Shown: piece after piece, positions 1-64,000 of the stretch
Numbering within the stretch: the first letter of the stretch is position 1
Layout: every line of letters starts with the position of its first letter
From: Anaerolineae bacterium
GTDB taxonomy: Bacteria; Chloroflexota; Anaerolineae; UBA1429
Length of the DNA: 64,000 bases
Reading direction: 5' to 3'
NCBI GenBank assembly: GCA_040772225.1
Contig: JAXGYO010000002.1
Location: 1,725,762-1,789,761, forward strand
Made by a program: the position numbers and the translations under genes
Notes under the pieces: generated by a model
The model's database searches: none
Told to the model about the DNA's origin: nothing
What the model saw: the letters and a program-made list of their open reading frames with translations, nothing else

Positions 1-40
1 GCCCCGTGGCGGGCGACCACCAAAGCCGAAACAATCCGCG

Positions 41-1191
41 CTACATCGCCTGCCGGTAAATCGCCTCTACATCATCCGCCGTCGTCACGCGCGGATTCCT
101 GCCAATCCCGGCCGACTTCATCGTATCGGCGATGAGATTGGGGAAATCCGCCTCAGTGACGCCACACGAGGCCAGGCCGTCGGGGATGCCGACAACCCGA
201 TTGAGCTCACGCACGCGCTCCACCGACGCCTCGGCGGCAGCGAGTCGCGTCATCCCGGTGGTATCAACACCCAGGGCCTCGGCCACGCGCGCAAAGCCTT
301 CGATGTCATAGGCCGCGTTAAAGGCCATCACATGGGGCAGCAGGATGGCGTTGGCAACGCCATGCGCCGTCCCGCACCAGCCGCTGACGGGATGCGACAT
401 AGAGTGGACGATCGTCAGGCCCGATTGGTTAAAGGCAATGCCCCCCTCCAGGCAAGCCATCATCATCCTCTCGCGTGCTGTTCGATTGCTGCCATCGTCG
501 ACAGCAACGGGAAGCCATTCGCCGATGAGGCGGACGGCGTCCAGCGCCAATGACCGTGTAAGGTCATACGCCCCCTTGCTGGTGACAGACTCGATCGCGT
601 GCGTCAGAGCATCCATTCCCGTCGCGGCGGTCATCCCCTTGGGAAGTGTCAGGGTCATCTCCGGGTCCACCAGAGCGCGCGTGGCAGCGCAGTTAGGGCC
701 CGAAAGGCCGAACTTGAAACGGCTATTGGGGTCCGTGAACACGATATTGTTCGTGACCTCGCTGGAGGTCCCGGCCGTAGTGGGGATGCAGATGCTGGGC
801 AGAGGAGCGACGGGCGGGTTCCTCCCCATATAGTCTTGCAGCCGGCCGCCATTGGTGGCCAGAAAGGCGACGCCTTTGGCCGTGTCCATGGGGCTGCCTC
901 CGCCGACGGCAACAACGCCATCCGCAGCAGACGCCTTCAGCAGTGCCAGGGCCTCTTCAACCATTGTGGTCTCTGGATTGGTGCCCACGCCATCATAGAT
1001 CTCGGCCGAGATGCCAGCGCTGGCCAGTGATGCGAGAACCCCATCCACAAGCCCGGCGCCACGCACACCCCGGTCGGTCACCACCAGCACTCGGGTCAGC
1101 CCCAAACCCTGGGCTTCCTCACCGGCCAGTGCGGCCACTCCCGCCCCATATGTCACAAAGGACGGCTGGCGAAACAGATATTTGTCCATTG
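41..1191 (-). CDS. Iron-containing (group III) alcohol dehydrogenase
   Basis: Long ORF with Fe-ADH motifs (GGGSPMDTAKG, glycine-rich NAD site). Start trimmed to MDKYLF, preceded by a GGAGG RBS on the minus strand. Confidence 0.85.
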
Positions 1192-1310
1192 CCCATAACC
1201 TCCTCATGTCAGTGCACTGCTTCCATCTTAGTAAAAAGCCGCCAGGATTTCCAGTGCAGGAGCGCCCTGCCGCAAGCGCGCCACCGTTATCCCACAAAAC
1301 CGTCACTTGG

Positions 1311-1338
1311 TTGCATTCACGCGACTCTATGCTATACT
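1311..1338 (+). promoter_or_regulatory. Sigma70-like promoter for tRNA-Val
   Basis: -35 TTGCAT (1311-1316), 16-nt spacer, -10 TATACT (1333-1338), about 12 nt before the tRNA 5' end. Confidence 0.4.
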
Positions 1339-1349
1339 TGTCTCGTAGC

Positions 1350-1423
<74 letters not shown>

Positions 1424-1426
1424 TGA

Positions 1427-1460
1427 AAGCCTCCTGTAAACAGGGGGCTTTTCACTTTTG
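1427..1460 (+). terminator. Rho-independent terminator after tRNA-Val
   Basis: Hairpin AAGCCTCCTG-TAAA-CAGGGGGCTT followed by TTCACTTTTG. Confidence 0.5.
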
Positions 1461-1608
1461 TGAAATACTCATGCCAAAACCTCTGGTCAGAAGGCCCACT
1501 TGGTGCTATGCTGCCAGGTGTAAATGGCTCCAGCACAGCGCGCAGGTCGGCGAGCCGGTCATCACCTGCGACCGCTAACAGGGGCAGACGCCACACAAAG
1601 GCAGGCCA

Positions 1609-3294
1609 ATGAGACTATCTCGTCCGCTCTCAAGCTATGTTCGAATCACACAACTGTTCTCTCCCACAGTGCACTACGGTCTGGACTTGAGCGCCTATGT
1701 GGGCACACCGGTCTATGCTACCGTCGATGGAATCGCCTATGGCAGATTCGACGCCACAGGCTTTGGACGCTACGTGCGCATTGAGACGCCAGAGGTCAAA
1801 GTGTACAGCGCACATCTGGATACGATCATTGTGGGTGAGGGGCAACCGGTCAAACGCGGCGCGATCATCGGCTATAGCGGGAATACAGGCAACAGCACGG
1901 GCCCGCATCTGCATCTCGAGGTCCGGCGTAATGCCGGCTCACCCTTCAAGTACGGAGCGATCGACCCCTGGCCGCTGATCGATTGGGAGTCCGCGCCAAA
2001 GAGCCGGCGCATCACCGGCGTGCACCTGGGCAACGCCTGTATCCTGAGTGCCCTGGACCGGCGGGTCGTCTCGATGCTGCATCCTGGATGCGTCGTACTC
2101 CGGCCTGATTATGCCCTCGATAAACAGCCTGTGACTGTGGCTGACATCGCCTGGATCCTCTCCGTCGTTCCTGACTGCCACGTGATTCTGCGGCCTCAGG
2201 TCACCGCGCTGCTTTCCAGCAGCGATGCAGGCTGCCGCCAGTACATCTCCGCAGTGGTAGGTATGCTCGACGATTGGTTGCGGGTGGTTCCCGCCCGTCA
2301 GCTTCACATACAGCTCTGGAATGAACCGAATGTGCCCCCGGCATCAGGAGGCACCGGTTTTGGAGACACAGAGGCCGGTATGCTACGCCTGAACAGCATG
2401 TTCTCTGAAGGCTACTGGCGCATCAAGGAACGCGCTCCCGAGGTCCGTGTAGGGTTCCCGCCGCTGGCCCCGCGGTATCGTGACTGCTGGTTCCCCGGCG
2501 ATGCATCGGGCCGTTACTACTTGCACGGCACCTCAGGATGTCGCGGAACCGAGACCATGACAGCGAGCGACCGGAGTGCAGCTCTCTCCAGCGGCCCCTG
2601 TTTCGGAGCGCTCACTATGGCTGACGAAGTCTACGCGCACACATTCGTCCACAACCGCGATGGCGTGCTCTCTTGCTGGAATCACGCGGCGTACGGGCGC
2701 CGCTACGAGGCGCTGCGCTACTGGTGGCCGAACAAACCCATGTGGATCACCGAGTACGGCTACCCCAACAGGCAACTGCTGGAGCAAGCGGGCGCCAGCC
2801 AGGCGTTGCTCTCCCACGCGAACTACATGGTCAGTCAGAGCGCCTTTGTGGGGAGCGCGGCGCTCTGGACACTGGGAAACGACCCCACCTGGGGAGGAGA
2901 GATGTTCATCCAGGACGGGCGCCCTTCTACGATCATACGCGATCTCACACTGCTTCAGGGGGACGGTGTGCCCGCCCCACCCAAGGAGGTACCTCCCATG
3001 TCTGACGAGCAGATCGGTTCCTGGCTATCGGATTTCCTTCAGGATCATGTACTGCCCCTGAACTCTGATGCTGCGCTGTACAAGGCAGCCAAGTTAAAGA
3101 ACCCACGTCTGACGCCCGCCAGTGACGAGTGTCGCCCGGCAGAGCTGCCTATCAGCCTGCCAGATAGCCTGCCCGCCGACATCGTCTGCCAGGTCTTTCG
3201 GGATCCCCTGGATGATGCCTGGCAGGATATCGCCTGGACGCGCATCGGAGAGTGGGCGCCTTCACAGATCCACTGGATACGCCGCAGGAACTGA
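1609..3294 (+). CDS. M23 (LytM-type) metallopeptidase fused to a clan GH-A (GH5-like) glycoside hydrolase-like domain
   Basis: N-terminal HxxxD (HYGLD) and HxH (HLHLE) M23 motifs. C-terminal domain has WNEPN (acid/base) and ITEYG (nucleophile) motifs typical of GH5/clan GH-A. No N-terminal signal peptide. Confidence 0.7.
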   Translation: MRLSRPLSSYVRITQLFSPTVHYGLDLSAYVGTPVYATVDGIAYGRFDATGFGRYVRIETPEVKVYSAHLDTIIVGEGQPVKRGAIIGYSGNTGNSTGPHLHLEVRRNAGSPFKYGAIDPWPLIDWESAPKSRRITGVHLGNACILSALDRRVVSMLHPGCVVLRPDYALDKQPVTVADIAWILSVVPDCHVILRPQVTALLSSSDAGCRQYISAVVGMLDDWLRVVPARQLHIQLWNEPNVPPASGGTGFGDTEAGMLRLNSMFSEGYWRIKERAPEVRVGFPPLAPRYRDCWFPGDASGRYYLHGTSGCRGTETMTASDRSAALSSGPCFGALTMADEVYAHTFVHNRDGVLSCWNHAAYGRRYEALRYWWPNKPMWITEYGYPNRQLLEQAGASQALLSHANYMVSQSAFVGSAALWTLGNDPTWGGEMFIQDGRPSTIIRDLTLLQGDGVPAPPKEVPPMSDEQIGSWLSDFLQDHVLPLNSDAALYKAAKLKNPRLTPASDECRPAELPISLPDSLPADIVCQVFRDPLDDAWQDIAWTRIGEWAPSQIHWIRRRN

Positions 3295-3343
3295 GCCTGC
3301 GACTGTGCGCGGCGCTGGGGAAAGAGGCTCGAACTGCACCAAA

Positions 3344-3375
3344 CCGGCCCGAACGATAGTTATCGTTCGGGCCGG
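3344..3375. terminator. Bidirectional hairpin terminator between convergent genes
   Basis: Near-perfect 13-15 bp inverted repeat CCGGCCCGAACGATA/TATCGTTCGGGCCGG between the M23 gene end and the glnA end. Confidence 0.5.
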
Positions 3376-3396
3376 CAATGTGTACGATCCGCGGAG

Positions 3397-4728
<1,332 letters not shown>

Positions 4729-4781
4729 GTACCCTCCTCTTCATATACCGAATCTAGGTCACAGGATAGAACACTGCGACG

Positions 4782-4841
4782 CTGTGCACATCGTGCACAG
4801 GTACTCAAGCGCGCGACCTGTCATTTGTGCATCTTGCACAA
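4782..4841. promoter_or_regulatory. Two palindromic candidate operators upstream of glnA
   Basis: CTGTGCAC-ATC-GTGCACAG (4782-4800) and TTGTGCA-TCT-TGCACAA (4825-4841). Both are perfect inverted repeats sharing a GTGCA/TGCAC core, 54-113 bp upstream of the glnA start. Confidence 0.35.
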
Positions 4842-4850
4842 GCGCCGTCG

Positions 4851-6348
4851 CTAGGCGCCGAGAAAGTGGATCCGCAGCGCAACCTGCAGGGCGAGTCGCG
4901 TGTCTGCGCTATCCAGATCGAGGCCGATGATCTCGGAGATACGCTGCAGGCGATAGTTGAGCGTGTTGCGGTGTACATAGAGCCGGCGGGCAGTCTCGCT
5001 GGCATTGGAGTTCTGCTCGAAATACGCCCGGAGCGTGGCCACCAGCTCGGTGTTGTGCTCCCGGTCATACTCCACCAGCAGACCGAGCGTGTCACCGTAA
5101 AAGCGGCGCACTTCGGCCTGATCCCGCAGCCCAAGCAGCAAGCGGTAGAGACCGAGATCGGAGTAGAAAAGCGGCCCTGACTGATCCTTCATCCGCCGGC
5201 CCATCTTCTCACCTGCCAGAGCCTGGTGCACAGCCTCAGAAAGACCCCTGGCGTCGGGAGCCACCCGACTCACGGCAACACGATAACCACGGGCAATCAG
5301 AGGCTCCGCCGCCCTGGTGAGCATGACACGCAGCCGCTGATCGCTGCTCGAGGGCGATGCAGAGACCAGAAACAGAGACACATCCTGATACCCCAGGGCC
5401 AGAGCAGATACGCCCTCACGCCGCCCGCAAAAACAGAGATCGCTCTCGAAAGAGGTTGCCAACGCGCTGGCAGCGCCCACTGTCTCATCATCAGAGGCCA
5501 GAGCCAGCACAAGGTGCCTCCGCCCGGGCGTGACGTCATAGCCCTGTCGTGAAAGACGGGACAGGATGCTGTCCGCATCAGCCGAAGCAGACAGGAGATC
5601 AGAGACCAGGTCAGCCGCAAATTGATCCTCTGTCTCGCGCCGCACACAGGTCTGGATCATCTCGAGCGCGCAGACCTCAGCCGCCTGTGTCGCAGCCACG
5701 CGCAGCAGCGCCGGCGCCCGTTCGGCCGTGGCGACCTTGAGCGTACCCAGGGACTTGCCAGTGACGGCAACCGGGTAGGTGTGCTCGCTTTGGGACATGT
5801 GCCCGCCGTTTCGCGCACTCTGAATCAGTACGGTCCCTGCACCATCCACCAGACAGGCCTGCACATCGAACTCGTCAGCCAGTCGCTCGATCACGGCGAC
5901 TGTGCCTCGATCCGACAACAACTCCTGGTACTCCTGCCGCCAGCGAGCAGCGTACAAAGCCTCCTGCCCCTCGCGGTCAAGCAGCGTTCGCAAGGCTTCT
6001 CGCTCTAGGGCGCGCAGGTCGGTGTCTGCGGGCACAGCGAACAGCGGTAGCACCAGCTCGTCGGCGAGTCTGCACGCCTCCTCATCAGGGGCCTCATCGA
6101 TCACCAGGCCCGCCGCATCGGCACGAGCCAGCTCTCGCATCAGATACGACAGGGTCAACTGGGCATCCAGGCGCCTGGCAACCTCCGGACGAGCGATGGC
6201 CAGGTGCCCCCGATCCAGCTCCGGGAAGAGCGGGTAGGTGGCGTGCAATGCGGTGACCCACTCCACCTGGCGATCGAGTCCGCGCTCTCCCCCACAGGGG
6301 CGGCAATCCCCCAGAACCAGGTCCCAGATATCTCTGACAGTCACTTCC

Positions 6349-6368
<20 letters not shown>
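4851..6368 (-). CDS. PucR/CdaR-family transcriptional regulator
   Basis: C-terminal PucR-type HTH ([28 protein letters not shown]). Lies between glnA and carB on the same strand. Confidence 0.8.
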
Positions 6369-9553
<3,185 letters not shown>

Positions 9554-9570
<17 letters not shown>

Positions 9571-10786
9571 GAACGCCCTCTCTACTGGCAAGCGCATCTA
9601 CAAACCCCTTGAGCAGCTGGAGGCTGTCATGGGGGCCGGGGGAAGACTCGGGATGGTATTGCACGCTGGCGATAGGCAGGGTCCGGTGTCGGATCCCCTC
9701 GATGGTGTGATCAAACAGGTTCACGTGTGTGATCTCGTAGGGCAGTCCCCGCAGGCTCTCTGGCATTACCGCATAGTTGTGATTCTGGCTGGTGATCGAG
9801 ACGCGGTTGGATCTTACGTCCTGGACAGGATGGTTGCTGCCATGGTGCCCAAAGGGAAGCTTGAAGGTGCGCCCGCCTGCCGCCAGGCAGATGATCTGGT
9901 GCCCCAGACAGATCCCATAGAGCGGAACACGTCCCATGAGTTCCCTCACCGACAGGATGGTGGCCGTCGCCTGCTCAGGGTCTCCGGGTCCGTTAGAGAT
10001 CAAGACGCCATCCGGCGCAAGGGCGAGAATCGCCGAGGCCGAAGCATCCGCAGGCACGACGGTGGTTCGCGCACCAAAGCCGGCCAAAAGGCGGAGTATG
10101 TTCTCCTTGGCACCACAATCGATCACGACGACATGGGGAGCACTGCCAGTGGCGGCCAGGTCATCCTGCACCGCAGAGAGCCAGGCGCCCGCTACTGTCT
10201 CAAGCCACGCGTGGCGTTCGCTCGAGGTCACCTGAGCCACCGGCGCCAGCAGGCTCATGTCCGGCGCATCTCGCGCCATTCTGACCAGCCGCTCGGGGTC
10301 CAGGTCGATGCTGGAGAGCGCTCCTCGCATGACGCCGGCCTCGCGCAGTCTCAGGGTGAGCCGCCGCGTATCGATGCCGTCCAGCGCGGGGACACCGGCC
10401 TCGCGCAGCATGTCCGGCAGCGCCCGCTGTGCGCGCCAGTTACTGGGTCGAAGTGTGATACGTCTGGCGAGAACGGCCCGTACGTGGGGTATACGCGCCT
10501 CACCATCCTCATCATTGACACCCACGTTTCCAATATGCGGGCAGGTAAACACGACCATCTGCCCCCAGTAGGAGGGATCGGTAATGGTCTCCTGATAGCC
10601 GGTCATGCCCGTCACAAACACCACCTCGCCGACCCACTCACCCTGTGCGGCGAGCGAGCGCCCGGCGTAGATGCTGCCGTCCTCGAGCGCGAGCAACCCC
10701 GAGACAGCCTCGGACACGGGCTGTTCATCCGCGGAGGTCACGGGCTTGTTCGCACGATCAGCTGTACAGGCGGACTGGAATGTCAT
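9554..10786 (-). CDS. carA: Carbamoyl-phosphate synthase small subunit (glutamine amidotransferase)
   Basis: CarA blocks ([16 protein letters not shown]; GATase-I C-terminal region with catalytic Cys). Overlaps the carB start. Confidence 0.9.
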
Positions 10787-10830
10787 GCTTTTCGCATTTG
10801 CTCCATAGTCGGACAGGGTTTGAGTGTTGA

Positions 10831-11628
10831 TCAGTACGCATAGAGACGGCCATAGGGCCGCCGGGTGCGCGGATACAGCTTGAGAAACGAGCCGTCAAGC
10901 AGAGCATCGGGATCGCGACCGAAACAGGCCGCAAAGGCGACCACATACTGGCGGACTGTGACCCAGTCATCGGCGTCGAGTTCGGCGACACCCACTTCCT
11001 TACCGAGGAAGCGATCATCAAAGGGGCCGCGGAGATAGATCACGCCGCCGTGCATGCCAGTGCCGATATAGCGTGAGGGATGTATCTCGCCCGCTTCGAG
11101 ATTCGCGCCCAGCACCAGGATAACGCCGCCGGCCATGTACTCGCCGAGGAAATGTTGTGCCGTCCCTCCGATGACAATCGCAGGGCGCTGTTCCCCATAC
11201 TCTTTCATGTGGATGCCCACGCGATAGCCTGCGTTTCCATTCACCAGAATGGTGCCTCCACGCATCGAGTGCCCAACGATGTCGCCAGCGGAGCCATGGA
11301 TCGCCAGCAACCCGCTGTTCATCGTGTTGCCGCAACCGTCCTGCGCGTCGCCCAGCACTTCCACCAGCGGTCCATCCATAAAGGCACCGAGATCGTTGCC
11401 CGGAACGCCCTCAATCACCATACTCACAGGCGCCTTCAGGTTCGTCCCCAGATAGCGCTGGCCCGATACAGCGTGCAGGGATAGGCGCCGGGCGCCCCGG
11501 TCCACCAGGCTGGCCAGCTCTGCATTCAGGGCCCTGTAGGGCACCCCGCGCGCATCGATGTCGATCGTCTCTGTTGAACAAATTGAACGGGCCGATTCCA
11601 GCGAGACGAGCAGGCGCAGATCAGCCAT
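10831..11628 (-). CDS. Glutamate synthase GXGXG domain protein (GltB3-like, archaeal-type split GOGAT)
   Basis: Repeated G-x-G-x-G beta-helix motifs (GTAQHFLGEYMAGGVILVLGAN). Confidence 0.8.
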   Translation of the reverse strand: MADLRLLVSLESARSICSTETIDIDARGVPYRALNAELASLVDRGARRLSLHAVSGQRYLGTNLKAPVSMVIEGVPGNDLGAFMDGPLVEVLGDAQDGCGNTMNSGLLAIHGSAGDIVGHSMRGGTILVNGNAGYRVGIHMKEYGEQRPAIVIGGTAQHFLGEYMAGGVILVLGANLEAGEIHPSRYIGTGMHGGVIYLRGPFDDRFLGKEVGVAELDADDWVTVRQYVVAFAACFGRDPDALLDGSFLKLYPRTRRPYGRLYAY

Positions 11629-12781
11629 AGCTGGGCTCCTTCACAGTACGTAGAGCTTTCCGGCTGGCGGTGCGCGGCGCTACCGGCATCTCGCCAAGCC
11701 TTCCCACCACGGCCTCGCCTCCGTAGGGTGTCCACACGGCGTCAACATCTTTCTCAACCAGGTGGATAGGGGCGATCTCTGATGACACATAAAGAATCGA
11801 GCCGGCGGTGGCCGCAACCAGGGGACGCAGCCGGATGCGATCGCCGAGACCGATCATCTCGCCTGTCCTGCCGATGATGACGGTAAAAGGCCCATTCATG
11901 AGCAAGGGCGCATACGTCTGACGGATCGCCCGGTAGAGGTGTTGCTCTCTCTCTGGCAGCATCTCGATCTCGGACCAGAGAGGGCTGGCCATCACCAGCG
12001 ACGCCTGTTGCGGCGTGAGGCCGTGGCGGCGCATCAGCAGGTCGCAGGCATAGGCCATGACCTCGGTATCGGTGCGCATGGTGCAGTGATAGCCCTTCAT
12101 CTCGAGATACCGCCGGTTGGTGCCATAGGATGAGATCTCACCGTTGTGCACAACCGACCAGTCCAGCAGGCCAAAGGGATGGGCGCCTCCCCACCAACCG
12201 GGCGTGTTGGTCGGGAAACGGTTGTGAGCGGTCCACATGTAACCGGCATAGTTCGCCACTCGGTAGAATTCTGCTATCTGCTGCGGGTGCCCCACACCCT
12301 TAAAGATGCCCAGGTTCTTACCACTGGAGTAGATATAGGCGCCCTGCATATGCGTATTGGCATACATCACATGGTGCACGACCCACTCGTCAGCGGTGAA
12401 CGAGCCATCATCTGGCAGCCTGGGAGCGCAGAAAAAGCGCCAGACGATCGGGGCATCCTCGATACCGGCCACAGGCCAATGGGGCACCGGCTCCTGGTGA
12501 ACGATGGAGAACTGCCGGGCCAGGTATTGCTCCATCTCCTGCCGGTCCAGATCAGACCGGCACATGACGTGGAGCGCGTACATCTCCGCCAGGTCCGGGT
12601 AACAGCCGTAGACAGCATAGCCGGCACCGAGGCCATTGCCGCGCTCCTGCATACTGTCCAGGGCCTGGACGGCTGCCTGGCCATCGTGCGTCCACCCAGA
12701 GGTATCTATGAACCCGAACAGGCCGCATGCGCTCGAGACACGATCGTCGTTGTAGCGATTCTCAATATGAGCCCAGGCCAT
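11621..12781 (-). CDS. Class II (Ntn) glutamine amidotransferase domain protein (GltB1-like)
   Basis: N-terminal Cys nucleophile context (SSACGLFGF) and purF/GltS-type GATase-2 blocks. Confidence 0.85.
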   Translation of the reverse strand: MAWAHIENRYNDDRVSSACGLFGFIDTSGWTHDGQAAVQALDSMQERGNGLGAGYAVYGCYPDLAEMYALHVMCRSDLDRQEMEQYLARQFSIVHQEPVPHWPVAGIEDAPIVWRFFCAPRLPDDGSFTADEWVVHHVMYANTHMQGAYIYSSGKNLGIFKGVGHPQQIAEFYRVANYAGYMWTAHNRFPTNTPGWWGGAHPFGLLDWSVVHNGEISSYGTNRRYLEMKGYHCTMRTDTEVMAYACDLLMRRHGLTPQQASLVMASPLWSEIEMLPEREQHLYRAIRQTYAPLLMNGPFTVIIGRTGEMIGLGDRIRLRPLVAATAGSILYVSSEIAPIHLVEKDVDAVWTPYGGEAVVGRLGEMPVAPRTASRKALRTVKEPSYG

Positions 12782-12789
12782 ATATCCCC

Positions 12790-14070
12790 CTATACCTCAA
12801 TCCCTGCGCCCTGGACCACATGCTTGCGGTACTGCTCGGGCAATGAGAGCAGACTTACATGTCCATCCAGCAGGCGCTGGCGATGCTGGCCGACGTCGAT
12901 CTTGTTCCGGATCAGGCCGGTGTAGATTCCTGCGCGGTCGATCTCACCGACGAGGATTGCCCCGATCAGTCGTCCATCGCGCATCACGAGCCGCTTGTAC
13001 GTGTTGCTGCGCTCGTCGATCTGGGCCAGCACGTCGTGTCCCTCCTCGGGAGCATTGCCGTTCCCGATGGACATAGCCGGCACTCCCATCACCTCAACAG
13101 TATTCATGGCCACGCCGCCCGGGTCAGGGCGAGACACACCGACCATGTGCGCGCCAGCGATCGCCCCCTGGCGGTAGGCGTTGGGCCAGATCGCTACCGT
13201 ACGGTTCATGTCCACAACCAGATCGTAGGCCTCGGCAACATCTCCAGCGGCATAGATGTCGGGATCAGAAGTGCGCATGTACGCATCGACGGAGACCCCC
13301 CGGTTGACCTGCAGGCCGGCTGCACTGGCGAGGCTCGCATTGGGCCGCACTCCGATCCCAAAGACCACTGCCTCGCAGTCCACGATGGTGCCATCCTTGA
13401 GCAACGCAGCCGAGACGCGGCAGTCGCCATCGCCTCGAATCTCCGTGACCGTATTCTCAGTTCGCACACTGACGCCTTGAGCCTCCAGCAGCCGCTTGAT
13501 CATGGCGGAGGCCGTGCCATCCAGCGCCGCAGCCAGGATAGTGGGCGCCAGCTCCACCATCGTCACCTGAACACCGCGCTTGATCAGGGCATCGGTGGCC
13601 TTGATGCCGATCATCCCACCGCCGACCACCACTGCACGGTGTTCGCCCTGGCCTTCCAGATAGCGGGCCAGGCGTGTCGCATCCCGTTGACGGGTGAAGG
13701 TGAACACGCCTTCCAGATCAAGGCCAGGGACAGGAGGCACAATCGGCTGCCCACCGGTGCTGATCAGCAAGCGATCGTAGGCGATCACCTTGCCCGTGGC
13801 TGTCGTGACCTGATGCGTCGCCGGGTCGATAGCGACGACGGGATCATCGGTGATCAGGGACACGTGATGTCGCGTGTAAAAGTCGGCGGGACGGTAGGCC
13901 AGTCGAGAGCGGTCGATCTCGCCCGCAAGGTAATGTGACAGCATCGGCCGCGAGTAGATCATGGGACCCTCTTCCGAGATCACCATGATCTCTGCCCCCT
14001 GATCGTGCTCCCGGATCGACTCTATCGCGCCAACAGATGTGGCCGAGTTCCCAATGATGACGATTCTCAT
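12790..14070 (-). CDS. FAD-dependent pyridine nucleotide-disulfide oxidoreductase (NirB/NADH-oxidase-like), putative electron-donor subunit
   Basis: Two Rossmann dinucleotide motifs (MRIVIIGNSATSVG; RAVVVGGGMIGIKATD). Embedded in the split GOGAT cluster. Confidence 0.75.
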   Translation of the reverse strand: MRIVIIGNSATSVGAIESIREHDQGAEIMVISEEGPMIYSRPMLSHYLAGEIDRSRLAYRPADFYTRHHVSLITDDPVVAIDPATHQVTTATGKVIAYDRLLISTGGQPIVPPVPGLDLEGVFTFTRQRDATRLARYLEGQGEHRAVVVGGGMIGIKATDALIKRGVQVTMVELAPTILAAALDGTASAMIKRLLEAQGVSVRTENTVTEIRGDGDCRVSAALLKDGTIVDCEAVVFGIGVRPNASLASAAGLQVNRGVSVDAYMRTSDPDIYAAGDVAEAYDLVVDMNRTVAIWPNAYRQGAIAGAHMVGVSRPDPGGVAMNTVEVMGVPAMSIGNGNAPEEGHDVLAQIDERSNTYKRLVMRDGRLIGAILVGEIDRAGIYTGLIRNKIDVGQHRQRLLDGHVSLLSLPEQYRKHVVQGAGIEV

Positions 14071-14531
14071 GCCGCACCCCCGTTGCGCTCAGGGACCTCT
14101 TCATAGGTGAGGGCCCCATTCGGGCAGTGGTCGACACAGGCGGGCACCTCCGCCCCATAGCAGAGATCGCACTTGCTCGCGATCCGGGTGCCAAGCGTGT
14201 TCTGTCGTATCGCCCCGGCCGGACACACCATGATGCACATCCAGCAGCCCACGCACCTGCTCTCGTCGCAGACGACGGCGCCAGTACGCTCATCGCGATG
14301 CATGGCTCCAGAGATGCAGGCCTCCAGGCAGGCCGGCTCGTCACACTGGCGACACTGCAGAGCAAAGGACACCGGGCCGCTCTCCTCAACGATCAGACGG
14401 GGCATCAGCTCGGTCCGCTCGCGACGGTAAGCCTTGATGATGTCGTGTGACTTGGAGTGTTGGACCAGGCAGTGTACCTCGCACAGGCGGCAGCCGATGC
14501 AGTGCTCTTCATGAATGACGATGCGCTTCAT
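14067..14531 (-). CDS. 4Fe-4S dicluster ferredoxin-domain protein
   Basis: Multiple CxxCxxC(xxx)C clusters (CIGCRLCEVHC, CRQCDEPAC, CVGCWMCIMVC). Confidence 0.8.
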   Translation of the reverse strand: MKRIVIHEEHCIGCRLCEVHCLVQHSKSHDIIKAYRRERTELMPRLIVEESGPVSFALQCRQCDEPACLEACISGAMHRDERTGAVVCDESRCVGCWMCIMVCPAGAIRQNTLGTRIASKCDLCYGAEVPACVDHCPNGALTYEEVPERNGGAA

Positions 14532-14540
14532 GGCGACCCC

Positions 14541-16049
14541 CTATAGCCCTGCGGCTCGGATGCCGAGGGTGTCCAGCTCAACCTGGTTCAGCCCGACGCC
14601 GCGCAGATGATCGCGGTTGCCCCGCAGACTCTCGATCGCGTTGACGCCCATGCCTCCCATCATCTCCTTGATCTCCAGGCTCCAGGCACGCAACAGGTTG
14701 GTGAGCCGTTGCGCCCCGATATCCGGGTTCAGCCGCTTGGTAAGGTAAGGGTCCTGTGTGGCGATACCCCAGTTGCACTTGCCCGTGTAGCAGTTCTGGC
14801 ACAGGTGGCAGCCCATCGAAACCAGGGCGGATGTCGCGATATAGACCGCGTCGGCGCCGAGGGCAATCGCCTTGACCACATCCGCGCTGCTGCGGATGCT
14901 GCCGGCAGCGACGAGCGAGGCGCGATGACGGATGCCCTCATCTCGCAACCGCTGGTCCACTGCTGCCAGAGCAAGCTCGATAGGGATGCCGACGTTGTTG
15001 CGCACCTGCGTCGGGGCGGCGCCTGTCCCGCCCCGCAGGCCATCGATGGCGACGATATCGGCGCCCGCTCGCACGATCCCGCTGGCGATGGGTGCGATGT
15101 TGTGAACCGCCGCTACCTTGACGCTGACCGGCTTTTCATAGCCGGTGGCCTCTTTGAGTGCATAGATGAGCTGGCGCAGGTCCTCGATCGAGTAGATGTC
15201 ATGATGGGGAGCCGGGGAGAGCGCATCGGTGCCCACCGGGATCATCCGCGTTGCGGAGATATCGGGGGTCACCTTCTCCCCAGGCAAGTGTCCACCAATA
15301 CCGGGCTTGGCCCCCTGCCCGATCTTGATCTCGAGCGCGGCGACGGCATTGAGATAGTCGAGATGCACGCCGAACCTTCCGGAGGCGACCTGAGCGATGG
15401 TGTTGCCACCGTAACCATAGAGCGCCGGATGGAGCCCGCCTTCACCAGTGTTATAGAACGTTCCCGCCTCCTGTGACGCCCGGGCAAGGGACTCGCAGGC
15501 GTTAAAGCTGATCGAGCCATAGGACATGGCCGAGAACATGATCGGGACCTCGAGCCGGAGCAGCGGCGCCAGTTGCGTCTCTGTGGGCTCTCCATCCGCA
15601 CCCCACTCCAGACGCTCCGGTTTGGCCCCCAGGTAGGTGACCAGCTCCATCGGCTCCCGCATGGGGTCGATCGATGGGTTGGTCACCTGGCTAGCGTTAA
15701 GCAGCATGTGGTCCCAGTACACGCGATAGGCTTGATCACAGCCCATACCCGTGAGGAGCATGCCGCCACTCTCAGCCTGCCGGTAGATGTTTCGGAGGGC
15801 CTGGTTCGACCAGTTGGCATGGGGCCGGAACTCGAGGGGATTCTGCCGCACCGTCAGGGCGTGAGTCGGGCAGAGCGTCACACACCTGTGGCAACCGACG
15901 CAATTCGCATCCTCGCTATAGACACAGTCGTCCTCGATGTCATAGACATGGACGTCGTTGGCACATTGCCGGACACACACCTGACAGGAGATGCACCGGC
16001 TTTGGTCGCGCTCGATGACAAAGGCGGGCGTCGTGTAGGAGAGCGCCAT
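14541..16049 (-). CDS. Glutamate synthase FMN-binding domain protein (GltB2-like) with N-terminal 4Fe-4S ferredoxin domain
   Basis: N-terminal Cys clusters, then GOGAT FMN/central-domain blocks (FSAMSYGSIS, GEGGLHP, GQGAKPG). Confidence 0.9.
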   Translation of the reverse strand: MALSYTTPAFVIERDQSRCISCQVCVRQCANDVHVYDIEDDCVYSEDANCVGCHRCVTLCPTHALTVRQNPLEFRPHANWSNQALRNIYRQAESGGMLLTGMGCDQAYRVYWDHMLLNASQVTNPSIDPMREPMELVTYLGAKPERLEWGADGEPTETQLAPLLRLEVPIMFSAMSYGSISFNACESLARASQEAGTFYNTGEGGLHPALYGYGGNTIAQVASGRFGVHLDYLNAVAALEIKIGQGAKPGIGGHLPGEKVTPDISATRMIPVGTDALSPAPHHDIYSIEDLRQLIYALKEATGYEKPVSVKVAAVHNIAPIASGIVRAGADIVAIDGLRGGTGAAPTQVRNNVGIPIELALAAVDQRLRDEGIRHRASLVAAGSIRSSADVVKAIALGADAVYIATSALVSMGCHLCQNCYTGKCNWGIATQDPYLTKRLNPDIGAQRLTNLLRAWSLEIKEMMGGMGVNAIESLRGNRDHLRGVGLNQVELDTLGIRAAGL

Positions 16050-16134
16050 GGCTTACCTCAACTGGAATAAAACCGCCGCCCCCTGAGGAGCGGCTTCGCT
16101 GCACGCGGTGGGTCATCAACATCGACCCGATCAC

Positions 16135-16153
16135 CTGTAGGCTTATCTTACAG
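16135..16153. promoter_or_regulatory. Palindrome upstream of split-GOGAT operon
   Basis: CTGTAGGCTTATCTTACAG (TGTA-N9-TACA), about 90 bp upstream of the gltB2-like start. A TGCAC-GCG-GTG partial half-site lies nearby. Confidence 0.2.
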
Positions 16154-16285
16154 GGACCGGTCCGGGGCCACATCGACCGAGTGGAGGATTTCGAGGATGC
16201 CGAACGGAGGATTTAGAGCGCCATATACAGCGAGAGCGGCCCTACCCACCGGGGTGGACCGCTCCAACGGTGCAGATGAAAAGCA

Positions 16286-17815
16286 TCAGGTCGTGACCGT
16301 GTCGCGGACCCCTGCCATCAACAGACCGATCTGCTCACGCGTAGCTGTCGGACCGTCGACCGTGGCGATAATCTCACCCTCGTAGATCACGGCGATGCGG
16401 TCCGAAAGGGTCAAGATCTCGTCCAGTTCAGCCGAGACCAATAACACGGCAACGCCTCGATCGCGTTGCGCGACAATCTGCTGATGAATGAACTCAATCG
16501 AACCCACGTCTACGCCACGCGTGGGTTGGCTGGCTACCAGCAAGGATATCTCCCGTCCGAGCTCACGGGCAACCACCATCTTTTGCTGGTTTCCACCTGA
16601 CAGCGAACCTGCAGCCGTATCAACATCGGGTGTGCGAATGTCAAACTGCTCGACCAGCCTCTCGGCATGCGCATAGCAGGCGTCATCATCGCGAATGCCA
16701 CGATTAGCAAAGGGTGCCTGGAAATAGGTATTGAGCACGAGATTGTCAGCCACCGAATACGAAGAGACCATCCCATAGCGGTGCCGGTCTTCAGGGATAT
16801 AGGCCATGCCCAGATTGGTGCGGTTGCGAGGAGTCGAGCGCGTGATATCGATACCGTTGAAGATGACCGTCCCCGACAGCGCCCTTCGCAGGCCGGTAAT
16901 CGACTCGACCAATTCAGTCTGGCCGTTCCCCTGCACGCCCGCTACGCCCAGTATTTCGCCGGCACGGACCTGCAGGCTGACATTACGCAGGGCCACTCCG
17001 CTGCGCTCGACCTGCGTTGAGAGCCCGCGCACATCCAACACCACCCGCTCCGGATGGGCGGGCCCTTTGGGCACCTGCAGGATCACCTCGCGCCCCACCA
17101 TCATCTCGGCAAGCGACGCTTGCGTGGACTCTTCAGGCGTCGCCTCGCCGACCACGCGTCCGGCCCGCATCGCCACGATACGATGGGAGACATCGAGCAC
17201 CTCGCGCAGCTTGTGCGTGATAAAGATGATGGAATGCCCTGCGGAAGCGAGATCGCGCATCACCCTGAACAGATCTCGGATCTCCTGAGGGGTGAGGACC
17301 GCCGTCGGCTCGTCGAGTATCAGGATGCGGGCATTACGATAGAGCGCCTTGAGAATCTCGACGCGCTGCTGCACACCCACGGGAAGCTGCTCTATAACCG
17401 CATCGGGGTCGACGACCAGACCATACTGCTGGGACAACTCGATGACGCGCTTACGTCCAGCATCCAGATCCAGAAACGGAGTGTGTCCGTGGGTGATCTC
17501 CGCTCCGAGCAGGATATTCTCGGTCACCGTCATCGGCTGCACAAGCTGAAAGTGCTGGTGCACCATGCCGATTCCCAGTGCGATCGCATCACGGGGCGAA
17601 GCGACTCTTACAGGCTCACCATCGACAAAGAGCTCGCCCTCGTCCGGGTGATAGAGACCATAGACGATATTCATCAGCGTGCTTTTACCTGCGCCATTCT
17701 CACCCAGGAGCGCCAGGATCTCCCCTTTGTGCAGCGCCAGACTCACGCGATCGTTCGCCACGACGCCTGGAAAGATCTTGGTGATATTGCACGCCTCGAG
17801 GACAATGTCCGTCAT
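16286..17815 (-). CDS. ABC transporter ATP-binding protein (tandem ATPase domains, sugar/nucleoside type)
   Basis: Two Walker A/B plus signature sets. N-terminal GENGAGKST. Confidence 0.9.
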   Translation of the reverse strand: MTDIVLEACNITKIFPGVVANDRVSLALHKGEILALLGENGAGKSTLMNIVYGLYHPDEGELFVDGEPVRVASPRDAIALGIGMVHQHFQLVQPMTVTENILLGAEITHGHTPFLDLDAGRKRVIELSQQYGLVVDPDAVIEQLPVGVQQRVEILKALYRNARILILDEPTAVLTPQEIRDLFRVMRDLASAGHSIIFITHKLREVLDVSHRIVAMRAGRVVGEATPEESTQASLAEMMVGREVILQVPKGPAHPERVVLDVRGLSTQVERSGVALRNVSLQVRAGEILGVAGVQGNGQTELVESITGLRRALSGTVIFNGIDITRSTPRNRTNLGMAYIPEDRHRYGMVSSYSVADNLVLNTYFQAPFANRGIRDDDACYAHAERLVEQFDIRTPDVDTAAGSLSGGNQQKMVVARELGREISLLVASQPTRGVDVGSIEFIHQQIVAQRDRGVAVLLVSAELDEILTLSDRIAVIYEGEIIATVDGPTATREQIGLLMAGVRDTVTT

Positions 17816-17818
17816 CTG

Positions 17819-18880
17819 TCACTCCGTCTCATAGACCTCGCCCTCGGCTGCCGGGGCCCGTGTCCGCCCAATAACGCCTACGAGGACGACGATTGTGGTA
17901 ACATAGGGCAGCATGCTGATGAAAAAACGTGGGATTCTGGTCACGCCCGACAGGAGCAGCTGGTTCTGAAGCGCCTGCGCATAGCCGAAAAGCGTCGAGG
18001 CTCCCAGAGCGCCCAGCGGGTTCCAGTTTCCGAATATCATCGCCGCCAGTGAAATAAAACCGCGTCCAGCGGTCATCCCCTCTTTGAACTGGCCCACGGC
18101 CTCCAGCACAAGAAAAGCACCGCCGAGCGCGGCAAGAGCCCCACCGAGGGTCGTGTTGATGTATCGCCACCGGTTCACGTTGATTCCCATGGTGTCCGCC
18201 GCGCGCGGATGCTCACCGATAGCCCGTGTGCGCAGTCCCCACCGGCTGCGAAAGAGCAGGAATTGCACAATAAAGACCATCGCGAGTGCTAGATAGGTCA
18301 GAAAGCCATTGGTGAACAGGATCTCGCCAAAAACGGGAATCCGTGACAGTAGCGGGATACGGATATCGGCGAACTTACCCCTGCTAAGCCAGTCCGGGTT
18401 AAAGAGATAGGTGCTCAGTCCCGTCGCGAGCACGATCAGCGCCGTTCCGCTGATGATCTGGTTCATCCGAAAACGGATGCTGAGCAAGGCGTGCAGATAC
18501 CCCATAGCCGCCCCCACCAAAATGGCGGACAGCGTGGCGAGAAAAAGGCTCACAGGAAGCGGCAGGCCGCCGGTAAAGGCCTTGACAACAAAAGCGCCAA
18601 AGGCGCCTGCCAGCATCATGCCCTCGATCCCGATGTTGATGATGCCCGAGCGCTCGCACAGGATACCAGACAGGGCACCAAAAATGAGGGGAACCGCTGC
18701 GCGCAGTGTGTAGCGAAGGACCCCTTTTCCCACAAAGATGCCCAACACACCGTTGCCAAGCGGCGTCGTCTCTGCAAGGATCGCCAGAATCGCAACGATG
18801 ACTATCAGTGCCCAGCTGAACCACCGGCTGGTCGGCTTGATGCGGGCGGCTCTGATTCCAGTGTTCTCTCGAACCGCCAT
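17819..18880 (-). CDS. ABC transporter permease
   Basis: Multi-TM hydrophobic protein in an operon with the ATPase and BMP substrate-binding protein. Confidence 0.85.
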   Translation of the reverse strand: MAVRENTGIRAARIKPTSRWFSWALIVIVAILAILAETTPLGNGVLGIFVGKGVLRYTLRAAVPLIFGALSGILCERSGIINIGIEGMMLAGAFGAFVVKAFTGGLPLPVSLFLATLSAILVGAAMGYLHALLSIRFRMNQIISGTALIVLATGLSTYLFNPDWLSRGKFADIRIPLLSRIPVFGEILFTNGFLTYLALAMVFIVQFLLFRSRWGLRTRAIGEHPRAADTMGINVNRWRYINTTLGGALAALGGAFLVLEAVGQFKEGMTAGRGFISLAAMIFGNWNPLGALGASTLFGYAQALQNQLLLSGVTRIPRFFISMLPYVTTIVVLVGVIGRTRAPAAEGEVYETE

Positions 18881-18881
18881 T

Positions 18882-20045
18882 CTAACCTCCCCAGCCCGTA
18901 GCGAGCTGTGTGTCCGAGGTATCCTCGCCGGTGCGCCGGCCGCGGATGCGATAGATCACCCGCACGATCTCCGGAGCCGCCACGAGTATGAGTACCAGGG
19001 CCTGAACCACCTGGATGATCTCGCTGCGAACACCAGAGTCAAACTGCATTTTGGCAGCGCCGCCATACAGCGCGCCCATGAACACCGAGGACAACACGAC
19101 GCCAAAGGGCTGCGTACCACCCAATAGGGCCACCGTGATCCCCTCAAACCCGGAGCTGCCGGTAAACTCGGGGGCATAGCGATGGTACAGCCCAAGCGTC
19201 TCCACCGTACCGGCCAAGCCTGCCAGTCCTCCGGCGATGGCCATGGTGAGCACAATAGTCCAGTTGACCCGAATGCCAGCGTAACGCGCCGCACTGAGAT
19301 TGGCACCAACCGTGCGCACTTCAAAGCCAAAGGTACTCTTGCGCAATATCCACCACACGATGACCGCCGCCACCAGCGCAACCACGAGGCCCCAATGGAC
19401 ATCGGTAAACACCCCGGGGAAGAATTCGGGCAGGATGGCTGTGGGCAGCACCTCCTTTGTCTGGGAGATACCCCGCACCGCTGCGACGGGATCTGATAGT
19501 GGCCCCGGTTGCTGTCCTTCAGTGCCGCCGGCGTAGATCAACCAGCTCACGAATAGCGAGGCAATATAGTTCAGCATGATGGTGGTGATCACCTCATGCG
19601 CCCCGCGCCATACCTTGAGCAACCCTGGGATCGCCCCCCAGAGAGCACCTCCGGCCAGGCCGGCCAGCAGCGCCAGAGGGAGATGGATGTATACGGGAAG
19701 CCCCTCCAGGCTGACCCCAACAGCAACCGAGGCGGCCGTACCCATCAGATACTGCCCGGAGGCGCCGATGTTGAACAGGCCGGCCTTGAAGGCAAAAGCG
19801 ACCGAAAGTCCGGTGAGGATAAATGGGGTCGCGGTACGCAGGGTCCGAGAGATCGCACCAACGCTACCAAATGCACCCTGCAGCAGGCCTGCATAGGCCG
19901 CAAGCGGGTTCTCCCCCGATAGGAGCATGATCACGGCGCCCACGGCAAAAGCCGTAAACAGGGCAAGCAAGGGCATCAGCAGGGGATGGGTGATTCGCGT
20001 GAACCAGCGGGAGCGGTCGTGTGGCTGATCGGCCGGGTCACCCAT
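18882..20045 (-). CDS. ABC transporter permease
   Basis: Multi-TM protein, adjacent and co-oriented with the second permease. Confidence 0.85.
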   Translation of the reverse strand: MGDPADQPHDRSRWFTRITHPLLMPLLALFTAFAVGAVIMLLSGENPLAAYAGLLQGAFGSVGAISRTLRTATPFILTGLSVAFAFKAGLFNIGASGQYLMGTAASVAVGVSLEGLPVYIHLPLALLAGLAGGALWGAIPGLLKVWRGAHEVITTIMLNYIASLFVSWLIYAGGTEGQQPGPLSDPVAAVRGISQTKEVLPTAILPEFFPGVFTDVHWGLVVALVAAVIVWWILRKSTFGFEVRTVGANLSAARYAGIRVNWTIVLTMAIAGGLAGLAGTVETLGLYHRYAPEFTGSSGFEGITVALLGGTQPFGVVLSSVFMGALYGGAAKMQFDSGVRSEIIQVVQALVLILVAAPEIVRVIYRIRGRRTGEDTSDTQLATGWGG

Positions 20046-20137
20046 GGCAACTCCAGTCTACTTGAAACATCCATACGCATCGAGGCGGCAACGCTGCAGA
20101 GCATCCCGGACCTCGAGCCGGGTAAGGAATAGACATA

Positions 20138-20164
20138 CAATGGGGAGGCTTAGCCTCCCCATTG
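20138..20164 (-). other. Intra-operon hairpin between substrate-binding-protein gene and permease gene
   Basis: 12-bp perfect stem CAATGGGGAGGC-TTA-GCCTCCCCATTG. Confidence 0.35.
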
Positions 20165-20176
20165 TGTTGAGCCGAT

Positions 20177-21190
20177 CTATTGGCCGTATCCGGTGCTGAT
20201 CGAACCGTCAGCGAGGCCGGCTGCGATCTCTTCGAGTTCACTCTTGAGCTCAGCCGGAAGCTGATCCTCAAAGTCATGGTACGGTGCCAGCCCGGCATCA
20301 CCAAAGACCTGGCCGCCTTCAAAAGAACCGTCGGCAGCGGCAAGGATCAGGTCTCTGACGCCAGAGCGCACGGACTTGATCGCGCTTGTGACCAGGCAAG
20401 GATGAGCCCCGGGGAGAGTCTCCCACTGGTCGGTGTCCACACCGATGCAATAAAGGCCCTCATGCGTGGCTGTCTCCTCAAGCGCACCGTTGCCTGTCTG
20501 GCCGCCGGCGGCGAACACTACATCAGCGCCTCCGTCGATAGCCTGCGCAGCCGTCGCGGCGCCCCACTCGGGGTCCGTAAAGGCCTGAGCGATCTCACCC
20601 GGGTGGTAAGCAGAGATGATGTTGATGTCGGGCTTGACCGACCTGGCACCAGCCTCGTAGCCCTCACGGAAGGCCACCACAGCCGGAATCAAGTCTGTCC
20701 CAAAGACGCCGCCGATGGTGCCTGACGTGGTCAGATTGGCCGCCAGCACACCGGCCAGATAGCCAGCATGATCCTCATGGAATACCAGGCCAGCCACATT
20801 CGGGACGGTCTCAGCCTGGAACTGATCCACACCGATGAACATCGTGTCCGGGTACTCGGCAGCCATCTGCAACGTGGCATCGCCCAGTGCATAACCCACC
20901 GTAACGATCACATCGTAGCCCTCATCGGTAAATTGACGGATGTTGTCAAGATAGTCGGTCGCAGCCTTGGTTTCGATGTATTTGGCCTCGACACCCAGCT
21001 CTGCCGCCGCATCCTGGACACCTTCCCAGGCAGACTGGTTAAAGGTGCGGTCATTGACGCGCCCCACGTCCGTCACGAGACCTATCTTGAAGTCTTCCCC
21101 TCCAGAGGCACCCTCACCCCCCGCGCAGCCCGTGGCCAGCATGGCCACGACCAGCATTATGGCCAATAACGATACAAAGGTCCTGTGCAT
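20177..21190 (-). CDS. BMP-family (PnrA-like) ABC transporter substrate-binding lipoprotein, probable nucleoside-binding
   Basis: Lipoprotein signal (LATGC) and BMP-family blocks (KIGLVTDVG..NDRTFNQSAWEG). Start at MHRTF after a GGAGGAGAG RBS. Confidence 0.9.
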   Translation of the reverse strand: MHRTFVSLLAIMLVVAMLATGCAGGEGASGGEDFKIGLVTDVGRVNDRTFNQSAWEGVQDAAAELGVEAKYIETKAATDYLDNIRQFTDEGYDVIVTVGYALGDATLQMAAEYPDTMFIGVDQFQAETVPNVAGLVFHEDHAGYLAGVLAANLTTSGTIGGVFGTDLIPAVVAFREGYEAGARSVKPDINIISAYHPGEIAQAFTDPEWGAATAAQAIDGGADVVFAAGGQTGNGALEETATHEGLYCIGVDTDQWETLPGAHPCLVTSAIKSVRSGVRDLILAAADGSFEGGQVFGDAGLAPYHDFEDQLPAELKSELEEIAAGLADGSISTGYGQ

Positions 21191-21446
21191 CTTTCTCTCC
21201 TCCATGCTTCATCTCTACCAGAGTCCCTGGCACGCCAATGCCACCTTACCCATCGGGTGACCTGGCGAGTGAAGATTAGCACGGGCAGCCAGAGTCTGCA
21301 AGCAGCAGCCCGCTCCCTGCACCCGCTCGGAAGACACCGTGCAAGCCAGGAGACCATTGAACGTCGGAGACAACTGGATGTGCCTGGGGCCGAAAACGCA
21401 AATGACCGCCACCCCAAAGGGACGACGGTCACATGACTGGCATTTG

Positions 21447-21530
21447 TGCCCCTGACTGGACTCGAACCAGTACGCCCTAAACGAGCACAGGCCCTCAACC
21501 TGCTGCGTATGCCAATTCCGCCACAGGGGC
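21447..21530 (-). tRNA. tRNA-Leu (anticodon GAG)
   Basis: Reverse complement gives GCCCCTG..GCGGAATTGGCATACGC..anticodon loop TTGAGGG..long variable arm..T-arm ACTGG-TTCGAGT-CCAGT..CAGGGGC-A. Type II tRNA. Confidence 0.85.
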
Positions 21531-21634
21531 TCAATCGCGAGTATAGCCCATAGCCTGCAGTTGTCAACTCGGCAGCGCACAGGGTACAATTGCGGCCAGC
21601 AACGCGACAGTCAGTTCACCCCCGGGAGGCTCAT

Positions 21635-22672
21635 ATGCGTATTGCTCTGGATGCGATGGGAAGTGACCATGCTCCCGCGGTGGATGTACGCGGCGGTGTG
21701 CGTGCGGCGCGCCGCTTTGGGCACGAGATCATCCTGGTTGGCCGTGAAACCGAGATTCGCGAGATTTTGGCCGCGGAGGATGTGTCGGGCCTGGCCCTCT
21801 CGGTAGTCAATGCCTCCGAGGTTGTAGAGATGGGCGAGCATCCTGCGCAGGCCGTGCGCGCCAAAAAGGATGCCTCCATCGTCGTGGCCATGAGCCTCCT
21901 GCGCGAGGGCAAGGCCGACGCCGTGGTCTCCGCCGGAAACTCGGGCGGCGTCCTGGCTGCCTCGCTGGCCAGTGCCGGGCGCATTGGGCGCATCGCGGGC
22001 GTGCAAAGGCCAGCTATCTCGACAATCTTGCCCACCATCGACGGCCACGTGTTCATGCTGGACATTGGCGCCAATACCGACTGCAAGCCCGAGTGGCTGA
22101 TGCAGTTTGCGATCATGGGCTCTGCGTACGCCCAGCACATCATGGGCATCCCGAGTCCGCGAATTGCGCTGCTCTCCAACGGCGAGGAAAAGACAAAGGG
22201 AAGCACCCTGGTTCAAGAGACCTATGGGCTGCTGGAGCGTAACTGCCCGGATCTGAATGTCGTGGGTAACGCCGAGGGCAAGGATATCCTGCGGGGGATC
22301 GCCGATGTCATTGTGACGGATGGCTTTACCGGGAACGTCGCGCTCAAGACCGCGGAGGGTACCGCGAGCATGCTGCTGAGGGTGTTGAGCCAGGAGATCA
22401 AGTCACGGCCGGTGGCCGTGCTGGGCGCGCTCCTGGCAAAGCCTGCGTTCAACGCCGTTCGCAAGCGATTGGATTTCCGCGAGTATGGCGGCGGCGTGCT
22501 TCTGGGTGTCGATGGCGTCGTTGTGATCGCCCATGGTCGCTCCGACGAACTTGCGATAGAGAATGCGATGGGTGTGGCCATTGCTGCTCGCGAAGGGGAG
22601 ATTGTCCGGGTGATCGAACAGCGCGTGGCCGCCATGAAAGAATCCGCGTCGCAGGAGAGCAAGGCCGTCTAG
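21635..22672 (+). CDS. plsX: Phosphate acyltransferase
   Basis: PlsX blocks (MRIALDAMGSDHAP, GNSGGVLAASL). ATG at 21635 after a GGGAGG RBS. Confidence 0.9.
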   Translation: MRIALDAMGSDHAPAVDVRGGVRAARRFGHEIILVGRETEIREILAAEDVSGLALSVVNASEVVEMGEHPAQAVRAKKDASIVVAMSLLREGKADAVVSAGNSGGVLAASLASAGRIGRIAGVQRPAISTILPTIDGHVFMLDIGANTDCKPEWLMQFAIMGSAYAQHIMGIPSPRIALLSNGEEKTKGSTLVQETYGLLERNCPDLNVVGNAEGKDILRGIADVIVTDGFTGNVALKTAEGTASMLLRVLSQEIKSRPVAVLGALLAKPAFNAVRKRLDFREYGGGVLLGVDGVVVIAHGRSDELAIENAMGVAIAAREGEIVRVIEQRVAAMKESASQESKAV

Positions 22673-22711
22673 CGACCGTCATTCGTTCTAGCCAACAGAC
22701 TGAGGTTATGC

Positions 22712-23404
22712 ATGCAAGCTTTCGCCAATGACGCCTTTCTGGACAAGCGCCGCAAATACGCCAAGTGGGGCAACTATATTGGGCTGGGCGCCCTCTTTAT
22801 CGGGCTTTTTACCGCCGCGCGGTCGCCTGTGCTGTCGTCGTCCCTGCTTCTGGTCGGCGTTCTCGGAGCATCGGTCGGCGCCTATATGGCCAACAGGTAT
22901 GTACGCGAGCCGCGCCCCGATCAACTGCTTGCGCGCGCACTCGATGGTTTGGACAAGCGGTACACGCTGCTCAGCTACTATCTTCCCTCCGACCAGGTCG
23001 TGTTCTCCCATCGCGGCTTTACGGTGCTGGTGACACGCGCTCAGCAGGGAGAGATCACCTACGCCGATGGGCGCTGGGATCACCAGATGCGCCATCGCAG
23101 GATCAAGCAGCTATTCGGCGAACCGGCGATCTCCACACCTGAAAAGGACCTGGGGCTGGAGGTACGAGACGTGGAGAGATGGGTGTCGTCACTGGGCCTG
23201 AGCGATCAGGTCCCCGTAAATGGGGTCATTGTCTTTACCGGTGAGGACGTACAACTCGATATCCAGGATCCAGATTTTCCCGCAGTTACCCTCGAGAACC
23301 TGGCGGCATACTTCCGAGATAGCACGAGGGACCAAACCCTCCTCACCACCAGCCAGCGTCGCGAGATCGAGAGCAAACTTGATGCACTGGTCGGCAGGGT
23401 CTGA
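22712..23404 (+). CDS. Membrane-anchored NERD-like (nuclease-related domain) protein
   Basis: Two N-terminal TM helices, then a motif resembling NERD (VFSHRGFTVLVTRAQQGEITYADGRW). Domain assignment is from memory. Confidence 0.45.
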   Translation: MQAFANDAFLDKRRKYAKWGNYIGLGALFIGLFTAARSPVLSSSLLLVGVLGASVGAYMANRYVREPRPDQLLARALDGLDKRYTLLSYYLPSDQVVFSHRGFTVLVTRAQQGEITYADGRWDHQMRHRRIKQLFGEPAISTPEKDLGLEVRDVERWVSSLGLSDQVPVNGVIVFTGEDVQLDIQDPDFPAVTLENLAAYFRDSTRDQTLLTTSQRREIESKLDALVGRV

Positions 23405-25766
23405 GTCGTACGGGCGCCTCGCCCGGCGCGCCGCGTTGCCGGGCATACTGCTGATCGCCCTCGCACTGCGCCTGTACCGGCTGGGGGACGCGAACCTCTG
23501 GTGGGACGAAGCCCTGGCTGTGTGGGCCGTGCGCAAAGGCCTGGGCGGTGTCACGCTCTGGACCGCTTCGGACGTCCACCCCCCGCTCTTTTTCTGGTCC
23601 CTCTGGGCCTGGGTGCAGGCCTTTGGGGAATCCGAGTTCGCCCTGCGATTGCTTCCGGCGCTCTTTGGCGTGTTCACTGTGGCAGTCGTGTACCTGCTTG
23701 GGCGCCTGGTAGGTGGCGAGCTCACCGGCCTCCTCGCCTCGCTCCTCACAGCCCTGAGCCGGTTTCACGTGTGGTGGTCGCAGGAACTGCGCATGTATGT
23801 TCTGGCGGGGCTGCTGGGGACCCTCTCCCTGTACCTGTTCCTCCGCTGGCTGCGCACCATGCGCTCCGATGCACCGGAGGCAACCAGACCAGCCGGTAAC
23901 CGCCTGCTGACGGCCTGTTCTCTGGCCACACTTGGCGCCCTGTACACCATCTTTCTCAGCGGGGCCTGGGTGCTGGTGGAGAACCTCGTCGTGGTCTATA
24001 TCCTGGTGGCGTTCAAGGGCTATCGCCGCCGCGAAGTGCTGCTGCGATGGGTCATCTCACAGGTCGCCATTGCAGCCATATTGGCGCTGTGGCTCTGGCT
24101 CTCCTGGGGACGGATGACGACCTGGTCCGTGTCTGAACCCGTGTCCCCGGCCTTTGTTGCGCGACTTTATGCCATCCTGTTGACCTCCGGCGCGTCAGTG
24201 GATATCGATCGCTACCTCTGGACCACAATCCTGCCCCTGCTCACGTTGGTCGCCGGCCTGGTCATCCTCATACGGCAGACCATTCAAACCCGAGATTCTG
24301 ACAGCGCAGGGGCGATGGCAACCCTTTCTCTGGCAGTGCTCCTTCCTCCGTCCATCGTATATCTATCCACCCTGCCGCGCAGCCTCTTTTACACACCACA
24401 CATCGAGGCCCGCTACCTGATGCCCTTTGCGCCCGCCTTCTGGGTGCTCCTGGCCTGGAGTGTGGTAGCCATTGCTCGTCGTTGGCGAGTGGCAGGCGGA
24501 GCCATCGCCCTGGGGATCCTCGCATCCTGGCTGGCCGTCCTCCCTGGCCACTATGCGGACCGCATTCTGCGCGACGATTACCAGACAATGGTCCGTGCCA
24601 TTACCAGTCAGTCAGAGCCAGGAGATGTCGTTCTGCTGGACTCTAGCAGCCGCTACCCTCTGTTCCTGTACCAGTACGAACAGCTGGCAACAGAGGGGCG
24701 GCCTCCCTTCCGTACCGTTCCCCAAACGGGCCCGTCCCTGTCTGAGCAGGACGTGGCCTCCTGGCTAGAGGAGAACGCCGGCCAGTACAACCGCATCTGG
24801 CTGGCCGAAGTGGATGTGAATCTCTCGGATCCCGGCAGGATCCTCAGAAAGGCGCTGGATGAGGCCTACGGCCTGGACTGGGCCGAGGGCTATGGGCACA
24901 ACACATTGCTGCTGTTCGCGCCCGGCCAGGAGAGCCCAGGTCTCGCAGAGACCTATACCCCTGAACGTGAGAGCGAGCTCCGTGCAAGCGAGATGGGATT
25001 GCGCGGATGGGAGCTGATGGTCGATCGATTCGTCATGGATGAGCCGATCTGGGTGAGCCTCTACTGGGATCAGCCCCCGGCATCACCTTGCTTCCTGCAG
25101 ATGCTCAATGCAGCGGACCTCGTCGTCGCCAGCCGTTCCGTGGGGCACCCGGAAGCGTTCCCGGGACGCGAGCGCATCGCGCTGCCGGTCACAGCGGCGC
25201 TGCCGCAGGGCGAGTACCGGCTTAGAATGGCTGGCCCCAACGAGTCGTACACTGATCTGCGCACGGTGCGCATCGAAGGCACCCCGAAACTCGCCATGCC
25301 CGCCGGACCTGCGGTGGCCACCGAAGCCACGGTCGGAGACGCCATCGTACTCACCGGCTATACCCTACTGGACGCCTTCGCAGATGGACCACTGACGGCA
25401 CATCCTGGAAAAAGTGTCGTGCTGGATCTCTACTGGCGCGCGACAGGGAACCCCGAACGGGATTGGACCGTGTTCACGCACCTGATCGGCGAGGCCTTCA
25501 ACCCGGCCACGTCCGGCCCGGTGTGGGGTCAGCAAGATGGCATGCCCGGCGGCGGCCAGTGGCCCACGTCAACCTGGCGCGCCGGAGAGGCCGGCGTCGA
25601 TCGCTACATCATCTCGATCGATCCACAGGCGCCACCGGGGGACTATACGCTGTCCTTTGGTATGTACGATGGCAGCACGGGTGAGCGGGCTGAGATTCGT
25701 TCGGCGGGGGGACTGAAGGCAGATCAGCTAACAGTTGGGACGACGATACAAGTCGTAGCGCCTTAG
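23382..25766 (+). CDS. GT39/ArnT/PMT-like membrane glycosyltransferase with large C-terminal extracytoplasmic domain
   Basis: Many TM helices with the family's characteristic N-terminal block (LYRLGDANLWWDEA...HPPLFFW). Start at ATG 23382 overlaps the upstream ORF end. Confidence 0.7.
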   Translation: MHWSAGSESYGRLARRAALPGILLIALALRLYRLGDANLWWDEALAVWAVRKGLGGVTLWTASDVHPPLFFWSLWAWVQAFGESEFALRLLPALFGVFTVAVVYLLGRLVGGELTGLLASLLTALSRFHVWWSQELRMYVLAGLLGTLSLYLFLRWLRTMRSDAPEATRPAGNRLLTACSLATLGALYTIFLSGAWVLVENLVVVYILVAFKGYRRREVLLRWVISQVAIAAILALWLWLSWGRMTTWSVSEPVSPAFVARLYAILLTSGASVDIDRYLWTTILPLLTLVAGLVILIRQTIQTRDSDSAGAMATLSLAVLLPPSIVYLSTLPRSLFYTPHIEARYLMPFAPAFWVLLAWSVVAIARRWRVAGGAIALGILASWLAVLPGHYADRILRDDYQTMVRAITSQSEPGDVVLLDSSSRYPLFLYQYEQLATEGRPPFRTVPQTGPSLSEQDVASWLEENAGQYNRIWLAEVDVNLSDPGRILRKALDEAYGLDWAEGYGHNTLLLFAPGQESPGLAETYTPERESELRASEMGLRGWELMVDRFVMDEPIWVSLYWDQPPASPCFLQMLNAADLVVASRSVGHPEAFPGRERIALPVTAALPQGEYRLRMAGPNESYTDLRTVRIEGTPKLAMPAGPAVATEATVGDAIVLTGYTLLDAFADGPLTAHPGKSVVLDLYWRATGNPERDWTVFTHLIGEAFNPATSGPVWGQQDGMPGGGQWPTSTWRAGEAGVDRYIISIDPQAPPGDYTLSFGMYDGSTGERAEIRSAGGLKADQLTVGTTIQVVAP

Positions 25767-26296
25767 CTCACGGCACTGTCCGCGTACTGCGCGGTCACAT
25801 CGATGTACTTGATCCAGGACTCGTGTACTGGTGCGTGAGCCAGGAGCACGACTGCGCAGTACATGGGCCGGTAAGGGGCGCGTCGCAGAGGCATATTCGC
25901 CTCCTCAGGGGTACGGCTCCCCTTACGGGTGTTGCAGCGCTGGCAGGCGCAGACCACATTCTCCCAGGTCGTGGTTCCGCCCCGTATCCGTGGCAGGACG
26001 TGGTCGACCGTCGCTTCAGATCGGGAGGGACGCTGGCCGCAATACTGGCAGGTGTAGTTATCGCGCATAAAGACGGCGCGCCGTGTCAGAGGAACGCCCG
26101 TCTGCCTGGGGACGTGCACAAAGTGGACCAGCCTGATCACGAGTGGCACGGGCAACGACAGTGTCTCGGCACGGAGACGGCCCTCCGCGGCCTCCACGAC
26201 TTCGGCCTTGTCCTTGAGCAAGAGTACGACCGCACGTCGCAGACTGACGACACTCAACGGCTCATAGGTAGCATTCAGGACGAGTACGGCACTCAT
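25763..26296 (-). CDS. HNH endonuclease (McrA-like)
   Basis: HNH motif CQYCGQ...DHVLPRIRGGTTTWENVVCACQRCNTRKG. Confidence 0.8.
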   Translation of the reverse strand: MSAVLVLNATYEPLSVVSLRRAVVLLLKDKAEVVEAAEGRLRAETLSLPVPLVIRLVHFVHVPRQTGVPLTRRAVFMRDNYTCQYCGQRPSRSEATVDHVLPRIRGGTTTWENVVCACQRCNTRKGSRTPEEANMPLRRAPYRPMYCAVVLLAHAPVHESWIKYIDVTAQYADSAVS

Positions 26297-26430
26297 GCCT
26301 GTCCCTTTCGTACTGCCTCTTGTCCCCAATTGAGCGGCAGTGTACTATGGCACAGCACGGGCGTCAACCAATAATCGGTAGAGTGAGGCGCTAGCCCACT
26401 TGAATGGTCGCAGAAAGGGAACGGTCAAGT

Positions 26431-27069
26431 ATGGAGAGCCCTCGGGCCAGCCAGCATGCGCTGCTGGAGATGCTTTGGCGCGAACGCATGCATACCGACC
26501 CGCAGGCCATAGAGCTGGCCCCGGTGCCAGTGCGACAGGCCTTTGGGTCCATCTGGGAGCCCGCAGAGCGGATACGCGGCTATCTGGAGCGCCTGCCTGC
26601 TGGTTTGCTCTCACTCTGGCTTGAACGGCCTCGCGGCCACCTGGTCTTTACGCACCTGCCCTCAGGATACCATCCAGGCCTGTACACCTGGAGGGGGCGG
26701 GAGTTTGAGGGCGTCTGCACCATTTGCACCGCCGATCTGGCACAGCAACCCTGCACGGCCCTCGTGGCGGTCGGCGATCTGATCGACCATTTGCTGGGAA
26801 GCGGCCTGGAGACGGACGGCGCCTGGCTCGCCGACGGCCTGGGATTAACAGAGGGCCTCAGAGAACTCGCACCTCGTCTGGCCAGGCTGCGTGTGCTCGG
26901 GTACGCGACTCCACACGACATCACGGACACGCCACGCAGCTATTTCTCTCGCGCCTTTGCGCTCTACCTCACCGACTCGGCCGGGCTCAACGTCACGGAC
27001 CCGCTCGCCTACCGATTCTTTCACCACGCGCTGCTCTCAGACGCGTGGTGGAGAGGTATGCCCGGGTAG
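26431..27069 (+). CDS. Hypothetical protein
   Basis: 213-aa ORF with an AAAGGGA RBS. No recognisable domain. Confidence 0.45.
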   Translation: MESPRASQHALLEMLWRERMHTDPQAIELAPVPVRQAFGSIWEPAERIRGYLERLPAGLLSLWLERPRGHLVFTHLPSGYHPGLYTWRGREFEGVCTICTADLAQQPCTALVAVGDLIDHLLGSGLETDGAWLADGLGLTEGLRELAPRLARLRVLGYATPHDITDTPRSYFSRAFALYLTDSAGLNVTDPLAYRFFHHALLSDAWWRGMPG

Positions 27070-27086
27070 ACCCAGGCCCGCTCAAC

Positions 27087-28397
27087 TCATGAGACGCGTT
27101 CGCCCATCAGGTCGTACGGCTCCGCGCCGGTGATGCGCACATCGACCATGCCATCCGGTGGGTCTGATGATGGAAATAGCACGGTGCCATCGATATCCGG
27201 GGCATCGCGATAGCTGCGTCCCACAGCCTGGCCGTCGATATGGTCCTCTACCAGCACCCGCAGCACCCGACCGATCTGCTCCCGGTTGCGCGCCAAAGAG
27301 ATCGCCTGCTGGGCCACCATCGTCTGGTGGTATCTCTCCAGAGCGACGGTTTCAGGCACCTGTCCCGGCATCCGGGCGGCCAGTGTGCCGCGCTCGCGGG
27401 AGTAGGTGAACACGCCTACGTGATCAAAAGCGATTTCCTCGATCAGCCCCAGCAGCGCCTGGTACTCCTCGTCAGTCTCGCCCGGAAAGCCCACAATAAA
27501 GGTGGAACGCAGCGCGATATCGGGCATGGCCTGGCGCAGCCCGCCGATGCGATCGTAGATCGACGCCAAATCGTGTGGCCTGCGCATGCGCCGCAGCACA
27601 TCTGGGTGCCCATGCTGAAGCGGGAGGTCGAGATAGTGACACATCTGCGGGAGCGAGGCCATCGTCCTGATCAACGCATCGCTGATATGCTGGGGATAGG
27701 CGTACAGAATGCGTATCCAGCCCTCCTGCGGGAGGATCTCCGCCAGACGCTCCAGAAGCGGGGGCAGCCCGTCCCGCAAACCGAGGTCACGCCCATAGGC
27801 GGTGGTGTCCTGGGCGATCAGCACCAGCTCCTGAACGCCCTGATCGACCAGCTCCTGTGCCTCGCGCAGGATCTCCGCCCGCGGTTTACTGACCTGCGGT
27901 CCCTTGATCGCTGGAATGGCACAAAAGGCGCAGCCAGCATCGCAACCGTCCGCGATTTTGAGATAGGCCGTTCGCCCCATAATTGCGCTGCGTTGTACTG
28001 AGGCAACCAGATCGCCGCGTTCATGGATGCGGCGCAATACTCCCCGCCGGCGTTGCCCCAGAGCCTCTACGAGCTCAACGATCTCGGGCCACGAGCGCGT
28101 TCCCAGAACGGCATCCACAGCGGGGACACGCCGGCAGATCGTGTCGCTGTCTCGTTGAGGAAAACACCCGGCGGCGATCAGCGCCTGATCTGGCCGCTTG
28201 TGGCGGGCCAGGTCCTCGAGAGTCTCGAGAGATTCTTGCCGCGCATCATGAATAAAGGCGCAAGTGTTGGTGATGAGAATATCGGCCTCGTCCGGATGGG
28301 CGACAGCGCGGTGCCCCGCCTCGATCAGGAGCTGTGCCATCATCTCCGAGTCCACCTGGTTTTTGGGGCATCCGAGGGTGATCAGATAAAAGTTCAT
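27087..28397 (-). CDS. rimO: Ribosomal protein S12 methylthiotransferase (radical SAM, MiaB/RimO family)
   Basis: N-terminal LGCPKNQVDSE (RimO-type MTTase domain), radical SAM cysteines, C-terminal TRAM-like region. Confidence 0.8.
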   Translation of the reverse strand: MNFYLITLGCPKNQVDSEMMAQLLIEAGHRAVAHPDEADILITNTCAFIHDARQESLETLEDLARHKRPDQALIAAGCFPQRDSDTICRRVPAVDAVLGTRSWPEIVELVEALGQRRRGVLRRIHERGDLVASVQRSAIMGRTAYLKIADGCDAGCAFCAIPAIKGPQVSKPRAEILREAQELVDQGVQELVLIAQDTTAYGRDLGLRDGLPPLLERLAEILPQEGWIRILYAYPQHISDALIRTMASLPQMCHYLDLPLQHGHPDVLRRMRRPHDLASIYDRIGGLRQAMPDIALRSTFIVGFPGETDEEYQALLGLIEEIAFDHVGVFTYSRERGTLAARMPGQVPETVALERYHQTMVAQQAISLARNREQIGRVLRVLVEDHIDGQAVGRSYRDAPDIDGTVLFPSSDPPDGMVDVRITGAEPYDLMGERVS

Positions 28398-28463
28398 GAG
28401 GTTCCACCATACGAAAAAAGGCCGCTGCTCACAGGCACCGGCCTTCCAGGGGTCGCCGCCGGC

Positions 28464-29351
28464 TCACTGACCCGGAAGGTTGTCGACGTTGTATTCAAGA
28501 GTAATGACCTGGCCGCTATCGCCCAGACTACCGACGTCATAGCCATTAACGAGCAACTGGAGCCCGCCCGCGTTTCCAACCCGCAAGATGATCGTCTCGG
28601 CCGCCTGCCACTGGGCAGTGTCGTTGGGGCGCATGATCCCGGTGTAGACCCTGGTACCATCAGCCGTCGCCTCCACGTAGGTGTCCGCAGTGGCCAGCGC
28701 CTCGATATACACGCCAGAGACGATCGTCGGGGTCGCCGAGGGTACCGATCGGGGCGTGGGCAAAGAAATCCTCGTCGCTGTCGGCTCCACGCTCGGCTCA
28801 CTCTCCGCCACGGCTTGAGATGGTTCACCACCGGGTTCGGCGGATTGTTGCGGCTCTGGCGTTGTGCCATTGTTCGGCGCGATGACAGTCGCTTGTCCGG
28901 AAGGAGAGACAGGCTCAACTGCAGGGGTGCTGATCACAAGAGGCCAGAGACTCTCGACCCGCATGCCCCGATCGACGTACAGCTCTGTGTAGGCGAACCA
29001 TGCCGCCACCAGCAGGGTAACAAACAACAGAAGGGCAATGAGCCAACCGCAGCTGCGCTTGATGGGGGCCAGGGGCTCGTCGAGGACCTGCGGGTAAACC
29101 TGCTGCGATCGCCCGATGTAGTGAGAGAACTCTTCAACAGCAGCCGCGGGGTCAAGACCAACGTAGCGGGCATAGTTACGCACCAGCCCGCGTCCATAGA
29201 CATCACCGGGCAGCTCGGAATAGCGGCCCTCCTCGAGCGCACGCAGCAGGCCACCGCGGATGTGCGTGGCCGCCTCCGCCTGCTCAAGAGAGATGTCCTT
29301 GCCTTCTCGCGCCTCACGCAGGCGCTCTCCGAGATCGCTCACATATGCCAC
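28464..29351 (-). CDS. RodZ-like HTH (XRE) domain membrane protein with DUF4115-like C-terminus
   Basis: N-terminal HTH (LGERLREAREGKDISLEQAEAATHIR), single TM, Pro/Glu/Ser-rich linker. GTG start. Confidence 0.7.
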   Translation of the reverse strand: MAYVSDLGERLREAREGKDISLEQAEAATHIRGGLLRALEEGRYSELPGDVYGRGLVRNYARYVGLDPAAAVEEFSHYIGRSQQVYPQVLDEPLAPIKRSCGWLIALLLFVTLLVAAWFAYTELYVDRGMRVESLWPLVISTPAVEPVSPSGQATVIAPNNGTTPEPQQSAEPGGEPSQAVAESEPSVEPTATRISLPTPRSVPSATPTIVSGVYIEALATADTYVEATADGTRVYTGIMRPNDTAQWQAAETIILRVGNAGGLQLLVNGYDVGSLGDSGQVITLEYNVDNLPGQ

Positions 29352-29545
29352 CCTGGGGTCTGTTTACACTATTGGTGACTATACACTGGCCACAGGGGAG
29401 TGTCAAAGCCAATTCGCAGGCGCCAGGCGCGCAACGAGCCGGGTCCCGTCCTGTCTGTGGGGCACTAATTGCTCTCCACAGACAGCAATGCTACAGTCAT
29501 TTCATGGGTCTATCGCCGCCTGACAGAGATTCATCCGGAGAGTAG

Positions 29546-30796
29546 ATGAAAAACAGGGTGCAACTGACGCTCACAGACATGGCCCACGGCGGCGATGCCG
29601 TCGGGAGATACGAGGGGCAGGTGATCTTTGTTCCCATGGCGCTGCCCGGGGAGACGGTTACTGTGTCCCTTGAGCAGTCCAGAGCATCCTACGCTCGCGG
29701 CAGGCTCATCAGCATCGATCGCCCTTCGGACGCGCGCGTGTCGCCCCCCTGCCCCGTGTATGGGCGCTGCGGTGGCTGCCAGTGGCAGCATATCAGTTAC
29801 CCCGCCCAGCTTGAGTTCAAGCGCGGTATCGTTCGCGACGTGCTTGAGCGTATCGGTGGCGTACAAGAGCCCAGGGTGCAGCCCATGCTGGGCATGGCTG
29901 AGCCATGGCACTACCGCAACCATGTGCAGCTCCGCATCAACCGCTACGGCCAGGCCGGATACTATGCGCTGCAGAGTCACGAGATCATCGCCACTGAGCA
30001 TTGCATGATCGCACACCCTCTTCTCGACACCATGTGGGACGCACACCGCGCCTGCCGAGTCCGCGCCGATGAGCTGGTTCTGCGCGCGGGCACCAATACG
30101 GGGGACCGGCTAGCCCAGATCAGGGGACGCCACGCCGTGACGGTGCGGGACGACCTGTCCGTCCCCTACAGTTGCCTCTATACCGGGCCGTCCGGCAGGC
30201 GACAGACTCTGGCGGGCCGGGAGTACTACACCGAGCGGGTGCTCGATGTGCCCCTGCGCGTATCCTCAGACGCGTTCTTCCAGAACAACACTGCACAGAC
30301 GGAGCGTCTGATCCAGGTCGCGGCGTCCTACCTGCAACTCCAGGATGGCGAATCGCTCCTGGACGCGTATTGCGGCGGAGGCCTGCTGGGCCTCACGTTG
30401 ACGAACACGTCCAACGCTCTGTTCGGCGTAGAGTCCTACAGCGCCTCGGTACGCGACGCGCGTGCCAACGCCAGGGGCCGGGGCACATTCCTGGAGGGCG
30501 ACGTCGCCCGCGTGGTGAAAAGCCAGGAAATGCACGTGGATGCGATCATCCTGGATCCGCCACGCACGGGCTGCACGCCGGAGACCGTGGATGCTCTGGC
30601 GTCCTGCGGGGCCAGCCGGATCGTGTATGTCTCCTGCGATCCGGCGACGCTGGCCCGCGATGTCGCACGATTCAGGGAACATGGGTATGCTCTGGTAGAG
30701 GCCCAGCCGGTGGACATGTTTCCGCAGACCTATCACATCGAGGTGGTGGCGTTGATGTCTAGACCTGAGACACAAGCGAAGAGATGTGCCACATGA
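29546..30796 (+). CDS. rlmD: 23S rRNA (uracil-5-)-methyltransferase RlmD/RumA family (TRAM + 4Fe-4S + SAM methyltransferase)
   Basis: TRAM N-terminus, CPVYGRCGGCQWQH cluster, class I MTase blocks, C-terminal QPVDMFPQTYHIEVVALM. Confidence 0.85.
   Translation: MKNRVQLTLTDMAHGGDAVGRYEGQVIFVPMALPGETVTVSLEQSRASYARGRLISIDRPSDARVSPPCPVYGRCGGCQWQHISYPAQLEFKRGIVRDVLERIGGVQEPRVQPMLGMAEPWHYRNHVQLRINRYGQAGYYALQSHEIIATEHCMIAHPLLDTMWDAHRACRVRADELVLRAGTNTGDRLAQIRGRHAVTVRDDLSVPYSCLYTGPSGRRQTLAGREYYTERVLDVPLRVSSDAFFQNNTAQTERLIQVAASYLQLQDGESLLDAYCGGGLLGLTLTNTSNALFGVESYSASVRDARANARGRGTFLEGDVARVVKSQEMHVDAIILDPPRTGCTPETVDALASCGASRIVYVSCDPATLARDVARFREHGYALVEAQPVDMFPQTYHIEVVALMSRPETQAKRCAT
30704..30758 (+). repeat. 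Direct repeat copy 1 (native 3' end of rlmD)
   Basis: CAGCCGGTGGACATGTTTCCGCAGACCTATCACATCGAGGTGGTGGCGTTGATGTC. Confidence 0.7.
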
Positions 30797-31239
30797 TCTA
30801 CACGGACATGACAAAACTGGCGCTCAGGCTCTGCTATGATGCACACAGAAATCAACTTGACAGAGGCGAGTTACCTTATGTTTACCACCCGCTGCATTTG
30901 GCGGAGCAGATGCACGACGAAAGCACCGTCATTGTCGCGCTGCTGCATGATGTTGTCGAAGATACGGAATATGACCTTGAAGACCTGGAAAGAAGGGGCT
31001 TTGGTAGAGAGGTGCTGGATGCTTTGGCGCTGCTAACTCATGATGATAGCACATGCTATATGGACTATATCGCGGCGATACGGGATAACCCCATCGCAAG
31101 AACGGTCAAGCTTGCCGATCTCAAGCACAACAGCGATCTCTCGCGTCTGAACAAAATCACTCCTGAAGATCGCCAGCGCGTACGCAAATACCAAAGGGCA
31201 CAGGCCATTCTTGAGGATGACGGATACGGCCCCGTGTGA
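30793..31239 (+). CDS. Small alarmone hydrolase (HD-domain (p)ppGpp hydrolase, RelA/SpoT N-terminal HD-like)
   Basis: HD motif AHRNQLDRGELPYVYHPLHLA, ALLHDVVEDT, KLADLKHN. ATGA start/stop overlap with rlmD. Visibly lower G+C and A/T-ending codons than neighbours (not computed). Confidence 0.8.
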   Translation: MIYTDMTKLALRLCYDAHRNQLDRGELPYVYHPLHLAEQMHDESTVIVALLHDVVEDTEYDLEDLERRGFGREVLDALALLTHDDSTCYMDYIAAIRDNPIARTVKLADLKHNSDLSRLNKITPEDRQRVRKYQRAQAILEDDGYGPV

Positions 31240-31303
31240 ATACGTCGCGTCAAGCAGATTCCCCTGGACGACAGCGAGCCGTATTACCTGGCTGCGTAAA
31301 GTC

Positions 31304-31358
31304 CAGCCGGTGGACATGTTCCGGCAGACGCATCGCATCGAGTGCGTCGCGCTTTTAT
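31304..31358 (+). repeat. Direct repeat copy 2 (displaced/degenerate rlmD 3'-end fragment)
   Basis: CAGCCGGTGGACATGTTCCGGCAGACGCATCGCATCGAGTGCGTCGCGCTTTTATC; about 77% identical to copy 1, exactly 600 bp downstream. In frame it encodes QPVDMFRQTHRIECVALLSR*. Confidence 0.7.
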
Positions 31359-31478
31359 CAAGGAACTCGGTTCAGCCATAGGGACGATGGGCGCTGCGCA
31401 GGCAGCTCGCTGGCGTGGCCTGCGGAGCACCCGGGTCGCTCTTTGCAGGGCGAGGAATGCGCAAGTGAAGGGAAAATC

Positions 31479-31844
31479 ATGTTAGGATACGGGGTCTTGA
31501 ATCTCGGCAGCTTTGTGCTCGGGCTGATCGCTCTGATCCTGCCCATTGCGAGCCTGGTCGTGCAGCGCCGGGTGAGCGACACAAGTCGGATCATCTCGCC
31601 CGCTGTGAGTCTGGGCGCTTGTGCCGTTTCACTGTGCCTGCAGCTCTTTTACGGGGCACACCTGGTAAGGATAGAGGATTGGTCTGCGCTCATGGACACT
31701 GCAGACGCGGCCGCCCGCGTCTCTGCGGCTCTGCTGGTGTGCACGCTTGCGCTGAATGCACTCTCACTGGCGGCACACCGCGGGGACGCAGAGTCCGCCT
31801 GGAGCAGCACGACAGGGAGGCGCCCCGATGGACATCTACAGTGA
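31479..31844 (+). CDS. Small integral membrane protein (about 4 TM), hypothetical
   Basis: Hydrophobic 121-aa ORF with a GAAGGG RBS. The long upstream ORF extension looks like low-complexity junk. Confidence 0.5.
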   Translation: MLGYGVLNLGSFVLGLIALILPIASLVVQRRVSDTSRIISPAVSLGACAVSLCLQLFYGAHLVRIEDWSALMDTADAAARVSAALLVCTLALNALSLAAHRGDAESAWSSTTGRRPDGHLQ

Positions 31845-32292
31845 AGCGATAGCGGTCATGGACGAGCAGTTTGGACATGACGTGGTGATGACGCTGGCAA
31901 CCGTAAATGGCAGCCAGGCAAACGTACGTACGGTCAATGCTTACTACCGGGATGGCGCGTTCTACATCACCACCTATGACCTGAGCAGCAAGATGAAGGA
32001 GATCGGTACCAATCCCAGCGTGGCGCTGTGCCACAGCCTGTTCGTAGCACATGGCAGGGGCACCAACCTGGGGAACCCTCTGGCAGCGGGAAATGAGACG
32101 CTTCGAGATGAGCTGCGCCAGGCGTTCTGCGCCTTTTACGACAGGCATGTCAATGAACCGGATCCGCACACCTGCATCCTCAAGGTGGACCTCACGGACG
32201 CAGTTGTCTTTACGGAGAATGCGAAATACGCCATCGACTTTTCCGGCAAGACCGCCGAAAAGACGCCCTTTGTCAATGACATCGTCTATTAG
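31828..32292 (+). CDS. Pyridoxamine 5'-phosphate oxidase-like FMN-binding split-barrel protein
   Basis: PNPOx-like blocks (VVMTLATVNGSQANVRTVNAYYRDGAFYITT). GGAGG RBS before ATG 31828. Confidence 0.7.
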   Translation: MDIYSEAIAVMDEQFGHDVVMTLATVNGSQANVRTVNAYYRDGAFYITTYDLSSKMKEIGTNPSVALCHSLFVAHGRGTNLGNPLAAGNETLRDELRQAFCAFYDRHVNEPDPHTCILKVDLTDAVVFTENAKYAIDFSGKTAEKTPFVNDIVY

Positions 32293-32337
32293 CCCGTGCG
32301 GCGATCCCGACTCATGCAAGATTGGATCTGTGACACT

Positions 32338-32952
32338 ATGATTGTAGCAAAGAAGCACTATACGCTCCTGGAGTCCTACCGCATCCTGGTCGAGGGCCTA
32401 CTTTCGATGCGCTTTCTGTCGCGAGCCAGATCGCAGGGTGACTTGAACCAGGAGTTCATCGAGCGGATCATGCTGGCGGTGACCGAGGTGAACGGTTGCG
32501 CCGCATGCTCCTATGCTCACACAAAGATGGCGCTGGAGAGCGGTATGAGCGCCAGCGAGGTGCAGGCGATGCTTGCCGGGATTATCGACGATGTCCCCGC
32601 AAACGAAGTGGCTGCTATCCTGTTCGCCCAGCACTATGCCGATACAAAAGGAAACCCAAGCCGTGAGGCATGGGAACGCACGGTTGAGCTGTATGGTCAG
32701 CGAATCGCACAGGGCATCCTCGGGGCCATTCGCGCCATCATGATCGGAAACGTCTACGGTATCCCCTTTAGCGCACTGATAGGCCGGATCAAGGGTAGGC
32801 CTGACCCGCAGAGCAGCTTTGGGAGAGAGATTGCGATGCTCCTGGCCTTTGTACCGGCGCTGCCTGTGGCGCTGCTTCACGCTCTGGTAGCAACTCTGGC
32901 GCGGGTTCCCGTGATCTCGTTCTCTGAGCATTCTGCCACAGCGGCCCACTAG
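32338..32952 (+). CDS. Carboxymuconolactone decarboxylase / AhpD-like family protein
   Basis: CMD/AhpD motif TEVNGCAACSYAHT. Confidence 0.7.
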   Translation: MIVAKKHYTLLESYRILVEGLLSMRFLSRARSQGDLNQEFIERIMLAVTEVNGCAACSYAHTKMALESGMSASEVQAMLAGIIDDVPANEVAAILFAQHYADTKGNPSREAWERTVELYGQRIAQGILGAIRAIMIGNVYGIPFSALIGRIKGRPDPQSSFGREIAMLLAFVPALPVALLHALVATLARVPVISFSEHSATAAH

Positions 32953-33063
32953 ACCTGTGCCAAACCTGGCGCCAGGCCGTTCGCGGGGGCACAGGACCCC
33001 ACCTGTCGCCAGACGCGGTCCGAACGCGGCGCACGGAGAAAAGTGAAAACCTGGCCTGGAGCG

Positions 33064-33210
33064 ATGTTAATGCCGACAATCGGGCACGTGGCCGTCTGGT
33101 CAGCCGACATCGAGCACCTGCGGGCGTTCTACACTCGCTACTTTTGTGGCGTCGCAGGGGAAAAGTACACCAACAGGAGCACTGGCTTTCAGTCGTACTT
33201 TGGAGACCGT
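33064..33210 (+). pseudogene. VOC (glyoxalase-like) family gene, N-terminal fragment only
   Basis: MLMPTIGHVAVWSADIEHLRAFYTRYF...GFQSYF then stop. Ends at the left boundary of the IS element. Confidence 0.5.
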
Positions 33211-34746
33211 TGAGAAAGTTGGGGCAGACGGATAACAGAGCCCCATTAGGGCGCAAATTTACGAGTTATGGGGTTCTGCAGGGGTCGGAACGCTGGTCGA
33301 TAGGCTCCTCCAGGCCTGTTTTTGGCCCTCGTGATGCTCGTGGCGCCCGATAGATCGCTCTTGGCGTGTCCATCCGGTCCATAGGCGCACTACTCCCCTC
33401 TGTTCAGATGCTATTGAGAGTCGGGCCTCGTAACGAGACGCCCGTAAGGCCACGGATCAACTGCTTCAAGTTCAGAGCGATCGCGGTCAGGTACGCCTGC
33501 ACAGCGTAGCGCTCCAGAGAGAGATAACGGCAGTCCCTCAAACCATGATACAGCTTGGCTTCTCCGAACTTGCGCTCGATCTGATAGCGTGTGCCCAGCG
33601 CGGGCCGATACCAGGGTTCCTGTATGAGCTGTTGCCAGACCTGTTTGTTGGCATCCTTCTTCCGAGTGCGCGTGCCAACCAGATGGATCGCGTTTCGGAT
33701 ACCGAGTTGCTGCAGGATGTAGTGGATATGTGTGTCATCGTAGCCCCTGTCGGCAACGCAGGTGTCGACGGCCAGACCCTGCGCCAGGTCAGAGCGAATC
33801 AGATCGCACAGGTAGGCGTTGTCAGGACGATTGCCAGTGGAGATATGCAGACTCGTGATCATCTGGGCGCCCTCGTTAAAACTCGCGTGCAGCTTGTAGC
33901 CATAGAACCACTTCTTCCCCCGCTGCGGCTGGCCGTCCTCCCCATGGCAGGTGTAGGTCCCTTTACATCCCCAGCGGGCATCGGGATCGCGGGGTCCCCG
34001 GCCGTCATCCTTGCGCTGCTTCTCTTGCGCCAGATCCACGTCTGCAATGCTATGCGTGCTGTCCACCAACTGAAGGGGGCCAAATTCGATCTTCGCCTCT
34101 CTGGCAATCGCGATGATCTCATCCAGGAGACGCTCGTAGGCAACCACCTTGCCATTCTCCAGAATCCGATTCTTGAATAGGGTCAAAGTCGAGTGGTCAG
34201 GTGCGTGTGCGTCAATGGCCAAGCCCAGGAAATACTTGGCCGGGAGGAAGTAGTTGCAGAACTCTTCCACCTGGCGCTCCGATAGGTCATAGAGGTAGCT
34301 CAGCAACAGCATCTTTAGCAGGATGGCCGGGTCGATAGGAGGGCGTCCGACCTGACCTTTGCCCCTGTAGAACTTGATCAGACGATATGTGAAGCGCTGC
34401 CAGGGCACCAGATCGCGCAGCAGACGCAAGAAATGGTTCTCGGGGACGATGTTAGCGTACAAATAGTCACCGTAGAATGAGTCTGTCTCGGCTTTCTGCA
34501 GCTTCGGCTGAGCCATGGGGTCCTCCTCCGGCGGGATGCCCACAGTCTACCGGTTGTGCTCATCCTGGCAAGGTCATGCACCAGTTTATCAACACTCTCG
34601 AAAATGCCTGTTGATGCCCGACTAATTCTATAGTATAACACTAGACAATTGCGGATGCGTGGTGCTCCCGGCAGGGACGTCTACCATGGGTCTTTCGCCT
34701 TACCCGAATTGCCCTGGCAACTGCCGGGAGATGCTCACGTTCTATG
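33193..34746 (-). mobile_element. IS5-family insertion sequence (boundaries approximate)
   Basis: Contains a DDE transposase. Imperfect terminal inverted repeats GAGACCGTTGAG..GGCAG (left, about 33203) and CTGCC..CTCACGTTCT (right, about 34743). Flanked by VOC-family gene fragments. Confidence 0.55.
33404..34516 (-). CDS. IS5-family DDE transposase (DUF772 N-terminal + DDE_Tnp_1)
   Basis: N-terminal FLRLLRDLVPW block typical of IS5/IS1182-group transposases; DDE region. GGAGGAGG RBS before the ATG. Confidence 0.85.
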   Translation of the reverse strand: MAQPKLQKAETDSFYGDYLYANIVPENHFLRLLRDLVPWQRFTYRLIKFYRGKGQVGRPPIDPAILLKMLLLSYLYDLSERQVEEFCNYFLPAKYFLGLAIDAHAPDHSTLTLFKNRILENGKVVAYERLLDEIIAIAREAKIEFGPLQLVDSTHSIADVDLAQEKQRKDDGRGPRDPDARWGCKGTYTCHGEDGQPQRGKKWFYGYKLHASFNEGAQMITSLHISTGNRPDNAYLCDLIRSDLAQGLAVDTCVADRGYDDTHIHYILQQLGIRNAIHLVGTRTRKKDANKQVWQQLIQEPWYRPALGTRYQIERKFGEAKLYHGLRDCRYLSLERYAVQAYLTAIALNLKQLIRGLTGVSLRGPTLNSI

Positions 34747-35100
34747 CTTCAGTTTCTGGATCGGCTGAGCGAGATCCTCACTTATGGGAAGATGCCGGGC
34801 GACATGTCCGCCGTCGTGCCCGACGAGATGCGTGAACTGGTCGCCCATGCGGAGCTGAATATCCATGGAACCACGGTGGGCTTCTCGGACCATTTCCCGC
34901 CCAGTGCAGCCGTCACTGGCAACATCGTCGGCGGCTTGTTTCTGACGTATAGCGATGCTGCGGTGCTGCGAAAAGAGTTCGACGCACTGAGCGAGGCAGG
35001 CACGGTGGAGATGCCCCTGGCAGAGACGTTCTGGACCAGCCTGTACGGCGTACTGACGGACCGGTTCGGCGTTCCCTGGCAATTGATGATTGAAGACTAG
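34744..35100 (+). pseudogene. VOC/PhnB-like (COG2764) family protein, C-terminal portion lacking about 20 N-terminal residues
   Basis: YGKMPGD...HAELNIHGTTVGFSD...VEMPLAETFWTSLYGVLTDRFGVPWQL matches PhnB-like VOC proteins. ORF begins exactly at the IS right boundary. Confidence 0.55.
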
Positions 35101-35161
35101 CCTCACCAGGCTTGCGTGACGTCAAGGGACGAAAGACGATAAAGGGCTGCCGCTCGATGAT

Positions 35162-35190
35162 TTGCCTCAAAGGCCCGTCTGTGCTATAAT
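35162..35190 (+). promoter_or_regulatory. Sigma70-like promoter for rpsO
   Basis: -35 TTGCCT, 17-nt spacer, consensus -10 TATAAT (35185-35190). Confidence 0.45.
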
Positions 35191-35231
35191 CCTTGCTGTC
35201 AATCGAAGATTGTGCAGGAAGGACAAGCCAT

Positions 35232-35501
35232 ATGCCGCTAACAAAAGGCGAGAAGGACGCGATCGTAGAGGATTTTCACCGCCACCCTGACGACACAGGA
35301 TCGCCGGAGGTGCAGATCGCGCTGCTCACCAAGCGGATCAACAGGCTGACGGAGCACCTGAGAGAGAATCGGGCTGATGAGCACTCTCGTCGCGGCCTGC
35401 TAAAGCTTGTTGGCCAGCGACGGCGCCACCTGAATTATCTGAGCCGCGAGGATGAGACGAGATATCGTGAAGTGCTCGGCCGGCTCGGGCTCAGGCGCTA
35501 G
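35232..35501 (+). CDS. rpsO: 30S ribosomal protein S15
   Basis: 89 aa; [13 protein letters not shown]...[16 protein letters not shown]. Confidence 0.95.
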
Positions 35502-35535
35502 GTCCGCACAATCCGGGTGCGCTCTGCCAAAAACA

Positions 35536-35578
35536 AGAGAGTAGCTCTCGGCCCCCTGGGTCATGAGCTACTCTTTTT
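35536..35578 (+). terminator. rpsO terminator/attenuator hairpin
   Basis: 10-bp perfect stem AGAGTAGCTC/GAGCTACTCT followed by TTTTTG. Confidence 0.55.
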
Positions 35579-35636
35579 GCTAGGCAGACAATGGTTCGCG
35601 TTTCCACAGGGAGATCCAAGCAAGATTGCGCAGGAA

Positions 35637-35672
35637 TTGGGGAGTGTGCCTCAAGTGGACGGGACTCACTCC
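35637..35672 (+). promoter_or_regulatory. pnp leader stem-loop (candidate RNase III/autoregulatory site)
   Basis: 8-bp perfect stem GGGGAGTG/CACTCCCC with an 18-20 nt loop, about 60 nt upstream of the pnp start. Confidence 0.4.
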
Positions 35673-35731
35673 CCAGTCCCTGGTCAGTCTGCTCCGGACT
35701 CCCGCGAGTCTATGAGTGAGTAGGAGCAGAA

Positions 35732-37915
35732 ATGGAAAGAGAGTTTACAACGAGTTTCGGGCGAGAGCCCATCACCATCCGTACGGGCAAGCTGGCGCCG
35801 CAGGCTGGCGCCGCCGTGCTGATGCAATGGGGTGACACCGTCATCCTGGTGACAGCGACAGCCTCCAAGGAGCCCAGGCAGGGAATCGATTTCTTCCCCC
35901 TGACGGTTGACCTGGAGGAGCGTCGCTATGCCGCTGGCCGGATCCCCGGGGGCTTTTTCAAGCGCGAGGGCCGTCCTTCGACGGAAGCCATCCTCACAGT
36001 GCGCAAGGTCGACCGTCCGCTGCGCCCCCTGTTCCCAGAGGGCTATCGCAATGACGTACAGATCGTCATCACGCCGCTTTCCGCCGATGAAGAACACGCC
36101 ATCGACATCCTGTCGATCGTGGGCGCCTCAACGGCACTGATGATCTCGGATATCCCCTTTGAGACGCCAGTCGGCGCCACACGGGTCGGGTATATCGACG
36201 GCGAGTTCGTCATTAACCCGCTGAACAGCGAGATGGAGAGAAGCGAGCTGGACATGGCTCTGGCCGGCACCGAAGACCACATCAACATGATCGAAGTGGG
36301 TGCCAAGGAGCTTCCTGAGGACCTGATGTTGCAGGCGATCCAGCTGGGCCACGAGAACATGCAGAACCTGATCGCACTGCAAAAAGAGATGCGCGCGGCG
36401 ATCGGCAAGGAGAAGAAGGAAGGCCTGCGCTTTACGCTTCCCGCCGAGGTGCTGGATTACGTGCGGGCCAACGCAAGTGCCAGGATCGAAGACCTGGTAA
36501 AGAGCGCTGCTCCGCGCGATGAGCGCCGCGACGCCGAGCAGGCACTGCGTGACGAACTGATCGAGAACGCCGGTACCGAAATGCCCGCTTCAGAGATCAG
36601 TGAGGCGTTTGAGCTCCTGTCCAAACAGGCGATGCGCAAGCACATTATCGACTCGGGTATCCGGATCGATGGGCGCGGCCTGGACGATATCCGCGCCCTC
36701 AGTGCGGAGGTGAGCCTTTTGCCCCGCGTACACGGCTCGGCCCTCTTTAACCGTGGCGAGACGCAGGTGCTCAACATCGTGACTCTGGGCTCGGCCGACG
36801 ACGAACAGCGCATCGAGTGGCTGTCCGAGGACGGCACCCGGCGCTATATGCACCACTACAACTTCCCGCCCTACTCGACAGGCGAGACCGGGCCCATGCG
36901 TGGACCCCGCCGTCGAGAGATCGGCCACGGTGCCCTGGCGGAGCGAGCCATCGAGGCCGTGCTGCCTTCGCCAGAAGAGTTCCCGTACACGATTCGCTCG
37001 GTTTCCGAAGCGATCTCGTCTAACGGGTCCACTTCCATGGCCAGCACCTGCGCAAGCAGCCTGGCGCTCTATGATGCCGGTGTGCCTTTGCGCGCTGCGG
37101 TAGGCGGCATCGCTATAGGCCTGATCACGTCCGACGATCGCTATGCTCTTTTGACGGACATCCAGGGTCTCGAGGACCATCTGGGTGACATGGACTTTAA
37201 GGTGACTGGCACAACCAAGGGCATCACAGCTATCCAGCTGGACATCAAGATCGCCGGCCTGCCGCACCAGATCATTGCAGAGGCCCTGCACAAGGCTTAC
37301 GTGGCCAGGATGAAGGTGCTGGATGTGATGAACTCCGTGCTGTCCGCACCGCGGACGGACATGTCTCCGTATGCGCCGCGCATCACCACGGTGACGATCC
37401 CGGTCTCCAAGATCGGTGCACTCATCGGGCCAGGCGGCAAGAATATCCGCGGGATCATTGACGATACGGGCGTCAGCATCAATGTTGACGATGATGGCGT
37501 GGTTACGGTAGCCTCCAACAATGGGGAGGCCATGGCCGAGGCGCTGTCCCGGATCCAGGCAATTACCGCAGAGCCGGAAGTAGGCCGCATCTACACCGGC
37601 AAGGTCGTCCGCACCACAGACTTTGGTGCTTTTGTCGAGTTCATGCCCGGGCATGATGGCCTGGTGCACATCTCCCAGCTGGCTGATTTTCACGTCGCCA
37701 ATGTCGAGGATGTCGCACAGGTGGGCGACGAGATCACCGTCATGGTGACAGACATCGACTCCAACGGCCGGGTGAGACTGTCTCGCCAGGCAGTTCTAGA
37801 AGGATGGACGGCCGAGGAGGCCCGAGACCGCGATCGCAAGCCCAGTGGCGGCGGCGGCCGAAGCCGCGATGGCGGACGCAGTCGTGACGGCGGCTCCCGC
37901 GGTCGCTCGCGCTAA
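35732..37915 (+). CDS. pnp: Polyribonucleotide nucleotidyltransferase (PNPase) with Arg/Gly/Ser/Asp-rich C-terminal tail
   Basis: 727 aa; RNase PH, KH and S1 blocks. Tail GGGGRSRDGGRSRDGGSRGRSR. Confidence 0.95.
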   Translation: MEREFTTSFGREPITIRTGKLAPQAGAAVLMQWGDTVILVTATASKEPRQGIDFFPLTVDLEERRYAAGRIPGGFFKREGRPSTEAILTVRKVDRPLRPLFPEGYRNDVQIVITPLSADEEHAIDILSIVGASTALMISDIPFETPVGATRVGYIDGEFVINPLNSEMERSELDMALAGTEDHINMIEVGAKELPEDLMLQAIQLGHENMQNLIALQKEMRAAIGKEKKEGLRFTLPAEVLDYVRANASARIEDLVKSAAPRDERRDAEQALRDELIENAGTEMPASEISEAFELLSKQAMRKHIIDSGIRIDGRGLDDIRALSAEVSLLPRVHGSALFNRGETQVLNIVTLGSADDEQRIEWLSEDGTRRYMHHYNFPPYSTGETGPMRGPRRREIGHGALAERAIEAVLPSPEEFPYTIRSVSEAISSNGSTSMASTCASSLALYDAGVPLRAAVGGIAIGLITSDDRYALLTDIQGLEDHLGDMDFKVTGTTKGITAIQLDIKIAGLPHQIIAEALHKAYVARMKVLDVMNSVLSAPRTDMSPYAPRITTVTIPVSKIGALIGPGGKNIRGIIDDTGVSINVDDDGVVTVASNNGEAMAEALSRIQAITAEPEVGRIYTGKVVRTTDFGAFVEFMPGHDGLVHISQLADFHVANVEDVAQVGDEITVMVTDIDSNGRVRLSRQAVLEGWTAEEARDRDRKPSGGGGRSRDGGRSRDGGSRGRSR

Positions 37916-37920
37916 AACCC

Positions 37921-37950
37921 CGTGGCGGGGGAGTGCAGACTCCCCCGCCA
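37921..37950 (+). terminator. Hairpin after pnp
   Basis: 11-bp perfect stem GTGGCGGGGGA/TCCCCCGCCAC. No U-tract, so possibly a processing or stability element. Confidence 0.35.
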
Positions 37951-37966
37951 CCATCAGGTGTTCAAG

Positions 37967-38518
37967 ATGACAAAAGATACATTGGATACGCAGAACCCCG
38001 GGCAATCTCCCACAAAGTCATGGTTTCGCGAGATGCTCGAGTCGGTCCTCCCGGCTCTGGTCATTGTCATCGTCGTCAACCTTTTTATTGCGCAGGCGAC
38101 ACGCGTCGAGGGCCAGAGTATGGAGCCCAATCTGCACAATAACGAGCGATTGATCATCGAAAAGATCAGTTACCGTTTCAGGGAACCGGCGCGGGGCGAC
38201 ATCGTGGTCCTCAAGCCACAGCAGCACGGGACCGTTCCTCTGATCAAGCGCGTGGTTGGTCTGCCGGGCGAGACTGTCGAGATTACACAGAATCAGGTGT
38301 ATATCAACGGTGAGCCTCTGCAGGAGGACTATTTGACCGAGCCCACCGTTGGAGGCATGCCCGCACAGATCGTTCCGGAGGCACATCTGCTGGTGCTCGG
38401 CGATAATCGCAATGCCAGCAACGATTCCCGGTCCTTTGGGATGATTCCGTACGAAGACGTGATCGGGCGGGCCTGGTTCCGCTATTGGCCTATCGAAGAA
38501 CTCGGTCTGATTCGTTAG
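37967..38518 (+). CDS. lepB: Signal peptidase I
   Basis: GQSMEPNL (Ser nucleophile box), KRVVGLPGE (Lys box), GDNRNASNDSR. Confidence 0.85.
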   Translation: MTKDTLDTQNPGQSPTKSWFREMLESVLPALVIVIVVNLFIAQATRVEGQSMEPNLHNNERLIIEKISYRFREPARGDIVVLKPQQHGTVPLIKRVVGLPGETVEITQNQVYINGEPLQEDYLTEPTVGGMPAQIVPEAHLLVLGDNRNASNDSRSFGMIPYEDVIGRAWFRYWPIEELGLIR

Positions 38519-38585
38519 CCTGACTCTGGCATAGGCCTGTTCGCACGAGTCGTGAGAAACAAGCGATCGCACAAAGGAGCACGTC

Positions 38586-38933
38586 ATGGCCTACGAAAAG
38601 ACCTGCTACCTCCAGCACACTGCCGTCTGGGTCAAGGACATCCAGTGGCACATTGCTTTCTTCAAGGCGATTGGCATGCCGGTGACCCGCGTCGCAGGCG
38701 ATCCGGATGCCCCCGACCAGGTCTGGACCGCCGGCGGTATGCAGCTCAAATCGGCAGAGGACTTTGAAGGGCCCGAAGGGCGCTTGGACCACCTGGGCAT
38801 CTTTGCCGATGATCTGGAGGCCGCCCTTGATGAAGCCTACAAGTGGGGCGTCGAGGAGATGCCCCAGGGGCATAACTGGTTCCGCCTGCCGGACGGGCTC
38901 GTGATCGAGATGATGCAGGCACCCAAGAGCTGA
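38586..38933 (+). CDS. VOC (glyoxalase/bleomycin-resistance/dioxygenase) family protein
   Basis: 115 aa with beta-alpha-beta VOC-like pattern. AAAGGAG RBS. Confidence 0.65.
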   Translation: MAYEKTCYLQHTAVWVKDIQWHIAFFKAIGMPVTRVAGDPDAPDQVWTAGGMQLKSAEDFEGPEGRLDHLGIFADDLEAALDEAYKWGVEEMPQGHNWFRLPDGLVIEMMQAPKS

Positions 38934-38966
38934 GCCTGCCCCTTATCCTGTGTGAGGACGCACGCA

Positions 38967-38999
38967 GGGCGACTCCGAGAAGAGTCGCCTTGCGTTTGT
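38967..38999. terminator. Hairpin terminator between convergent genes
   Basis: GGCGACTC-CGAGAA-GAGTCGCC followed by TTGCGTTTGTT. Confidence 0.45.
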
Positions 39000-39000
39000 T

Positions 39001-39933
39001 CTATGGGCACGCGCCGGACGCCAGCCTGCGTTGCTGTTCGATAAACCAGAGCTCCCCGCTCGCATCCAGTTGCGGAACCGGGACCGCGGCGCTCTCAAGC
39101 CCCTGCCACCAGTCCTTGCGGGAGCGGGGATCCATAAAGGACCCGTTGTCGCGTACAGCCACGCCGATCTCGCCGTCGATAGCGCGACCGATGGCCTGCC
39201 CAAAGCGCAAACCGGGGAGATACGTGCGGCCCGTGGCAGCCAGGGCATCATACAGCGCCAGGAGCCGCGGCTCGACGCAGATACCCTCGATGTGAATCGT
39301 ATAGCCGGTGATCACATGGTCATCGCGGGTGTACTTGAGGGTGATGCGATCCGGTGCGGCATAGAGCACCATCGCTACATAGTGTTTTCCCGTAATTGTA
39401 TCGTGAAAGATCTCTGCCGCCCGTGTCGGGACATGAATCTTTTCGCCCGCAGTACTCTCCAGGCCAACCAGCGTCACATCGGGGCTGAGGATCGGATAGA
39501 CGCCGTAGGTGCCGGGCCACTGGCCATCCCACTGATAGACCCGGTAGACATGAGGCATCACCGGCCAGCGCGCGTCGCCAAAGAGCGTCTGCAGGCGCGG
39601 CGCCAGCGGATCATAGCCCCCGCTATAGTCCACGAGGCCGCGATAAGCGGATAGATTCTCAGAATAGCTCCGGAGCTCGAGATTCAGGTCGGGGTGATCT
39701 TTCGCAGAGACACCAGGGTCGGGGGAGAGGCCATCCACCGGGATGGCATCGTACGACTCTTCCGGTATCGGCTGGCAACTGGCGGCTTGCTGATGCAGCA
39801 CGATGGGCAAAAAGATCTGCAAGCCAGGCTCGGCACTCGCCGACGCGACCGGCATCGCCGCTGCCAAAAGGTACATTCCAAGAGCGCACGAGATCGTAGC
39901 GGCCGCTCCAAGACCAGGCCATCGAAAAGCCAT
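39001..39933 (-). CDS. Secreted hypothetical protein
   Basis: Start trimmed to MAFRWPGLGAAATISCALGMYLLAAAMPVASASA (signal peptide) after a GGGGAG RBS. No recognised domain. Confidence 0.55.
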   Translation of the reverse strand: MAFRWPGLGAAATISCALGMYLLAAAMPVASASAEPGLQIFLPIVLHQQAASCQPIPEESYDAIPVDGLSPDPGVSAKDHPDLNLELRSYSENLSAYRGLVDYSGGYDPLAPRLQTLFGDARWPVMPHVYRVYQWDGQWPGTYGVYPILSPDVTLVGLESTAGEKIHVPTRAAEIFHDTITGKHYVAMVLYAAPDRITLKYTRDDHVITGYTIHIEGICVEPRLLALYDALAATGRTYLPGLRFGQAIGRAIDGEIGVAVRDNGSFMDPRSRKDWWQGLESAAVPVPQLDASGELWFIEQQRRLASGACP

Positions 39934-40052
39934 ACAAGTGCTCCCCTGGCAGACTCCTAAACGGGCAAGTCGACATCCCTTGCACTGCCGCGCCGAAGCC
40001 GCGCGCTCTCTACTCGAGCGAATTCCCCCGGCGCCGGCGCCTGGCCCTGTTG

Positions 40053-41237
40053 CTAGAGGGAACGGTCCGCGCTCAGGCGGCGCGTCCCCACCAACCCCAG
40101 CAAGAGGCAGAACACGGCTGTCATGATGAACATAGGCGGCAGACCCCACATGTCCGCAAGCACCCCGCTGAGAGCCGGCCCGGCAAACATGCCGATCGCA
40201 TAGACAGCCTGGTGAAAGCCCATGGCCGTGCCGCGCTGAGCCTCCTCCACATTGCGGATCGACATGCCCATAAGCACCGGATACCCGATCCCGTTGGAGA
40301 TGCCGATGAGGAACTGGAGCAGAAACACCGCTACGAGCGACTGCGCAAAGGCTGCCGCGGTGGTGCCGATCGCCAGCAAGACAAAGCTGAGATACACCAT
40401 GTTCCGTGCCCCAATCTTGCGCACTACCGTCGTCGCGATCAGGTTGCCCAGGGTGACTACAGCGATGTTAAAGCTGAGCAGAACGCTCAGTGTCACATCG
40501 GTGGCTCCCAGCTTTTCCGCCACAAGAGGCACGAAGGAGAAGGTGGTCGCCCAGTTGGCGTACTGGTGCACCATGCTCAGCAGCGAGGGCAAAAGCACAT
40601 CAGAGCGGCTCAGCAGCCGTGCGAGATTGCTCAGCGACGGCGCCTTGGGCGGCTGGGCCTGCTCACGCGCGGGCAGTATGGCCACAATCGCGAGCACTGC
40701 CGCTCCAGCAGCCAGGTAAAAGGCCAGCGAGTAGCCCATCCAGTTATTCAACGAGCCCGTGACCGCCGTGGCCAGTATGCGCCCCACCCCGCCGATAAAG
40801 GTCAGCAACGCGCTGGCCCGCACGGCGTCCTCAGGCGGAAAGAGGCTGGAGAACATGACGACCAGTGGGACCCAGGTGCCAGCCGCAAGCCCGGTGATCG
40901 CCCTGGCGGTGACCAGGCCGCTCGTGCCTTCCGCTCCGGCAAGCATCCAGGCACCCAGGCCGCCCAGTGCCAGACCGACGAGCACAAATGGCTTGCGCCG
41001 GCCCATCCAGTCCGCAAAGATCCCCAGAGGGAACCGGATAATCGCCTGCCAGAGACCGTACATGGAGAGGACAATACCCACCGAGGCAAGATTGTCGACC
41101 TTGCCCTCAACATACGTCGGAAGCGTGGGGGCATAGAGGTACAGCGATATCCAGTACATGAAGACAGCCACACACAGCAGGATAGTCATCATGCGGCGGC
41201 TGCTTGACGCTGTGTTTCGTGCGGATGGATCGCCCAT
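40053..41237 (-). CDS. MFS transporter
   Basis: 12-TM pattern and MFS signature (GIFADWMGRRKP). Confidence 0.85.
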   Translation of the reverse strand: MGDPSARNTASSSRRMMTILLCVAVFMYWISLYLYAPTLPTYVEGKVDNLASVGIVLSMYGLWQAIIRFPLGIFADWMGRRKPFVLVGLALGGLGAWMLAGAEGTSGLVTARAITGLAAGTWVPLVVMFSSLFPPEDAVRASALLTFIGGVGRILATAVTGSLNNWMGYSLAFYLAAGAAVLAIVAILPAREQAQPPKAPSLSNLARLLSRSDVLLPSLLSMVHQYANWATTFSFVPLVAEKLGATDVTLSVLLSFNIAVVTLGNLIATTVVRKIGARNMVYLSFVLLAIGTTAAAFAQSLVAVFLLQFLIGISNGIGYPVLMGMSIRNVEEAQRGTAMGFHQAVYAIGMFAGPALSGVLADMWGLPPMFIMTAVFCLLLGLVGTRRLSADRSL

Positions 41238-41284
41238 GGGTCTCCTTGCCTGGAAATGGAATTCGCGCAGGCGTACGCTCCAGT

Positions 41285-42049
41285 TCAGCGCACCAGCCAG
41301 CCCCCGTCAATGGGAAGCACAATGCCATGGCAGTATGCCGATGCCGCTGAAGCGAGAAAGACCGTAGCGCCTTGGAGGTCTTCGGGAGTGCCCCAGCGGC
41401 CCGCGGGGATGCGTGCAGTGATTGCAGGTTCCCGCTCAGAATCGGCCGCCAGTGGCGCCGTTAGGTCAGTGAGCATATACCCCGGGGCAATAGCATTGAC
41501 GTTGACTCCCTGCGAGGCCAGCTCATTGGCCATCGCACGGGTGACCCCGGCGACGGCATGCTTGGAGGCTGCATATGGGACCGCCAGGATGCCGCCCTGA
41601 AAGGACAGTGCCGACGCGACGTTGATGATCTTGCCACCCCCGTGTGCCACCATGTGCCTGGCTGCCGCCTGGGATAGGAACATGAGGCTGTTGAGGTTCA
41701 CGTTCAAGACCTGCTCCCAGTCCTCCGGGGGAAATTCGAGAACGGGATGCCGGATGGTGGTACCTGCCGCGTTGACCAGGATGTCGAGGCCGCCAAAGGT
41801 TGCGACCGTAGCCTTGACCAGGCCCTCGAGATCAGCCGGGCTGGCCGCGCTGAGATCGCAAGGCAAGTGCATAAAGCGACGCCCCAGAGCCGACACAGCA
41901 GAGCCTGTAACATCGCACGCGCCGCGAGATATCCCGACGATATCCGCGCCGGCCTCCGCCAGGCCGAGAGCCATACCCTGTCCAAGGCCGCGGCTGGCCC
42001 CTGTGACCAACGCGACCCGACCGGCCAGATCGAACGATGTCAGTATCAT
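41285..42049 (-). CDS. SDR-family oxidoreductase (short-chain dehydrogenase/reductase)
   Basis: TGASRGLG cofactor motif; YxxxK active site (YAASKHAV). Confidence 0.85.
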   Translation of the reverse strand: MILTSFDLAGRVALVTGASRGLGQGMALGLAEAGADIVGISRGACDVTGSAVSALGRRFMHLPCDLSAASPADLEGLVKATVATFGGLDILVNAAGTTIRHPVLEFPPEDWEQVLNVNLNSLMFLSQAAARHMVAHGGGKIINVASALSFQGGILAVPYAASKHAVAGVTRAMANELASQGVNVNAIAPGYMLTDLTAPLAADSEREPAITARIPAGRWGTPEDLQGATVFLASAASAYCHGIVLPIDGGWLVR

Positions 42050-42197
42050 CAAATCCTCTCTTGCGCGGCACACAGATCATGGTACAGCATGGACACAAAG
42101 ACGAACCTGTGCAGGTCGGCGCGGTGTGCCGGCCCACTTCAGGTTCGGGAATCGCTACAGGCAGCCGATCATCGGATCGCACTGGCGCCGTCTGGTG

Positions 42198-43577
42198 CTA
42201 GCGCCCGGCAAGCCTCTCAACATAGTCCTGCCCCAGAATGACGGCCACATCAACCGCCTCGGTGACATCATCCTGGTAGATCACCGCTTCAGGATCCACC
42301 CCCAACTCCAGGGCAAGGGCAGCCACCGTCAGGGGCCTGTCACGATAAACAACGATAAGCGTCTGGGTGTGGTCAAAGCGGTCGGCGCTGCTATAGCCAG
42401 CGACGACATAGCCCTTGTCCTGCAGGAGCGCCGCGGTTTGCTGCGCCAGGTCGGTCGTCATCGTCCCATTGTATATTGCGACCGACGCCTGCTCGGCGCG
42501 GAACGCATCCGCAGGGACTGGCTCCTCCGCAGGCGGGGTCAGGGACGTCGTCGGGAACAACTCATCAACCAGAATCCGCACCTTGTCCCAATCCGCCACT
42601 TCCACCATCCAGCCCTGTGGCGTGGTGACGGTCGTCGTCATGGAGCCGTCAATAACGCCGCTGCGCAGATTGGCGGGATCGATCTTGCGCGCCGCATCCG
42701 CCAGCGTAACGATCTGCGGGAGCGTGAGATCTGTTTGGACCGACGACCCCAGGAGTTGCAGAATAATGGGGATGCGGGTCAGCGGAATATCCAGACTGAG
42801 GATCTTGTCAAAGGCCGCACGTATCACCTGCTGCTGGCGCTCCATGCGAGAAAAGTCACTGGACCCATGGCGTGTGCGGGCATACTGCAGCGCCATCTCG
42901 CCATCCATATGCTGCAGCCCTGCGGGGATATAGAGCTCCATGGTGCCATAGTCCGCCGTGGGATATTTGGCATCGTAGATATCCTCGGCCACCTCGATAT
43001 CCAGCCCCCCGATGGCATCCACCAGTTGCTCAAAGCCAGCAAAGTTGACGCGGATATAGTGGTGGACCGGCACGCCGAGCGCGTACCAAACGGTCTTTTT
43101 CGCTAGTGCGGGCCCGCCGCCCGGATAGTTCTGATCATCCCCGATGTAATGCGCCGTATTGATGCGGCTCTCACCGTAACCTGGTATGGTCGTCCAAAGG
43201 TCTCGGGGAATGGACAGCATCGACGCTGTGTTACTCACGGGATCCAGCGACAGCAGAATCATGGTGTCCGTTCGCCAGGGGCCAGTTTCGCCATCGCGCT
43301 GATCGATGCCCAGTGCCAGCACATTGATGCGCTCGTCGAGTTCGACAGCCTGAGGCAATACCACTTCGTCAGCCCTGGCCGGGGTGTTTTGATCTGGGAC
43401 AGGCTCTCCCACGGTCTGCGTCACTTGCACGACGCGATCTGCAAAGGGCAGATTCATCTGTGCCACCACCGAGCGCACCGTGCTAAAGAAAAAGAACCCC
43501 GACCACAACGCTCCGGCGGTGATGATCACCGTCAGAAAAGTGCTGATCGCGCGCTGCCACGAGCGTTCTCTGGGCAT
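42198..43577 (-). CDS. LCP-family (LytR-CpsA-Psr) cell-envelope phosphotransferase with LytR_C domain
   Basis: LCP blocks (RTDTMILLSLDP, SIPRDLWTTIPGYG, NFAGFEQLVDAIGG) and an N-terminal TM anchor. Start trimmed to MPRERSW after a GGAAGGA RBS. Confidence 0.85.
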   Translation of the reverse strand: MPRERSWQRAISTFLTVIITAGALWSGFFFFSTVRSVVAQMNLPFADRVVQVTQTVGEPVPDQNTPARADEVVLPQAVELDERINVLALGIDQRDGETGPWRTDTMILLSLDPVSNTASMLSIPRDLWTTIPGYGESRINTAHYIGDDQNYPGGGPALAKKTVWYALGVPVHHYIRVNFAGFEQLVDAIGGLDIEVAEDIYDAKYPTADYGTMELYIPAGLQHMDGEMALQYARTRHGSSDFSRMERQQQVIRAAFDKILSLDIPLTRIPIILQLLGSSVQTDLTLPQIVTLADAARKIDPANLRSGVIDGSMTTTVTTPQGWMVEVADWDKVRILVDELFPTTSLTPPAEEPVPADAFRAEQASVAIYNGTMTTDLAQQTAALLQDKGYVVAGYSSADRFDHTQTLIVVYRDRPLTVAALALELGVDPEAVIYQDDVTEAVDVAVILGQDYVERLAGR

Positions 43578-43937
43578 GAATCGTTCCTTCCGAGAGCTTC
43601 CTGAGGTGTAACGGGTCGAGTATATCACAGGCACGCCAGTCGACCAAAGGGCAGCGCAAATCTTGGGCCTATCGCTCCTTCGGCCGGCTGGCCAGGTTCG
43701 AAACAACGTGATTATGACGCCAGGCGTAACCGAATTGTTCCACCGCCCCGACGCTGCCCTGCGGGTGATCATCACACATGCGATACAGCCTCGGTGCTCG
43801 ACGCATAAGCAAAAGCTTGGTATCATAGCGAGACAGGATGCCTGCCCGACGGACGCCGGCCCGCGCGGCGCACGCCCGGCGTCTATGCAGAAGCTGTTTC
43901 GCGGCCACAATAGTGGCCTGGCACCAGAGCACAAGAG

Positions 43938-45515
43938 GTGATCATGATCAATCTGCTCAGCTGGAGCGATGTCCCGGCAATGTTCGGAAACCGGTTGTTT
44001 CTGGACTATGTCGGACAACAATCTCGTGCCCTCTCGTACTATACCCATGGACCCACCGATTATGCTGCTGCACTCGCAGCGCGGGAGGGACACGCCTATC
44101 CCCGTGCCGAGGTAGCCGATCTGCTCGAGCACTACAATCGCCCCCTGGGAGCCTCCGAGCAGACGCTGTCGAACATCTCTGCACTTGCGCAGCCAGACGT
44201 GTACTGCGTCGTCGGCGGTCAACAGGCCGGGCTGCTTGGCGGACCAGCCTATGTGGCGTACAAGATCGACTGCACTGTGCGGCTCGCGCGCCGCATCTCG
44301 GACATGCTCGGTGTGCGTGTCGTTCCGATATTCTGGCTCGCGAGCGAGGATCATGATTTCGGCGAGATCAACCACACCCACTATGTGCAGCGGGATGGGG
44401 AGATCGGTCGCGTCTCCTTTGACTGGCACGACAAGGGACGTCCGATCGCGGACCTGGCTTTGACAGAGCAGGTTCGCAAAGCGGTCGATGAGTACTGGAC
44501 CTCAGCACAGCCAGGACCGTTTGCAGAGGTTACTCGTGCGTTGACTGAGCCACGCAACTCCCGGTACTGCGACTGGTTGGCTGCTTTCTGGCTCAAACTG
44601 TTCGCTGACGACGGCTTGGTGGTCGTCGAACCGTCGACGCTCCGGCCTGTGGCGGGGTCCTTTTTCCAGAGAGCATTGCAGGAGCGCGAGACCATCGGCA
44701 ACCACCTGCAGGGCGTGGCCGATCGCCTGCAGCAGGACGGCTACACCCCGCTGCTGGATCCAGAGACTGCCGGAGTGCTGTACACCTTTGATGACAACGG
44801 GCGACGCGTTCGCGTTCACGAACCCGCCACGCGACTGGCGGAGGCCCTGACGCACCCCGAGCGCTTTTCGACCGATGCGGCGCTGCGCCCGCTGCTGGCA
44901 GACAGTACGCTGCCAGTCATCGCCAGCACGCTGGGGGCCGGCGAGTTGGCCTACCAGGGTATGTTGCGTCCGGTCTATGAGGAATTTGGCATCCCTCAGC
45001 CGATCTGCTTTCCCCGCCAGAGCTACACTTTTGTGTCTGCGACCGAGGAGGAGCGGCTGGCGGCCTACGGTCTGCGCCCGAGGGATGTCATGCGACATGA
45101 GATCGACATGGACAGTAGCATGCGAGGTTTGATGCCTCCCGGAGAACTGGACCGGTTCGCTGAGGCGCGTACGAACATTGAGCGGGCACTCGATCCATTG
45201 CGAGACTATGTTGAGCAGCTGGATCCCAACCTGGGCCGCTCATGGGAGCAGGCTCTGTCGACAGCGCTGCGCAACATCGACAAACTTGAGGACCGCGCCG
45301 TGAATGTGACCCTCAGCCGGGGTGGCTACTCCCGCCGCGAGCTGCAAACGCTGCGCAACATCATTCTGCCTCGCGGCCGGCTTCAAGAACGCGTTCTACC
45401 GGTGACACACTTTATGCAGCACTATGGGCCCTCGTTCCTGGGCAGACTGCGGGAGACTGGCGAACTTGAGCGCTTTGGACACGCCATCGTGACGCTGGAG
45501 GGTAAACATGCCTGA
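43938..45515 (+). CDS. bshC: Bacillithiol biosynthesis cysteine-adding enzyme
   Basis: BshC/YllA blocks VVGGQQAGLLGGPAY and IFWLASEDHDFGEINH. Confidence 0.8.
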   Translation: MIMINLLSWSDVPAMFGNRLFLDYVGQQSRALSYYTHGPTDYAAALAAREGHAYPRAEVADLLEHYNRPLGASEQTLSNISALAQPDVYCVVGGQQAGLLGGPAYVAYKIDCTVRLARRISDMLGVRVVPIFWLASEDHDFGEINHTHYVQRDGEIGRVSFDWHDKGRPIADLALTEQVRKAVDEYWTSAQPGPFAEVTRALTEPRNSRYCDWLAAFWLKLFADDGLVVVEPSTLRPVAGSFFQRALQERETIGNHLQGVADRLQQDGYTPLLDPETAGVLYTFDDNGRRVRVHEPATRLAEALTHPERFSTDAALRPLLADSTLPVIASTLGAGELAYQGMLRPVYEEFGIPQPICFPRQSYTFVSATEEERLAAYGLRPRDVMRHEIDMDSSMRGLMPPGELDRFAEARTNIERALDPLRDYVEQLDPNLGRSWEQALSTALRNIDKLEDRAVNVTLSRGGYSRRELQTLRNIILPRGRLQERVLPVTHFMQHYGPSFLGRLRETGELERFGHAIVTLEGKHA

Positions 45516-46224
45516 GGTGGACGTCATGGCCTTTGGGGCGCATCCGGACGATATCGAGATCGGTTGCGGCGGTACGCTGATCAAGCTGAGTGAGCGAGGG
45601 CGCTCCATCGCCCTGGTCGACATGGTGCGCGGGGAGATGGCCACCCGCGGCACTATCGAGACTCGCAAGGCCGAGTCCAAAGCAGCCACCGCCATCCTGG
45701 GCGCTGTGGCGCGCGAAAACCTCGAACTCGAGGATGGAAACGTCCATTCCAGTCCGGAGGCGCGCTATCGTGTCGCCAAGGTGGTGCGGCGATACCGCCC
45801 CTCGCTGGTCATGCTCCCCTACTATGAGGACCGGCACCCGGATCACTATAACGCCAGCCAGCTGGCCTACGAGGGGATCTTTGCCGCTGGCCTGGTGCGC
45901 CTGAACACCGGACAGGAGCCCTTCCGCCCGGCACGGATCATGTACTATATGGGCTGGTACGAGTTCGAGCCGACCTTTATCGTGGACATCAGCGAGCAGT
46001 ATGAGCGCAAGATGCAGGCGATCTATGCCTATACCACACAGTTTCGGCCCGATGACAACTTTTACCAGCAGACGCGTCTGACCTCCAGCGAGTACAACTG
46101 GCACCTGCAGAGCCGTATGGCGCATCTGGGCGCACAGATCGGCTCCAGGTATGGAGAGGGGTTTCTCATCCGCGGCCGCATGGCCGTCGACGATCCTCTT
46201 GACGTCTCATTCTCGACATTCTAG
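45508..46224 (+). CDS. bshB: N-acetyl-alpha-D-glucosaminyl L-malate deacetylase (LmbE/PIG-L family)
   Basis: VMAFGAHPDDIEIGCGGT zinc-binding LmbE motif. Overlaps the bshC end. Confidence 0.8.
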   Translation: MPEVDVMAFGAHPDDIEIGCGGTLIKLSERGRSIALVDMVRGEMATRGTIETRKAESKAATAILGAVARENLELEDGNVHSSPEARYRVAKVVRRYRPSLVMLPYYEDRHPDHYNASQLAYEGIFAAGLVRLNTGQEPFRPARIMYYMGWYEFEPTFIVDISEQYERKMQAIYAYTTQFRPDDNFYQQTRLTSSEYNWHLQSRMAHLGAQIGSRYGEGFLIRGRMAVDDPLDVSFSTF

Positions 46225-46260
46225 CGGGGCAGGCGCCTATTCCCCCTACGGAGAAATGCG

Positions 46261-47379
46261 ATGCGAATCGGGATCACCTGTTTTCCAACCCATGGCGGCA
46301 GCGGCGTTGTGGCGACCGAGCTGGGCAAGATACTCGCCAGGCGGGGCCATGAGATCGCCTTTATCTCTTATGCAGCACCCCTGCGCCTGGCTGATATCCC
46401 GGAGCGCGTGAGCTTTCATGAGGTCGATGCGATGCAGTATCCCTTGCTGCAGACCTATCCGAACGACCTCGCTCTGGCCTCGAAAATCGTATCGGTCGCT
46501 CGCATGAAGCGTCTGCAGGTGCTGCACGTGCACTATGCGATCCCCTTTGCCCCCGCTGCGCTCATGGCGAAATACGCCGCGCCCGAGCTGGACCTCAAGG
46601 TGGTGACTACCCTGCACGGTACCGACATCACGCTCGTCGGCAGCGACCCGACCTTTCGGCCGATCACCCGTTGGTCCATCCAGGAATCGGACGCCGTCAC
46701 GGCGGTATCCGAGTGGTTGAGGACAAGGGCGATTGAAGAGTTCGCTATCGACCGCCCAATCGATGTCGTGCACAACTTTGTCGATCCTGAGCGCCATGCG
46801 AGACCCTGCCCCGGTTGTATCCCGCCCCTGACGTGCGCCGGCGAGGTGACACTGCTGCACATCTCAAACTTTCGCCCGGTAAAGCGCGTCGAGGATGTGG
46901 TGCGCGTCTTTGCCCGTGTGCGCGCCAGGATGGAGGCACGGTTGCTGCTGGTGGGGGATGGACCCACGGCGGGCAGTGCCATGGAGGTTGCTACGGAACT
47001 GGGTGTCGCAGACCGCGTCCACTTTATCGGCGTAGTGGAACAGATCGAGCCTGTGCTCCAGCAGGCGAACCTGCTGCTACTCCCCAGTGAGACAGAGAGC
47101 TTTGGGCTTGTCGCGCTGGAAGCCATGGCCAGCGGTGTCCCGGTGATCGCCAGCCGCGTGGGCGGGCTGCCCGAGGTGGTTGCCCATGGTGAGACCGGCT
47201 ACCTGGCCCCCGTCGGTGACGTGGATGCGATGGCAGAATATGCCATCGGGCTGCTGCAGAATCCGATCGCATATCGGGAGTTCTCTCAAGCCGCTCACGA
47301 GCGTGCCGCCAGATTGTTTGACTATCATCTGCTTGTCGATCGCTACGAGGGCATCTACGACCGGGTCCTGGGAATATGA
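46261..47379 (+). CDS. bshA: N-acetyl-alpha-D-glucosaminyl L-malate synthase (GT4 glycosyltransferase)
   Basis: MRIGITCFPTHGGSGVVATELGKILARRGHEI matches the BshA/YpjH N-terminus. GT4 C-terminal E-x7-E region. Confidence 0.85.
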   Translation: MRIGITCFPTHGGSGVVATELGKILARRGHEIAFISYAAPLRLADIPERVSFHEVDAMQYPLLQTYPNDLALASKIVSVARMKRLQVLHVHYAIPFAPAALMAKYAAPELDLKVVTTLHGTDITLVGSDPTFRPITRWSIQESDAVTAVSEWLRTRAIEEFAIDRPIDVVHNFVDPERHARPCPGCIPPLTCAGEVTLLHISNFRPVKRVEDVVRVFARVRARMEARLLLVGDGPTAGSAMEVATELGVADRVHFIGVVEQIEPVLQQANLLLLPSETESFGLVALEAMASGVPVIASRVGGLPEVVAHGETGYLAPVGDVDAMAEYAIGLLQNPIAYREFSQAAHERAARLFDYHLLVDRYEGIYDRVLGI

Positions 47380-48179
47380 CGATATCGGACCTCGAGTCCC
47401 TCGTCCCCGAGCTGCCGGAGCTGCACCTGGCAGCGCCGGTTGAACGGGCCGGACTCGCTTCCTGGCCGGCCGCGTCAGAGCAATTCCTGGATGGCCTGCT
47501 CCTGAGGTTTTCCGAGGGGTATACGCGACGGGCCAACTGCGCCAGCGCCTACACCGCCGGGGCCATGGCTTTGGCGGACCGAATCGCCACCTGCGAAGCT
47601 TTTTTCGTTGCGCACGCTTTGCCCCCCGTGTTCCGCCTGATTAGCGCCTGGCCACAGCCGGCCCTGGATGCGGCCCTGGCCGAGCAAGGTTACGCCCTCG
47701 GCGACCGCACCCACGTGCTGACCGTGGGCCTGGCGGATAGCGCTGGACTGGGCGGATCCGCGCCATTCTGGCGGCAGGGTGATGCCAGCAGTTGGGTTGA
47801 GGCCTACAGCCAGGTAAGTGGCATGTCTCCCTGGCAGCACGATCCACTGCTGCGCATCCTGCGGGACATCAAGGGGGAGAGATTGCTATGTGGCCTGGGT
47901 TGTGTGGAACAGCCGTTGGCCTGCGGCCTTGGGGTCGTTGAGGGTGGCCTGCTCGGGCTGTTCGACATCGCCGTACGGCCAGATTGCCGGGGCCGGGGGT
48001 ATGGACGAACCCTGGTGACCGCGATGTTATCCCTTGGCAGAGCTTGTGGCGCGCGTGTGGCCTATCTGCAGGTCACAGAGGCGAATGTCGCTGCGAGGAG
48101 CCTGTACTACAGCCTGGGTTTCGCGGAGCTTTACCAGTACTGGTATCGTCAAAAGCCAACCCCGGCTCGCCAGGCCTGA
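47376..48179 (+). CDS. Two-domain GNAT-family N-acetyltransferase (MshD-like architecture)
   Basis: C-terminal acetyl-CoA binding motif (RGRGYGRTLVTAML...YLQVTEANVAARSLYYSLGF) with an N-terminal pseudo-GNAT half. ATGA overlap with the bshA stop. Confidence 0.65.
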   Translation: MTISDLESLVPELPELHLAAPVERAGLASWPAASEQFLDGLLLRFSEGYTRRANCASAYTAGAMALADRIATCEAFFVAHALPPVFRLISAWPQPALDAALAEQGYALGDRTHVLTVGLADSAGLGGSAPFWRQGDASSWVEAYSQVSGMSPWQHDPLLRILRDIKGERLLCGLGCVEQPLACGLGVVEGGLLGLFDIAVRPDCRGRGYGRTLVTAMLSLGRACGARVAYLQVTEANVAARSLYYSLGFAELYQYWYRQKPTPARQA

Positions 48180-48684
48180 CCGTCCGAGGGCACAGACTCC
48201 AACCAGCGTGCAACTCCACGGGCGGAGCGCAGGCGAATCACCCGTAGATGCGCATATTCGGGGAGCGCCAGGAGTCGCGGGTATTGCTGCCGGTGCCGGC
48301 GATGGCTCGAGAGCAGATACAGCACCAGACCATCTCTGCTGAAAATCGCGTCGCGGAAGGTCTCCCGATTGCTGTTCCAGAGCACCTCGCCCGACACGAC
48401 GCGCCAGAGCGCAACAGGCAAGGGCATGTCCAGCCAGATCAGGGTATCTGCGCTCTCCCAGATCAAATCCCGAGCCTGGCTATAGTTGCCATCGGTCACC
48501 CATCCCTCACCCAGCGCCAGACTGATTCTGTCACGCAGAACCTCGCGCGACACCGGCTGCCAGCCTGTCTCCCAGTAGAGGCTGTCCAGTTCCACATGAG
48601 GCACCCCCATGCGCTGCGCCAGGGCAACAGCCAGCGTAGTTTTCCCGCGCCCGTCGATCCAATGATGGCGACGCGTCGCATCAT
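48149..48684 (-). pseudogene. P-loop NTPase (FlaR/topology-modulation, adenylate-kinase-like) with homopolymer frameshift
   Basis: N-terminus MMRRVAIIGSTGAGK in one frame; TTLAVALAQRMGVPHVELD...WVTDGNY in the -1 frame. Junction in an A4 run (plus-strand TTTT at about 48634-48637). Confidence 0.55.
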
Positions 48685-48753
48685 CGCGCCACCTGTTGGG
48701 TTGGGAGCCATGAATACTCCTGAGTGGGGATGGTCGCCGTCTGACCGGCGAGC

Positions 48754-49020
48754 CTACGAACGCGTCGTTCCGGCGAGGCGCTTCCCCTTGTCGGTCACGC
48801 GCCAGACCCGCCTGTTGCCCAGGATCGCACAGATTGCGGCCTGAGCGCAACCAGCACAGTGGCGATCGCATTCTCCGGTGACAGCGACGAGATAGCCGCC
48901 CCTCTCTAGATCCTGCAGCATCTGCTCGACAAGGTCAGCACTCACCGAGAGCCGTGACGCCACGTCCTGGACGGTGGACAGTTCACCACTGGCGAGGATC
49001 TCGAGAAGATTTTCCAGCAC
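48754..49020 (-). CDS. feoC: FeoC-like transcriptional regulator
   Basis: 88 aa winged-helix protein with a C-terminal Cys cluster (CDRHCAGCAQAAIC), directly after feoB. Confidence 0.6.
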   Translation of the reverse strand: MLENLLEILASGELSTVQDVASRLSVSADLVEQMLQDLERGGYLVAVTGECDRHCAGCAQAAICAILGNRRVWRVTDKGKRLAGTTRS

Positions 49021-49030
49021 AGCGCGTGCC

Positions 49031-51052
49031 CTACAGCCAGAGGCGGGCCAGCTGATAAACGACGATACCGCCAGCCAGAGCCAATAACCCCAAAAAGAGC
49101 ACGTTCACCAGCACCCACTTCCAGGATCCGGTTTCTTGACGGATGGCGGCCAGAGTGGCGACACAGGGGATAAACAGCATCTCTACTGCGAGAAAGGCCA
49201 GGCCGGAGGCCGGAGTGAACTCGGTACCCATGAGGGACCGCAGCCCGCCGCCTTGCTCGCCGACACCATACAGCACGCTCAGGGTGGCGACGGCATTCTC
49301 CTTGGCGACGAAACTGCTCAGAATCGCCACGATGGATCGCCAGCTCAGACCCATGAGATCGCCCACCGGCTCAAGCGCATGTCCGAGGACCGCCATGTAG
49401 CTGCTGTCGACATCGCCGCCGGGAAAAGTCACCAATGCCCAGACGATCACCGACACAGCCAGAATCACGGTTCCAGCCTTTTTCAGAAAAGACACCGTCC
49501 GCTGCCACACCGTCATGCCGATGGTGCGTCTGTTGGGGAGATGGTAGAGCGGCATCTCCATGATAAAGGCAGACTGGATGTTCTTGAGGAATACCTTCCG
49601 GATGATGATGCCTGAGAGCGCCAGAACCACCAGCGGCAGGGCGGTCATACCCACAGTCACCAGTACCGCTCGATCAGCAAAGAACGCCTGCGCCAGCACC
49701 GTCAGTACCGCAAGGCGTGCTGTGCAGGGGACCAGAGGCGCAAGCATAATCGTCAGGATGCGATCACGCCTGGATTCGAGAATGCGGGCGCCCATAATGG
49801 CCGGCACATTGCAGCCAAAGCCGAGGAATAGCGGCATAAAGCTCTTGCCATGCAGCCCGATGCTGTGCATAAAGCCATCCATCACATAGGCCGCGCGCGC
49901 CATATAGCCCACGTCTTCGAGAAAGCCCATGCCCGCGAAAAAGATCACCAGGATAGGAAGAAAGGTCAGCATCGTCCCGACGCCGCCGATGATTCCCTCG
50001 ACGGCCAAACCGCGAACCCACTCCGGCGCCTGCGCCAGCGCTTCGCCGGTCCAGCGGGCCAGCGGGCCCATCACGGCAGAGTCGACCCAGCCTTGCATGG
50101 GCCCACCGACGGCATAGGTCAGTCCGAAGATGGCTGCTAGAACGATGGCCAGGACCACAAGCCCCCAAAAGGGATGCGTGGCATAGGTATCGATGCGCTG
50201 AGTGATCGTGACATGTCCGGCCCTGGGCCTGGTCATGGCCGTGAGAGCCACCTGACTGATCCAGGCATAGCGTCCGCTGGCCACGGCAACGATCGCATCC
50301 TCGTGCGCTCGGAGCACATCCTGCATCTGCTCCCACGCCGGCGTTGGCAGCCAGTCCTTGGTCAAACCGGTGATCTGCTGATCGCCCTCCAGCAGCTTGA
50401 GTGCCACCCAATCCGCCGGGTAGGGCTCTGGAACAAAGTCACCAATAACCGCCAGCACGCGTTCCAGCACATCTTGATGATCGGCACGGATCTCCGGCCG
50501 GTTGACTTGCTGCGGCTCCTGTCGCTGAGCCACCTCTATGGCGGCATCCAGGAACTCGTGCACGCCGACGCCCCGTGCCGCCGTCATCGGCACAACAGGT
50601 ACGCCTATCGCCGCAGACAGCACCTCAGGGCGAATGGCATAGCCCTCCTGCTCGGCGACATCCATCATGTTCAGGCCGATCGCCAGCGGGCAGGAAAGCG
50701 CCAGTAGCTCTGTAACCAGGTAAAGGTTGCGTTCCAGCGAGGAGGCGTTGATGACGACCATCACCACGTCGGGGCGTTCTTTCAGGATATACTCGCGTGT
50801 GACCACCTCCTCCGGCGAGGCAGCGGTCAGGCTATAGGTGCCGGGGAGATCAATGATGTCCAGAACAAGACCATGGTGCTCGAGCGTACCCGAGCGCATC
50901 TCCACGGTCTTGCCGGGCCAGTTTCCCACATGCTGATTGAGACCCGTGAGCATATTGAACACGGTGCTCTTGCCAACATTGGGCTGCCCTGCCAGTGCGA
51001 TCGTCAGGCGGCGGGCGCCAGGCGTGCCAGTGAGCTGTGAACCGGTCGTCAC
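49031..51052 (-). CDS. feoB: Ferrous iron transporter B
   Basis: N-terminal GTPase (ALAGQPNVGKST) plus a polytopic membrane domain. Confidence 0.9.
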   Translation of the reverse strand: MTTGSQLTGTPGARRLTIALAGQPNVGKSTVFNMLTGLNQHVGNWPGKTVEMRSGTLEHHGLVLDIIDLPGTYSLTAASPEEVVTREYILKERPDVVMVVINASSLERNLYLVTELLALSCPLAIGLNMMDVAEQEGYAIRPEVLSAAIGVPVVPMTAARGVGVHEFLDAAIEVAQRQEPQQVNRPEIRADHQDVLERVLAVIGDFVPEPYPADWVALKLLEGDQQITGLTKDWLPTPAWEQMQDVLRAHEDAIVAVASGRYAWISQVALTAMTRPRAGHVTITQRIDTYATHPFWGLVVLAIVLAAIFGLTYAVGGPMQGWVDSAVMGPLARWTGEALAQAPEWVRGLAVEGIIGGVGTMLTFLPILVIFFAGMGFLEDVGYMARAAYVMDGFMHSIGLHGKSFMPLFLGFGCNVPAIMGARILESRRDRILTIMLAPLVPCTARLAVLTVLAQAFFADRAVLVTVGMTALPLVVLALSGIIIRKVFLKNIQSAFIMEMPLYHLPNRRTIGMTVWQRTVSFLKKAGTVILAVSVIVWALVTFPGGDVDSSYMAVLGHALEPVGDLMGLSWRSIVAILSSFVAKENAVATLSVLYGVGEQGGGLRSLMGTEFTPASGLAFLAVEMLFIPCVATLAAIRQETGSWKWVLVNVLFLGLLALAGGIVVYQLARLWL

Positions 51053-51055
51053 AGT

Positions 51056-51313
51056 CTATCGTCCCCTCTGGCGCACAAGCACATGCCTAGCCTGGCCGCG
51101 GCCCAGCGCGATACACGTGTCCAGCACATTGACGATAATCGGACCGCGGGGTGGATTTCGGAGGACACGAACCGTCACCCCCGGAGTGAATCCCAAAGCC
51201 GCCAATCGCCCGCTGAGTCCATGCCCCCCGAGCAGAGAAACGATGGAGGCCTCGTGGCCCTCTGGGACAGAATCAAGAGAAGTTGTCAGGTCGCTCAAAA
51301 GCGTACACCTCAT
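51056..51313 (-). CDS. feoA: Ferrous iron transport protein A
   Basis: 85-aa SH3-like FeoA domain (GRLAALGFTPGVTVRV). Confidence 0.8.
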   Translation of the reverse strand: MRCTLLSDLTTSLDSVPEGHEASIVSLLGGHGLSGRLAALGFTPGVTVRVLRNPPRGPIIVNVLDTCIALGRGQARHVLVRQRGR

Positions 51314-51337
51314 CTCTGATATTAGCAGATACTAACG

Positions 51338-54295
51338 TCAGTCTACCCATTCACCGCCCACTGTCAAACAAGCGGGCAAGTTGACCAGATAGGCAAGAAC
51401 GAAGAATACCCAGTGTGCCAGCTCAGGAACAAACAGGGCATTATCGATGAGGCCATGAGCGAACATGGCCGCCAACCCTCCCAGGAGCCCGACCAGCACC
51501 GCGCGCGAGGCTGGAGCGTACACTTGCCAGCGCCTGGCAACTGGAAGCCCCGCAGCGACCAGGGCGCCCAGGAACAACAGCAGACCGGGCAGACCGGTCC
51601 GAACCAGGAGATCCAGGGCAAAGTTATGCGGATGGGAGAGCCAGCGCTCGATCTCTGCGCCGGGGAGAATATAGTCTCCGTAATAATAGAGAAAGTTATC
51701 GAGGCCCACGCCGGTCCATAGATGATCTTTGGCCATCTCCCAGCTCGATTGCCAAAGCTGCAACCGCAAGAAGGTGGTGCCGCTCTGTAGATCCAGCAGG
51801 GAGGCAAAGCGCTCCGTCTGCATCAGCGGGATCAGGCAGAGCCCAAGGACGGCAAGGGCAACCAGGGCGTATGTTCGCACGCGCTTGCCCTTGAGCAGGC
51901 CGATAACCAACAGACCCGCCGGCACGCCGAGCAACCAGGCGCCACGGGAATAGGTGAGGATAACTGCAAGAAGAATCACCGCTGCCCCGGCTGCCCAGAA
52001 CCATCTCTTTTTGCCACTGCCCGACACATCGTCACCCGCTTCGGTGGCCACCGATATTCCCAGCGGCAGCATCCGTTCGAGATAGAGCGCCAGATTGTTG
52101 GGGGATCCAAAGAACCCACGCGCGCGCCTGACGCCCTCCGCCTCGATGACGCCCGCAGGAGAGGGATATCGCACAAGAGCATAGAGCGCGACCCCGACTG
52201 ACGAGGCGAAAAAGACACCCACCAACTGCCGCCAGAGGCGGCGGTCGGCCCCCGTGATCCGCAGCAGGAGATACAACAGGGCCGGCTCGGCCACCGCGGT
52301 GCGAAACTCGCGCAGGGCCTCGCGCTGGTACTCGGCACGCCAGGCTCCCATCCCCACCCAGGCCACAAAGGTGAGCAACAACAGATCGACCCAACTCAAC
52401 TGCTTGAAGCGTAACAGCTCAAGGCGCTCGCCTCCAAGTATCGCGGCGCCTGCCCGGGCCAGCGCGGCGCAGAGCACGGCCAACTCGGTTATCGAAAAGG
52501 TGCCAGGGCCCAGTCCGACATGGAGCGGGGCCAGGGGGATCGTGGCGACCGCGACGAGCAGGGCAGCATCGGGGCGCAGGAGCACCCCCATCCCGTACAG
52601 GGCCAGGAATCCAAGCCGGAGCATCGACCCGGGAGCCACCATGGCAAGCCCAAAGGTGAGCGCCATCGCGGCCAGGAGCCAGCCATCCGGTAGAGCATCG
52701 ACTCGCGCGCGTGCCCACCGGTAGGGGCGTCGCCAGTCGACCAGCCGCAGCCCCTGAACGATCCCCACTAGAAGCCAGGCACCGAGCAGCAATGAGAATC
52801 CGATCGTCGCCCATAGTCGTGTCACCTCAGGCCTGGCACCGACCTGCAACCCGCGAATGGCGTCGATCTGCGCGACGGTACCCACCAACGTGACAGTGCG
52901 TCTCTCGGCCGCCGCCGTCCTCACCACCCGGAATCTTGCGATTTCATCGTCGTGTGCATTCAGGATGATGGTTCGCTCATAGGGTGCCAGCACGCGCAAC
53001 ACCCCTTGCAGCCCGTCAGTATCCATCTCCACGAACAGATCGGACCCGTAAAAGTCAATCGAGACTGCGCGCTCCTCGGTAGCTGGCAGACCCGCCGGAA
53101 GGAGAGAGGAAACGCTGTGGCGCCCTGGAAAGCGCGTGCCATCAGTGTGCAAGCCCGGCTCTAGCGAGAGCATCAGCGGTTGTGGCTCCCCATCGGCGCC
53201 CAAGAGGCTGAGTCCCCAAACGGGGTCATCGATCTGTGCCATTGGCTGCAGATGGAGCGCACAGAACAGCGTCATCCAGGGCCACTCGCGCTGTACACGA
53301 TTGAAGGCCTCTTTGAGGCGCGAGGCCTGCAGCGTCGCGCTGTCGCTGCCCAGCGCCGAGGGTTGGCCGGTCCAGCCCTCAGGGAGGGCCACCCAGCCGC
53401 CTTCCAGCGCCCAAACTGGCTTGGCATCCTCACCCCGCTTGATCATCTCCTCGCGGAGCAGGATTACCCGCGAGAAATTGAGCACATCCGCGTCCACGCG
53501 CCTGTCATAGGCCCCCGACCAGAAGCCATAAGCCTTGACACCCAGCACATCAAAGTAGGGTGCCCCGCCCAGACGATAGATCTCTCGCAGAAAGAGGAGA
53601 TCACTCATGTTGCGGCCGGAGCGCTCAGTGTTGGGCGCCATGCCCCCCGCGATAATCAGAGCGCCCGGATCGGCGGCGCGGATTGCAGTGGCAGCCTCTT
53701 GCAGCATCGCCACATATCCCGCGGGATCGATAGCTCCCTTGCCCCAGTGGGGGTAGATGTTGGGCCGGTCCCAGATCTGGTAGGCACGAATCTGCTCGCC
53801 ATACCGCTCCGCGAAAGCAGCGGCGAACCGTGCAAAGGCCTCAGGATCCGCCGGCGGAGCCCAGGGATTGTCGGCCTCGTGTGTGGGTCGGGCCCAGATG
53901 GGAGAACGCTCCAGAACAGCCACGATCTGCAGTCCCTGCCCGTGCACCAGCGGCAGAACCTCGTCCCAAAAGCCCCACTCAAAGCGCCCGGGCTCCGGCT
54001 CGAGCGCATCCCAGAAAAAGTGCTGCACCAGCGTGCCATAGCCGAGGGCTTGAACGGTACTCAGCGCATCGAGTACCTGGAGGTTGGTGGTGTACTGCTC
54101 CAGAGCGACATTGATGCCCGCGCGGGGCGACTCCAGCACGGGCTGGTCGGCCGCCAGGCCCGACGCAACGCCCCTGTGCTGCTGCCGGTACGCACTCACG
54201 TCCTGGACAGCGACCGCCAGCAGCGCGACCAAGAGAATCCCTCGCACCAATATGCCGGCGAGGTCAAGCAGCGTCTGGCGTCTCGATCGCATCAC
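51338..54295 (-). CDS. Fusion protein: N-terminal clan GH-A-like TIM-barrel domain + C-terminal O-antigen ligase/polymerase (Wzy_C) membrane domain
   Basis: N-terminal signal anchor, GH-A-like blocks (FWDALEPEPGRFEW; QIWDRPN where the canonical NEP is replaced). C-terminal multi-TM region has Wzy_C motifs (GSPNNLALYLERMLPLG; HPHNFALDLLVRTGLPGL). Confidence 0.7.
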   Translation of the reverse strand: MMRSRRQTLLDLAGILVRGILLVALLAVAVQDVSAYRQQHRGVASGLAADQPVLESPRAGINVALEQYTTNLQVLDALSTVQALGYGTLVQHFFWDALEPEPGRFEWGFWDEVLPLVHGQGLQIVAVLERSPIWARPTHEADNPWAPPADPEAFARFAAAFAERYGEQIRAYQIWDRPNIYPHWGKGAIDPAGYVAMLQEAATAIRAADPGALIIAGGMAPNTERSGRNMSDLLFLREIYRLGGAPYFDVLGVKAYGFWSGAYDRRVDADVLNFSRVILLREEMIKRGEDAKPVWALEGGWVALPEGWTGQPSALGSDSATLQASRLKEAFNRVQREWPWMTLFCALHLQPMAQIDDPVWGLSLLGADGEPQPLMLSLEPGLHTDGTRFPGRHSVSSLLPAGLPATEERAVSIDFYGSDLFVEMDTDGLQGVLRVLAPYERTIILNAHDDEIARFRVVRTAAAERRTVTLVGTVAQIDAIRGLQVGARPEVTRLWATIGFSLLLGAWLLVGIVQGLRLVDWRRPYRWARARVDALPDGWLLAAMALTFGLAMVAPGSMLRLGFLALYGMGVLLRPDAALLVAVATIPLAPLHVGLGPGTFSITELAVLCAALARAGAAILGGERLELLRFKQLSWVDLLLLTFVAWVGMGAWRAEYQREALREFRTAVAEPALLYLLLRITGADRRLWRQLVGVFFASSVGVALYALVRYPSPAGVIEAEGVRRARGFFGSPNNLALYLERMLPLGISVATEAGDDVSGSGKKRWFWAAGAAVILLAVILTYSRGAWLLGVPAGLLVIGLLKGKRVRTYALVALAVLGLCLIPLMQTERFASLLDLQSGTTFLRLQLWQSSWEMAKDHLWTGVGLDNFLYYYGDYILPGAEIERWLSHPHNFALDLLVRTGLPGLLLFLGALVAAGLPVARRWQVYAPASRAVLVGLLGGLAAMFAHGLIDNALFVPELAHWVFFVLAYLVNLPACLTVGGEWVD

Positions 54296-54349
54296 TGTCC
54301 CCCTGCCGCTGCAGGCGCAGGCAGATATAGAGTGCAGCTATCGTGAGGA

Positions 54350-56299
54350 TCAAGCATCGCAGTCAGGCTCCGGGACAGAGGAGAGAGACGATTGCCGATG
54401 CAGGTGCACCAGCAACACCGAGATATCGGCAGGGTTGACCCCGGCGATGCGTGCCGCCTGGCCCACGGTTTCCGGCCGGTAGTGATCCAGCCTCTCGCGA
54501 GCCTCGGTCCGCATCCCGTGCATGTTCGCATAGACGAGATCGGGCGGTATACGCCACGTTTCCAGCCGGCGTGCACGGGCGACCTGTTGCTGCTGTTTGG
54601 CCACATACCCTTCGTACTGGATCTCGACCAGGGCCTGATCCTGCACCTCAGACGGCACGGCCTCTTCCGCGGCTGCAAACAAGCGTACGATCTCCAATGT
54701 CGCTCCCGGCCGCTTGAGCACCTGGTAGGCAGGGGTGGCCTGTACCAGGGGCTCCAGACCTAGCTGCTGCAGAAAGGGATTGACGACATCGGGGGGCAGG
54801 CTGACCCGCTTGAGTCGTTCAATCTCTGACGCGATCCCCTCGCGCTTGGCCGTTACCGCTCGCCAGCGATCCTCGCCGATCAGGCCGGCATCGTGCGCAA
54901 GGTCCGCCAGACGGAGGTCGGCATTGTCCTGCCTGAGCAGCAGGCGGTATTCGGCACGGGAGGTGAGCATCCTGTACGGCTCGTCAATCTCGCGGGTGAC
55001 CAGGTCGTCCACCAGGACACCGAGGTAGCCCTGATCGCGCCCGATCACCACCGGCGGCTCGTCCCAGGCGAGGCGCGCGGCATTGGCGCCCGCCAGCACA
55101 CCCTGTGCCGCCGCCTCCTCATACCCCGATGTGCCATTGATCTGACCTGCCAGGAACAGCCCTGGCACCGTGCGCGCTTCAAGAGACCTCGTCAGTTGGG
55201 AAGGCGGGCAAAAGTCATAGGCGATGGCATAGCCCGGCCTGATGATTCTGGCCTGAGCAAGAGCCGGGATCGTGTGCAGGAGCTCCTCCTGGACCTCCAC
55301 AGGGAGCCCGGTGAAGCAGCCCTGGACATAGACCTCGTTGGTGTTCCACCCCTCAGGCTCGAGAAAGAACTGGTGACTCTCCTTATCCGCATAGCGCACT
55401 ATCTTGTCCTCAATCGAGGGACAATAGCGCGGGCCGCTGGCCTCGATCGCCCCGGGAGCAATCGGCGAACGATGCAGGTTATCACGGATCACCCGATGGG
55501 TCTCTGCGTTGGTCTTGACCAGGTAACAGGGCAGCTGTGGCCGCCATGCCGTCTGATGCCCAATCGGGTAAATCGGGTTCGCCGGCCAGAGCAGCGGCTC
55601 CTCAGCGGGCTCTCTCTGAGAAAAGTACAGGGGCTCATCGCTGCCGAACTGAGATACAGTCAGCGCATAGTCGATGGTGCGTGCATCGACGCGTGGCGGC
55701 GTGTTGGTCTGCAGCCGCCCCAGCCGCAGGCCCAGAGCGAGCAGCGCCCGAGAGAGACCCGTGGCGGGAGGCTCGCCTGCGCGCCCGGCTGGCGTCCGGT
55801 ACTCCCCGCTGAGGATCTGGCCGTTGAGAAAGGTGCCCCCGGTGATGACCACCGTCTTGCCCGGAATCTTTGTGCCGCTGGCCAGCGCGACTCCCGCTAT
55901 GTGCCCCTGGCGCACTTGCAGACTGGACACCTGTCCCTGGAACAGGTCCAGATTGGGTGCCTGCTCAAGCCGCTCCCTCATAGAAAGCGAATAGAGCCGT
56001 TTGTCCGCCTGAGCGCGCAGCGACTGCACCGCGGGACCTTTGGACAGGTTGAGCATCCGGATCTGAATCAGTGTGCGATCGGTGTTGCGTGCCATCGCTC
56101 CACCCAGAGCATCTACCTCGCGCACGAGGTGCGCTTTGGCGGGCCCCCCTACGCTTGGATTGCAGGGCATGAGCGCGATCAGGTCAAGGTTCATTGTGAC
56201 GAGCAGCGTGCGCCGACCCATGCGGGCAGCCGCCAGCGCGGCCTCACAGCCCGCATGACCTGCACCCACCACGATCACATCATAGACCAGCCCTGTCAC
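54350..56299 (-). CDS. mnmG: tRNA uridine 5-carboxymethylaminomethyl modification enzyme
   Basis: YDVIVVGAGHAGCEAA FAD motif and MnmG blocks throughout. Probable GTG start in a GTGA overlap with the upstream NUDIX stop. GGAGG RBS. Confidence 0.9.
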   Translation of the reverse strand: MTGLVYDVIVVGAGHAGCEAALAAARMGRRTLLVTMNLDLIALMPCNPSVGGPAKAHLVREVDALGGAMARNTDRTLIQIRMLNLSKGPAVQSLRAQADKRLYSLSMRERLEQAPNLDLFQGQVSSLQVRQGHIAGVALASGTKIPGKTVVITGGTFLNGQILSGEYRTPAGRAGEPPATGLSRALLALGLRLGRLQTNTPPRVDARTIDYALTVSQFGSDEPLYFSQREPAEEPLLWPANPIYPIGHQTAWRPQLPCYLVKTNAETHRVIRDNLHRSPIAPGAIEASGPRYCPSIEDKIVRYADKESHQFFLEPEGWNTNEVYVQGCFTGLPVEVQEELLHTIPALAQARIIRPGYAIAYDFCPPSQLTRSLEARTVPGLFLAGQINGTSGYEEAAAQGVLAGANAARLAWDEPPVVIGRDQGYLGVLVDDLVTREIDEPYRMLTSRAEYRLLLRQDNADLRLADLAHDAGLIGEDRWRAVTAKREGIASEIERLKRVSLPPDVVNPFLQQLGLEPLVQATPAYQVLKRPGATLEIVRLFAAAEEAVPSEVQDQALVEIQYEGYVAKQQQQVARARRLETWRIPPDLVYANMHGMRTEARERLDHYRPETVGQAARIAGVNPADISVLLVHLHRQSSLSSVPEPDCDA

Positions 56300-56889
56300 C
56301 CGCTCTTTTCCTCCAGGGCCCGGGCAGCCAGGCGGTGTGCCGCCGCCCGGATCACCCCCCAGTCGTGCCACCGGCCATCCAGCGCCGCCAGCTCATCGGC
56401 GATAATGGAGAGATCCTCCGGTGCGACATGTCTGAATCCGCTGATCTGCTCGTGCTCATCCTGAACGCCAAGCGTCCCGTCCAACTCGGCAAGCTCGATC
56501 AGATAGCTCGTGAAATCGAAACCCTCATCGCCATGCACAAACCGCTGCGCGAGAACGCCAAGGAATCGCTCCATCTCAACGACCAGCCCCGTCTCCTCAC
56601 GTGCTTCGCGCAAGGCGGCCTGGATCAGGTCCTCACCGGCATTGATGCCGCCGGTCATCAGCCGGTAGGCCCCCTCGGGATAAAAAGTCTTGGTGTGCAG
56701 CAGGTAGCGGCCGTCCGGATGCCTCACCAGGAGCACCACTTCTGCGACCCGGCCATCCTTGAGCTGGCGCCAATAGTCCAGGGTCTCTTGCGAAACAGGT
56801 ATCTCCACATGCTCCGTCAGCGGCGTGCCATAGCGTGCCATGGCTGCCTTCACCCCGCTTGGCCCCCGGTTCTGCTGCGATTCTGACAT
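56296..56889 (-). CDS. NUDIX hydrolase
   Basis: Nudix box GGINAGEDLIQAALREAREETG. Confidence 0.8.
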   Translation of the reverse strand: MSESQQNRGPSGVKAAMARYGTPLTEHVEIPVSQETLDYWRQLKDGRVAEVVLLVRHPDGRYLLHTKTFYPEGAYRLMTGGINAGEDLIQAALREAREETGLVVEMERFLGVLAQRFVHGDEGFDFTSYLIELAELDGTLGVQDEHEQISGFRHVAPEDLSIIADELAALDGRWHDWGVIRAAAHRLAARALEEKSG

Positions 56890-56963
56890 GGGTTCTCCTG
56901 CACTATGGTAGGCGGATTATAGCGCCTGCGCATGGCCACAGGAAATGACCCATCACGGGAAAC

Positions 56964-56988
56964 AAAAAAGGAGCCGGCGAGGCTCCTT
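56964..56988 (-). terminator. Rho-independent terminator after the secreted GH gene
   Basis: AGGAGCC-GGCGA-GGCTCCT preceded on the plus strand by AAAAAA (a U-tract on the minus-strand transcript). Confidence 0.5.
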
Positions 56989-57009
56989 ACCTGTACAGAG
57001 GGATTTGGC

Positions 57010-58437
57010 CTATTCCTTTTGCGACACCATCTGCAGAATCGCGCCCAGATCGGCGGTGACATCAAAGCTGCCCCAACGCCCGCTTGCATCGCCGGCGTTA
57101 AAGACCGCAAAGCCAATGACATAGGGGTCCCGCCGCAGCTCATCGTCGTACCAGGAGAGTTGCTCGATATATCCTGCGAGTGAGCCCTCGGGCCCGCTCT
57201 CCTCAAAGTCCTGCCAGCCTCCCAGTCCGGCCTTTTGGGCAACCAGCACCCCGCCATCAACGCCAGCCTCTGTCACCACCAGGGGCACAACCAGCCTGGC
57301 AGGGGCGAGATAGTGCTCGTACCAGTAGCGATAGCGCAACGTGAGACTGCCGTAATCCGCCTCCGGGTCGTGGCCGGGTATACCCTGCCCAACACCGTCC
57401 ATCATCGTCGGCGCCGAGTACTCGTGCAGAGCAAGAACGCCGCCATGGGCTTTGGCAGCCTGGATAGCAGGAAGGAACGCTGCAAACTCATCCGCTTCGG
57501 GCGTTCCAGTGGAAAAGTTTCCTACAGCGACCTTAAAGCCGAGGGCGGCCATCAGCTCAGCACGTTCAGCCTCAAAGCTCGCGTACCATGCCATGTCTGC
57601 GGGACTGTCGATGCCGGGTTCATTCCATCCCAACCAGTAGTCCACGCCTGGATTTGCCAGATATCGCGCTGCGTGGGCCATCACAAACTGTTGCGCGCGC
57701 TCGGCTGGATCGCCAGTCAGGGTCTGATCGACCTCATCAAATCGCCCCAGCGTGATCGTCCCAGGAGAAATCTCTTTGGCCTCAGTCAGCCAGCCCAAAT
57801 CCCCGACACCTACAAGTACCGCGGGCTGGGCATCCTTGATAAAGGCCATGATGTTCGGATCAGAGTTTCTGGTGACGTGCAATCCCAGCTTGCTGCGCCC
57901 GTCGGAATAGTCAAAGGACAGGGGCTCTTCCTCGACCACAAAGGCCATCTCGGCGCTCAAAGGCACGCTCCAAAGAGTAGTGCGACTGCCCTCGCCCTGA
58001 TCGACCACAAAGGCGCTCCACCCCTCGGACCAGTTCATCTCGATCTGGTGGCAGCACGCCAGTGGATCTGCCTCTTGATACGCAAAGACATGCGAAACAG
58101 ACTCGCCAGCAGGCAATACATCCACGAACCACTCGGCGCTCTGCTCATCCTCGGACTCTGGGGCAAAGAAACGGTCCAGGACAAACAGGCTGTACAGGTC
58201 CCAGCTGCTCAGGTTGCTCATGGTCACGACGTACCGCGGAGAGGTAGCTGGAACAAAAGTGGCCTGCAGGAGTAGCACATCGTCTGCCACAGGGTCTACA
58301 AGGGGAGCGGACAGATGCTGGGGTGCGTCTACGACGATGACGGAATCACCGCGCACCAGGGCGACAGGGGCGCAGGCCAAGATCACCAATGCCAGGGTGA
58401 AGAGCGCTCGAAGGATAGAGCCGGATCGCAAGTGCAC
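57010..58437 (-). CDS. Secreted clan GH-A (GH5-like) glycoside hydrolase-like protein
   Basis: Signal peptide after a GTG start (GGAGG RBS). WLGWNEPG (acid/base) and LVVTEAGVDG (nucleophile) motifs. Confidence 0.7.
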   Translation of the reverse strand: MHLRSGSILRALFTLALVILACAPVALVRGDSVIVVDAPQHLSAPLVDPVADDVLLLQATFVPATSPRYVVTMSNLSSWDLYSLFVLDRFFAPESEDEQSAEWFVDVLPAGESVSHVFAYQEADPLACCHQIEMNWSEGWSAFVVDQGEGSRTTLWSVPLSAEMAFVVEEEPLSFDYSDGRSKLGLHVTRNSDPNIMAFIKDAQPAVLVGVGDLGWLTEAKEISPGTITLGRFDEVDQTLTGDPAERAQQFVMAHAARYLANPGVDYWLGWNEPGIDSPADMAWYASFEAERAELMAALGFKVAVGNFSTGTPEADEFAAFLPAIQAAKAHGGVLALHEYSAPTMMDGVGQGIPGHDPEADYGSLTLRYRYWYEHYLAPARLVVPLVVTEAGVDGGVLVAQKAGLGGWQDFEESGPEGSLAGYIEQLSWYDDELRRDPYVIGFAVFNAGDASGRWGSFDVTADLGAILQMVSQKE

Positions 58438-58556
58438 CTTTGCCTCCAAGGCCGCCGCACAGAACGCAGGTTCGTGTACACTTAAAGTATACACGATGCT
58501 CAGATGCGCAACAAGGCCTTTCCATCCGCAGTTCTTACCGAGTCCCATGTGAAACA

Positions 58557-59282
58557 CTACGGAAATCCGACGCCAGGGCCAGGCGGATGGGTCAGCGCCA
58601 TGCCCCAGACGATCTCTGCACCGGCATCGCAGAGGGCCTGTGCACAGGCGGACATGGTCGCCCCAGTAGTGAGCACATCATCGATCAGAAGCACACGCAC
58701 GCCCCTGGGCACCTCTTCCGTACAAGCGAAAGCGCCTGCAACATTGTGCAATCGTTCCTCGGGCGAGAGCCCCACCTGAGACCGGGTCGCACGCCAGCGA
58801 TGCAGGACGTTGGGACACAGGTCAAGGCCAGTGTTTGCGCAAAAGCCGCGGCCAAGCAACTCTGCCTGGTTGTAGCCGCGCCGGCGCAACTGGGCGCGAT
58901 GGAGCGGGACGGGGATCACGACGTCCACAGTGCGCGCCTGCGCCCGCCAGGCGTCCGCGAGCAGGGTGGACAATGGATCCGCGAGGACGCGAACGCCACC
59001 GTACTTTAGTCCGTGCACGGCTTCGCGCAGGGGATAAATGTGAGGAGACAGTGTCAGTGCCCCTGCCAGCGCCTCCGTCCGGTTCCGGAGACGCGGCACA
59101 AGGTTCAGCCTACCGCGGCCGGGTATCGACGAGATGCACGCCGGGCAGAGCCAATCTCCTGCGCTGCCGCAGGCCACACAGTGTGGCGGAAACAGGCCAT
59201 CAAGCAGCGTTCCAAGGGGCCCGCTATCTTTCGCCCTGAGCCAGACTGGCAACGTCACCCTTCCTCGGGAAACTCGCTCCAC
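58557..59282 (-). CDS. comF: ComF-family protein (phosphoribosyltransferase-like)
   Basis: N-terminal Cys4 (CVACGS...CPAC) and a C-terminal PRTase motif (VLLIDDVLTTGATM). Confidence 0.7.
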   Translation of the reverse strand: MERVSRGRVTLPVWLRAKDSGPLGTLLDGLFPPHCVACGSAGDWLCPACISSIPGRGRLNLVPRLRNRTEALAGALTLSPHIYPLREAVHGLKYGGVRVLADPLSTLLADAWRAQARTVDVVIPVPLHRAQLRRRGYNQAELLGRGFCANTGLDLCPNVLHRWRATRSQVGLSPEERLHNVAGAFACTEEVPRGVRVLLIDDVLTTGATMSACAQALCDAGAEIVWGMALTHPPGPGVGFP

Positions 59283-59379
59283 AGGCCGTCCCTCCGACCC
59301 TCAACGGCATTGACCTGGTTTGTTTCTGCGCCTATCCTAGCACCGAACTACTGCAGTTGTCACCCGGAGAGTGTGAGCC

Positions 59380-60387
59380 ATGAGCAAGATCCGCGTCCTT
59401 GTCACCATCCCACAGCCACTGCGGGACCTCGTGCTGGCACCCGAGACGCTGGCGGAACTCCGTTCCTTCGCCGACGTGACACTCAACGAGGACGGGCGCA
59501 ACTGGGATGCCGAGGCCCTCTGCGCCCGCCTCCCGGGTGTAGATGCGATCCTGGGAAGCTGGGGTCTTCCGCAGCTCACGTCCGAGGTGCTTTCGCAGGC
59601 GGACCGCCTGTCATTCGTGGCCTATGCCGCGGGCAGCATCAAGCCCTTTATGACCGACGCGGCTTATGACCGGGGCATCCGCGTGACGCACGCCGCGGCG
59701 CGTATCGCCGAATCGGTGGCTGATATCACCCTGGTGCTCGCCATGATGGGCCTGCGCCGGCCGCAGGATTTTGACCGCAGGCTCAAGTCGGGTGAAGCCT
59801 GGCCCGATGCGCGCGCGGTGGATACCTACGAGATCCGCGGCAAGACCGTGGGCCTCCTCGGCCTGGGCTATGTCGGGCGCCGCACCGCCGCACTGTTCCA
59901 GGCCGTCGGGGCGCAGGTCTGGGGCTATGATCCCTACGTCGACGAGGCCGCTATGGCCGCCCTGGGGGTGCGTAAGGTGGCCCTGGATGACCCGCTGCGC
60001 GGCTGCAAGGTGGTCTCCGTGCACCTGCCGATCACGCCCGAGACGCGACACCTGCTCGGGCGACGCGAACTGAGCCTGATCCGCGATGGCGCGGTGTTCA
60101 TCAACACCTCGCGGGCCTGGGTGGTCGATCAAGAGGCGCTGCTCGACCAGTTGCGCACCGGGCGGTTCTGGGCAGCGCTGGACGTCTACGAGCCCGAGCC
60201 CTTGCCTGTCGATTCGCCCCTGCGCACGCTGGACAACGTCGTGCTCACGCCCCACATCGCCGGGATGACCCGCGACTCGTACCTGGGCCTGACCCGCGAG
60301 ATGGTGGACGAGATCCGGCGCCTGTTCGTGACCCACGAGCCGTTGCGCTACGAGATTACCCGCGAACGCCTGGCCCGCATGGCCTAG
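59380..60387 (+). CDS. D-isomer-specific 2-hydroxyacid dehydrogenase family protein
   Basis: NAD motif GLLGLGYVGRRTA; catalytic region with RGAVFINTSRAWVVD; HIAGMT. Confidence 0.85.
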   Translation: MSKIRVLVTIPQPLRDLVLAPETLAELRSFADVTLNEDGRNWDAEALCARLPGVDAILGSWGLPQLTSEVLSQADRLSFVAYAAGSIKPFMTDAAYDRGIRVTHAAARIAESVADITLVLAMMGLRRPQDFDRRLKSGEAWPDARAVDTYEIRGKTVGLLGLGYVGRRTAALFQAVGAQVWGYDPYVDEAAMAALGVRKVALDDPLRGCKVVSVHLPITPETRHLLGRRELSLIRDGAVFINTSRAWVVDQEALLDQLRTGRFWAALDVYEPEPLPVDSPLRTLDNVVLTPHIAGMTRDSYLGLTREMVDEIRRLFVTHEPLRYEITRERLARMA

Positions 60388-60414
60388 AGTTCTTTGACAG
60401 AGGGAGAGATCAGG

Positions 60415-61503
60415 ATGCAGGACAATGCGATCGGACTGAACAAATGGGAACTCGACACGCCTGCGCTGTGCCTGGACCTGCGCGCGTTGGACCGGAACAT
60501 CGCCCGGATGGCGGATTTCCTGCACGACGGCCCCACGGGCGTGCGCCCGCACAGCAAGACCCACAAGTGCCCGACCATTGCCTGGAAGCAACTGCGCGCC
60601 GGGGCCGTGGGCATCACCTGCGCCAAGGTGGGCGAGGCCGAGGCCATGGCCAGCGCGGGGATCAAGGACATCCTCATCGCCAACCAGGTCATCGGCCGGA
60701 CCAAGATCACGCGACTGATGGGGCTGGCCGCCGACACCGAGATCATGGTGGCGGTGGAGGCACTGGAGAACGCCCGGGAGTTGTCCGACGCGGCGGTGGC
60801 CGCCGGCGTGCGGCTGCGCGCCATCATCGAGGTGGACACGGGCATGGGGCGCTGCGGCACCCTCCCCGGCAGCGAGACGCTGGACCTCGCCCGTGAGATG
60901 GCCCGCCTGCCCGGGCTGCGCCTGGAGGGTATCATGGGCTATGAGGGGCACGCCGTGATGATCCCGGATATGGAGCGCCGTCGCGCCGCCGCCGAGGAGG
61001 CGATGGCGCTCTTGATCGACACCCGGGACCTGGTGCAGAAGGACGGCCTGCCGGTGCCCATCGTCTCCGCGGGCGGCTCGGGCACCTACAACATCACCGG
61101 GCGCTATCCGGGCGTCACCGATATCCAGGCCGGCTCGTATGCCACCATGGACGCCCGCTATCGCACCATCATCCCCGAATTCGAGATCGCCCTGACTGTC
61201 GTCGCACAGGTGATCAGTGTCCGCGGGGACCACGCCGTGATCGACGCCGGGCTCAAGACCATGACGCCCGAGTTCGGCAAGCCGGAGGTTATCGGGCCCG
61301 AGGGCTGGGCGTTGGACCACCAGTCGGAGGAGCACAGCACCCTGACCCGCCAGGGCGGCGCCGCGCTCAAGCCGGGGGACAAAGTCGAGATCGTGCCCTC
61401 GCACGGCTGCACGACCATCAACCTGCACGACGCCTATCACGTCATCGATGGGGAACGCCTGGTGGCGCTGTGGCCGATCGCGGGGAGAGGGAAGATACGG
61501 TAG
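60415..61503 (+). CDS. PLP-dependent DSD1/D-threonine aldolase family enzyme (alanine racemase N-terminal domain-like)
   Basis: RPHSKTHKC PLP-lysine motif. GAGGGAGAG RBS before ATG 60415. Confidence 0.75.
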   Translation: MQDNAIGLNKWELDTPALCLDLRALDRNIARMADFLHDGPTGVRPHSKTHKCPTIAWKQLRAGAVGITCAKVGEAEAMASAGIKDILIANQVIGRTKITRLMGLAADTEIMVAVEALENARELSDAAVAAGVRLRAIIEVDTGMGRCGTLPGSETLDLAREMARLPGLRLEGIMGYEGHAVMIPDMERRRAAAEEAMALLIDTRDLVQKDGLPVPIVSAGGSGTYNITGRYPGVTDIQAGSYATMDARYRTIIPEFEIALTVVAQVISVRGDHAVIDAGLKTMTPEFGKPEVIGPEGWALDHQSEEHSTLTRQGGAALKPGDKVEIVPSHGCTTINLHDAYHVIDGERLVALWPIAGRGKIR

Positions 61504-61553
61504 GGGCATGAGGCCCCGCCTTCGGACGGCGGTGTGCCCTGCAAACCGTCAAG

Positions 61554-61596
61554 AGGCTGGGACTCGCGTAGGCGAGTCCCAGCCTCTGTCTCTTTC
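61554..61596. terminator. Bidirectional terminator between convergent genes
   Basis: 14-bp perfect stem AGGCTGGGACTCGC-GTAG-GCGAGTCCCAGCCT followed by CTGTCTCTTTCC. Confidence 0.55.
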
Positions 61597-61624
61597 CAAG
61601 CCTATGGCCGGCTGACGGGAACGT

Positions 61625-62206
61625 CTAGACCAGGTTGACAGCGTCCTCGGGCATCCAGTGCTCATCCTGGTTGGCCCACTTGACGTTGCAGCCGATCGGG
61701 TTGGTGAGCGGCGTGCGGACCGGCCTGCCGGCCGTGACGTCCGCCAGGGCATTGTCCAGATCATTGACAGTCATATGGACAATGTCATCGGGCGCATCCA
61801 CGCCGCGCCCGGTGTAGACCAGCTTGCGCTCGCGGTCGAACACGAAAAAGTGCGGCGTGCGCAACCCACCATAGGCCCGGGCCACGTCCTGCGCCTCGTC
61901 GTACAGGTAGACCCAGGGGAACTTGAACTCTTCCATCCGCGCGATCATGAGATCCCAGCTGTCTTCCGGATGCGCTCCCACCCAGTTGGCATTGATGGCC
62001 ACCATGCGCACGTCCTTGTCAGCGTACTTTTCGATGGTGGCGCGCGTCACCTCGTCCGAACCGGTAACGCAGGGGCAGTGGTTGCAGGTGAATGAGACCA
62101 CCAGCGTCTCGGCATCGGCGAAATCGGCCAGGGTGTAGGTGCGGCCATCGGTGGCCGGCAGGCTAAAGTCGGGGGCTTGCGAGCCCAGGGGCAGGGTAAA
62201 AGGCAT
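61625..62206 (-). CDS. Thioredoxin-fold thiol-disulfide oxidoreductase (AhpC/TSA / redoxin family)
   Basis: CNHCPC redox motif in a thioredoxin-like fold. Start trimmed to MPFTLPLG. Confidence 0.7.
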
Positions 62207-62460
62207 TCTTGAACTCCGTTCGCTCGTGACAGATGTATCGCCGGAACAGTTGACGAAATTCATTATACCGGGGTTTGAAGATGCGGCCAAGCGGAGAGGG
62301 GTCGTTGAGGACGAGCAGATCAAGGCAGTATTCTGAACAGCGGTTCAGATGGGAAATGAACCCAGCATCAAGCGCCCTGACATCGTCATTGCATCACAGG
62401 TCGCGAGCATATCTCTTTGCATCGCCGCGCCCAGAATACGCAACTGATCCAGACAAAACA

Positions 62461-62498
62461 ACATGTAGTAGCGTGAACGACATTCCGCTACTACATGT
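62461..62498. terminator. Hairpin downstream of tRNA-Ser (minus-strand terminator candidate)
   Basis: 13-bp perfect stem ACATGTAGTAGCG/CGCTACTACATGT. The minus-strand transcript continues GUUGUUUUG. Confidence 0.45.
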
Positions 62499-62507
62499 TG
62501 TCTACTG

Positions 62508-62594
62508 CGGAGGAGGTGGGATTCGAACCCACGGTGACGCAAGCGCCACAACGGTTTTCGAGACCGCCCCGATCAACCACTCCGGCACCCCTCC
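62508..62594 (-). tRNA. tRNA-Ser (anticodon CGA)
   Basis: Reverse complement GGAGGGGTGCCGGAGTGGTTGATCGGGGCGGTCTCGAAAACCGT..long variable arm..GGTTCGAATCCCACCTCCTCCG. Anticodon loop CTCGAAA. Closely resembles E. coli tRNA-Ser. Confidence 0.85.
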
Positions 62595-62598
62595 CTAT

Positions 62599-63063
62599 TC
62601 AGTTGTTTCGTCCGGTGCCCCTCAGCCCCGCGAAAAAGGCATCCATCAGCGCGCGGACCTCGCCCTCCAGCACACCCGACTGCACCTGCAGCCGGTGGTT
62701 CAGCCAGGGCGACCGCACGATGTCGTACACCGAGCCTGCCGCGCCCGTCTTGGGATCGCGCACGGCATAGACCAGCCGCTCGATCCGGGCGTTCACCATC
62801 GCCCCCGCACACATCGTGCAGGGCTCGAGCGTGCAGTAGAGCGTCGCCCCCGAAAGGCGCCACGCGCCGCGGTTGACCGCGGCCTCGCGAATGGCGACAA
62901 TCTCTGCGTGGGCAGTGGGATCGGCGCTCGATTCCTTGCAGTTGTGGCCCCGCCCGATGATCGCGCCATCGAGCACGACGACCGCGCCGACGGGGATATC
63001 TCCCTCCGCCGCGGCCAGTTCGGCCTCGACGAGCGCCTCCCGCATCCATCGTTCGTGATCCAT
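62599..63063 (-). CDS. tadA: tRNA-specific adenosine deaminase
   Basis: HAEIVAIREA and TLEPCTMCAGAM CDA zinc motifs. Sits next to tRNA-Ser, as is common. Confidence 0.9.
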   Translation of the reverse strand: MDHERWMREALVEAELAAAEGDIPVGAVVVLDGAIIGRGHNCKESSADPTAHAEIVAIREAAVNRGAWRLSGATLYCTLEPCTMCAGAMVNARIERLVYAVRDPKTGAAGSVYDIVRSPWLNHRLQVQSGVLEGEVRALMDAFFAGLRGTGRNN

Positions 63064-63140
63064 TGCCAGCGGGATTATAGCATAGTGAACGAGAGCGGCA
63101 AAAGCAGCGCCCGGCCCAGACTCGCGAAGGTTATGTTCAG

Positions 63141-64000
63141 ATGACCCTCGTCTACATGACGCTGGCCTTTGTCGCGGGCATGGCTCTGGCGGATATTGTT
63201 CCGGTACCCTCCGTGGTGCTTGGTCTGCTAGCCTTCTGGGGTACCTGCATCGCCCTGCTCGAGTGGACGCACCCCGTTCGCCGACGCGCTGCGCTTGTTG
63301 TACTCATAGCGCTGGTCGGGTGCTGGCGTTGGCAGACAGCGCAACCCGTTTCCAGGCCAGGCGATCTGTCCTACTACAATGAGACCGGATCTCTGCGGAT
63401 CGAAGGATTCATCTCCTCCGATCCCGTGTTGCGCGAAACGCGTCAGCAGATCGCGTTCACGGCGGAGACCATCACTGTAGCGGGGGAGACCGTACCCGCG
63501 CGGGGCGCCGTACTGATCACGACCTCGCTCTACCCGAACTACAGCTACGGCCAGAGGCTGGCTGTCACCGGAGAGTTGGAGACGCCCGCCATTCTGGAAG
63601 GCTTTGACTATCGCGAGTACCTGGCCGCTCAGGGTATCGGCTCCACGATGCGTGGCGCCGAGATCGAGATATTGCCCGGCTATGGCGGCAGCCGGTTCCT
63701 GCGCGCACTATCGCGCACTCGCGCGCTCCTGTGCCAGCGCATCGAGCAGATCCTGCCGCACCCTGAGGCGGGCCTCTTGCAGGGTATTCTGCTTGGCATG
63801 GACCACACTCTCCCGGAAGACCTCGCCGAGGCGTTCCGCGTGGCCGGGCTGACGCACATCATCGTGATCTCTGGCTACAATGTCAGCATCCTCCTCCAGG
63901 CATGGTTTGTCGCATCCACCAGACTGATCCATCGGTGGCTCAGCCTGGGCGCTGGCCTGCTTGTGCTTCTGGCGTTTGTGCTGCTTGTGGGCCCATCCCC
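63141..64000 (+). CDS. comEC: ComEC/Rec2-family competence protein (5' partial, continues beyond window)
   Basis: Open frame from ATG 63141 to the window end. DUF4131-like N-terminus with TM helices; IIVISGYNVSILL block typical of ComEC. Confidence 0.75.
   Translation, partial: MTLVYMTLAFVAGMALADIVPVPSVVLGLLAFWGTCIALLEWTHPVRRRAALVVLIALVGCWRWQTAQPVSRPGDLSYYNETGSLRIEGFISSDPVLRETRQQIAFTAETITVAGETVPARGAVLITTSLYPNYSYGQRLAVTGELETPAILEGFDYREYLAAQGIGSTMRGAEIEILPGYGGSRFLRALSRTRALLCQRIEQILPHPEAGLLQGILLGMDHTLPEDLAEAFRVAGLTHIIVISGYNVSILLQAWFVASTRLIHRWLSLGAGLLVLLAFVLLVGPS

Follow-up and report, generated by a model that had tools for sequence, protein, structure and literature searches.

Introduction

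Modular phage endolysins, such as Lysin A of the mycobacteriophages, combine a peptidase, a second catalytic domain and a C-terminal tail, and have no signal peptide. In Lysin A, the peptidase is N-terminal, the central domain is an amidase or a glycosidase, and the C-terminal domain binds the cell wall. Such genes are found in the company of tail genes, holin-like genes and integrase or terminase genes, with their domains either fused or split. A chromosomal counterpart is the autolysin LytA of Streptococcus pneumoniae, which has phage-lysin relatives and joins an Amidase_2 catalytic domain to wall-targeting choline-binding repeats. LytA lacks a secretion motif, is ~95% cytoplasmic, is released by lysis and reaches the wall via lysis or membrane damage (PMC3322828). 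As for the glycosidases that act on peptidoglycan, a 2019 review aiming at all known cell-wall glycosidase domains catalogues only GH3, GH73, GH22, GH24 and GH25, and no family of clan GH-A (PMC6403190).

The gene described here lies in a 64,000-nucleotide stretch of DNA from an Anaerolineae bacterium, hereafter the window. It encodes a 561-aa protein in which an M23 endopeptidase is followed by a GH-A-like barrel and an alpha+beta tail. This signal-less layout is, from the sequence, that of a phage endolysin, with a tail that would serve in binding. The protein departs from the modular phage endolysins in that its central domain is a GH-A-like barrel rather than a GH19, GH25, transglycosylase or amidase domain, and in that it is encoded on the chromosome, without holin or phage neighbours. 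It shares with LytA the chromosomal location, the phage-lysin relatives, the lack of a secretion motif and the combination of catalysis with wall targeting, the latter putative in the window protein, whereas the domains themselves are different. We consider it likely that the gene is a domesticated phage endolysin, which now serves as a signal-less, LytA-like autolysin.

A three-domain, endolysin-like protein beside tRNA-Val

The features of the locus are as follows (window coordinates).

1350..1423, + strand: tRNA-Val(cac), found with ARAGORN; conserved left-hand neighbour of the lysin gene in Anaerolineales
1425..1462, + strand: terminator-like hairpin and T-run after tRNA-Val, a pattern match from a consensus scan
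1609..3294, + strand: lysin coding sequence, a complete open reading frame with an ATG start, 561 aa
1609..1983, + strand: M23 (LytM-type) metallopeptidase domain, aa 1-125 (Pfam match at aa 21-109)
1996..2958, + strand: predicted (beta/alpha)8 barrel, aa 130-450, of an apparently unclassified clan-GH-A-like family
2317..2331, + strand: WNEPN motif, aa 237-241, just after beta4, with E239 as the putative acid/base
2746..2760, + strand: ITEYG motif, aa 380-384, on beta7, with E382 as the putative nucleophile
2962..3294, + strand: C-terminal alpha+beta tail of ~110 aa, aa 452-561, a putative wall-binding or targeting domain
21446..21530, - strand: tRNA-Leu(gag), immediate right-hand neighbour of the lysin gene in other Anaerolineales

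The open reading frame and its ATG start are present exactly as the first-pass annotation had them. That annotation had also reported intact M23 motifs (HxxxD, HxH) fused to a clan-GH-A-type barrel in one polypeptide, and this holds: Pfam Peptidase_M23 (PF01551) matches with E=1.5e-21 (76.8 bits, cut-off 28.7), and the barrel carries both catalytic-Glu motifs. The zinc and catalytic residues H22, D26, H69, H100 and H102, which include the intact H22-x3-D26 and H100-x-H102 motifs, are invariant in 13-14 of the 14 clade members. PHROG families of endolysins, peptidases and tape-measure proteins match the same domain (E 1e-15 to 1e-22), and the BFVD matches, in which M23 dominates, are phage M23 lysins and tape-measure proteins. 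By sequence model and motifs, the domain is thus a member of peptidase family M23. Lysostaphin, LytM and the phage M23 lysins have the Pfam match and the intact motifs in common with it; the window domain differs from them in standing at the extreme N-terminus, with neither pro-region nor signal peptide, and in being fused to the barrel.

The absence of a secretion signal, also noted in the first pass, is borne out. No in-frame start exists upstream of the ATG, since the frame is closed by a TAA 10 codons before it and offers no other start in that interval, which rules out a signal peptide from an earlier in-frame start. The N-terminus contains no hydrophobic segment, and all homologues begin with MRL(G/S)RP. 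The hairpin between the tRNA and the gene is a consensus-scan pattern match, whose 12-bp stem contains 6 GC pairs and runs into a T-rich tail. The lysin gene is probably driven by its own promoter. At the other end of the protein, the tail (aa 452-561) has no assignable fold family; it most likely brings the enzyme to the wall.

The barrel and its place among glycoside hydrolases

In the predicted structure, from which the barrel fold is taken, beta4 comprises residues 232-235 and is followed by WNEPN, while beta7 comprises residues 378-384 and carries E382; the loops at aa 295-317 and 347-364 are of low confidence. The modelled barrel therefore has the marks of clan GH-A, namely a (beta/alpha)8 fold, a Glu after beta4 in an N-E-P motif and a Glu on beta7. 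In an alignment of 50 diverse representatives of the family, E382 is invariant (50/50), N238 and E239 are kept in 48 and N241 in 49, and the whole constellation of R195, N238, E239, H344, Y346, E382 and W420 is kept in 48-50 members. Fold and motifs together suggest that the barrel is a glycosidase.

Its sequence, however, matches none of the models searched. Pfam gave no match at E<=10, whether for the window barrel by itself or for 23 members of its family, and PHROGs and NCBIfam gave none for aa 126-561. Searches of the PDB with the same residues, by phmmer and by profile, returned sub-threshold matches only (GH128-type 6uax, E=0.05; GH39, E=0.14-0.7), which fall at the catalytic motifs. 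BFVD offered nothing structurally close to the barrel among viral proteins apart from some with the generic labels "GH5 domain" or "glycosyl hydrolase". The "GH5-like" label given in the first pass, which would correspond to Pfam Cellulase (PF00150), was thus abandoned, as no GH model of Pfam matches even at E<=10; the placement of the domain in clan GH-A stands on the fold and the two Glu motifs, and the domain can be assigned neither to GH5 nor to any other sequence-defined GH family. Because no Pfam, NCBIfam, PHROGs or PDB sequence model matches, the barrel looks like an unclassified GH-A-like family.

The barrel was compared with GH39 (such as 5jvk), GH164, GH5, GH30 and PslG. It shares 8-15% sequence identity with these enzymes and none of the family HMMs matches it; it is set apart from them by its own highly conserved insertion after beta5 (PLTxGNRDxWFxGDxxGxYYxHGxxGC) and by domain partners that are peptidoglycan hydrolases. 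To our knowledge, such partners have not been reported for GH-A families. Literature searches on endolysins with GH5, clan GH-A or TIM-barrel domains, on new GH families and on Chloroflexi phage endolysins turned up no description of the module. In a soil-virome CAZyme preprint, viral GH5 appears only as a characterised endomannanase and among carbon-degradation annotations, not in connection with lysis cassettes.

Relatives in phage lysis cassettes

An exhaustive profile search recovered 133 relatives with endolysin-type architectures. The barrel is present in 22 IMG/VR loci, and in 26 phage or prophage loci it lies in lysis cassettes, after tail genes and beside holin-like ORFs, an integrase or a terminase. 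In 21 of these 26, an M23 or Amidase_2 domain is fused to the barrel or encoded next to it, both split and fused forms being seen; in the set of 50 representatives, its partners are Amidase_2 (12), M23 (7) and SpoIID (1). Six loci illustrate these contexts.

L008: tail fibre, amidase endolysin, barrel, integrase
L032: tape measure, Dit, further ORFs, then an M23-barrel fusion that is 50% identical
L031: barrel after a Sipho_Gp37 tail protein
L030: holin-like ORF, barrel, small terminase
L006: barrel adjoining a serine integrase and repressors
L041: full protein with M23, barrel and the same tail, then two small TM proteins

Holin-like ORFs also flank the barrel gene in L009, L012, L013, L015 and L026-28, so that these loci, together with L008, L030-32 and L041, have the lysis-cassette setting of phage endolysins. 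In the remaining five of the 26 loci (L013, L014, L016, L030 and L031), no M23 or amidase partner was detected; the barrel could act there as the sole lysin, or lysins of other types could have gone unseen. The first-pass annotation had set a phage explanation aside for want of flanking phage genes. Their absence around the window gene is confirmed, and the relatives, which do sit in phage lysis cassettes, remove the objection.

A fixed chromosomal locus under purifying selection

The barrel-bearing chromosomal lysin occurs in only 8 GTDB species, all of them Anaerolineales or Anaerolineae. Its position is shared by at least 8 species-level genomes, all of which have an intact reading frame; identity among them is 57-94%. 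tRNA-Val(cac) lies upstream of the orthologue in L001, L004 and L034-L039, and the order tRNA-Val, lysin gene, tRNA-Leu is a conserved backbone across the Anaerolineales clade. In the window, a block of ~18 kb displaces tRNA-Leu(gag) from the lysin gene; beyond this tRNA, the order PlsX, p228, PMT_2, HNH, MiaB, RodZ is exactly that of L001.

Comparison of the window gene with its 94% identical orthologue in L033 gives a dN/dS of 0.064 at a dS of 0.43, and the lysin gene is a real gene. The value is low in each part of the protein (M23, 0.035; barrel, 0.065; tail, 0.09). In a neighbour-joining tree, which carries no support values, the chromosomal sequences form a single monophyletic group, nested among those from phages. 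Capture from phage to host would account for this nesting, with transfer from host to phage retained as the alternative. Because neither the flanks of the window gene nor the syntenic genomes contain a holin or phage gene, the gene is filed as endolysin-derived and not as an active phage endolysin. It is of the LytA type in being chromosomal, vertically inherited, under purifying selection, related to phage lysins and devoid of a secretion motif.

Alternative explanations

Two other readings bear on what the barrel does. It might be an accessory lysin for a wall-linked secondary polysaccharide, a sheath or an exopolysaccharide of Chloroflexota, in a role analogous to that of mycobacteriophage LysB, while the M23 or amidase domain handles peptidoglycan; the origin would still be a phage lysin. 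This is possible, if on balance doubtful: in dual-domain endolysins, a peptidase or amidase is often coupled to a glycosidase that acts on peptidoglycan, and in the five partner-less loci no other lysin can be recognised near the holin-like or terminase genes, so that the barrel would have to breach peptidoglycan alone. The chromosomal barrel might also be no enzyme at all, having turned into a pseudo-enzyme module that binds carbohydrate or provides targeting for the M23 peptidase. Catalytic residues have indeed been lost in three chromosomal lineages, P0008 (R195S, N238S, H344D, E382R and W420Y), P0009 (E239Q) and P0014 (Y346H and E382Q), in which the M23 residues are intact and the proteins full length; the window copy has Y346F, and the substitutions recur in independent assemblies. 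Barrel catalysis may therefore be dispensable in the host, as far as these sequences indicate. We nonetheless find a pseudo-enzyme improbable for the window copy, which keeps R195, N238, E239, H344, E382 and W420 and whose barrel is under selection as strong as that on the rest of the lysin. Moreover, a Tyr-to-Phe change at the equivalent of position 346 usually weakens rather than abolishes GH-A enzymes, as seen in GH5 mutagenesis.

The remaining readings dispense with a domesticated lysin. A gene directly beside tRNA-Val, isolated as a single phage-type gene and lacking a holin, could be the inert relic of a prophage that decayed at a tRNA integration site and left nothing of use to the host; such an inert relic is very improbable in view of the shared position, the intact frames and the dN/dS described above. 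The first-pass annotation had favoured a lineage-specific family of envelope glycan hydrolases with three paralogs in the window, a family that would have been invented in the host. ORF 51338-54295(-) does contain a genuine PslG-like GH-A-type domain (E=8e-19 to PslG), fused to Wzy_C, and ORF 57010-58557(-) carries the motifs WNEPG and VVTEAG. Neither, however, has detectable homology to the barrel (hhalign probability 3.6% for each; BLASTP E>0.2), so both were rejected as paralogs and no lineage-specific paralogous family can be drawn from them. Since the 133 relatives have endolysin-type architectures and the barrel is abundant in phage lysis cassettes, we give a host-invented family very little credence. 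Finally, the missing signal peptide would be explained if the protein were a cytoplasmic enzyme of muropeptide recycling, a pathway that includes a cytoplasmic Amidase_2 enzyme (AmpD) and the TIM-barrel enzyme NagZ (PMC6403190). Such a role is scarcely credible given relatives that accompany holins in phage lysis cassettes and the absence of recycling genes adjoining the lysin gene. Nor are we aware of any M23 enzyme that works in the cytoplasm.

A model for a probable domesticated lysin

Altogether, a domesticated endolysin suggests the following model. An ancestor of one group of Anaerolineales (Chloroflexota) would have captured a phage endolysin and retained it as a lone gene on the chromosome, flanked by tRNA-Val(cac) and tRNA-Leu(gag). 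At the N-terminus, the M23 zinc endopeptidase would cleave the peptide bridges of peptidoglycan. The central barrel, with E239 as acid/base and E382 as nucleophile, most likely cleaves a beta-linked wall glycan, the leading candidate being the peptidoglycan backbone. This substrate would be unprecedented, because the published catalogue of peptidoglycan glycosidases holds no clan GH-A family (PMC6403190). The C-terminal tail would most likely direct the lysin to the wall. In phages, the barrel-bearing module would be released by the adjacent holins. Having neither holin nor secretion signal, the chromosomal lysin is most likely held in the cytoplasm and would gain access to the wall only through a breach of the membrane, whether caused by stress, by lysis of neighbouring cells or by a holin acting in trans. 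It is this route, the one documented for LytA, that would make it a LytA-type autolysin.

Significance

A GH-A-type barrel that recurs among the lysis genes of phages, joined to M23 or Amidase_2 or encoded next to them, has so far been invisible to Pfam, PHROGs and NCBIfam. We advance only tentatively the broader proposal that the barrel founds a new clan GH-A family acting on the glycan strand of peptidoglycan, the first GH-A muramidase or glucosaminidase, and that phages of Chloroflexota-like hosts use it widely as the glycosidase arm of their endolysins. One three-domain lysin would then have been domesticated in Anaerolineales as an autolysin that works without holin or signal peptide and serves in programmed lysis or the breakage of filaments, its glycosidase arm decaying to a binding module in some lineages. 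If the barrel is active on the wall, the lysin repertoire would gain a new enzymatically active domain, viral "unknown" genes that carry it could be re-annotated as lysis genes and not as auxiliary carbohydrate metabolism, and the poorly known cell envelope of Anaerolineae would become more accessible. The chromosomal clade offers a clean natural experiment in endolysin domestication, in which a lone gene at a fixed locus is under strong purifying selection and one of two catalytic centres has been lost in particular lineages.

A signal-less M23 lysin gene beside tRNA-Val

The lysin gene and its tRNA-Val(cac) neighbour lie where the first-pass annotation placed them, and the relevant features of the window are the following.

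1350-1423 (+), tRNA-Val(cac)
1425-1452, terminator-like hairpin 3' of tRNA-Val(cac)
1609-3294 (+), lysin CDS, ATG start, 561 aa
~3300-21450, ~18-kb block between the lysin gene and tRNA-Leu(gag)
3397-4728 (-), glnA, within the block
4851-6368 (-), PucR-like regulator, within the block
21446-21530 (-), tRNA-Leu(gag), start of the conserved right-hand backbone
21635-22648, PlsX, conserved right-hand backbone
51338-54295 (-), 985-aa membrane protein, PslG-like N-terminal domain and Wzy_C / O-antigen-ligase-like polytopic domain
57010-58557 (-), 515-aa ORF, N-terminal hydrophobic segment, motifs WNEPG and VVTEAG

Peptidase_M23 is the sole Pfam domain of the lysin protein (aa 21-109, E=1.5e-21, 76.8 bits for a cut-off of 28.7 bits). 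Its motifs H22-x3-D26 and H100-x-H102 are complete, as had been claimed, and H69 is present as well. The reported absence of a secretion signal also holds. An in-frame TAA precedes the ATG by ten codons and the interval holds no other start, no hydrophobic segment was found at the N-terminus, and all homologues begin with MRL(G/S)RP; the protein therefore lacks a signal peptide, and none could be supplied by an upstream start.

An unclassified clan GH-A-like barrel

For the remainder of the protein (aa 126-561), neither Pfam, with the threshold relaxed to E<=10, nor PHROGs, NCBIfam or the PDB sequences gave a match. An AlphaFold2 model built from 14 homologues (pLDDT 74, pTM 0.66) comprises an M23 beta-domain, a barrel region of eight alternating beta/alpha units (aa 136-448; core pLDDT 80-97, with low-confidence loops at 295-317 and 347-364) and a small alpha+beta tail (aa 466-560). 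The model puts WNEPN (aa 237-241) after beta4 and E382 of ITEYG on beta7, the '4/7' arrangement of clan GH-A, which supports a clan GH-A-like barrel. R195, N238, E239, N241, H344, Y346, E382 and W420 are kept in 48-50 of 50 diverse members, a residue set characteristic of GH5-type active sites in clan GH-A. At the level of the clan, the earlier 'GH5-like (clan GH-A)' label is supported; its GH5-like part is not, and as far as sequence goes, the family is unclassified.

A family-specific and very highly conserved insertion follows beta5 (aa 287-331, nt ~2467-2601). It reads PLTxGNRDxWFxGDxxGxYYxHGxxGC...GPC, is modelled with low confidence and contains near-invariant C311 and C331; it may serve as a loop for substrate binding, or provide a disulphide or metal site. 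The tail also occurs C-terminal to Amidase_2 lysins (P0063, P0080) and to stand-alone barrels, and is most simply a putative wall-binding domain whose fold has no family match.

A word-indexed search recovered only ~20 clusters, all of them ~560-aa M23+barrel proteins of Anaerolineae or Chloroflexota MAGs. When 1.84 billion representatives were searched exhaustively with a profile, 133 relatives were recovered, 47 with E<1e-30. Among the 50 members, nearly all partner domains are peptidoglycan hydrolases (Amidase_2 in 12/50, M23 in 7/50, SpoIID in 1/50). PKD domains occur in a few members, and one member is fused to a STAND NTPase. In the 1015-aa metagenomic protein P0056, the barrel is preceded by an nSTAND1 domain (STAND NTPase, E=2e-32) at the N-terminus and followed by a PKD domain at the C-terminus, which suggests effector use within a conflict- or immunity-type protein.

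Two further window ORFs had been proposed as paralogous GH-A domains, a relationship that profile comparison does not bear out. Searches of Pfam, NCBIfam and the PDB sequences returned nothing for ORF 57010-58557(-), and no similarity between it and the lysin barrel could be detected (hhalign probability 3.6%, BLASTP E>0.2); possibly it, too, is an unclassified GH-A-like protein, in this case secreted. In ORF 51338-54295(-), the N-terminal domain matches PslG 4zn2 (E=8e-19), with weak GH42 and GH35 matches, and is unrelated to the lysin barrel at the profile level. In the hhalign alignment, D-R-P occupies the position equivalent to N-E-P, so its acid/base Glu may be missing. At most, the three share an ancient clan-level fold.

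The barrel in phage lysis cassettes

The first-pass annotation had set aside a phage explanation, mistakenly: relatives of the barrel occur in phage lysis cassettes. From IMG/VR, 22 viral loci with the barrel were recovered, and individual phage-type loci (L handles) are organised as follows.

L008: tail fibre, two small ORFs, amidase endolysin, barrel gene, phosphoesterase, integrase; the endolysin and barrel genes overlap by 26 nt
L032: 516-aa M23+barrel fusion, 50% identical to the window barrel, ending a siphovirus tail module (tape measure, Dit, further ORFs)
L031: Sipho_Gp37 tail protein, then the barrel
L030: 108-aa holin-like protein (three hydrophobic segments, basic C-terminus) abutting the barrel gene; small terminase next
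L006 and L007: M23+barrel fusions adjoining a large serine integrase, an exonuclease and cI/Cro-like repressors
L041: complete M23+barrel protein with the same tail as in the window, then two small membrane proteins

Small TM ORFs also adjoin the barrel gene in L009, L012, L013, L015 and L026-28. Across 26 phage-type loci, scored with HMMs built in this analysis and confirmed with Pfam and PHROGs, the barrel is fused to Amidase_2 in 12/26 and to M23 in 5/26; a separate M23 gene lies just upstream in 3/26 and a separate amidase in 1/26, and neither domain was detected within the fetched flanks of the remaining 5/26. The occurrence of the same domain pair in split and fused forms is classical evidence that two activities work together.

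Three loci have additional peculiarities. The 4-kb L041 contig carries a second, partial copy of the barrel (207 aa, P0018/P0019 type, 36-659(+)) ~700 nt 5' of the full gene, which could be what is left of tandem lysins or an artefact of chimeric assembly. In the prophage-like element L006, a GT87-family glycosyltransferase (5461-6591(-)) that may modify a host surface glycan directly adjoins the lysin and serine integrase. L007 (GCA_041663065.1 contig, 6.9 kb), in which a serine recombinase neighbours the lysin, has been binned under 'Candidatus Paceibacterota'; its G+C is an Anaerolineales-like 62.6%, and it probably represents a fragment of a phage or prophage placed in the wrong bin.

Proposed mechanism and substrate

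In the phage, a holin would open the membrane, M23 or Amidase_2 would cleave peptide stems or bridges, and the barrel would cleave a beta-linked glycan of the wall. The peptidoglycan backbone is the favoured substrate because the barrel fills the slot of the muramidase or glucosaminidase in other two-activity lysins, and because it is the only recognisable lysin in five loci. A secondary polysaccharide linked to the wall is a less probable but serious alternative. In either case, the peptidoglycan glycosidases catalogued in a 2019 review belong to GH3, GH73, GH22, GH24 and GH25, with no clan GH-A family (PMC6403190).

Probable domestication in Anaerolineales

The lysin gene is present in only 8 of 185,579 species genomes, all Anaerolineales, Anaerolineae or Chloroflexota MAGs (56-94% identity), and all eight have a common locus: tRNA-Val(cac)(+), lysin gene, tRNA-Leu(gag)(-), PlsX, a 228-aa protein, and PMT_2 onward. 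tRNA-Leu(gag) is the immediate neighbour of the lysin gene in most other Anaerolineales; the ~18-kb block, common to the window, L033 and L034, is an insertion in their lineage. As previously noted for the window copy, no phage genes flank it, and neither phage genes nor holins were found in any flank of the eight-genome locus.

A neighbour-joining barrel tree, computed without support values, unites the chromosomal copies in one clade, with phage-context M23 fusions as its sister; both groups fall inside a larger set of IMG/VR and phage-context sequences. The phage-like contigs nearest this clade have a G+C of 0.61-0.63, the same as Anaerolineales genomes. In the simplest history, with the direction of transfer inferred, the window lysin is a domesticated phage endolysin, captured once and then vertically inherited.

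Modular endolysins and autolysins are a well-known kind. No description of the central catalytic module or of its long-term single-gene domestication in Anaerolineales was found in the sequence libraries and literature searched, and both appear undescribed. The original interpretation is thus partly supported: it keeps its domains and its missing signal, and loses its family assignment, paralogy and dismissal of phage origin. The host copy has neither signal nor holin, and its closest functional analogue is pneumococcal LytA: ~95% of LytA is in the cytoplasm, it carries no secretion motif, and lysis or membrane damage sets it free (PMC3322828).

Compared with its 94%-identical L033 orthologue, the lysin gene has dN=0.0275, dS=0.428 and dN/dS=0.064 (M23 0.035, barrel 0.065, tail 0.09), and all three parts are under constraint. 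It evolves faster than its Fe-ADH neighbour (67-72% vs 84-86% identity, same genome pairs). The M23 residues are intact across the chromosomal clade, with the sole exception of P0016 (H69Q, D71S). Barrel catalytic positions are replaced in three chromosomal lineages, P0008 (R195S, N238S, H344D, E382R, W420Y), P0009 (E239Q) and P0014 (Y346H, E382Q), and the P0009 and P0014 replacements are seen again in independent assemblies. The window barrel keeps every catalytic position except for Y346F; it is probably still active, possibly weakened. The losses suggest that, after domestication, some hosts can dispense with the glycosidase centre, with the domain itself retained.

What the first reader, a model, noticed from the sequence alone, without database searches (positions are those of the whole stretch)
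30690..31380. Lower-GC small alarmone hydrolase gene inserted at the 3' end of rlmD, flanked by an imperfect direct repeat that duplicates the rlmD C-terminal codons
The last ~55 nt of rlmD (encoding QPVDMFPQTYHIEVVALM) recur about 77% identical exactly 600 bp downstream, encoding QPVDMFRQTHRIECVALLSR*. The second copy sits immediately after a small HD-domain (p)ppGpp-hydrolase-like gene. That gene overlaps the rlmD stop (ATGA) and has visibly lower G+C and A/T-ending codons than its neighbours. This layout resembles site-specific integration into a gene 3' end, as with tRNA-targeting islands, where the incoming element supplies a replacement 3' end and the displaced end persists. Here the cargo is a single stringent-response gene and no integrase is nearby. 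It may be a minimal or decayed integrative cassette, or a new class of 3'-end-targeting gene cassette.
Basis: seen in the sequence. Interest (0 to 1): 0.7.

Follow-up and report, generated by a model that had tools for sequence, protein, structure and literature searches.

The report
Insertion scar at rlmD 3' end
About 0.6 kb of DNA carrying a small (p)ppApp-hydrolase gene and its own copy of the last ~20 codons of the rRNA methyltransferase gene rlmD was recombined into the end of that gene, stranding the original end just downstream; this is an evolutionary scar at a known insertion hot spot, not a new kind of mobile cassette.

Summary
The last conserved ~67 nt of rlmD (30695-30762) recur at 31296-31362. 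Identity is 46/60 ungapped, against a next-best match of 35/60 anywhere in the window. An ATGA-overlapping, lower-GC HD gene lies between the copies.

Relatives lacking the gene (L225, L092) have a single rlmD end that aligns to both copies. That end runs straight into the same spacer and small membrane-protein gene that follow copy 2. Copy 2 is therefore the displaced native terminus.

The "self-contained 3'-end-targeting cassette" reading is not supported:
- The rlmD-HD junction also exists in sister lineages (L004, L001, L009), without a displaced end.
- Copy 1 is a lineage-type rlmD end, not an element mimic.
- The insert's right edge lies inside the truncated second domain of a gene that is 243 aa in relatives.
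- No recombinase is present in the window.

The gene is an Aph1-family (p)ppApp hydrolase, not a stringent-response (p)ppGpp hydrolase.

Best reading: a fragment of an HD-bearing allele was imported into an HD-free locus. The recipient breakpoint sits at the conserved DMFPQT "core" of rlmD. That core is a documented and here re-observed attachment site for tyrosine- and serine-integrase elements. Three unrelated loci show similar displaced ends starting at the same core. Interest is modest.

The parts
29546..30796 (+). rlmD, 23S rRNA (uracil-5)-methyltransferase, 416 aa, intact
   Evidence: Pfam TRAM and tRNA_U5-meth_tr domains. Exact protein is P0121; homologs are named RlmD in Anaerolineae MAGs.
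30695..30762 (+). Copy 1: the working rlmD terminus, codons VE(A)QPVDMFPQTYHIEVVALMSR. It is of the type found in HD-bearing alleles.
   Evidence: the repeat finder D1. 61/68 identical to the L001/L220 ends, 55/68 to empty-site L225, and 50/67 to copy 2.
30763..30792 (+). New C-terminal tail of RlmD (PETQAKRCAT, stop at 30794-30796) and the left edge of the low-GC3 foreign DNA
   Evidence: The tail aligns only with tails of HD-bearing alleles (21-23/32). It is about random (8-11/32) against copy 2 and the empty sites. The compositional switch is visible in the sequence.
30793..31239 (+). Aph1-family small alarmone hydrolase, predicted (p)ppApp hydrolase, 148 aa. Its start overlaps the rlmD stop (ATGA).
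   Evidence: PDB 7SMG '(p)ppApp hydrolase', E 1.6e-28 over the full length. Pfam HD_4. Aph1 signature residues D24, D116, R119, K133 and Y134 are conserved, while R96 is Ala (alignment and PMC10083569). dN/dS is about 0.25 against L004.
31240..31294 (+). In-frame remnant of the second domain of the ancestral 243-aa two-domain gene (IRRVKQIPLDDSEPYYLA)
   Evidence: Colinear BLAST alignment to L004 runs up to window 31294 = L004 4514, which is codon 167 of P0003. Sequences compared. TGA at 31237 replaces TGC of L004.
31294..31296 (.). Right junction of the insert. Homology to HD ends at ...CTG (31292-31294). Homology to rlmD starts at GTAAAG (31296).
   Evidence: CTG precedes both parental breakpoints (L004 4512-4514; rlmD 30692-30694), so a 3-nt microhomology is possible but not proven. 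The junction varies in conspecific L231.
31296..31381 (+). Copy 2: the displaced native rlmD terminus, now decaying. It reads (K)VQPVDMFRQTHRIECVALLSRNSVQP*, with P>R, Y>H and H>R at residues conserved in all 16 RlmD homologs read.
   Evidence: Window 31301-32948 aligns in one piece to L225 4807-6471, starting at L225's only rlmD end, which also aligns to copy 1. 54/67 identical to the L225 and L004 ends. L092 sequence.
31382..31478 (+). Native spacer downstream of rlmD
   Evidence: Colinear with the L225/L092 spacer, though only about 55% identical.
31479..31844 (+). Native small membrane-protein gene (121 aa). In HD-free relatives it directly follows rlmD.
   Evidence: Homologs P0241-P0254. 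Adjacent to rlmD in L224-L229 and L092. Lacks its first 52 or 66 codons in the HD-bearing L004 and L001.

Best explanation
Shown: window 30760-31300 is an insertion relative to HD-free relatives. It supplies a replacement rlmD terminus, a new tail and stop, and a translationally overlapping Aph1-like (p)ppApp hydrolase gene. The native rlmD terminus (copy 2) stays attached to its native downstream DNA and is decaying.

Inferred: the incoming DNA was not a self-sufficient element. It was a fragment of an HD-bearing rlmD allele of the kind still present in sister Anaerolineae. In those lineages the hydrolase gene lies directly after the conserved rlmD end, is 243 aa long in L004, and no displaced end is present. 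That fragment was recombined into an HD-free resident locus. The left side was resolved within rlmD homology. The right side was joined between codon 167 of the hydrolase gene and a point 8 nt upstream of the conserved rlmD 'core' (CCAGCCGGTGGACATGTT, encoding QPVDMF). This single event both truncated the hydrolase's second domain and duplicated the last ~67 nt of rlmD.

The recipient breakpoint coincides with a sequence used as an attachment site by tyrosine- and serine-integrase elements in other bacteria. Displaced rlmD ends in three unrelated loci begin at the same place. I therefore think the core itself was involved, through a break or strand exchange made there by an integrase acting in trans, or through repair of such a break using the HD-bearing template. 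The enzymology is unresolved.

Today the structure is an immobile scar. RlmD stays intact, and the hydrolase is probably co-expressed with it and detoxifies (p)ppApp.
For: Empty site:
- L225 (22 contigs of that lineage) and L092 have rlmD, spacer and membrane ORF in that order.
- Their single rlmD end (L225 4807-4865) aligns to both window copies.
- Window 31301-32948 is colinear with L225 4807-6471.

An HD-bearing allele exists elsewhere:
- L004, L197, L001, L220 and L009 share the same rlmD-tail-HD junction in the same synteny, without copy 2.
- The three HD-bearing lineage types have three different right junctions: membrane-ORF codon 53 in L004, codon 67 in L001, and the glyoxalase gene start in L009.

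Allele types of the two copies:
- Copy 1 and its tail are of the HD-bearing type. Copy 2, its tail and the spacer are of the HD-free type.
- The HD-bearing L009 and L004 each carry an end close to the HD-free allele of their own group: L009 vs L006 about 30/34 and L004 vs L225 about 28/34, against about 22/34 for L004 vs L009 (my count from the sequences printed).
- The primary HD acquisition was therefore after the conserved end, not at the core.

Right junction and age:
- The window hydrolase is a truncated derivative. Homology to L004 runs to codon 167 and then stops at the junction.
- Copy 2 is 46/51 identical to L225 over its conserved part, while the adjacent spacer is about 55% identical. 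It therefore lost function well after these lineages split.

Exchange at this locus:
- Inter-lineage recombination is directly visible. rlmD 30080-30580 is 90% identical to L093 but 68-71% to group 2, and the flanks show the reverse.

The core is special:
- L067 (Veillonella), L156 and L171 have RlmD only 31-39% identical to each other and to the window. Each has a displaced end 1.1-1.8 kb downstream, and the similarity starts within about 18 nt of GAYATGTTYCC.
- Tyrosine integrase genes (L108, L150, L236) and large serine recombinase genes (L206, L212, L235) abut the same core.
- The literature describes rumA/rlmD as an integration hot spot (PMC4701971, PMC5633684, PMC13651849).

Stability: the arrangement is fixed in conspecific contigs L230-L234.
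Against: - No donor lineage is identified. Synonymous divergence of the HD gene and the rlmD 3' part to L004/L001 (0.58-0.68) is about the same as for the flanks (0.44-0.58). There is thus no phylogenetic signal of a recent import.
- The phylogeny of window, L004, L001 and L225 is star-like, so gain and loss cannot be ordered.
- The left crossover cannot be located.
- The microhomology at the joint is only 3 nt and needs an extra C.
- Involvement of the core rests on the coincidence of breakpoints in four cases, drawn from a survey of only about 230 loci. Those loci were themselves selected through rlmD.
- No recombinase is found in the window, and the rest of the genome was not available.
Confidence: 0.5

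Rival explanations
1. Decayed self-integrating element. A complete integrative element carrying the hydrolase gene integrated once, site-specifically, at the rlmD core in a common ancestor, supplying copy 1 as its attP-borne replacement end. Independent internal deletions later removed the integrase and the rest. In the window the deletion ran up to attR. In L004, L001 and L009 it ran through attR.
For: - The layout is attL/attR-like: an 18-nt identical block followed by imperfect similarity running to the gene end.
- Integrase-bearing elements do sit at exactly this core elsewhere.
- The closest non-Anaerolineae homologs of the hydrolase lie in ICE-like regions of gut-metagenome contigs, next to Tn916-type Int/Xis, FtsK and resolvase genes.
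- The insert has lower GC.
Against: - Between the core and the tail, HD-bearing alleles carry their own group's native sequence rather than a shared element-borne end. The foreign DNA therefore starts after the conserved end, not at the core.
- It requires at least three independent deletions, one of them ending within 8 nt of the core.
- It also requires either precise loss in L225 and L006 or long-standing polymorphism.
- Copy 2 is better preserved than a fragment that has been non-functional since the split of these lineages. My estimate, not a tool result: 54/67 observed against about 46 expected from the spacer divergence.
- No arm-type repeats like those next to the L108, L150 and L236 integrases are seen.
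Confidence: 0.2
2. Plain homology-facilitated illegitimate recombination, or a Campbell-type RecA event, between an HD-bearing fragment and the HD-free locus, with no role for any site-specific enzyme. The position of the joint next to the core is chance.
For: - One junction is homologous and one is illegitimate-looking, inside an ORF, with possible CTG microhomology.
- Both allele types coexist in the clade.
- A recombination patch in rlmD shows DNA exchange at this locus.
- The mechanism is established, and it has been proposed for analogous 'displacement' arrays (PMC3240628; PMC5361080).
Against: - Four independent displaced ends all begin within about 18 nt of the same conserved core, out of a 1.2-kb gene.
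- According to the papers retrieved, HFIR integrates the non-homologous end by illegitimate recombination and is rare. That it usually deletes recipient DNA rather than duplicating it is my recollection, not something read here.
Confidence: 0.17
3. An active, integrase-less mini-cassette, like a CIME or an integron cassette. The unit [core - replacement end - cargo] would excise and integrate by core-by-core recombination, catalysed in trans by an rlmD-specific integrase encoded elsewhere.
For: - One- or two-gene inserts are flanked by core-initiated repeats in four unrelated lineages. Their cargo is unrelated: Aph1-like hydrolase; DUF3795 plus DUF7000; a YadA-like adhesin; two unknown ORFs.
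- In L156 a complete DUF7000 gene ends 8 nt before the displaced core.
Against: - The same rlmD-HD junction occurs in relatives without a second core.
- The window unit ends in a truncated, stop-containing ORF.
- Copy 2 is decaying at core-adjacent residues and varies among conspecifics.
- No integrase lies in the window.
- No second genomic location of any of these units was seen.
Confidence: 0.08
4. Local tandem duplication or a chance similarity, with no foreign DNA involved.
For: The spacing is exactly 600 bp and the repeats are direct.
Against: - The match is 46/60 against a background maximum of 35/60.
- Copy 2 is followed by HD-free-type DNA, not by a second HD gene.
- The insert has foreign composition.
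- Relatives have empty sites.
Confidence: 0.02

Closest known systems
Genomic islands and prophages that integrate into the 3' end of a gene and regenerate it, leaving a displaced fragment (tyrosine-integrase islands at tRNA/tmRNA genes; Islander, PMC4383910)
   Same: The target gene is regenerated, and a displaced 3' fragment marks the far end of the insert. The block of similarity begins at a defined point and runs to the gene end. Relatives have empty sites.
   Different: There is no integrase and the insert is only about 0.54 kb. The regenerated end is a lineage-type rlmD sequence rather than an element mimic. The right end of the insert lies inside a truncated ORF. The same cargo junction exists in relatives without a displaced fragment.
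rumA/rlmD-targeting ICEs and prophages (single large serine integrases in streptococci and clostridia, PMC4701971, PMC5633684; rlmD among frequent att sites, PMC13651849). Also the tyrosine-integrase elements seen here in L108, L150 and L236.
   Same: The same target gene and the same conserved stretch (DMFPQT codons). The insertion lies at the extreme 3' end.
   Different: Serine-integrase ICEs give 2-21 bp direct repeats and swap the 3' parts of rumA and the integrase gene with a frame change. Here the repeat is 67 nt, in frame and imperfect, and no integrase is present. The host is an Anaerolineae (Chloroflexota), not a Firmicute.
CIMEs, cis-mobilizable elements: att-flanked remnants of ICEs that lack recombination and transfer genes (from my own knowledge of the streptococcal ICESt literature; not read here)
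   Same: A short insert flanked by att-like repeats, with no recombinase.
   Different: No cognate integrase or parental ICE was found. One flank abuts a truncated gene. Mobility is untested and unlikely given the decay of copy 2.
Homology-facilitated illegitimate recombination and 'C-terminal displacement' arrays (Rhs, T6SS effector-immunity modules; PMC5361080, PMC3240628)
   Same: Incoming DNA is anchored by a conserved upstream gene segment. The new 3' part plus cargo goes in, and the old 3' part is pushed downstream as an orphan. No recombinase gene is needed.
   Different: The target is a housekeeping rRNA methyltransferase with a single orphan end, not a polymorphic toxin locus. The recipient breakpoint coincides with a known att core.
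Aph1, monofunctional (p)ppApp hydrolase of Bacteroides caccae (PDB 7SMG; PMC10083569)
   Same: Full-length alignment at E 1.6e-28, similar size (148 vs 149 aa), HD motif present, and 5 of 6 family signature residues conserved, including the specificity pair D24/R119.
   Different: R96 is replaced by Ala. There is no adjacent (p)ppApp-synthetase toxin. The ancestral form in this clade had an extra C-terminal domain of unknown function. Activity is untested.

Membership tests
Site-specific integrative element (integrase-bearing island or prophage at a gene 3' end) | Integrase/recombinase gene inside the element | tested here: not met
   The insert holds only the 148-aa hydrolase gene and a 55-nt remnant. 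No tyrosine or serine recombinase ORF was found anywhere in the 64-kb window with a profile built from 9 integrases and with phmmer using serine recombinases.
Site-specific integrative element (integrase-bearing island or prophage at a gene 3' end) | Direct att repeats bounding the insert, with similarity starting at a fixed point and running to the end of the target gene | tested here: met
   Repeats at 30695-30762 and 31296-31362, with an 18-nt identical block followed by imperfect similarity.
Site-specific integrative element (integrase-bearing island or prophage at a gene 3' end) | Empty site in related genomes | tested here: met
   L225/L092 in group 2 and L006 in group 1.
Site-specific integrative element (integrase-bearing island or prophage at a gene 3' end) | The replacement 3' end is element-borne, that is, the same in all hosts of the element and distinct from the hosts' own sequence | tested here: not met
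   HD-bearing alleles carry the end typical of their own group: L009 vs L006 about 30/34, L004 vs L225 about 28/34, L004 vs L009 about 22/34 (my count). GC3 stays host-like up to about 30760 (and the sequence).
Site-specific integrative element (integrase-bearing island or prophage at a gene 3' end) | Both element ends are defined att junctions, not breaks inside genes | tested here: not met
   The right end lies at codon 167 of a gene that is 243 aa in L004.
rumA-targeting serine-integrase ICE (PMC4701971) | 2-21 bp direct repeats and reciprocal exchange of the 3' parts of rumA and the integrase gene, with a change of frame | tested here: not met
   The repeat is 67 nt and in frame, and no serine recombinase is present. 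Genuine examples of that arrangement were seen in L206, L212 and L235.
CIME (att-flanked, recombinase-less remnant mobilisable in cis) | Flanked by attL and attR of a known ICE family, with a cognate integrase able to act on them | not testable with these tools
   The repeats are present, but no cognate integrase or parental ICE was found. Only 64 kb of the genome was available.
Product of homology-facilitated illegitimate recombination | One junction within homology and the other an illegitimate joint at microhomology, with a donor arrangement existing elsewhere | tested here: inconclusive
   The donor-type allele exists (L004, L001, L009). The right joint lies inside an ORF with a possible CTG microhomology plus one extra base. 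The left crossover cannot be mapped.
Integron gene cassette | attC recombination site and a neighbouring IntI/attI platform | tested here: not met
   No inverted-repeat attC-like structure flanks the gene, and no integrase is present.
Aph1 family of (p)ppApp hydrolases (PMC10083569) | HD-domain fold with full-length similarity to Aph1 | tested here: met
   7SMG, E 1.6e-28, residues 7-142 vs 8-143 without gaps. Pfam HD_4 at 29.2 bits against a cut-off of 27.2.
Aph1 family of (p)ppApp hydrolases (PMC10083569) | Signature residues D24, R96, D116, R119, K133, Y134 | tested here: met
   Window residues D23, D115, R118, K132 and Y133 match. R96 corresponds to A95. R96 is the one signature residue the paper does not place near the active site (alignment).
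Aph1 family of (p)ppApp hydrolases (PMC10083569) | Hydrolyses (p)ppApp and not (p)ppGpp | not testable with these tools
   Requires an enzyme assay.
[quoted passage not shown] | N-terminal TRAM domain plus C-terminal U5-methyltransferase domain ending in the DMFPQT.H.E motif | tested here: met
   Pfam hits. C-terminal motif compared with 16 homologs.

The most novel reading that the evidence does not exclude
The conserved DMFPQT-coding core at the end of rlmD would be a cross-phylum docking site for integrase-less one- or two-gene units of the form [core - replacement rlmD end - cargo]. These units would be moved in trans by rlmD-specific tyrosine or serine integrases, working like CIMEs or integron cassettes on a housekeeping gene. 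The window insert, the Veillonella adhesin insert (L067), the DUF3795/DUF7000 insert (L156) and L171 would all be members.
Probability: 0.1. Interest if true: 0.65.

Novelty: new member of a known kind. Interest (0 to 1): 0.3.

Why it matters
Mostly as a clean worked example. One housekeeping gene end shows an empty site, a displaced native terminus, a truncated imported gene and a separate gene-conversion patch. Together these document how uncultured Anaerolineae exchange and acquire DNA.

The case extends the known rumA/rlmD insertion hot spot of Firmicutes to Chloroflexota.

It also shows that annotation of the cargo as a stringent-response (p)ppGpp hydrolase would be misleading. The gene belongs to the (p)ppApp-specific Aph1 family, which is linked to protection from (p)ppApp-synthesising toxins.

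The one thread that could grow is the recurrence of short, recombinase-less inserts beginning at the same rlmD core in unrelated bacteria.

Tried and rejected
- Genome-contig scan with RlmD. It later served for the survey of displaced ends.
- Metagenome-contig scan with the 26-nt rlmD-end pattern. The motif is so conserved across phyla that only one close relative (L197) came back. A consequence is that the 90% identity of copy 2 to the L004 end cannot be used for dating, because unrelated loci reach 90-92%.
- Phage GenBank collection searched with the rlmD end: no match.
- Dating the import by synonymous divergence. The phylogeny is star-like, and values for the HD gene and for the flanks are similar, so there is no resolution.
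- My first impression that the tails of HD-free and HD-bearing alleles are homologous up to the HD start. The alignment did not bear this out, at 8-11/32, and I dropped it.
- Co-option of copy 2 as an intrinsic terminator. There is a hairpin at 31327-31348 followed by CUUUUAU. However, the same hairpin exists in the functional L092 end, the z-score is only -1.5, and the U-run differs in conspecific L231.
- An apparent deletion in the HD gene of conspecific L231. It is a run of N, a scaffold gap.
- Similarity between the DNA upstream of HD in Anaerolineae and the Macro-domain gene that precedes it in the ICE-like contigs: none.
- Pfam and NCBIfam gave nothing for the second domain of the 243-aa form, or for the membrane ORF.
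Full report
**1. The observation**

The sequence is as described.
- rlmD occupies 29546-30796, with TRAM and uracil-5-methyltransferase domains.
- A 148-aa HD-domain gene occupies 30793-31239, and its ATG overlaps the rlmD stop as ATGA.
- The repeat finder reports 30703-30762 and 31303-31362 as a 60-nt direct repeat with 77% identity and spacing 600. It is the longest repeat in the 6 kb examined.
- Scoring the 60-mer against every position of both strands gives 46/60 for copy 2. The background is mean 15.5, sd 3.6, and the next best match is 35.
- With one 1-nt indel the similarity starts at GTAGAG/GTAAAG, so the copies are 30695-30762 and 31296-31362.
- GC falls to about 0.51 between 30700 and 31200, against 0.60-0.67 on either side.
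- The HD gene has GC3 0.58, against 0.78 for rlmD.

**2. Organism and relatives**

The RlmD protein is identical to P0121, which is carried on a 2.14-Mb NCBI contig. Its homologs are from Anaerolineae/Chloroflexota MAGs.

Close relatives fall into two groups by RlmD sequence:
- Group 1: P0122 (L093), P0125 (L006-8), P0127 (L009).
- Group 2: P0123 (L002-5, L197), P0124 (L001), P0126/P0259 (L092, L224-229).

By flanking genes the window belongs with group 2. Synonymous divergence among window, L004, L001 and L092 is 0.4-0.6 for every pair, so the phylogeny is star-like.

All these loci share the order MiaB-like gene, rodZ-like gene, rlmD, then a variable stretch, then rpsO-pnp.

**3. Copy 2 is the displaced native terminus**

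In L092 and L224-L229 rlmD is followed directly by a spacer and a small membrane-protein gene. That lineage is represented by 22 contigs, including MAG GCA_964651255.1. The membrane-protein gene begins MFGYSLLNLGSLVLGLIA, and window 31479 begins MLGYGVLNLGSFVLGLIAL.

BLAST gives two alignments to L225:
- window 29400-30759 to L225 3505-4865;
- window 31301-32948, in a single piece, to L225 4807-6471.

The one rlmD end of L225 (4807-4865) therefore matches both window copies, and 30760-31300 is extra. This is a clean empty site.

The membrane ORF is a real gene with homologs P0241-P0254.

Copy 2 reads (K)VQPVDMFRQTHRIECVALLSRNSVQP*. It has P>R, Y>H and H>R at residues conserved in all 16 homologs read, so it is no longer constrained.

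**4. The insert is a fragment of an allele that exists elsewhere**

- L004/L197/L002-5, L001/L220-223 and L009 all have the hydrolase gene right after rlmD. The rlmD tail and junction are homologous in all of them, and none has a second rlmD end.
- In L004 the gene is 243 aa with a second domain (P0003). The same two-domain form occurs in gut-metagenome homologs (P0045, P0015).
- The window aligns colinearly with L004 up to 31294, which is L004 4514, codon 167 of that gene.
- The 55 nt after the window's TGA still read IRRVKQIPLDDSEPYYLA, against RHYVKHLPLDDIGMYYLT in P0003. The TGA replaces a TGC codon.
- The window gene is therefore a truncated derivative, and its truncation point is the junction with copy 2.
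- L004 and L001 have different right junctions. Their membrane ORF lacks its first 52 and 66 codons respectively. In L009 the gene is followed directly by the glyoxalase gene.

**5. Which copy belongs to which allele**

- Over the 68 conserved nt, copy 1 is closest to the HD-bearing L001/L220 ends (61/68). Its 32-nt tail matches only tails of HD-bearing alleles (21-23/32, against 8-11/32 for the others).
- Copy 2 is closest to the ends of L004 and of the empty-site L225 (54/67). It continues into HD-free-type DNA.
- Between the core and the tail, the HD-bearing L009 and L004 each carry a sequence close to the HD-free allele of their own group. L009 vs L006 is about 30/34 and L004 vs L225 about 28/34, while L004 vs L009 is about 22/34 (my count).
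- The foreign DNA in HD-bearing alleles therefore begins after the conserved rlmD end, near 30760, where GC3 also drops. It does not begin at the DMFPQT core.
- The first acquisition of the hydrolase gene in this clade thus needed no replacement end. The duplication in the window is a second, later event.

**6. Age**

- Over its first 51 nt copy 2 is 46/51 identical to L225. The adjoining non-coding spacer is only about 55% identical.
- From that spacer divergence I estimate that a fragment non-functional since the lineages split would match at about 46 of 67 positions. The observed figure is 54 (my estimate). The evidence is modest, but it points to displacement after the split.
- Conspecific contigs (L230 at 98.9%, L231-L234 at about 97%) all carry the same arrangement. 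Extra differences are concentrated in the remnant and junction.

**7. Recombination at this locus is directly visible**

- rlmD 30080-30580 is 90.2% identical to L093 (group 1), but only 68-71% identical to group 2.
- The 5' and 3' parts are 87-89% identical to group 2 and 71-75% identical to L093.
- Synonymous divergence agrees: 1.2-1.7 to group 2 in the patch, against 0.4-0.7 outside it.

**8. The cargo**

- The best solved relative is 7SMG, '(p)ppApp hydrolase' (Aph1), at E 1.6e-28, full length and without gaps.
- The paper that defined the family lists the signature D24, R96, D116, R119, K133 and Y134, with D24 and R119 determining adenine specificity (PMC10083569).
- The window protein has D23, D115, R118, K132 and Y133 at the matching positions, and Ala at the R96 position.
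- dN/dS against L004 is about 0.25, so the gene is maintained.
- Outside this clade the closest homologs (60-68% identical) lie after a Macro-domain gene. The regions contain ADP-ribosylglycohydrolase, Tn916-type Int/Xis, FtsK and resolvase genes.
- The Anaerolineae copies are monophyletic in a neighbour-joining tree. They have kept GC3 of 0.46-0.58 in hosts where rlmD has GC3 of 0.74-0.78.

**9. The core is a hot spot**

Three further loci have a degenerate second terminus downstream of the intact one:
- L067, Veillonella sp. CHU110: 76 nt, 76% identity, spacing 1382. The cargo is a YadA-like adhesin.
- L156: 32 nt, 78% identity, spacing 1114. The cargo is DUF3795 plus a complete DUF7000 gene. 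Insert GC is 0.47, against 0.69 for rlmD.
- L171: 52 nt, 83% identity, spacing 1838. The cargo is two unknown ORFs.

Their RlmD proteins are only 31-39% identical to each other and to the window's. In all four cases the similarity of the displaced copy begins within about 18 nt of GAYATGTTYCC.

Recombinase genes abut the same core in other loci:
- Tyrosine integrases lie 110-120 nt after the rlmD stop in L108, L150 and the viral contig L236. They have Arm-DNA-bind_4, SAM_3 and Phage_integrase domains, and L108 and L150 are 44% identical to each other.
- In L108 a GC-rich rlmD switches to an AT-rich replacement end right after the core.
- Large serine recombinase genes end 55-63 nt from the core in L206 and L212. 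One is also present in L235.

This agrees with published work:
- rumA is the hot spot for single serine-integrase ICEs in streptococci and clostridia, with 2-21 bp repeats and exchange of the 3' parts (PMC4701971; PMC5633684).
- rlmD is among the frequent att sites of phage-ICE tandems (PMC13651849).

No recombinase ORF is present in the window.

**10. Interpretation**

Shown:
- There is an insertion with an empty site in relatives.
- The native end is displaced.
- The cargo is foreign and truncated.
- An HD-bearing allele exists in sister lineages.
- A hot-spot core is used by integrases elsewhere.

Inferred: a fragment of an HD-bearing allele was recombined into an HD-free resident locus. 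The recipient-side break lay at the core, and the donor-side break lay inside the hydrolase's second domain. CTG precedes both breakpoints, and one extra C is present.

The event resembles homology-facilitated illegitimate recombination, and the C-terminal displacement described for Rhs and T6SS loci (PMC5361080). The coincidence of four independent breakpoints with an integrase attachment core suggests that a break or strand exchange at the core started it. I cannot tell whether that was an integrase acting in trans or a repair event.

That claim covered both a decayed self-integrating cassette and a new class of 3'-end-targeting cassette.

**11. Verdict**

The feature is a recombination scar at a known hot spot, in a phylum where that hot spot had not been described in the papers I read. 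The cargo is better named an Aph1-like (p)ppApp hydrolase. Interest is modest at 0.3. The recurrent recombinase-less inserts at the rlmD core are the only aspect that might repay a systematic survey.

Noticed in passing
window 30080-30580 (inside rlmD): A patch of about 500 bp is 90.2% identical to the group-1 relative L093, but only 68-71% identical to the group-2 relatives. Those group-2 relatives match the rest of the gene and its flanks at 85-92%. The patch is an imported gene-conversion tract, which makes the window RlmD equidistant (about 80%) from two groups that are 70% identical to each other.
   Followed up: yes
window 33043-34600: An IS with a DDE transposase (33404-34543, minus strand; DUF772 and DDE_Tnp_1 domains) sits where relatives L001 and L002 have about 4.7 kb of DNA. 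That DNA comprises the 3' part of a glyoxalase gene, a Dak2/DegV gene, DUF1295, DUF2177 and a 291-aa gene. Only the first ~150 nt of the glyoxalase gene remain (33050-33202), and alignment resumes at 34600. This looks like an IS-associated deletion.
   Followed up: partly
L067 7241-8698 (Veillonella sp. CHU110); L156 1196-2341; L171 2054-3943: Three unrelated loci have a degenerate second copy of the rlmD terminus 1.1-1.8 kb downstream of the intact one. Between the copies lie one or two cargo genes and no recombinase. The cargo is a YadA-like adhesin, DUF3795 plus DUF7000, and two unknown ORFs respectively. All displaced copies start at the same conserved core as in the window.
   Followed up: partly
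L108 423-1861; L150 650-1938; L236 92-1427; L206 43-1663; L212 7287-8854; L235 9607-11566: Related tyrosine integrases (L108 and L150 are 44% identical, with arm-binding domains) lie 110-120 nt after the rlmD stop, in convergent orientation. In L108 a GC-rich rlmD switches to an AT-rich replacement end just after the core. Repeated TTTGCCACC/GGTGGCA-like motifs lie downstream. Large serine recombinase genes end 55-63 nt from the same core in L206 and L212.
   Followed up: partly
window 31327-31357 (inside copy 2): A terminator-like hairpin, GACGCA...TGCGTC, is followed by GCGCUUUUAU. It is the only such site in 30600-31900. The hairpin is also present in the functional L092 terminus, the fold z-score is only -1.5, and the U-run differs in conspecific L231. 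There is thus no good evidence of co-option.
   Followed up: yes
L004 4460-4744 (P0003 residues ~150-243); also P0045 and P0015: Some members of this hydrolase family carry an extra C-terminal domain of about 95 aa, with no Pfam or NCBIfam match. In gut-metagenome contigs the gene follows a 363-aa Macro-domain gene, and in L098 it precedes an ADP-ribosylglycohydrolase gene. The regions are ICE-like.
   Followed up: partly
region between rlmD and rpsO in window, L001, L004, L006, L009, L010, L225: The stretch between rlmD and rpsO-pnp differs in gene content in almost every lineage examined, from two tiny ORFs in L010 to about 8 kb in L001. It behaves as a small variable islet.
   Followed up: no
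L232 position 1 (= window 31303): A conspecific metagenome contig begins exactly at the first base of copy 2. This is probably an assembly break caused by the repeat, but it could hide strain-level variation at the site.
   Followed up: no

Follow-up and report, generated by a model that had tools for sequence, protein, structure and literature searches.

Does an acetyltransferase gene at the end of a bacillithiol biosynthesis operon take part in making the thiol? The question is raised by a locus of an Anaerolineae bacterium, in which four ORFs lie on the forward strand at positions 43938–48179 of a 64,000-nt stretch of DNA (contig JAXGYO010000002.1, positions 1,725,762–1,789,761; ‘the window’ below). 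Bacillithiol, together with its N-methyl derivative, is believed to rank among the most widespread redox thiols of bacteria; how reactive and how stable such a thiol is depends on whether its cysteinyl amine is free, methylated or acetylated. The initial annotation, made from the sequence alone, described a bshC-bshB-bshA operon extended by an MshD-like GNAT N-acetyltransferase and suggested a modified thiol as the product. We have found that the GNAT protein is an ordinary member of a large and widespread family of ∼250-aa two-lobed proteins (Pfam Rv0428c_C), a distant relation of the Cg3035 ‘C-NAGS’ family. The modified thiol is possible and the idea is alive, yet it is not the best-supported reading.

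Structure of the operon

The gene identities and the operon structure are firm. All four ORFs were found where the initial annotation had placed them (Table 1); the three bacillithiol genes do form a single operon, and the GNAT gene is translationally coupled to bshA, the ATGA at 47376–47379 being common to both genes. Direct reading of the junctions shows an 8-nt overlap between bshC and bshB and a 36-nt gap between bshB and bshA, with a GGAG located 7 nt 5′ of the bshA ATG. All three biosynthetic enzymes pass the NCBI curated equivalog thresholds, which apply to whole-protein HMM scores; BshC reaches 334 bits where 266 are required, and also matches Pfam PF10079 and PF24850. The start of bshC is probably the ATG at 43944, since identical database proteins (such as P0179, with 100% identity) are 523 aa long.

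The convergent gene that borders the operon downstream extends 31 nt into the 3′ end of the GNAT gene, and therefore the GNAT gene closes the transcription unit. The same convergent gene is found in synteny at related loci (L003, L004, L005, L097 and L098). The candidate promoter is the sole promoter-like site within 43400–48600; this match is weak evidence because shuffled sequence yields 1.3 such sites on average. A tblastn search with NmbA, the N-methyl-bacillithiol synthase, found no nmbA gene between the LytR-CpsA-Psr gene and bshC or elsewhere in the window. No arginine-biosynthesis gene adjoins the GNAT gene in the window, the nearest being carAB, ∼37 kb off.

Table 1. Features of the bsh locus (positions in the window)
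Feature	Position	Strand	Evidence or remark
LytR-CpsA-Psr family gene, divergent; upstream operon border	42198..43580	−	PF03816 139 bits, PF13399
Promoter candidate, sigma-70-like: TCGACG, 17-nt spacer, TATCAT, with TG	43798..43826	+	363-bp divergent intergenic region between LytR-family gene and bshC
bshC, bacillithiol cysteine-adding enzyme, 523 aa	43944..45515 (ORF also opens at GTG 43938)	+	TIGR03998
bshB1, GlcNAc-malate deacetylase	45508..46224	+	TIGR04001 271 bits (cut-off 182); PF02585 match
bshA, N-acetylglucosaminyl-L-malate synthase	46261..47379	+	TIGR03999 486 bits (cut-off 274)
Two-lobed GNAT N-acetyltransferase, intact, 267 aa, Rv0428c_C / Cg3035-related	47376..48179	+	PF24553, PF00583, NF049894
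GNAT N-lobe, ∼aa 1–125, GNAT-like fold without acetyl-CoA motif	47376..47750	+	Model secondary structure, conservation
GNAT catalytic C-lobe, ∼aa 131–260	47766..48155	+	Matches to solved GNATs
Acetyl-CoA pyrophosphate-binding motif A, R205-G-R-G208-Y-G210	47988..48005	+	Translation
Tyr244 codon, C-lobe	48105..48107	+	99% conserved in family
P-loop kinase-like gene, convergent; downstream operon border	48149..48730	−	Weak SKI/AAA match

Family of the GNAT protein

The fold, the family membership and the intactness of the catalytic motifs are equally firm. The protein belongs to the GNAT superfamily by its motif A, its GNAT fold and a match to PF00583 (51 bits, cut-off 21), and it matches PF24553 (Rv0428c_C) with 61.8 bits against a gathering threshold of 27.2; the latter domain is present, as precomputed, in all its close homologues. 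An AlphaFold (AF2) model with a mean pLDDT of 91 supports the two-lobe architecture, so that the earlier description of a pseudo-GNAT N-half joined to a catalytic C-half proved correct: the N-lobe has no acetyl-CoA motif. Sequence matches to GNATs of solved structure, RimI among them, are all confined to aa 160–252. In family alignments R205 and G208 are invariant, and Tyr244 lies where GNATs have their general-acid tyrosine and presumably plays that catalytic role, as in GNATs generally. The N-lobe carries the family-invariant residues R44, G48, T50, R52 and N54 along with two clade-specific changes, W41L and S55C. The dN/dS of the gene, 0.24–0.31, demonstrates purifying selection.

The likeness to MshD did not hold, and no specific relationship of the two proteins was found. 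In the HMM comparison that the initial annotation had proposed, the MshD model TIGR03448 gives 24 bits against a cut-off of 163, over aa 196–251 only. MshD is absent from the phmmer matches to the GNAT protein at E≤1, and in a profile search of PDB sequences it scores 34 bits and ranks ∼40th. Similarity to MshD (PDB 1ozp and 2c27) is confined to the acetyl-CoA motif, and four other tandem GNATs, of different or uncharacterised function, are structurally closer; what the two proteins do have in common is a tandem GNAT fold in which catalysis is left to the C-terminal domain alone. The structural-genomics tandem GNATs 3frm (Staphylococcus epidermidis) and 4ius (Kribbella flavida), with 9–16% identity, add no functional information.

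The best family match is Cg3035 (C-NAGS, the Corynebacterineae-type N-acetylglutamate synthase) with Rv0428c, by NF049894 and PF24553. The alignment to NF049894 spans both lobes (aa 22–257 versus profile positions 69–297 of 300), whereas the N-terminal ∼68 residues of Cg3035 (model positions 1–68) are missing from our protein, and its score of 84.5 bits is well under the cut-off of 280 for this equivalog; relatives score 74–132 bits. The N-lobe segment R-x3-G-x-T-x-R-x-N is common to the ∼250-aa relatives. Cg3035, the sole characterised relative, acetylates free L-glutamate in vitro and complements E. coli argA; its gene has a def2/xthA context, in contrast to the bsh operon observed here (PMC3827942).

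The family counts 373 representatives at E≤1e-30 and 2416 at E≤1e-10. The bsh-linked GNATs keep 88–95% of 42 family-conserved positions (family mean 94%, sd 5.5%). One relative (P0035) is named ‘N-acetylglutamate synthase’ by JGI. The gene of a family member in Ahrensia (L002) runs into the 3′ end of argJ (PF01960, 451 bits), an independent genomic tie to arginine synthesis that provides supporting context.

Evolution of the operon

Conservation across related genomes, a check named in the initial annotation, was observed: at least seven other loci with saturated synonymous sites have these four genes in identical order, bshA and the GNAT gene overlapping or almost touching, a recurrence far beyond chance. 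In every sampled lineage of the clade the bshA/GNAT spacing is either an overlap of 4–16 nt or a gap of 5 nt. That this fusion was kept while synonymous sites became saturated is unusual for an unrelated passenger and counts against an amino-acid acetyltransferase. GNAT relatives of ∼40% identity have no bsh link, their neighbours being NUDIX/Ldh genes, or ferredoxin reductase and ABC transporter genes. Family members in bacillithiol-producing Bacillales have no bsh genes within 5 kb, and none of 80 other bshC loci has a linked GNAT gene, with only two weak GNAT matches, each 2–4 kb from bshC. The wider family has no association with bsh genes, which goes half-way towards the refutation named in the initial annotation (an unrelated acetyltransferase only sporadically next to bshA), but in one clade the link is constant. 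This link dates from one capture event within a single Anaerolineae clade, and vertical inheritance followed.

The proven modifier of the bacillithiol cysteinyl amine is NmbA (PMC6282198, PMC12719100), a SAM-dependent methyltransferase (CT1040; PDB 9RI2) unrelated to the GNAT protein in fold and chemistry. Its gene precedes bshC in sister lineages, and in the nearest relatives of the window organism it lies directly upstream of bshC and overlaps it, whereas it is absent from the operon of the window and crown clade. NmbA homologues are present at L096, L015, L017, L018, L040 and L052, all with nmbA-bshCBA operons, and at L098, the basal member of the clade, where an intact nmbA and the GNAT gene share one operon of five genes. 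Thiol-capping genes do ride in this operon, since sister lineages carry nmbA there, and this is an observation against an amino-acid substrate. With the L096 NmbA as tblastn query, no homologue was found in the window, L001–L014 or L095, and none of the 120 best NmbA homologue matches is on the 2.14-Mb contig of the window genome. The order of events is an ancestral nmbA-bshCBA operon, gain of the GNAT gene and loss of nmbA from the operon of the crown clade, which includes the window. L097 also lost nmbA from its operon and has no GNAT gene there; the loss, therefore, needs no replacement.

Two near-invariant N-lobe residues of the crown GNATs were replaced after the loss of nmbA: W41, conserved at 97%, by L or C, and S55, conserved at 91%, by C. 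The crown GNATs also acquired fixed Y59, H80, W92, H113, W132 and R201. The NF049894 score falls from 120 bits in the basal L098 protein, which in this respect resembles the unlinked P0010, P0013 and P0032 (111–132 bits), to ∼85 bits in the crown GNATs. The W41 and S55 changes and the drop in score would fit a change of acceptor.

Function of the GNAT protein

The reading that we favour, tentatively and at somewhat less than even chance, is that the protein N-acetylates amino acids, as is typical of its family, and is co-expressed with the Bsh enzymes. A single capture in one Anaerolineae lineage placed the gene behind bshA in an ancestral nmbA-bshC-bshB-bshA operon, and it has shared a transcript and translational coupling with bshA ever since. 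The C-lobe would bind acetyl-CoA via R205-x-x-G208-x-G210 and, with Tyr244 as the probable general acid, would pass the acetyl group to the primary amine of a small, presumably carboxylate-bearing acceptor lodged in the cleft between the C-lobe and the degenerate N-lobe; the invariant R44, R52 and N54 are likely to be the carboxylate binders. The likeliest acceptor would be an acidic amino acid in free form, for which L-glutamate serves as model, and the enzyme an anaplerotic N-acetyl-amino-acid (N-acetylglutamate-type) synthase. The thiol of the organism would then be plain bacillithiol, presumably unmodified, and the operon link would mean co-expression, not a step in thiol synthesis. It speaks for an amino-acid substrate that in L098 the GNAT protein coexists with NmbA, which already caps the cysteinyl amine, and that bsh operons are able to hold unrelated genes, as in Bacillus subtilis. 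The family membership, the glutamate activity of Cg3035, the argJ overlap in Ahrensia, the retained conserved positions and the lack of a bsh link in the family at large point the same way. The NF049894 score far short of its cut-off, the missing N-terminal residues, the W41 and S55 changes and the distance to carAB weigh against it.

An acetylated thiol is not the likeliest product, because the GNAT protein belongs to an amino-acid-acetylating family and not to the MshD family. In such a route, to which we give about one chance in four, the enzyme would add an acetyl group to bacillithiol at its free cysteinyl amine, in the way that MshD acts on Cys-GlcN-Ins, and the N-capped thiol would functionally replace the N-methyl-bacillithiol that NmbA makes in related lineages. 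The scenario that the clade makes N-acetyl-bacillithiol, the recruited tandem GNAT having displaced NmbA after a stage of coexistence as in L098, is just as doubtful; the MshD step of mycothiol synthesis would then have been invented a second time, by convergence, on the bacillithiol scaffold. The position of the gene at the end of a biosynthetic operon, its coupling to bshA and its clade-wide retention argue for this route, and the order of events fits non-orthologous displacement. The absence of the 120 best NmbA homologue matches from the 2.14-Mb contig and the altered and newly fixed residues of the crown GNATs are further points in its favour. The malyl dicarboxylate might be bound by the Arg pair that the family conserves, and the searchable literature holds no description of the compound. 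However, with its single evolutionary origin the bsh association counts as one observation, the wider family is found in organisms and contexts without a bacillithiol connection, and the family-conserved acceptor-side residues are kept. In L098 the GNAT protein and an intact NmbA would compete for one nitrogen, L097 dropped nmbA with no GNAT in its place, and the dN/dS of the GNAT gene is 3–4 times that of the bsh genes.

It is improbable that the protein is a cysteine S-conjugate N-acetyltransferase, converting amidase-released S-substituted cysteine to mercapturic acid for export in bacillithiol detoxification. S-conjugate N-acetylation is known biochemically in bacillithiol producers, and its gene was still to be assigned (PMC5815605); an acceptor with a free α-carboxylate would suit Cg3035 chemistry, and the bsh link would be explained too. 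Yet none of the expected neighbours (the conjugate amidase BshB2/Bca, S-transferases or exporters) adjoins the GNAT gene, the L098 thiol would be N-methylated and N-methyl-cysteine conjugates would probably be poor acetyl acceptors, and no independent occurrence supports this role.

More improbable still is another bacillithiol-related or regulatory acetylation, either of GlcN-malate to GlcNAc-malate as a flux throttle or recycling step against BshB or of lysines or N-termini of Bsh proteins: the coupling to the bsh operon, the likely fit of GlcN-malate (a small amine with two carboxylates) to the Arg-pair pocket and the RimI protein N-terminal acetyltransferases as best PDB sequence matches of the C-lobe are in its favour, but the first variant would be a futile cycle with co-expressed BshB, the RimI likeness is limited to the generic acetyl-CoA core and bacillithiol producers offer no precedent.

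Implications

If the protein is an amino-acid acetyltransferase, as we favour, the locus is a warning against inferring function from operon adjacency in a single clade, and the poorly studied Cg3035-like family reaches well beyond Actinobacteria. Should it instead cap bacillithiol, a third variant of the thiol would be defined, and the sister lineages (nmbA only, both genes, GNAT only) would make up a natural experiment in enzyme displacement. The five-gene locus L098 is a direct test system. Under either reading, the nmbA-bshCBA operons of relatives predict N-methyl-bacillithiol in Anaerolineae.

The bsh operon of the window

Four ORFs of the window run in one direction, and the first three score above the cut-offs of the NCBI curated equivalog models for BshC (TIGR03998, 334 bits versus a cut-off of 266), BshB1 (TIGR04001, 271 versus 182) and BshA (TIGR03999, 486 versus 274); the bsh genes of the window are standard. 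The bshC and bshB genes overlap by 8 nt, a 36-nt gap separates bshB from bshA, with GGAG ahead of the bshA ATG, and bshA shares an ATGA (47376-47379) with the fourth gene, which encodes a 267-aa acetyltransferase (GNAT). ORFs, equivalog scores and junctions thus bear out the initial annotation in its description of a bshC-bshB-bshA (bshCBA) operon followed by an ATGA-overlapping gene. Since the LytR-CpsA-Psr gene upstream is divergent and the P-loop kinase-like gene downstream, which overlaps the 3′ end of the GNAT gene, is convergent, the unit is bshC-bshB-bshA-GNAT. Identical BshC copies in databases are 523 aa long, so BshC probably starts at ATG 43944. No Rfam families were found in the operon region, where promoter and terminator matches did not exceed their frequency in shuffled sequence.

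A ferrous-iron transport operon lies directly downstream, and the two operons also adjoin in loci L003, L012, L013, L095, L096 and L098. Elsewhere the window carries a nitrogen-assimilation cluster, a low-GC stretch that is probably an insertion sequence, and two coding-like ORFs.

Coordinates of operons and other features in the window and in the compared loci (L numbers)
Feature	Locus	Coordinates	Remarks
bshC-bshB-bshA-GNAT operon	window	43938-48179	GNAT gene at 47376-48179 (+)
Feo operon	window	48754-51313 (-)	FeoC-like (88 aa), FeoB, FeoA
Nitrogen-assimilation cluster	window	3397-16052 (-)	glutamine synthetase, PucR-type regulator, carB, carA, split glutamate synthase (separate GATase_2, Pyr_redox_2 and Glu_synthase ORFs)
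Low-GC stretch	window	32000-36000	GC 0.58 versus ~0.62
DDE transposase ORF in low-GC stretch	window	33404-34546 (-)	DUF772 + DDE_Tnp_1
458-aa ORF	window	28002-29378 (+)	GC3 coding-like; no Pfam match found at E≤1e-5
555-aa ORF	window	57010-58677 (-)	GC3 coding-like; no Pfam match found at E≤1e-5
nmbA-bshC-bshB-bshA operon	L096	6237-10472	NmbA homologue overlapping/abutting bshC start
nmbA-bshC-bshB-bshA operon	L015	3552-7715	NmbA homologue overlapping/abutting bshC start
nmbA-bshC-bshB-bshA operon	L017	2951-7133	NmbA homologue overlapping/abutting bshC start
nmbA-bshC-bshB-bshA operon, partial	L018, L040, L052		NmbA homologue overlapping/abutting bshC start
nmbA-bshC-bshB-bshA-GNAT operon	L098	3190-8181	nmbA and GNAT each overlap their neighbours
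bshC-bshB-bshA-GNAT, frame-broken	L001	4572-8573	Anaerolineales MAG CAZYWU010000016
324-aa bsh-linked GNAT	L095	10417-11391	C-terminal extension of ~60 aa
324-aa bsh-linked GNAT	L012	5224-6198	C-terminal extension of ~60 aa
324-aa bsh-linked GNAT	L013	3499-4473	C-terminal extension of ~60 aa
argJ-GNAT pair	L002	6803-8795	alphaproteobacterial Ahrensia sp. MAG

Family assignment of the GNAT

The GNAT is intact (PF00583, 51 bits), with motif A reading R205-G-R-G208-Y-G210 and the conserved Tyr244 present. Its AlphaFold model, built with 17 homologues as input (pLDDT 91, pTM 0.89), has two GNAT-like lobes, the N-terminal one without an acetyl-CoA motif, in agreement with the earlier proposal of a pseudo-GNAT N-half plus a catalytic C-half. 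The resemblance to mycothiol synthase MshD proposed with it did not hold at the level of sequence. The MshD model TIGR03448 aligns only to aa 196-251 and scores 24 bits versus a cut-off of 163, which rules out orthology; MshD is absent among the phmmer matches of the GNAT in PDB sequences, and in a profile search of the PDB it reaches 34 bits at a rank of about 40.

The GNAT matches Pfam PF24553 (Rv0428c_C) with 61.8 bits (threshold 27.2). Among NCBIfam models the best match is NF049894, which describes N-acetylglutamate synthases of the Cg3035 family and covers both lobes with 84.5 bits (aa 22-257 aligned to positions 69-297 of the 300 in the model); the equivalog cut-off of 280 is not reached, and the N-terminal 68 model positions are missing. 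Judged by these model scores, the GNAT is part of a known Pfam family and falls outside both the MshD and the Cg3035 equivalog families. Cg3035 itself uses L-glutamate as its acetyl acceptor in vitro and rescues an E. coli argA mutant (PMC3827942).

When 1.8 billion representative proteins were searched exhaustively with HMMER, relatives numbered 373 at E≤1e-30 and 2416 at E≤1e-10, nearly all of them full-length (~250 aa). Relatives at ~40% identity have no bsh genes beside them; some neighbour NUDIX and Ldh genes, others a ferredoxin reductase gene and genes for ABC transporters. Nor were bsh genes found within 5 kb of family members in the bacillithiol-producing Bacillales Niallia and Paenibacillus; plasmid-borne members (Niallia, Paenibacillus, Comamonas) had uninformative neighbours. 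In L002, downstream of a PPIase gene, a 32%-identity member overlaps the 3′ end of argJ (PF01960, 451 bits), which is an independent tie of the family to N-acetylglutamate/arginine metabolism and suggests that Actinobacteria are not the only bacteria with short-form Cg3035-like N-acetylglutamate synthases. Glutamate synthase genes lie ~5 kb from unlinked family GNATs in two loci, L006 and L007.

A search with the family HMM against 80 metagenomic bshC loci found no independent bsh-GNAT associations among them: no family GNAT adjoined bshC, and two weak GNAT matches were each 2-4 kb off. Most of these loci carry bshC alone and a few bshC-bshB-bshA, so that the single operon is a minority arrangement overall, though usual among these Anaerolineae.

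History of the bsh-GNAT link

In all homologues of at least 43% identity with a readable contig, the GNAT gene directly follows bshA. The four-gene order, whose conservation the initial annotation had proposed to check, recurs in L003 (GNAT identity to the window 76%), L001 (56%), L004 and L005 (51-52%), L098 (44%) and L012, L013 and L095 (43%). The loci share SDR and LytR genes upstream and kinase-like, FeoC-like, FeoB, FeoA and Wzy_C genes downstream. In neighbour-joining trees without support values, bsh-linked GNATs are monophyletic within the family and their tree agrees with that of concatenated BshC, BshB and BshA, which indicates a single capture and vertical descent thereafter; the adjacency thus represents one event in evolution. 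It is also long-lived, because dS is saturated in all pairs but the window and L003.

In the sub-lineage of L095, L012 and L013, with its extended GNATs, the convergent kinase-like gene is missing and a gap of ~440 bp precedes the FeoC-like gene. In L001 the GNAT, which has internal deletions, ends directly behind motif A; frame breaks also affect bshC, bshB and bshA, and the truncation is therefore more likely to be an assembly artefact than a true pseudogene and is no sign of dispensability. A family GNAT of 43% identity (P0419) and a sister-clade BshC (P0194) are probably on one 13,633-bp contig, and for P0184, a BshC of the crown clade encoded on a 2.76-Mb contig, a word-indexed search found no GNAT match; either case could change how old, or how constant, the link is judged to be.

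Purifying selection acts on the GNAT gene and is weaker than on the neighbouring bsh genes. For the unsaturated pair of the window and L003, dN/dS is 0.31 versus 0.07-0.13 in bsh genes; for other pairs, with dS saturated, it is 0.24-0.27 versus 0.07-0.17. Amino-acid identities between L004 and the window (BshB 89%, BshA 85%, BshC 72%, GNAT 51%) agree with this. Of the 42 positions at least 85% conserved across 159 other family members, bsh-linked GNATs retain 88-95% (family mean 94%, sd 5.5%). At these positions changes are systematic only for S55, replaced by C in every bsh-linked GNAT without nmbA, the N-methyl-bacillithiol synthase gene, and for W41, replaced by L or C in the group of the window, L003, L004 and L005. 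About a dozen residues are fixed specifically in the clade, including Y59, H80, W92, H113, W132 and R201. Against the Cg3035 model the basal L098 GNAT scores 120 bits, unlinked members 111-132 and crown GNATs ~85.

nmbA in related operons

The nearest sister lineages, L096 and L097, lack the GNAT and carry bshC-bshB-bshA with some of the shared synteny around it. The bshC start of L096 is overlapped by the gene for a 255-aa methyltransferase that matches, over its full length (E 2.6e-38), NmbA, the N-methyl-bacillithiol synthase of Chlorobaculum tepidum (crystal structure 9RI2; PMC12719100, PMC6282198). The gene is also ahead of bshC in five further loci (L015, L017, L018, L040 and L052) and apparently on many other Anaerolineae bshC contigs. 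L098, basal to the GNAT clade, combines both genes in one five-gene operon (NmbA versus 9RI2, E 4e-40); L097 has neither beside its bsh operon. None of the best 120 NmbA homologues (down to 37% identity) was placed on the 2,137,889-bp contig of the window, which suggests, without proving it, that nmbA is missing from this genome. We infer that the ancestral operon was nmbA-bshCBA, that it first gained the GNAT, and that nmbA later dropped out of it in the crown group to which the window belongs.

Readings of the role of the GNAT

We tentatively favour, at somewhat less than even confidence, a family-typical amino-acid N-acetyltransferase of the N-acetylglutamate type that is co-expressed with bsh. 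That the GNAT instead modifies the thiol, as an N-acetyl-bacillithiol synthase, is not the best-supported reading and seems rather unlikely. Its persistent coupling to the end of a biosynthetic operon speaks for this role, but the association counts as one event, and in Bacillus bsh genes share operons with unrelated genes. A proven bacillithiol-capping gene, nmbA, occupies the same operon in relatives, and GNAT gain followed by nmbA loss fits one capping enzyme displacing another; however, in L098 an intact nmbA stands alongside the GNAT, where both would act on the same nitrogen, and the L097 operon lost nmbA without any GNAT, so such loss requires no replacement. Simple replacement of nmbA by the GNAT is weakened by these two loci. 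The alteration of N-lobe residues after nmbA loss would suit a thiol substrate, yet there is no specific MshD relationship, and the GNAT is a typical representative of a family that is tied to free glutamate by its known chemistry and by an independent genomic association. The literature searched held no mention of N-acetyl-bacillithiol.

It is improbable that the GNAT is the cysteine S-conjugate N-acetyltransferase of the bacillithiol mercapturate route, the gene for which was unidentified as of PMC5815605. Some other bacillithiol-related acetylation has a slim chance, and a share of the probability is assigned to none of these readings.

What is new is the form of the operon: bshCBA carries a conserved GNAT at its end, and there is an intermediate with both nmbA and the GNAT. 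The nmbA-bshCBA operons predict, from gene content, that Anaerolineae (Chloroflexota) would make N-methyl-bacillithiol; the main text of the NmbA papers cited above makes no mention of Chloroflexota. The L098 operon offers a natural test case of whether a methyltransferase and an acetyltransferase act on the same nitrogen.

Follow-up and report, generated by a model that had tools for sequence, protein, structure and literature searches.

A PslG-like (beta/alpha)8 barrel and a WaaL/Wzy-type membrane domain joined in one protein of Anaerolineae-type Chloroflexota

Wzy_C covers both polymerases and ligases, and Wzy enzymes need a separate partner (Wzz/PCP) for chain handling and length setting. 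For PslG, the part that such hydrolases play in synthesis is still debated. Glycosidase folds can also be non-catalytic or re-purposed, as in beta-Klotho (GH1) and the chi-lectins (GH18). The envelope of Anaerolineae-type Chloroflexota is poorly understood. In the Psl machinery of Pseudomonas aeruginosa, PslJ is the Wzy polymerase and PslG (CAZy GH39; PDB 4ZN2, 5BX9, and 9G17) is an inner-membrane-anchored component (PMC6813494; PMC13434223), in which Glu165 serves as acid/base and Glu276 as nucleophile (PMC11912335). In PglL and PglS, which belong to the Wzy_C superfamily and possess WaaL-like active sites, the substrate cleft is built in part by a further periplasmic domain (PMC12800693).

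Examination of the window, namely, the whole 64-kb stretch of Anaerolineae DNA analyzed here, revealed a single unbroken ORF (51338..54295, minus strand, as are all features of this protein listed below) that encodes 985 aa when read from a GTG and ends with a TGA stop (51338-51340). The sequence-only reading had proposed that one 985-aa protein comprises a GH-A-like domain fused to a Wzy_C membrane domain, an assignment that holds for a single ORF conserved at full length in many genomes. The idea that the long ORF is an artefact, whether a reading frame arisen by chance in GC-rich DNA or a pair of genes run together by a frameshift in sequencing or assembly, draws on one homologous MAG contig (L001) in which the gene is split into two ORFs and otherwise on prior expectation alone. 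Against this, over 100 proteins in databases and 73 ORFs from independently assembled genomic sequence share this architecture along their full length, at 31-86% identity; moreover, an identical protein (P0001) occurs in a separate assembly, and the structure model is confident across the junction. An artefact is thus vanishingly improbable, with a frameshift or merged-gene origin being ruled out by the full-length homologues and the confidence of the model at the junction. The 985-aa ORF is a real membrane protein.

A survey across Chloroflexota, as had been called for, detected the architecture in more than 180 full-length homologues (31-86% identity) from the NCBI classes Anaerolineae, Ardenticatenia, and Caldilineae. 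The fusion is widespread in Anaerolineae-type Chloroflexota rather than rare, and databases already list it under the name "O-antigen ligase family protein," an annotation that overlooks half of the protein. Stand-alone versions of the barrel subfamily were also considered. Among the best 150 cluster representatives, 47 were shorter than 760 aa; their ends were scattered, with many presenting frameshift-like tails or ending inside the membrane domain. As such, these short representatives look like fragments, and the stand-alone candidates were rejected. The protein is uncharacterized yet built of known parts, with literature searches addressing PslG/Wzy/GH39 fusions and O-antigen ligases in Anaerolineae/Chloroflexi yielding no published description of the fusion itself.

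Read from the N-terminus, a membrane anchor leads into a (beta/alpha)8 barrel of the GH39/PslG type and a beta-sandwich, after which a linker helix connects to a Wzy_C membrane domain resembling WaaL. The anchor (aa 10-34; 54194..54268), previously read as an N-terminal signal anchor, is apparent from hydropathy (2.66), from a continuous model helix spanning aa 5-40 and from charge distribution. Since R3, R5, and R6 precede the anchor, the N-terminus is predicted to be cytoplasmic and the barrel to lie outside. The barrel (aa 52-390; 53126..54142), assigned by sequence alignment and the structure model, is followed by the beta-sandwich (aa 391-486; 52838..53125), as in PslG, according to model secondary structure and a Foldseek alignment to PslG across 448 columns. 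On the basis of hydropathy, the model and charge, a linker transmembrane helix (aa 492-518; 52742..52822) is predicted to take the chain back to the cytoplasm, where an Arg-rich helix (aa 522-533) would follow. The remainder of the protein (aa 519-985; 51341..52741) corresponds to the WaaL-like polytopic membrane domain, containing about 14 predicted helices and bearing conserved residues in outward-facing loops.

The full-length structure model (pLDDT 93.5, pTM 0.88) includes a confident TIM barrel in the N-terminal region, contrary to the possibility raised at the outset that this fold might be missing. The GH-A-like barrel of the sequence-only reading is specifically PslG-like (GH39). The predicted topology, considered in terms of charge distribution and the model, places all Lys/Arg-rich loops in the cytoplasm and the barrel, together with every conserved Wzy_C loop residue, outside. 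Moreover, a pTM of 0.88 for a protein of two equal-sized halves suggests that the modeled barrel has a defined docking on the membrane domain.

The order of anchor, (beta/alpha)8 barrel and beta-sandwich is the same as in PslG, which likewise lies outside the cytoplasmic membrane in a polysaccharide pathway that uses a Wzy-type polymerase. PslG is, however, a separate protein, whereas the fusion barrel is covalently joined to a membrane transferase. In addition to the barrel and accessory beta-sandwich, significant sequence similarity to GH39 members was detected. In HMMER alignments, R177 aligned with the PslG acid/base Glu165, D176 with Asn164 and E298 with the nucleophile Glu276. Accordingly, the Asn-Glu-Pro expected of GH39 at the end of strand beta4 is replaced by Asp176-Arg177-Pro178 within W175-D176-R177-P178-N179 (53759..53773), as considered in light of the alignment, PslG residue roles and family variation; the altered acid/base motif that had been noted earlier is thus real. 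At the end of strand beta7, in W295-A-L-E298-G-G300-W301 (53393..53413), the nucleophile Glu is present in the query, although the family as a whole does not conserve it. The -1 subsite residue Asp332 of PslG is also kept, as D357.

Residue usage at these positions was next counted in 184 unique full-length homologues. The acid/base position was occupied by E (89), Q (68), N (14), R (7), S (4), A (1), or K (1), meaning that DRP represents one of seven states and is not peculiar to the query. At the nucleophile position, E (90), D (29), A (26), N (17), H (8), G (6), S (6), and T (2) were found, with 65/184 homologues being non-acidic. Glu occupied both catalytic positions in only 36/184 homologues, which may be true hydrolases. 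The entropies of the acid/base and nucleophile positions fall at the 48th and 64th percentiles of barrel sites, respectively, and parsimony assigns them at least 36 and at least 37 changes, as compared to a barrel median of 37. By contrast, their neighbors W175, N179, and G300 underwent no changes. Even relatives sharing 59% or more identity with the query differ in their states at the catalytic positions. Nonetheless, the barrel is the best-conserved region of the protein (1.76 bits, compared to 2.02 for the membrane domain), containing 23 positions conserved in at least 97% of the homologues, seven of which are Trp; within the ectodomain, conservation is lowest in the beta-sandwich (entropy of 2.67 bits).

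That both catalytic positions drift within an otherwise strongly conserved sugar-binding face supports binding rather than hydrolysis and suggests that the role of the barrel can be non-hydrolytic, such as chain handling. The earlier proposal of a glycan-binding or transglycosylating module rather than a hydrolase is hence supported in its first part, while the transglycosylating option gains nothing, since conservation is lacking at the nucleophile position too. In the sequence alignment, the distal subsite residues of PslG (His81, Arg84, Tyr114, Asp133, and Gln134) are not conserved in the fusion, and Asp83, although aligned with D96 of the query, corresponds to Ala in the family consensus. 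The glycan handled by the fusion is, therefore, probably not Psl.

A barrel that is still an enzyme, whether a PslG-like or a non-canonical endoglycosidase that trims, releases or proof-reads the polymer of the attached Wzy_C domain via other carboxylates, also has to be considered. In one version, D176 would work with E298; in another, restricted to members with D-E at the end of beta4, a substrate-assisted mechanism would operate with no enzyme nucleophile. A non-canonical catalytic set is possible, given that the query retains E298 and that E224, D249, and D357 are near-invariant, as is D176 (D in 163/184 and H in 20/184). Furthermore, in addition to the Glu-Glu members, 46/184 homologues combine D-E with a residue at position 298 that is not acidic, and only 18/184 possess neither carboxylate, a low share that hints that one carboxylate still matters. 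E at position 177 and an acidic residue at position 298 are anti-correlated, with the odds ratio of 0.21 having been calculated ignoring phylogeny, which weakens this point. Precedents likewise exist, as PslG hydrolysis contributes to Psl production (PMC6813494) and a "failsafe" role in trimming has been proposed for the enzyme (PMC13434223). The C-terminal domain of PgaB was long taken for a binding domain until its hydrolase activity was demonstrated (PMC5933820), a history that advises caution in reading the barrel as binding only; like beta-Klotho and the chi-lectins, however, and unlike the query, PgaB is among stand-alone or receptor proteins with no glycan transferase fused. At the same time, substitutions at the two canonical positions are as frequent as at an average site, and with Arg, Lys, Ser, or Ala at the acid/base and Ala, Gly, Ser, or Thr at the nucleophile position, no one mechanism suits the whole family. 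A catalytic barrel is accordingly deemed unlikely.

In the membrane half, the canonical Wzy_C motifs recognized earlier were confirmed by a match to Pfam Wzy_C (PF04932; E=3.3e-24; 85.8 bits vs. a gathering cut-off of 31.7) across aa 770-909 (51569..51988), a region that holds R784, R844, and H888/H890. [quoted passage not shown] R784, R844, H888, and H890 align with R191, R265, H311, and H313 of Cupriavidus metallidurans WaaL (CmWaaL; PDB 7TPG/7TPJ), despite only 16% identity between the two proteins. As the link between CmWaaL and E. coli numbering is one that we infer, R784, R844, and H890 would be the equivalents of E. coli WaaL R215, R288, and H338. S887-H-P-H890-N891 (51623..51637), read from the sequence as the start of S-HPHNFALDLL (aa 887-897), opens the ligase motif H[NSQ]X9GXX[GTY] (bioRxiv 10.1101/2022.10.31.514599), here H890-N891-X9-G901-X2-G904. 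R665, R724, N733, N734, R741, R844, W848, D866, H888, and H890 are identical in 184/184 homologues, with R or K being found at the R784 position in 181/184. As compared to WaaL, the membrane half of the fusion contains about 15 predicted helices, linker included, in addition to the N-terminal anchor and a 450-aa ectodomain, and its hosts are Chloroflexota. The equivalog models for RfaL, i.e., WaaL proper (NCBIfam NF012031; 10.6 bits vs. a cut-off of 277), and IctB (TIGR00947; 49.8 bits vs. a cut-off of 366.4) were matched far below their curated cut-offs. Neither sequence nor fold can, however, tell a polymerase from a ligase.

Genes neighboring the fusion were considered at 30 loci offering at least 6 kb on both flanks. 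Envelope-glycan genes were found nearby in 22 of these. Recurrent neighbors included a UXS-like SDR (UDP-sugar decarboxylase-like; 15/30), GT4 (10/30), a second, stand-alone Wzy_C gene of approximately 500 aa in the same cluster (9/30), mreBCD/pbp2/rodA (9/30), a GT-C/PMT-like gene (8/30), and GtrA (7/30). In contrast to Wzy systems, no Wzx, PCP/Wzz, or initiating transferase was seen among the recurrent neighbor clusters. At the window locus, the gene lies between mnmG and feoAB, with mnmG and a NUDIX gene found upstream and feoA/feoB/feoC downstream, a context common to close relatives only. Here, no glycan genes were detected in the same operon, and the neighbors that recur in other genomes (UXS-like, second Wzy_C, GtrA, polysaccharide-cluster GT4, and mreBCD-pbp2-rodA) are absent from the window. 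A GT4 gene at 46261 was rejected as a polysaccharide-cluster gene, as it forms part of a bshC/bshB/bshA (bacillithiol) cluster. An LCP-family ligase gene is found 7 kb from the fusion in the window and in close relatives; as it is nearby only in the clade of the query and in L032, it was rejected as a general partner.

Such neighbors bear on whether the membrane domain acts as a ligase or O-oligosaccharyltransferase. In that case, it would take glycan completed on undecaprenyl diphosphate and attach it to an acceptor other than lipid A, the candidates being peptidoglycan, a wall polysaccharide, a surface protein, or a glycolipid; the barrel would recognize this acceptor, and the clustered stand-alone Wzy_C paralogue would serve as polymerase. 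WaaL is the only solved relative, the ligase motif and the putative E. coli equivalents are present, and the second Wzy_C gene at 9/30 loci fits such a division of labor. Likewise, O-oligosaccharyltransferases of the superfamily, such as PglS, bear an extra periplasmic domain (PMC12800693), although this domain is C-terminal, about 110 aa long and not of a glycoside hydrolase fold, with the acceptor being a protein Ser. Yet the equivalog scores are low, Wzy_C includes polymerases too, the nearby LCP-family ligase of the window and close relatives could provide the attachment step, and the simplest expectation for a domain descended from a polymer-cleaving hydrolase is that the polymer itself is what it binds. 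A ligase is thus considered somewhat unlikely, although it comes a close second in what is a leaning toward a polymerase.

Overall, slightly better than even confidence is placed in a reading of the protein as an undecaprenyl-diphosphate-glycan polymerase or ligase with a built-in, mostly non-hydrolytic PslG-derived glycan-binding module. The C-terminal half would be a transferase of the WaaL/Wzy type (Wzy_C, GT-C-like) that works on the outer side of the cytoplasmic membrane, moving glycan from undecaprenyl diphosphate onto an acceptor hydroxyl, with R784 and R844 holding the diphosphate and H890 acting on the acceptor, by analogy to WaaL. The membrane-anchored barrel and beta-sandwich, also on the outer side, would retain a conserved sugar-binding face but no longer need the retaining-hydrolase dyad, as reflected in the Arg at the acid/base position here. 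Rather than cutting the polysaccharide, the barrel may grip it for the transferase as a lectin would, whether as nascent chain or as acceptor end; it could serve as the built-in chain-handling (co-polymerase-like) module of a Wzy-like polymerase. PslJ and other Wzy polymerases share the superfamily and undecaprenyl-diphosphate-glycan chemistry, PslJ being likened here by family and pathway. PslJ and PslG act on one polymer, and the fusion resembles these two proteins joined covalently. It offers Rosetta-stone-type evidence that the "biofilm hydrolases" encoded in Wzy-dependent polysaccharide operons do their work in physical association with the polymerase or ligase. More speculative, and unlikely as it stands, is that Anaerolineae-type Chloroflexota share an envelope polysaccharide whose core synthase is the fusion, that the PslG-derived pseudo-hydrolase barrel replaces Wzz/PCP to hold and measure the growing chain, and that the action of the fusion is coupled to the Rod (MreBCD-PBP2-RodA) machinery adjoining it in several lineages. 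The fusion and the linked UDP-sugar, GtrA, GT4, and Rod-complex genes offer a way into envelope biogenesis in these bacteria.

Finally, the start of the protein was considered. Translation from the ATG at 54292, yielding 984 aa, is more likely than from the GTG. The identical database protein P0001, originating from another assembly, is 984 aa long and begins at this ATG, and a Shine-Dalgarno-like stretch read from the sequence (AGGGGGA; 54298..54304) lies 5 nt before the ATG and 2 nt before the GTG.

The fusion, in which a PslG-like barrel (PslG being the Psl endoglycosidase of Pseudomonas aeruginosa) is joined to a WaaL/Wzy-type Wzy_C membrane domain, is encoded by a single open frame of 985 codons that begins at a GTG (51338..54295, minus strand). 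The second codon is an ATG (54292) with an AGGGGGA stretch 5 nt before it, and an identical 984-aa protein from another assembly (P0001) begins at this ATG; residues are numbered here according to the 985-aa form. The upstream gene, mnmG, stops at 54350, while feoA begins 24 nt past the fusion stop. The motifs quoted in the sequence-only reading were located at aa 175-179 (WDRPN) and aa 888-897 (HPHNFALDLL).

Pfam matched Wzy_C to aa 770-909 (E=3.3e-24; 85.8 bits, as compared to a cut-off of 31.7); in the N-terminal half, its sole signal was a faint one for GH42. Among solved structures, the N-terminal half (aa 78-401) matched PslG, a GH39 enzyme, with E=8e-18 when the single sequence was used and 4e-26 when the family profile was used. 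In a very confident AlphaFold2 model (mean pLDDT 93.5; pTM 0.88), generated with 102 homologues as input, the chain opens with a helix at aa 5-40, continues through an eight-stranded beta/alpha barrel (approximately aa 52-390) and a beta-sandwich (aa 391-486), enters a long transmembrane helix (aa 492-518) and ends in a helical membrane domain that reaches the C-terminus. The TIM-barrel fold proposed from the sequence alone is thus borne out by the model and the PslG match, and the high pTM suggests a fixed arrangement of the predicted barrel and membrane domain.

Three Arg residues precede the first hydrophobic helix. When the helices of the model were threaded alternately, the Lys/Arg-rich loops (aa 517-533, R574, 622-634, 681-686, 753-764, 803-807 and 921-922) all fell on one side; the opposite side carried the barrel together with every conserved residue in the loops of the Wzy_C half (E663/R665, E720-N734, R784, R844-H890 and H947/D951). 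An extracytoplasmic location is therefore predicted for the PslG-like module as well as for the active site of the transferase. In the model, helix 492-518 returns the chain to the cytoplasm, where the WaaL-like core begins, and so permits an outside domain ahead of it. As such, the charge pattern and the model agree with the expected N-terminal anchor, outside barrel and helical membrane domain.

In PslG, Glu165 serves as acid/base and Glu276 as nucleophile, while Asn164 hydrogen-bonds the -1 sugar (PMC11912335). HMMER alignment placed R177, D176 and E298 of the fusion at Glu165, Asn164 and Glu276, respectively, anchored by invariant neighbors on one side (W175, P178 and N179) and the other (W295, G300 and W301); the acid/base motif is hence altered, as earlier noted. 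Across 184 unique full-length homologues, position 177 is E in 89, Q in 68, N in 14, R in 7, S in 4, A in 1 and K in 1, and position 298 is E in 90, D in 29, A in 26, N in 17, H in 8, G in 6, S in 6 and T in 2, with Glu at both positions in only 36. Even the nine closest relatives (59-86% identical) differ, position 177 being R, R, Q, Q, E, R, Q, A and Q and position 298 being E, E, E, G, D, D, E, E and G. The entropies of positions 177 and 298 correspond to the 48th and 64th percentiles among barrel positions, and parsimony on a neighbor-joining tree assigned them at least 36 and 37 changes, respectively, the median barrel site undergoing 37 and W175, N179 and G300 none. The barrel is otherwise the most conserved region of the fusion, with a mean entropy of 1.76 bits, as opposed to 2.02 in the membrane half and 2.67 in the sandwich; the 23 positions that reach at least 97% conservation, including seven Trp, cluster at the C-terminal ends of the strands. 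As judged from this pattern, what is strongly constrained in the barrel is its structure and its sugar-binding face, and not retaining-hydrolase function. Together, the constrained barrel and the unconstrained dyad point to a PslG-derived, largely non-hydrolytic glycan-binding module, favoring the earlier suggestion of glycan binding over hydrolysis.

The barrel may nonetheless have kept a catalytic role through a non-canonical mechanism. E298 is retained in the query, and D176, E224 and D357 are nearly invariant in the family; position 176, where the clan GH-A residue is Asn, is Asp in 163 and His in 20 of the 184. The main 176-177-298 classes are D-Q-E/D (56), D-E-E (36) and D/H-E with a non-acidic 298 (47), and we note that the 46 members of the last with D-E at the end of beta4 recall substrate-assisted enzymes. 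Moreover, E177 tends not to occur with an acidic residue at 298 (odds ratio 0.21; Fisher p=1.6e-6, n=184, uncorrected for phylogeny), only 18 sequences lacking both carboxylates. The C-terminal domain of PgaB, first called a binding domain and later shown to be a hydrolase (PMC5933820), likewise warns against a binding-only reading. Against such catalysis stands the average-site rate at which positions 177 and 298 change, and the binding module is the reading favored here. As for its ligand, Asp332 and Phe319 of PslG, the former from the -1 subsite, align with invariant D357 and with F344, whereas most distal subsite residues (His81, Arg84, Tyr114, Asp133 and Gln134) are not kept and Asp83 aligns with D96 of the query at a site where the family consensus is Ala. 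Because of this loss of distal subsite residues, the glycan handled probably differs from Psl.

The membrane half shows the reverse pattern: R665, R724, N733, N734, R741, R844, W848, D866, H888 and H890 are the same residue in every one of the 184 homologues, and 181 have R or K at position 784. Alignment with CmWaaL, the Cupriavidus metallidurans O-antigen ligase, paired R784, R844, H888 and H890 with R191, R265, H311 and H313, and H890-N891-X9-G901-X2-G904 conforms to H[NSQ]X9GXX[GTY], the ligase motif that, together with R215, R288 and H338 of the Escherichia coli enzyme, is reported to be critical for WaaL (bioRxiv 10.1101/2022.10.31.514599). The Pfam match, the WaaL-type Arg/His set and this motif confirm the Wzy_C assignment, and the transferase half, by its conservation, is as constrained as one would expect for an enzyme that is active. 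Whether it acts as a ligase must be seriously considered, given that the sole solved relative and the motif are both those of WaaL. A second, stand-alone Wzy_C gene (approximately 500 aa, sharing 25-34% identity with the fusion's C-terminal half) found in the same cluster in 9 of 30 well-flanked loci would also fit a polymerase plus ligase pair. Yet, the fusion scores far below the curated thresholds for the specific ligase families RfaL and IctB, the Wzy_C family takes in polymerases too, a domain descended from a polymer-cleaving enzyme would most simply bind the polymer itself, and both the window and close relatives have an LCP-family ligase gene at a distance of 7 kb. We thus lean toward a polymerase with a built-in chain-handling module.

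In such a protein, the barrel would sit permanently against an undecaprenyl-diphosphate-glycan transferase and hold the polysaccharide for it. PslG is anchored to the inner membrane as part of a biosynthetic complex, with membrane association mattering for Psl production (PMC6813494), and is proposed to act on chains straying from the export conduit (PMC13434223). In the Psl system, PslG and the Wzy polymerase PslJ are separate; by analogy, the fusion would be the covalent form of such a pair, with hydrolysis dispensable. Both halves are of known kinds, and databases annotate only the Wzy_C half. The literature on PslG/Wzy fusions, on Wzy_C with GH39 and on O-antigen ligases in Anaerolineae/Chloroflexi yielded no description of the combination or of a family-wide release of the hydrolase dyad. 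The fusion offers a solid lead, open to testing, on the way hydrolase-like proteins assist polysaccharide polymerases and on Chloroflexota envelope biogenesis, and not a new principle.

A database search returned 367 relatives, the best 120 of which, with few exceptions, have lengths of 835-1054 aa (coverage 35-100%), come from Anaerolineae/Chloroflexota MAGs and, where named, are called 'O-antigen ligase family protein'. Scanning GTDB, with one genome per species, gave at least 600 stretches, 593 of them confirmed relatives; the scan patterns sit in the Wzy_C half, and some of the stretches may be stand-alone paralogues. Save for a few truncated contigs, the best 80 loci present the full-length architecture (31-85% identity), arguing against two genes having been merged by a sequencing artifact. 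Their labels (Anaerolineales, Anaerolineaceae, Ardenticatenales, Promineifilaceae and Caldilineales, several generic Chloroflexota/Chloroflexia and one Patescibacteria contig) correspond in NCBI taxonomy to the classes Anaerolineae, Ardenticatenia and Caldilineae. When the ectodomain alone was used to search 1.84 billion cluster representatives, 446 clusters were found at E<=1e-30; 103 of the best 150 exceed 760 aa, and the shorter ones stop at scattered points and look like fragments, such that this barrel subfamily seems to exist essentially only as a fusion. The Patescibacteria contig (L042; DATLAB010000026.1, 81 kb, labeled 'Patescibacteria group bacterium'), which encodes a full-length homologue (8001-10874) and a stand-alone Wzy_C paralogue (15872-17410) resembling that of Chloroflexota loci such as L048, is probably mis-binned or mislabeled. 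In locus L001 (631-3308), an 85%-identical homologue is divided between two ORFs that overlap (351 and 634 aa), most likely reflecting a frameshift error in a short MAG contig.

In distant loci with enough flank, a UDP-glucuronate decarboxylase (UXS)-like SDR gene lies immediately downstream on the same strand in 28 of 63, and a gene encoding a G5, DUF348 and PD40 beta-propeller protein lies immediately upstream in 23 of 56 (e.g., L071, 484-2163), with an NAGPA (phosphodiester glycosidase) and PD40 variant at this position in three (e.g., L054, 5222-7807). The DUF348-G5-PD40 protein is extracytoplasmic and a recurrent same-strand upstream partner (27 loci); it or the NAGPA/PD40 protein may be a co-factor of the fusion. 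GT4, GtrA, PMT_2/GT-C and second Wzy_C genes occur within a few kb, and in 9 of the 30 loci flanked by 6 kb on either side, mreB/C/D, pbp2 or rodA lie nearby. Rod genes are either co-directional (G5-PD40 > fusion > UXS > mreC > mreD > pbp2 > ... rodA; L033, L072, L043 and L028) or divergent (rodA < minD < minC < pbp2 < mreD < mreC < mreB, fusion > UXS > Wzy_C > GtrA > GT4; L010, L008, L002 and L054), the rod-adjacent fusion often being accompanied by the UXS-like SDR, second Wzy_C, GtrA and GT4. These gene associations support a role in envelope glycan assembly and hint at coordination with wall elongation.

In the window, the minus-strand order is NUDIX, mnmG, fusion, feoA, feoB and feoC, beyond which lie a GNAT gene, bshA/bshB/bshC and an LCP (LytR_cpsA_psr family) gene. 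In a 59%-identical relative, NUDIX, mnmG and the fusion (overlapping mnmG by 4 nt) are followed directly by bshA/B/C and LCP; therefore, feoA, feoB and the FeoC-like gene (48754..51313, minus strand), 3' of the fusion, look like an insertion before the bsh cluster in the query's lineage. That bacillithiol biosynthesis cluster (43938..48179, plus strand) comprises bshC (43938..45515, plus strand), a bshB-like PIG-L deacetylase gene, a bshA-like GT4 gene and the GNAT acetyltransferase gene, and its GT4 was accordingly rejected as a sign of a polysaccharide operon. LCP enzymes join undecaprenyl-diphosphate-linked polymers to peptidoglycan, an activity of possible relevance to the fusion; the LCP gene (42198..44429, minus strand) encodes 743 aa with a LytR_cpsA_psr domain (aa 386-544) and a LytR_C domain. 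Its start is probably over-extended in the mechanical ORF call, because the first approximately 490 nt overlap bshC on the opposite strand and the orthologue in a relative is just 457 aa. Finally, a 515-aa ORF (57010..58557, minus strand) without a Pfam match shares 88% identity with its counterpart in the closest relative, L011.
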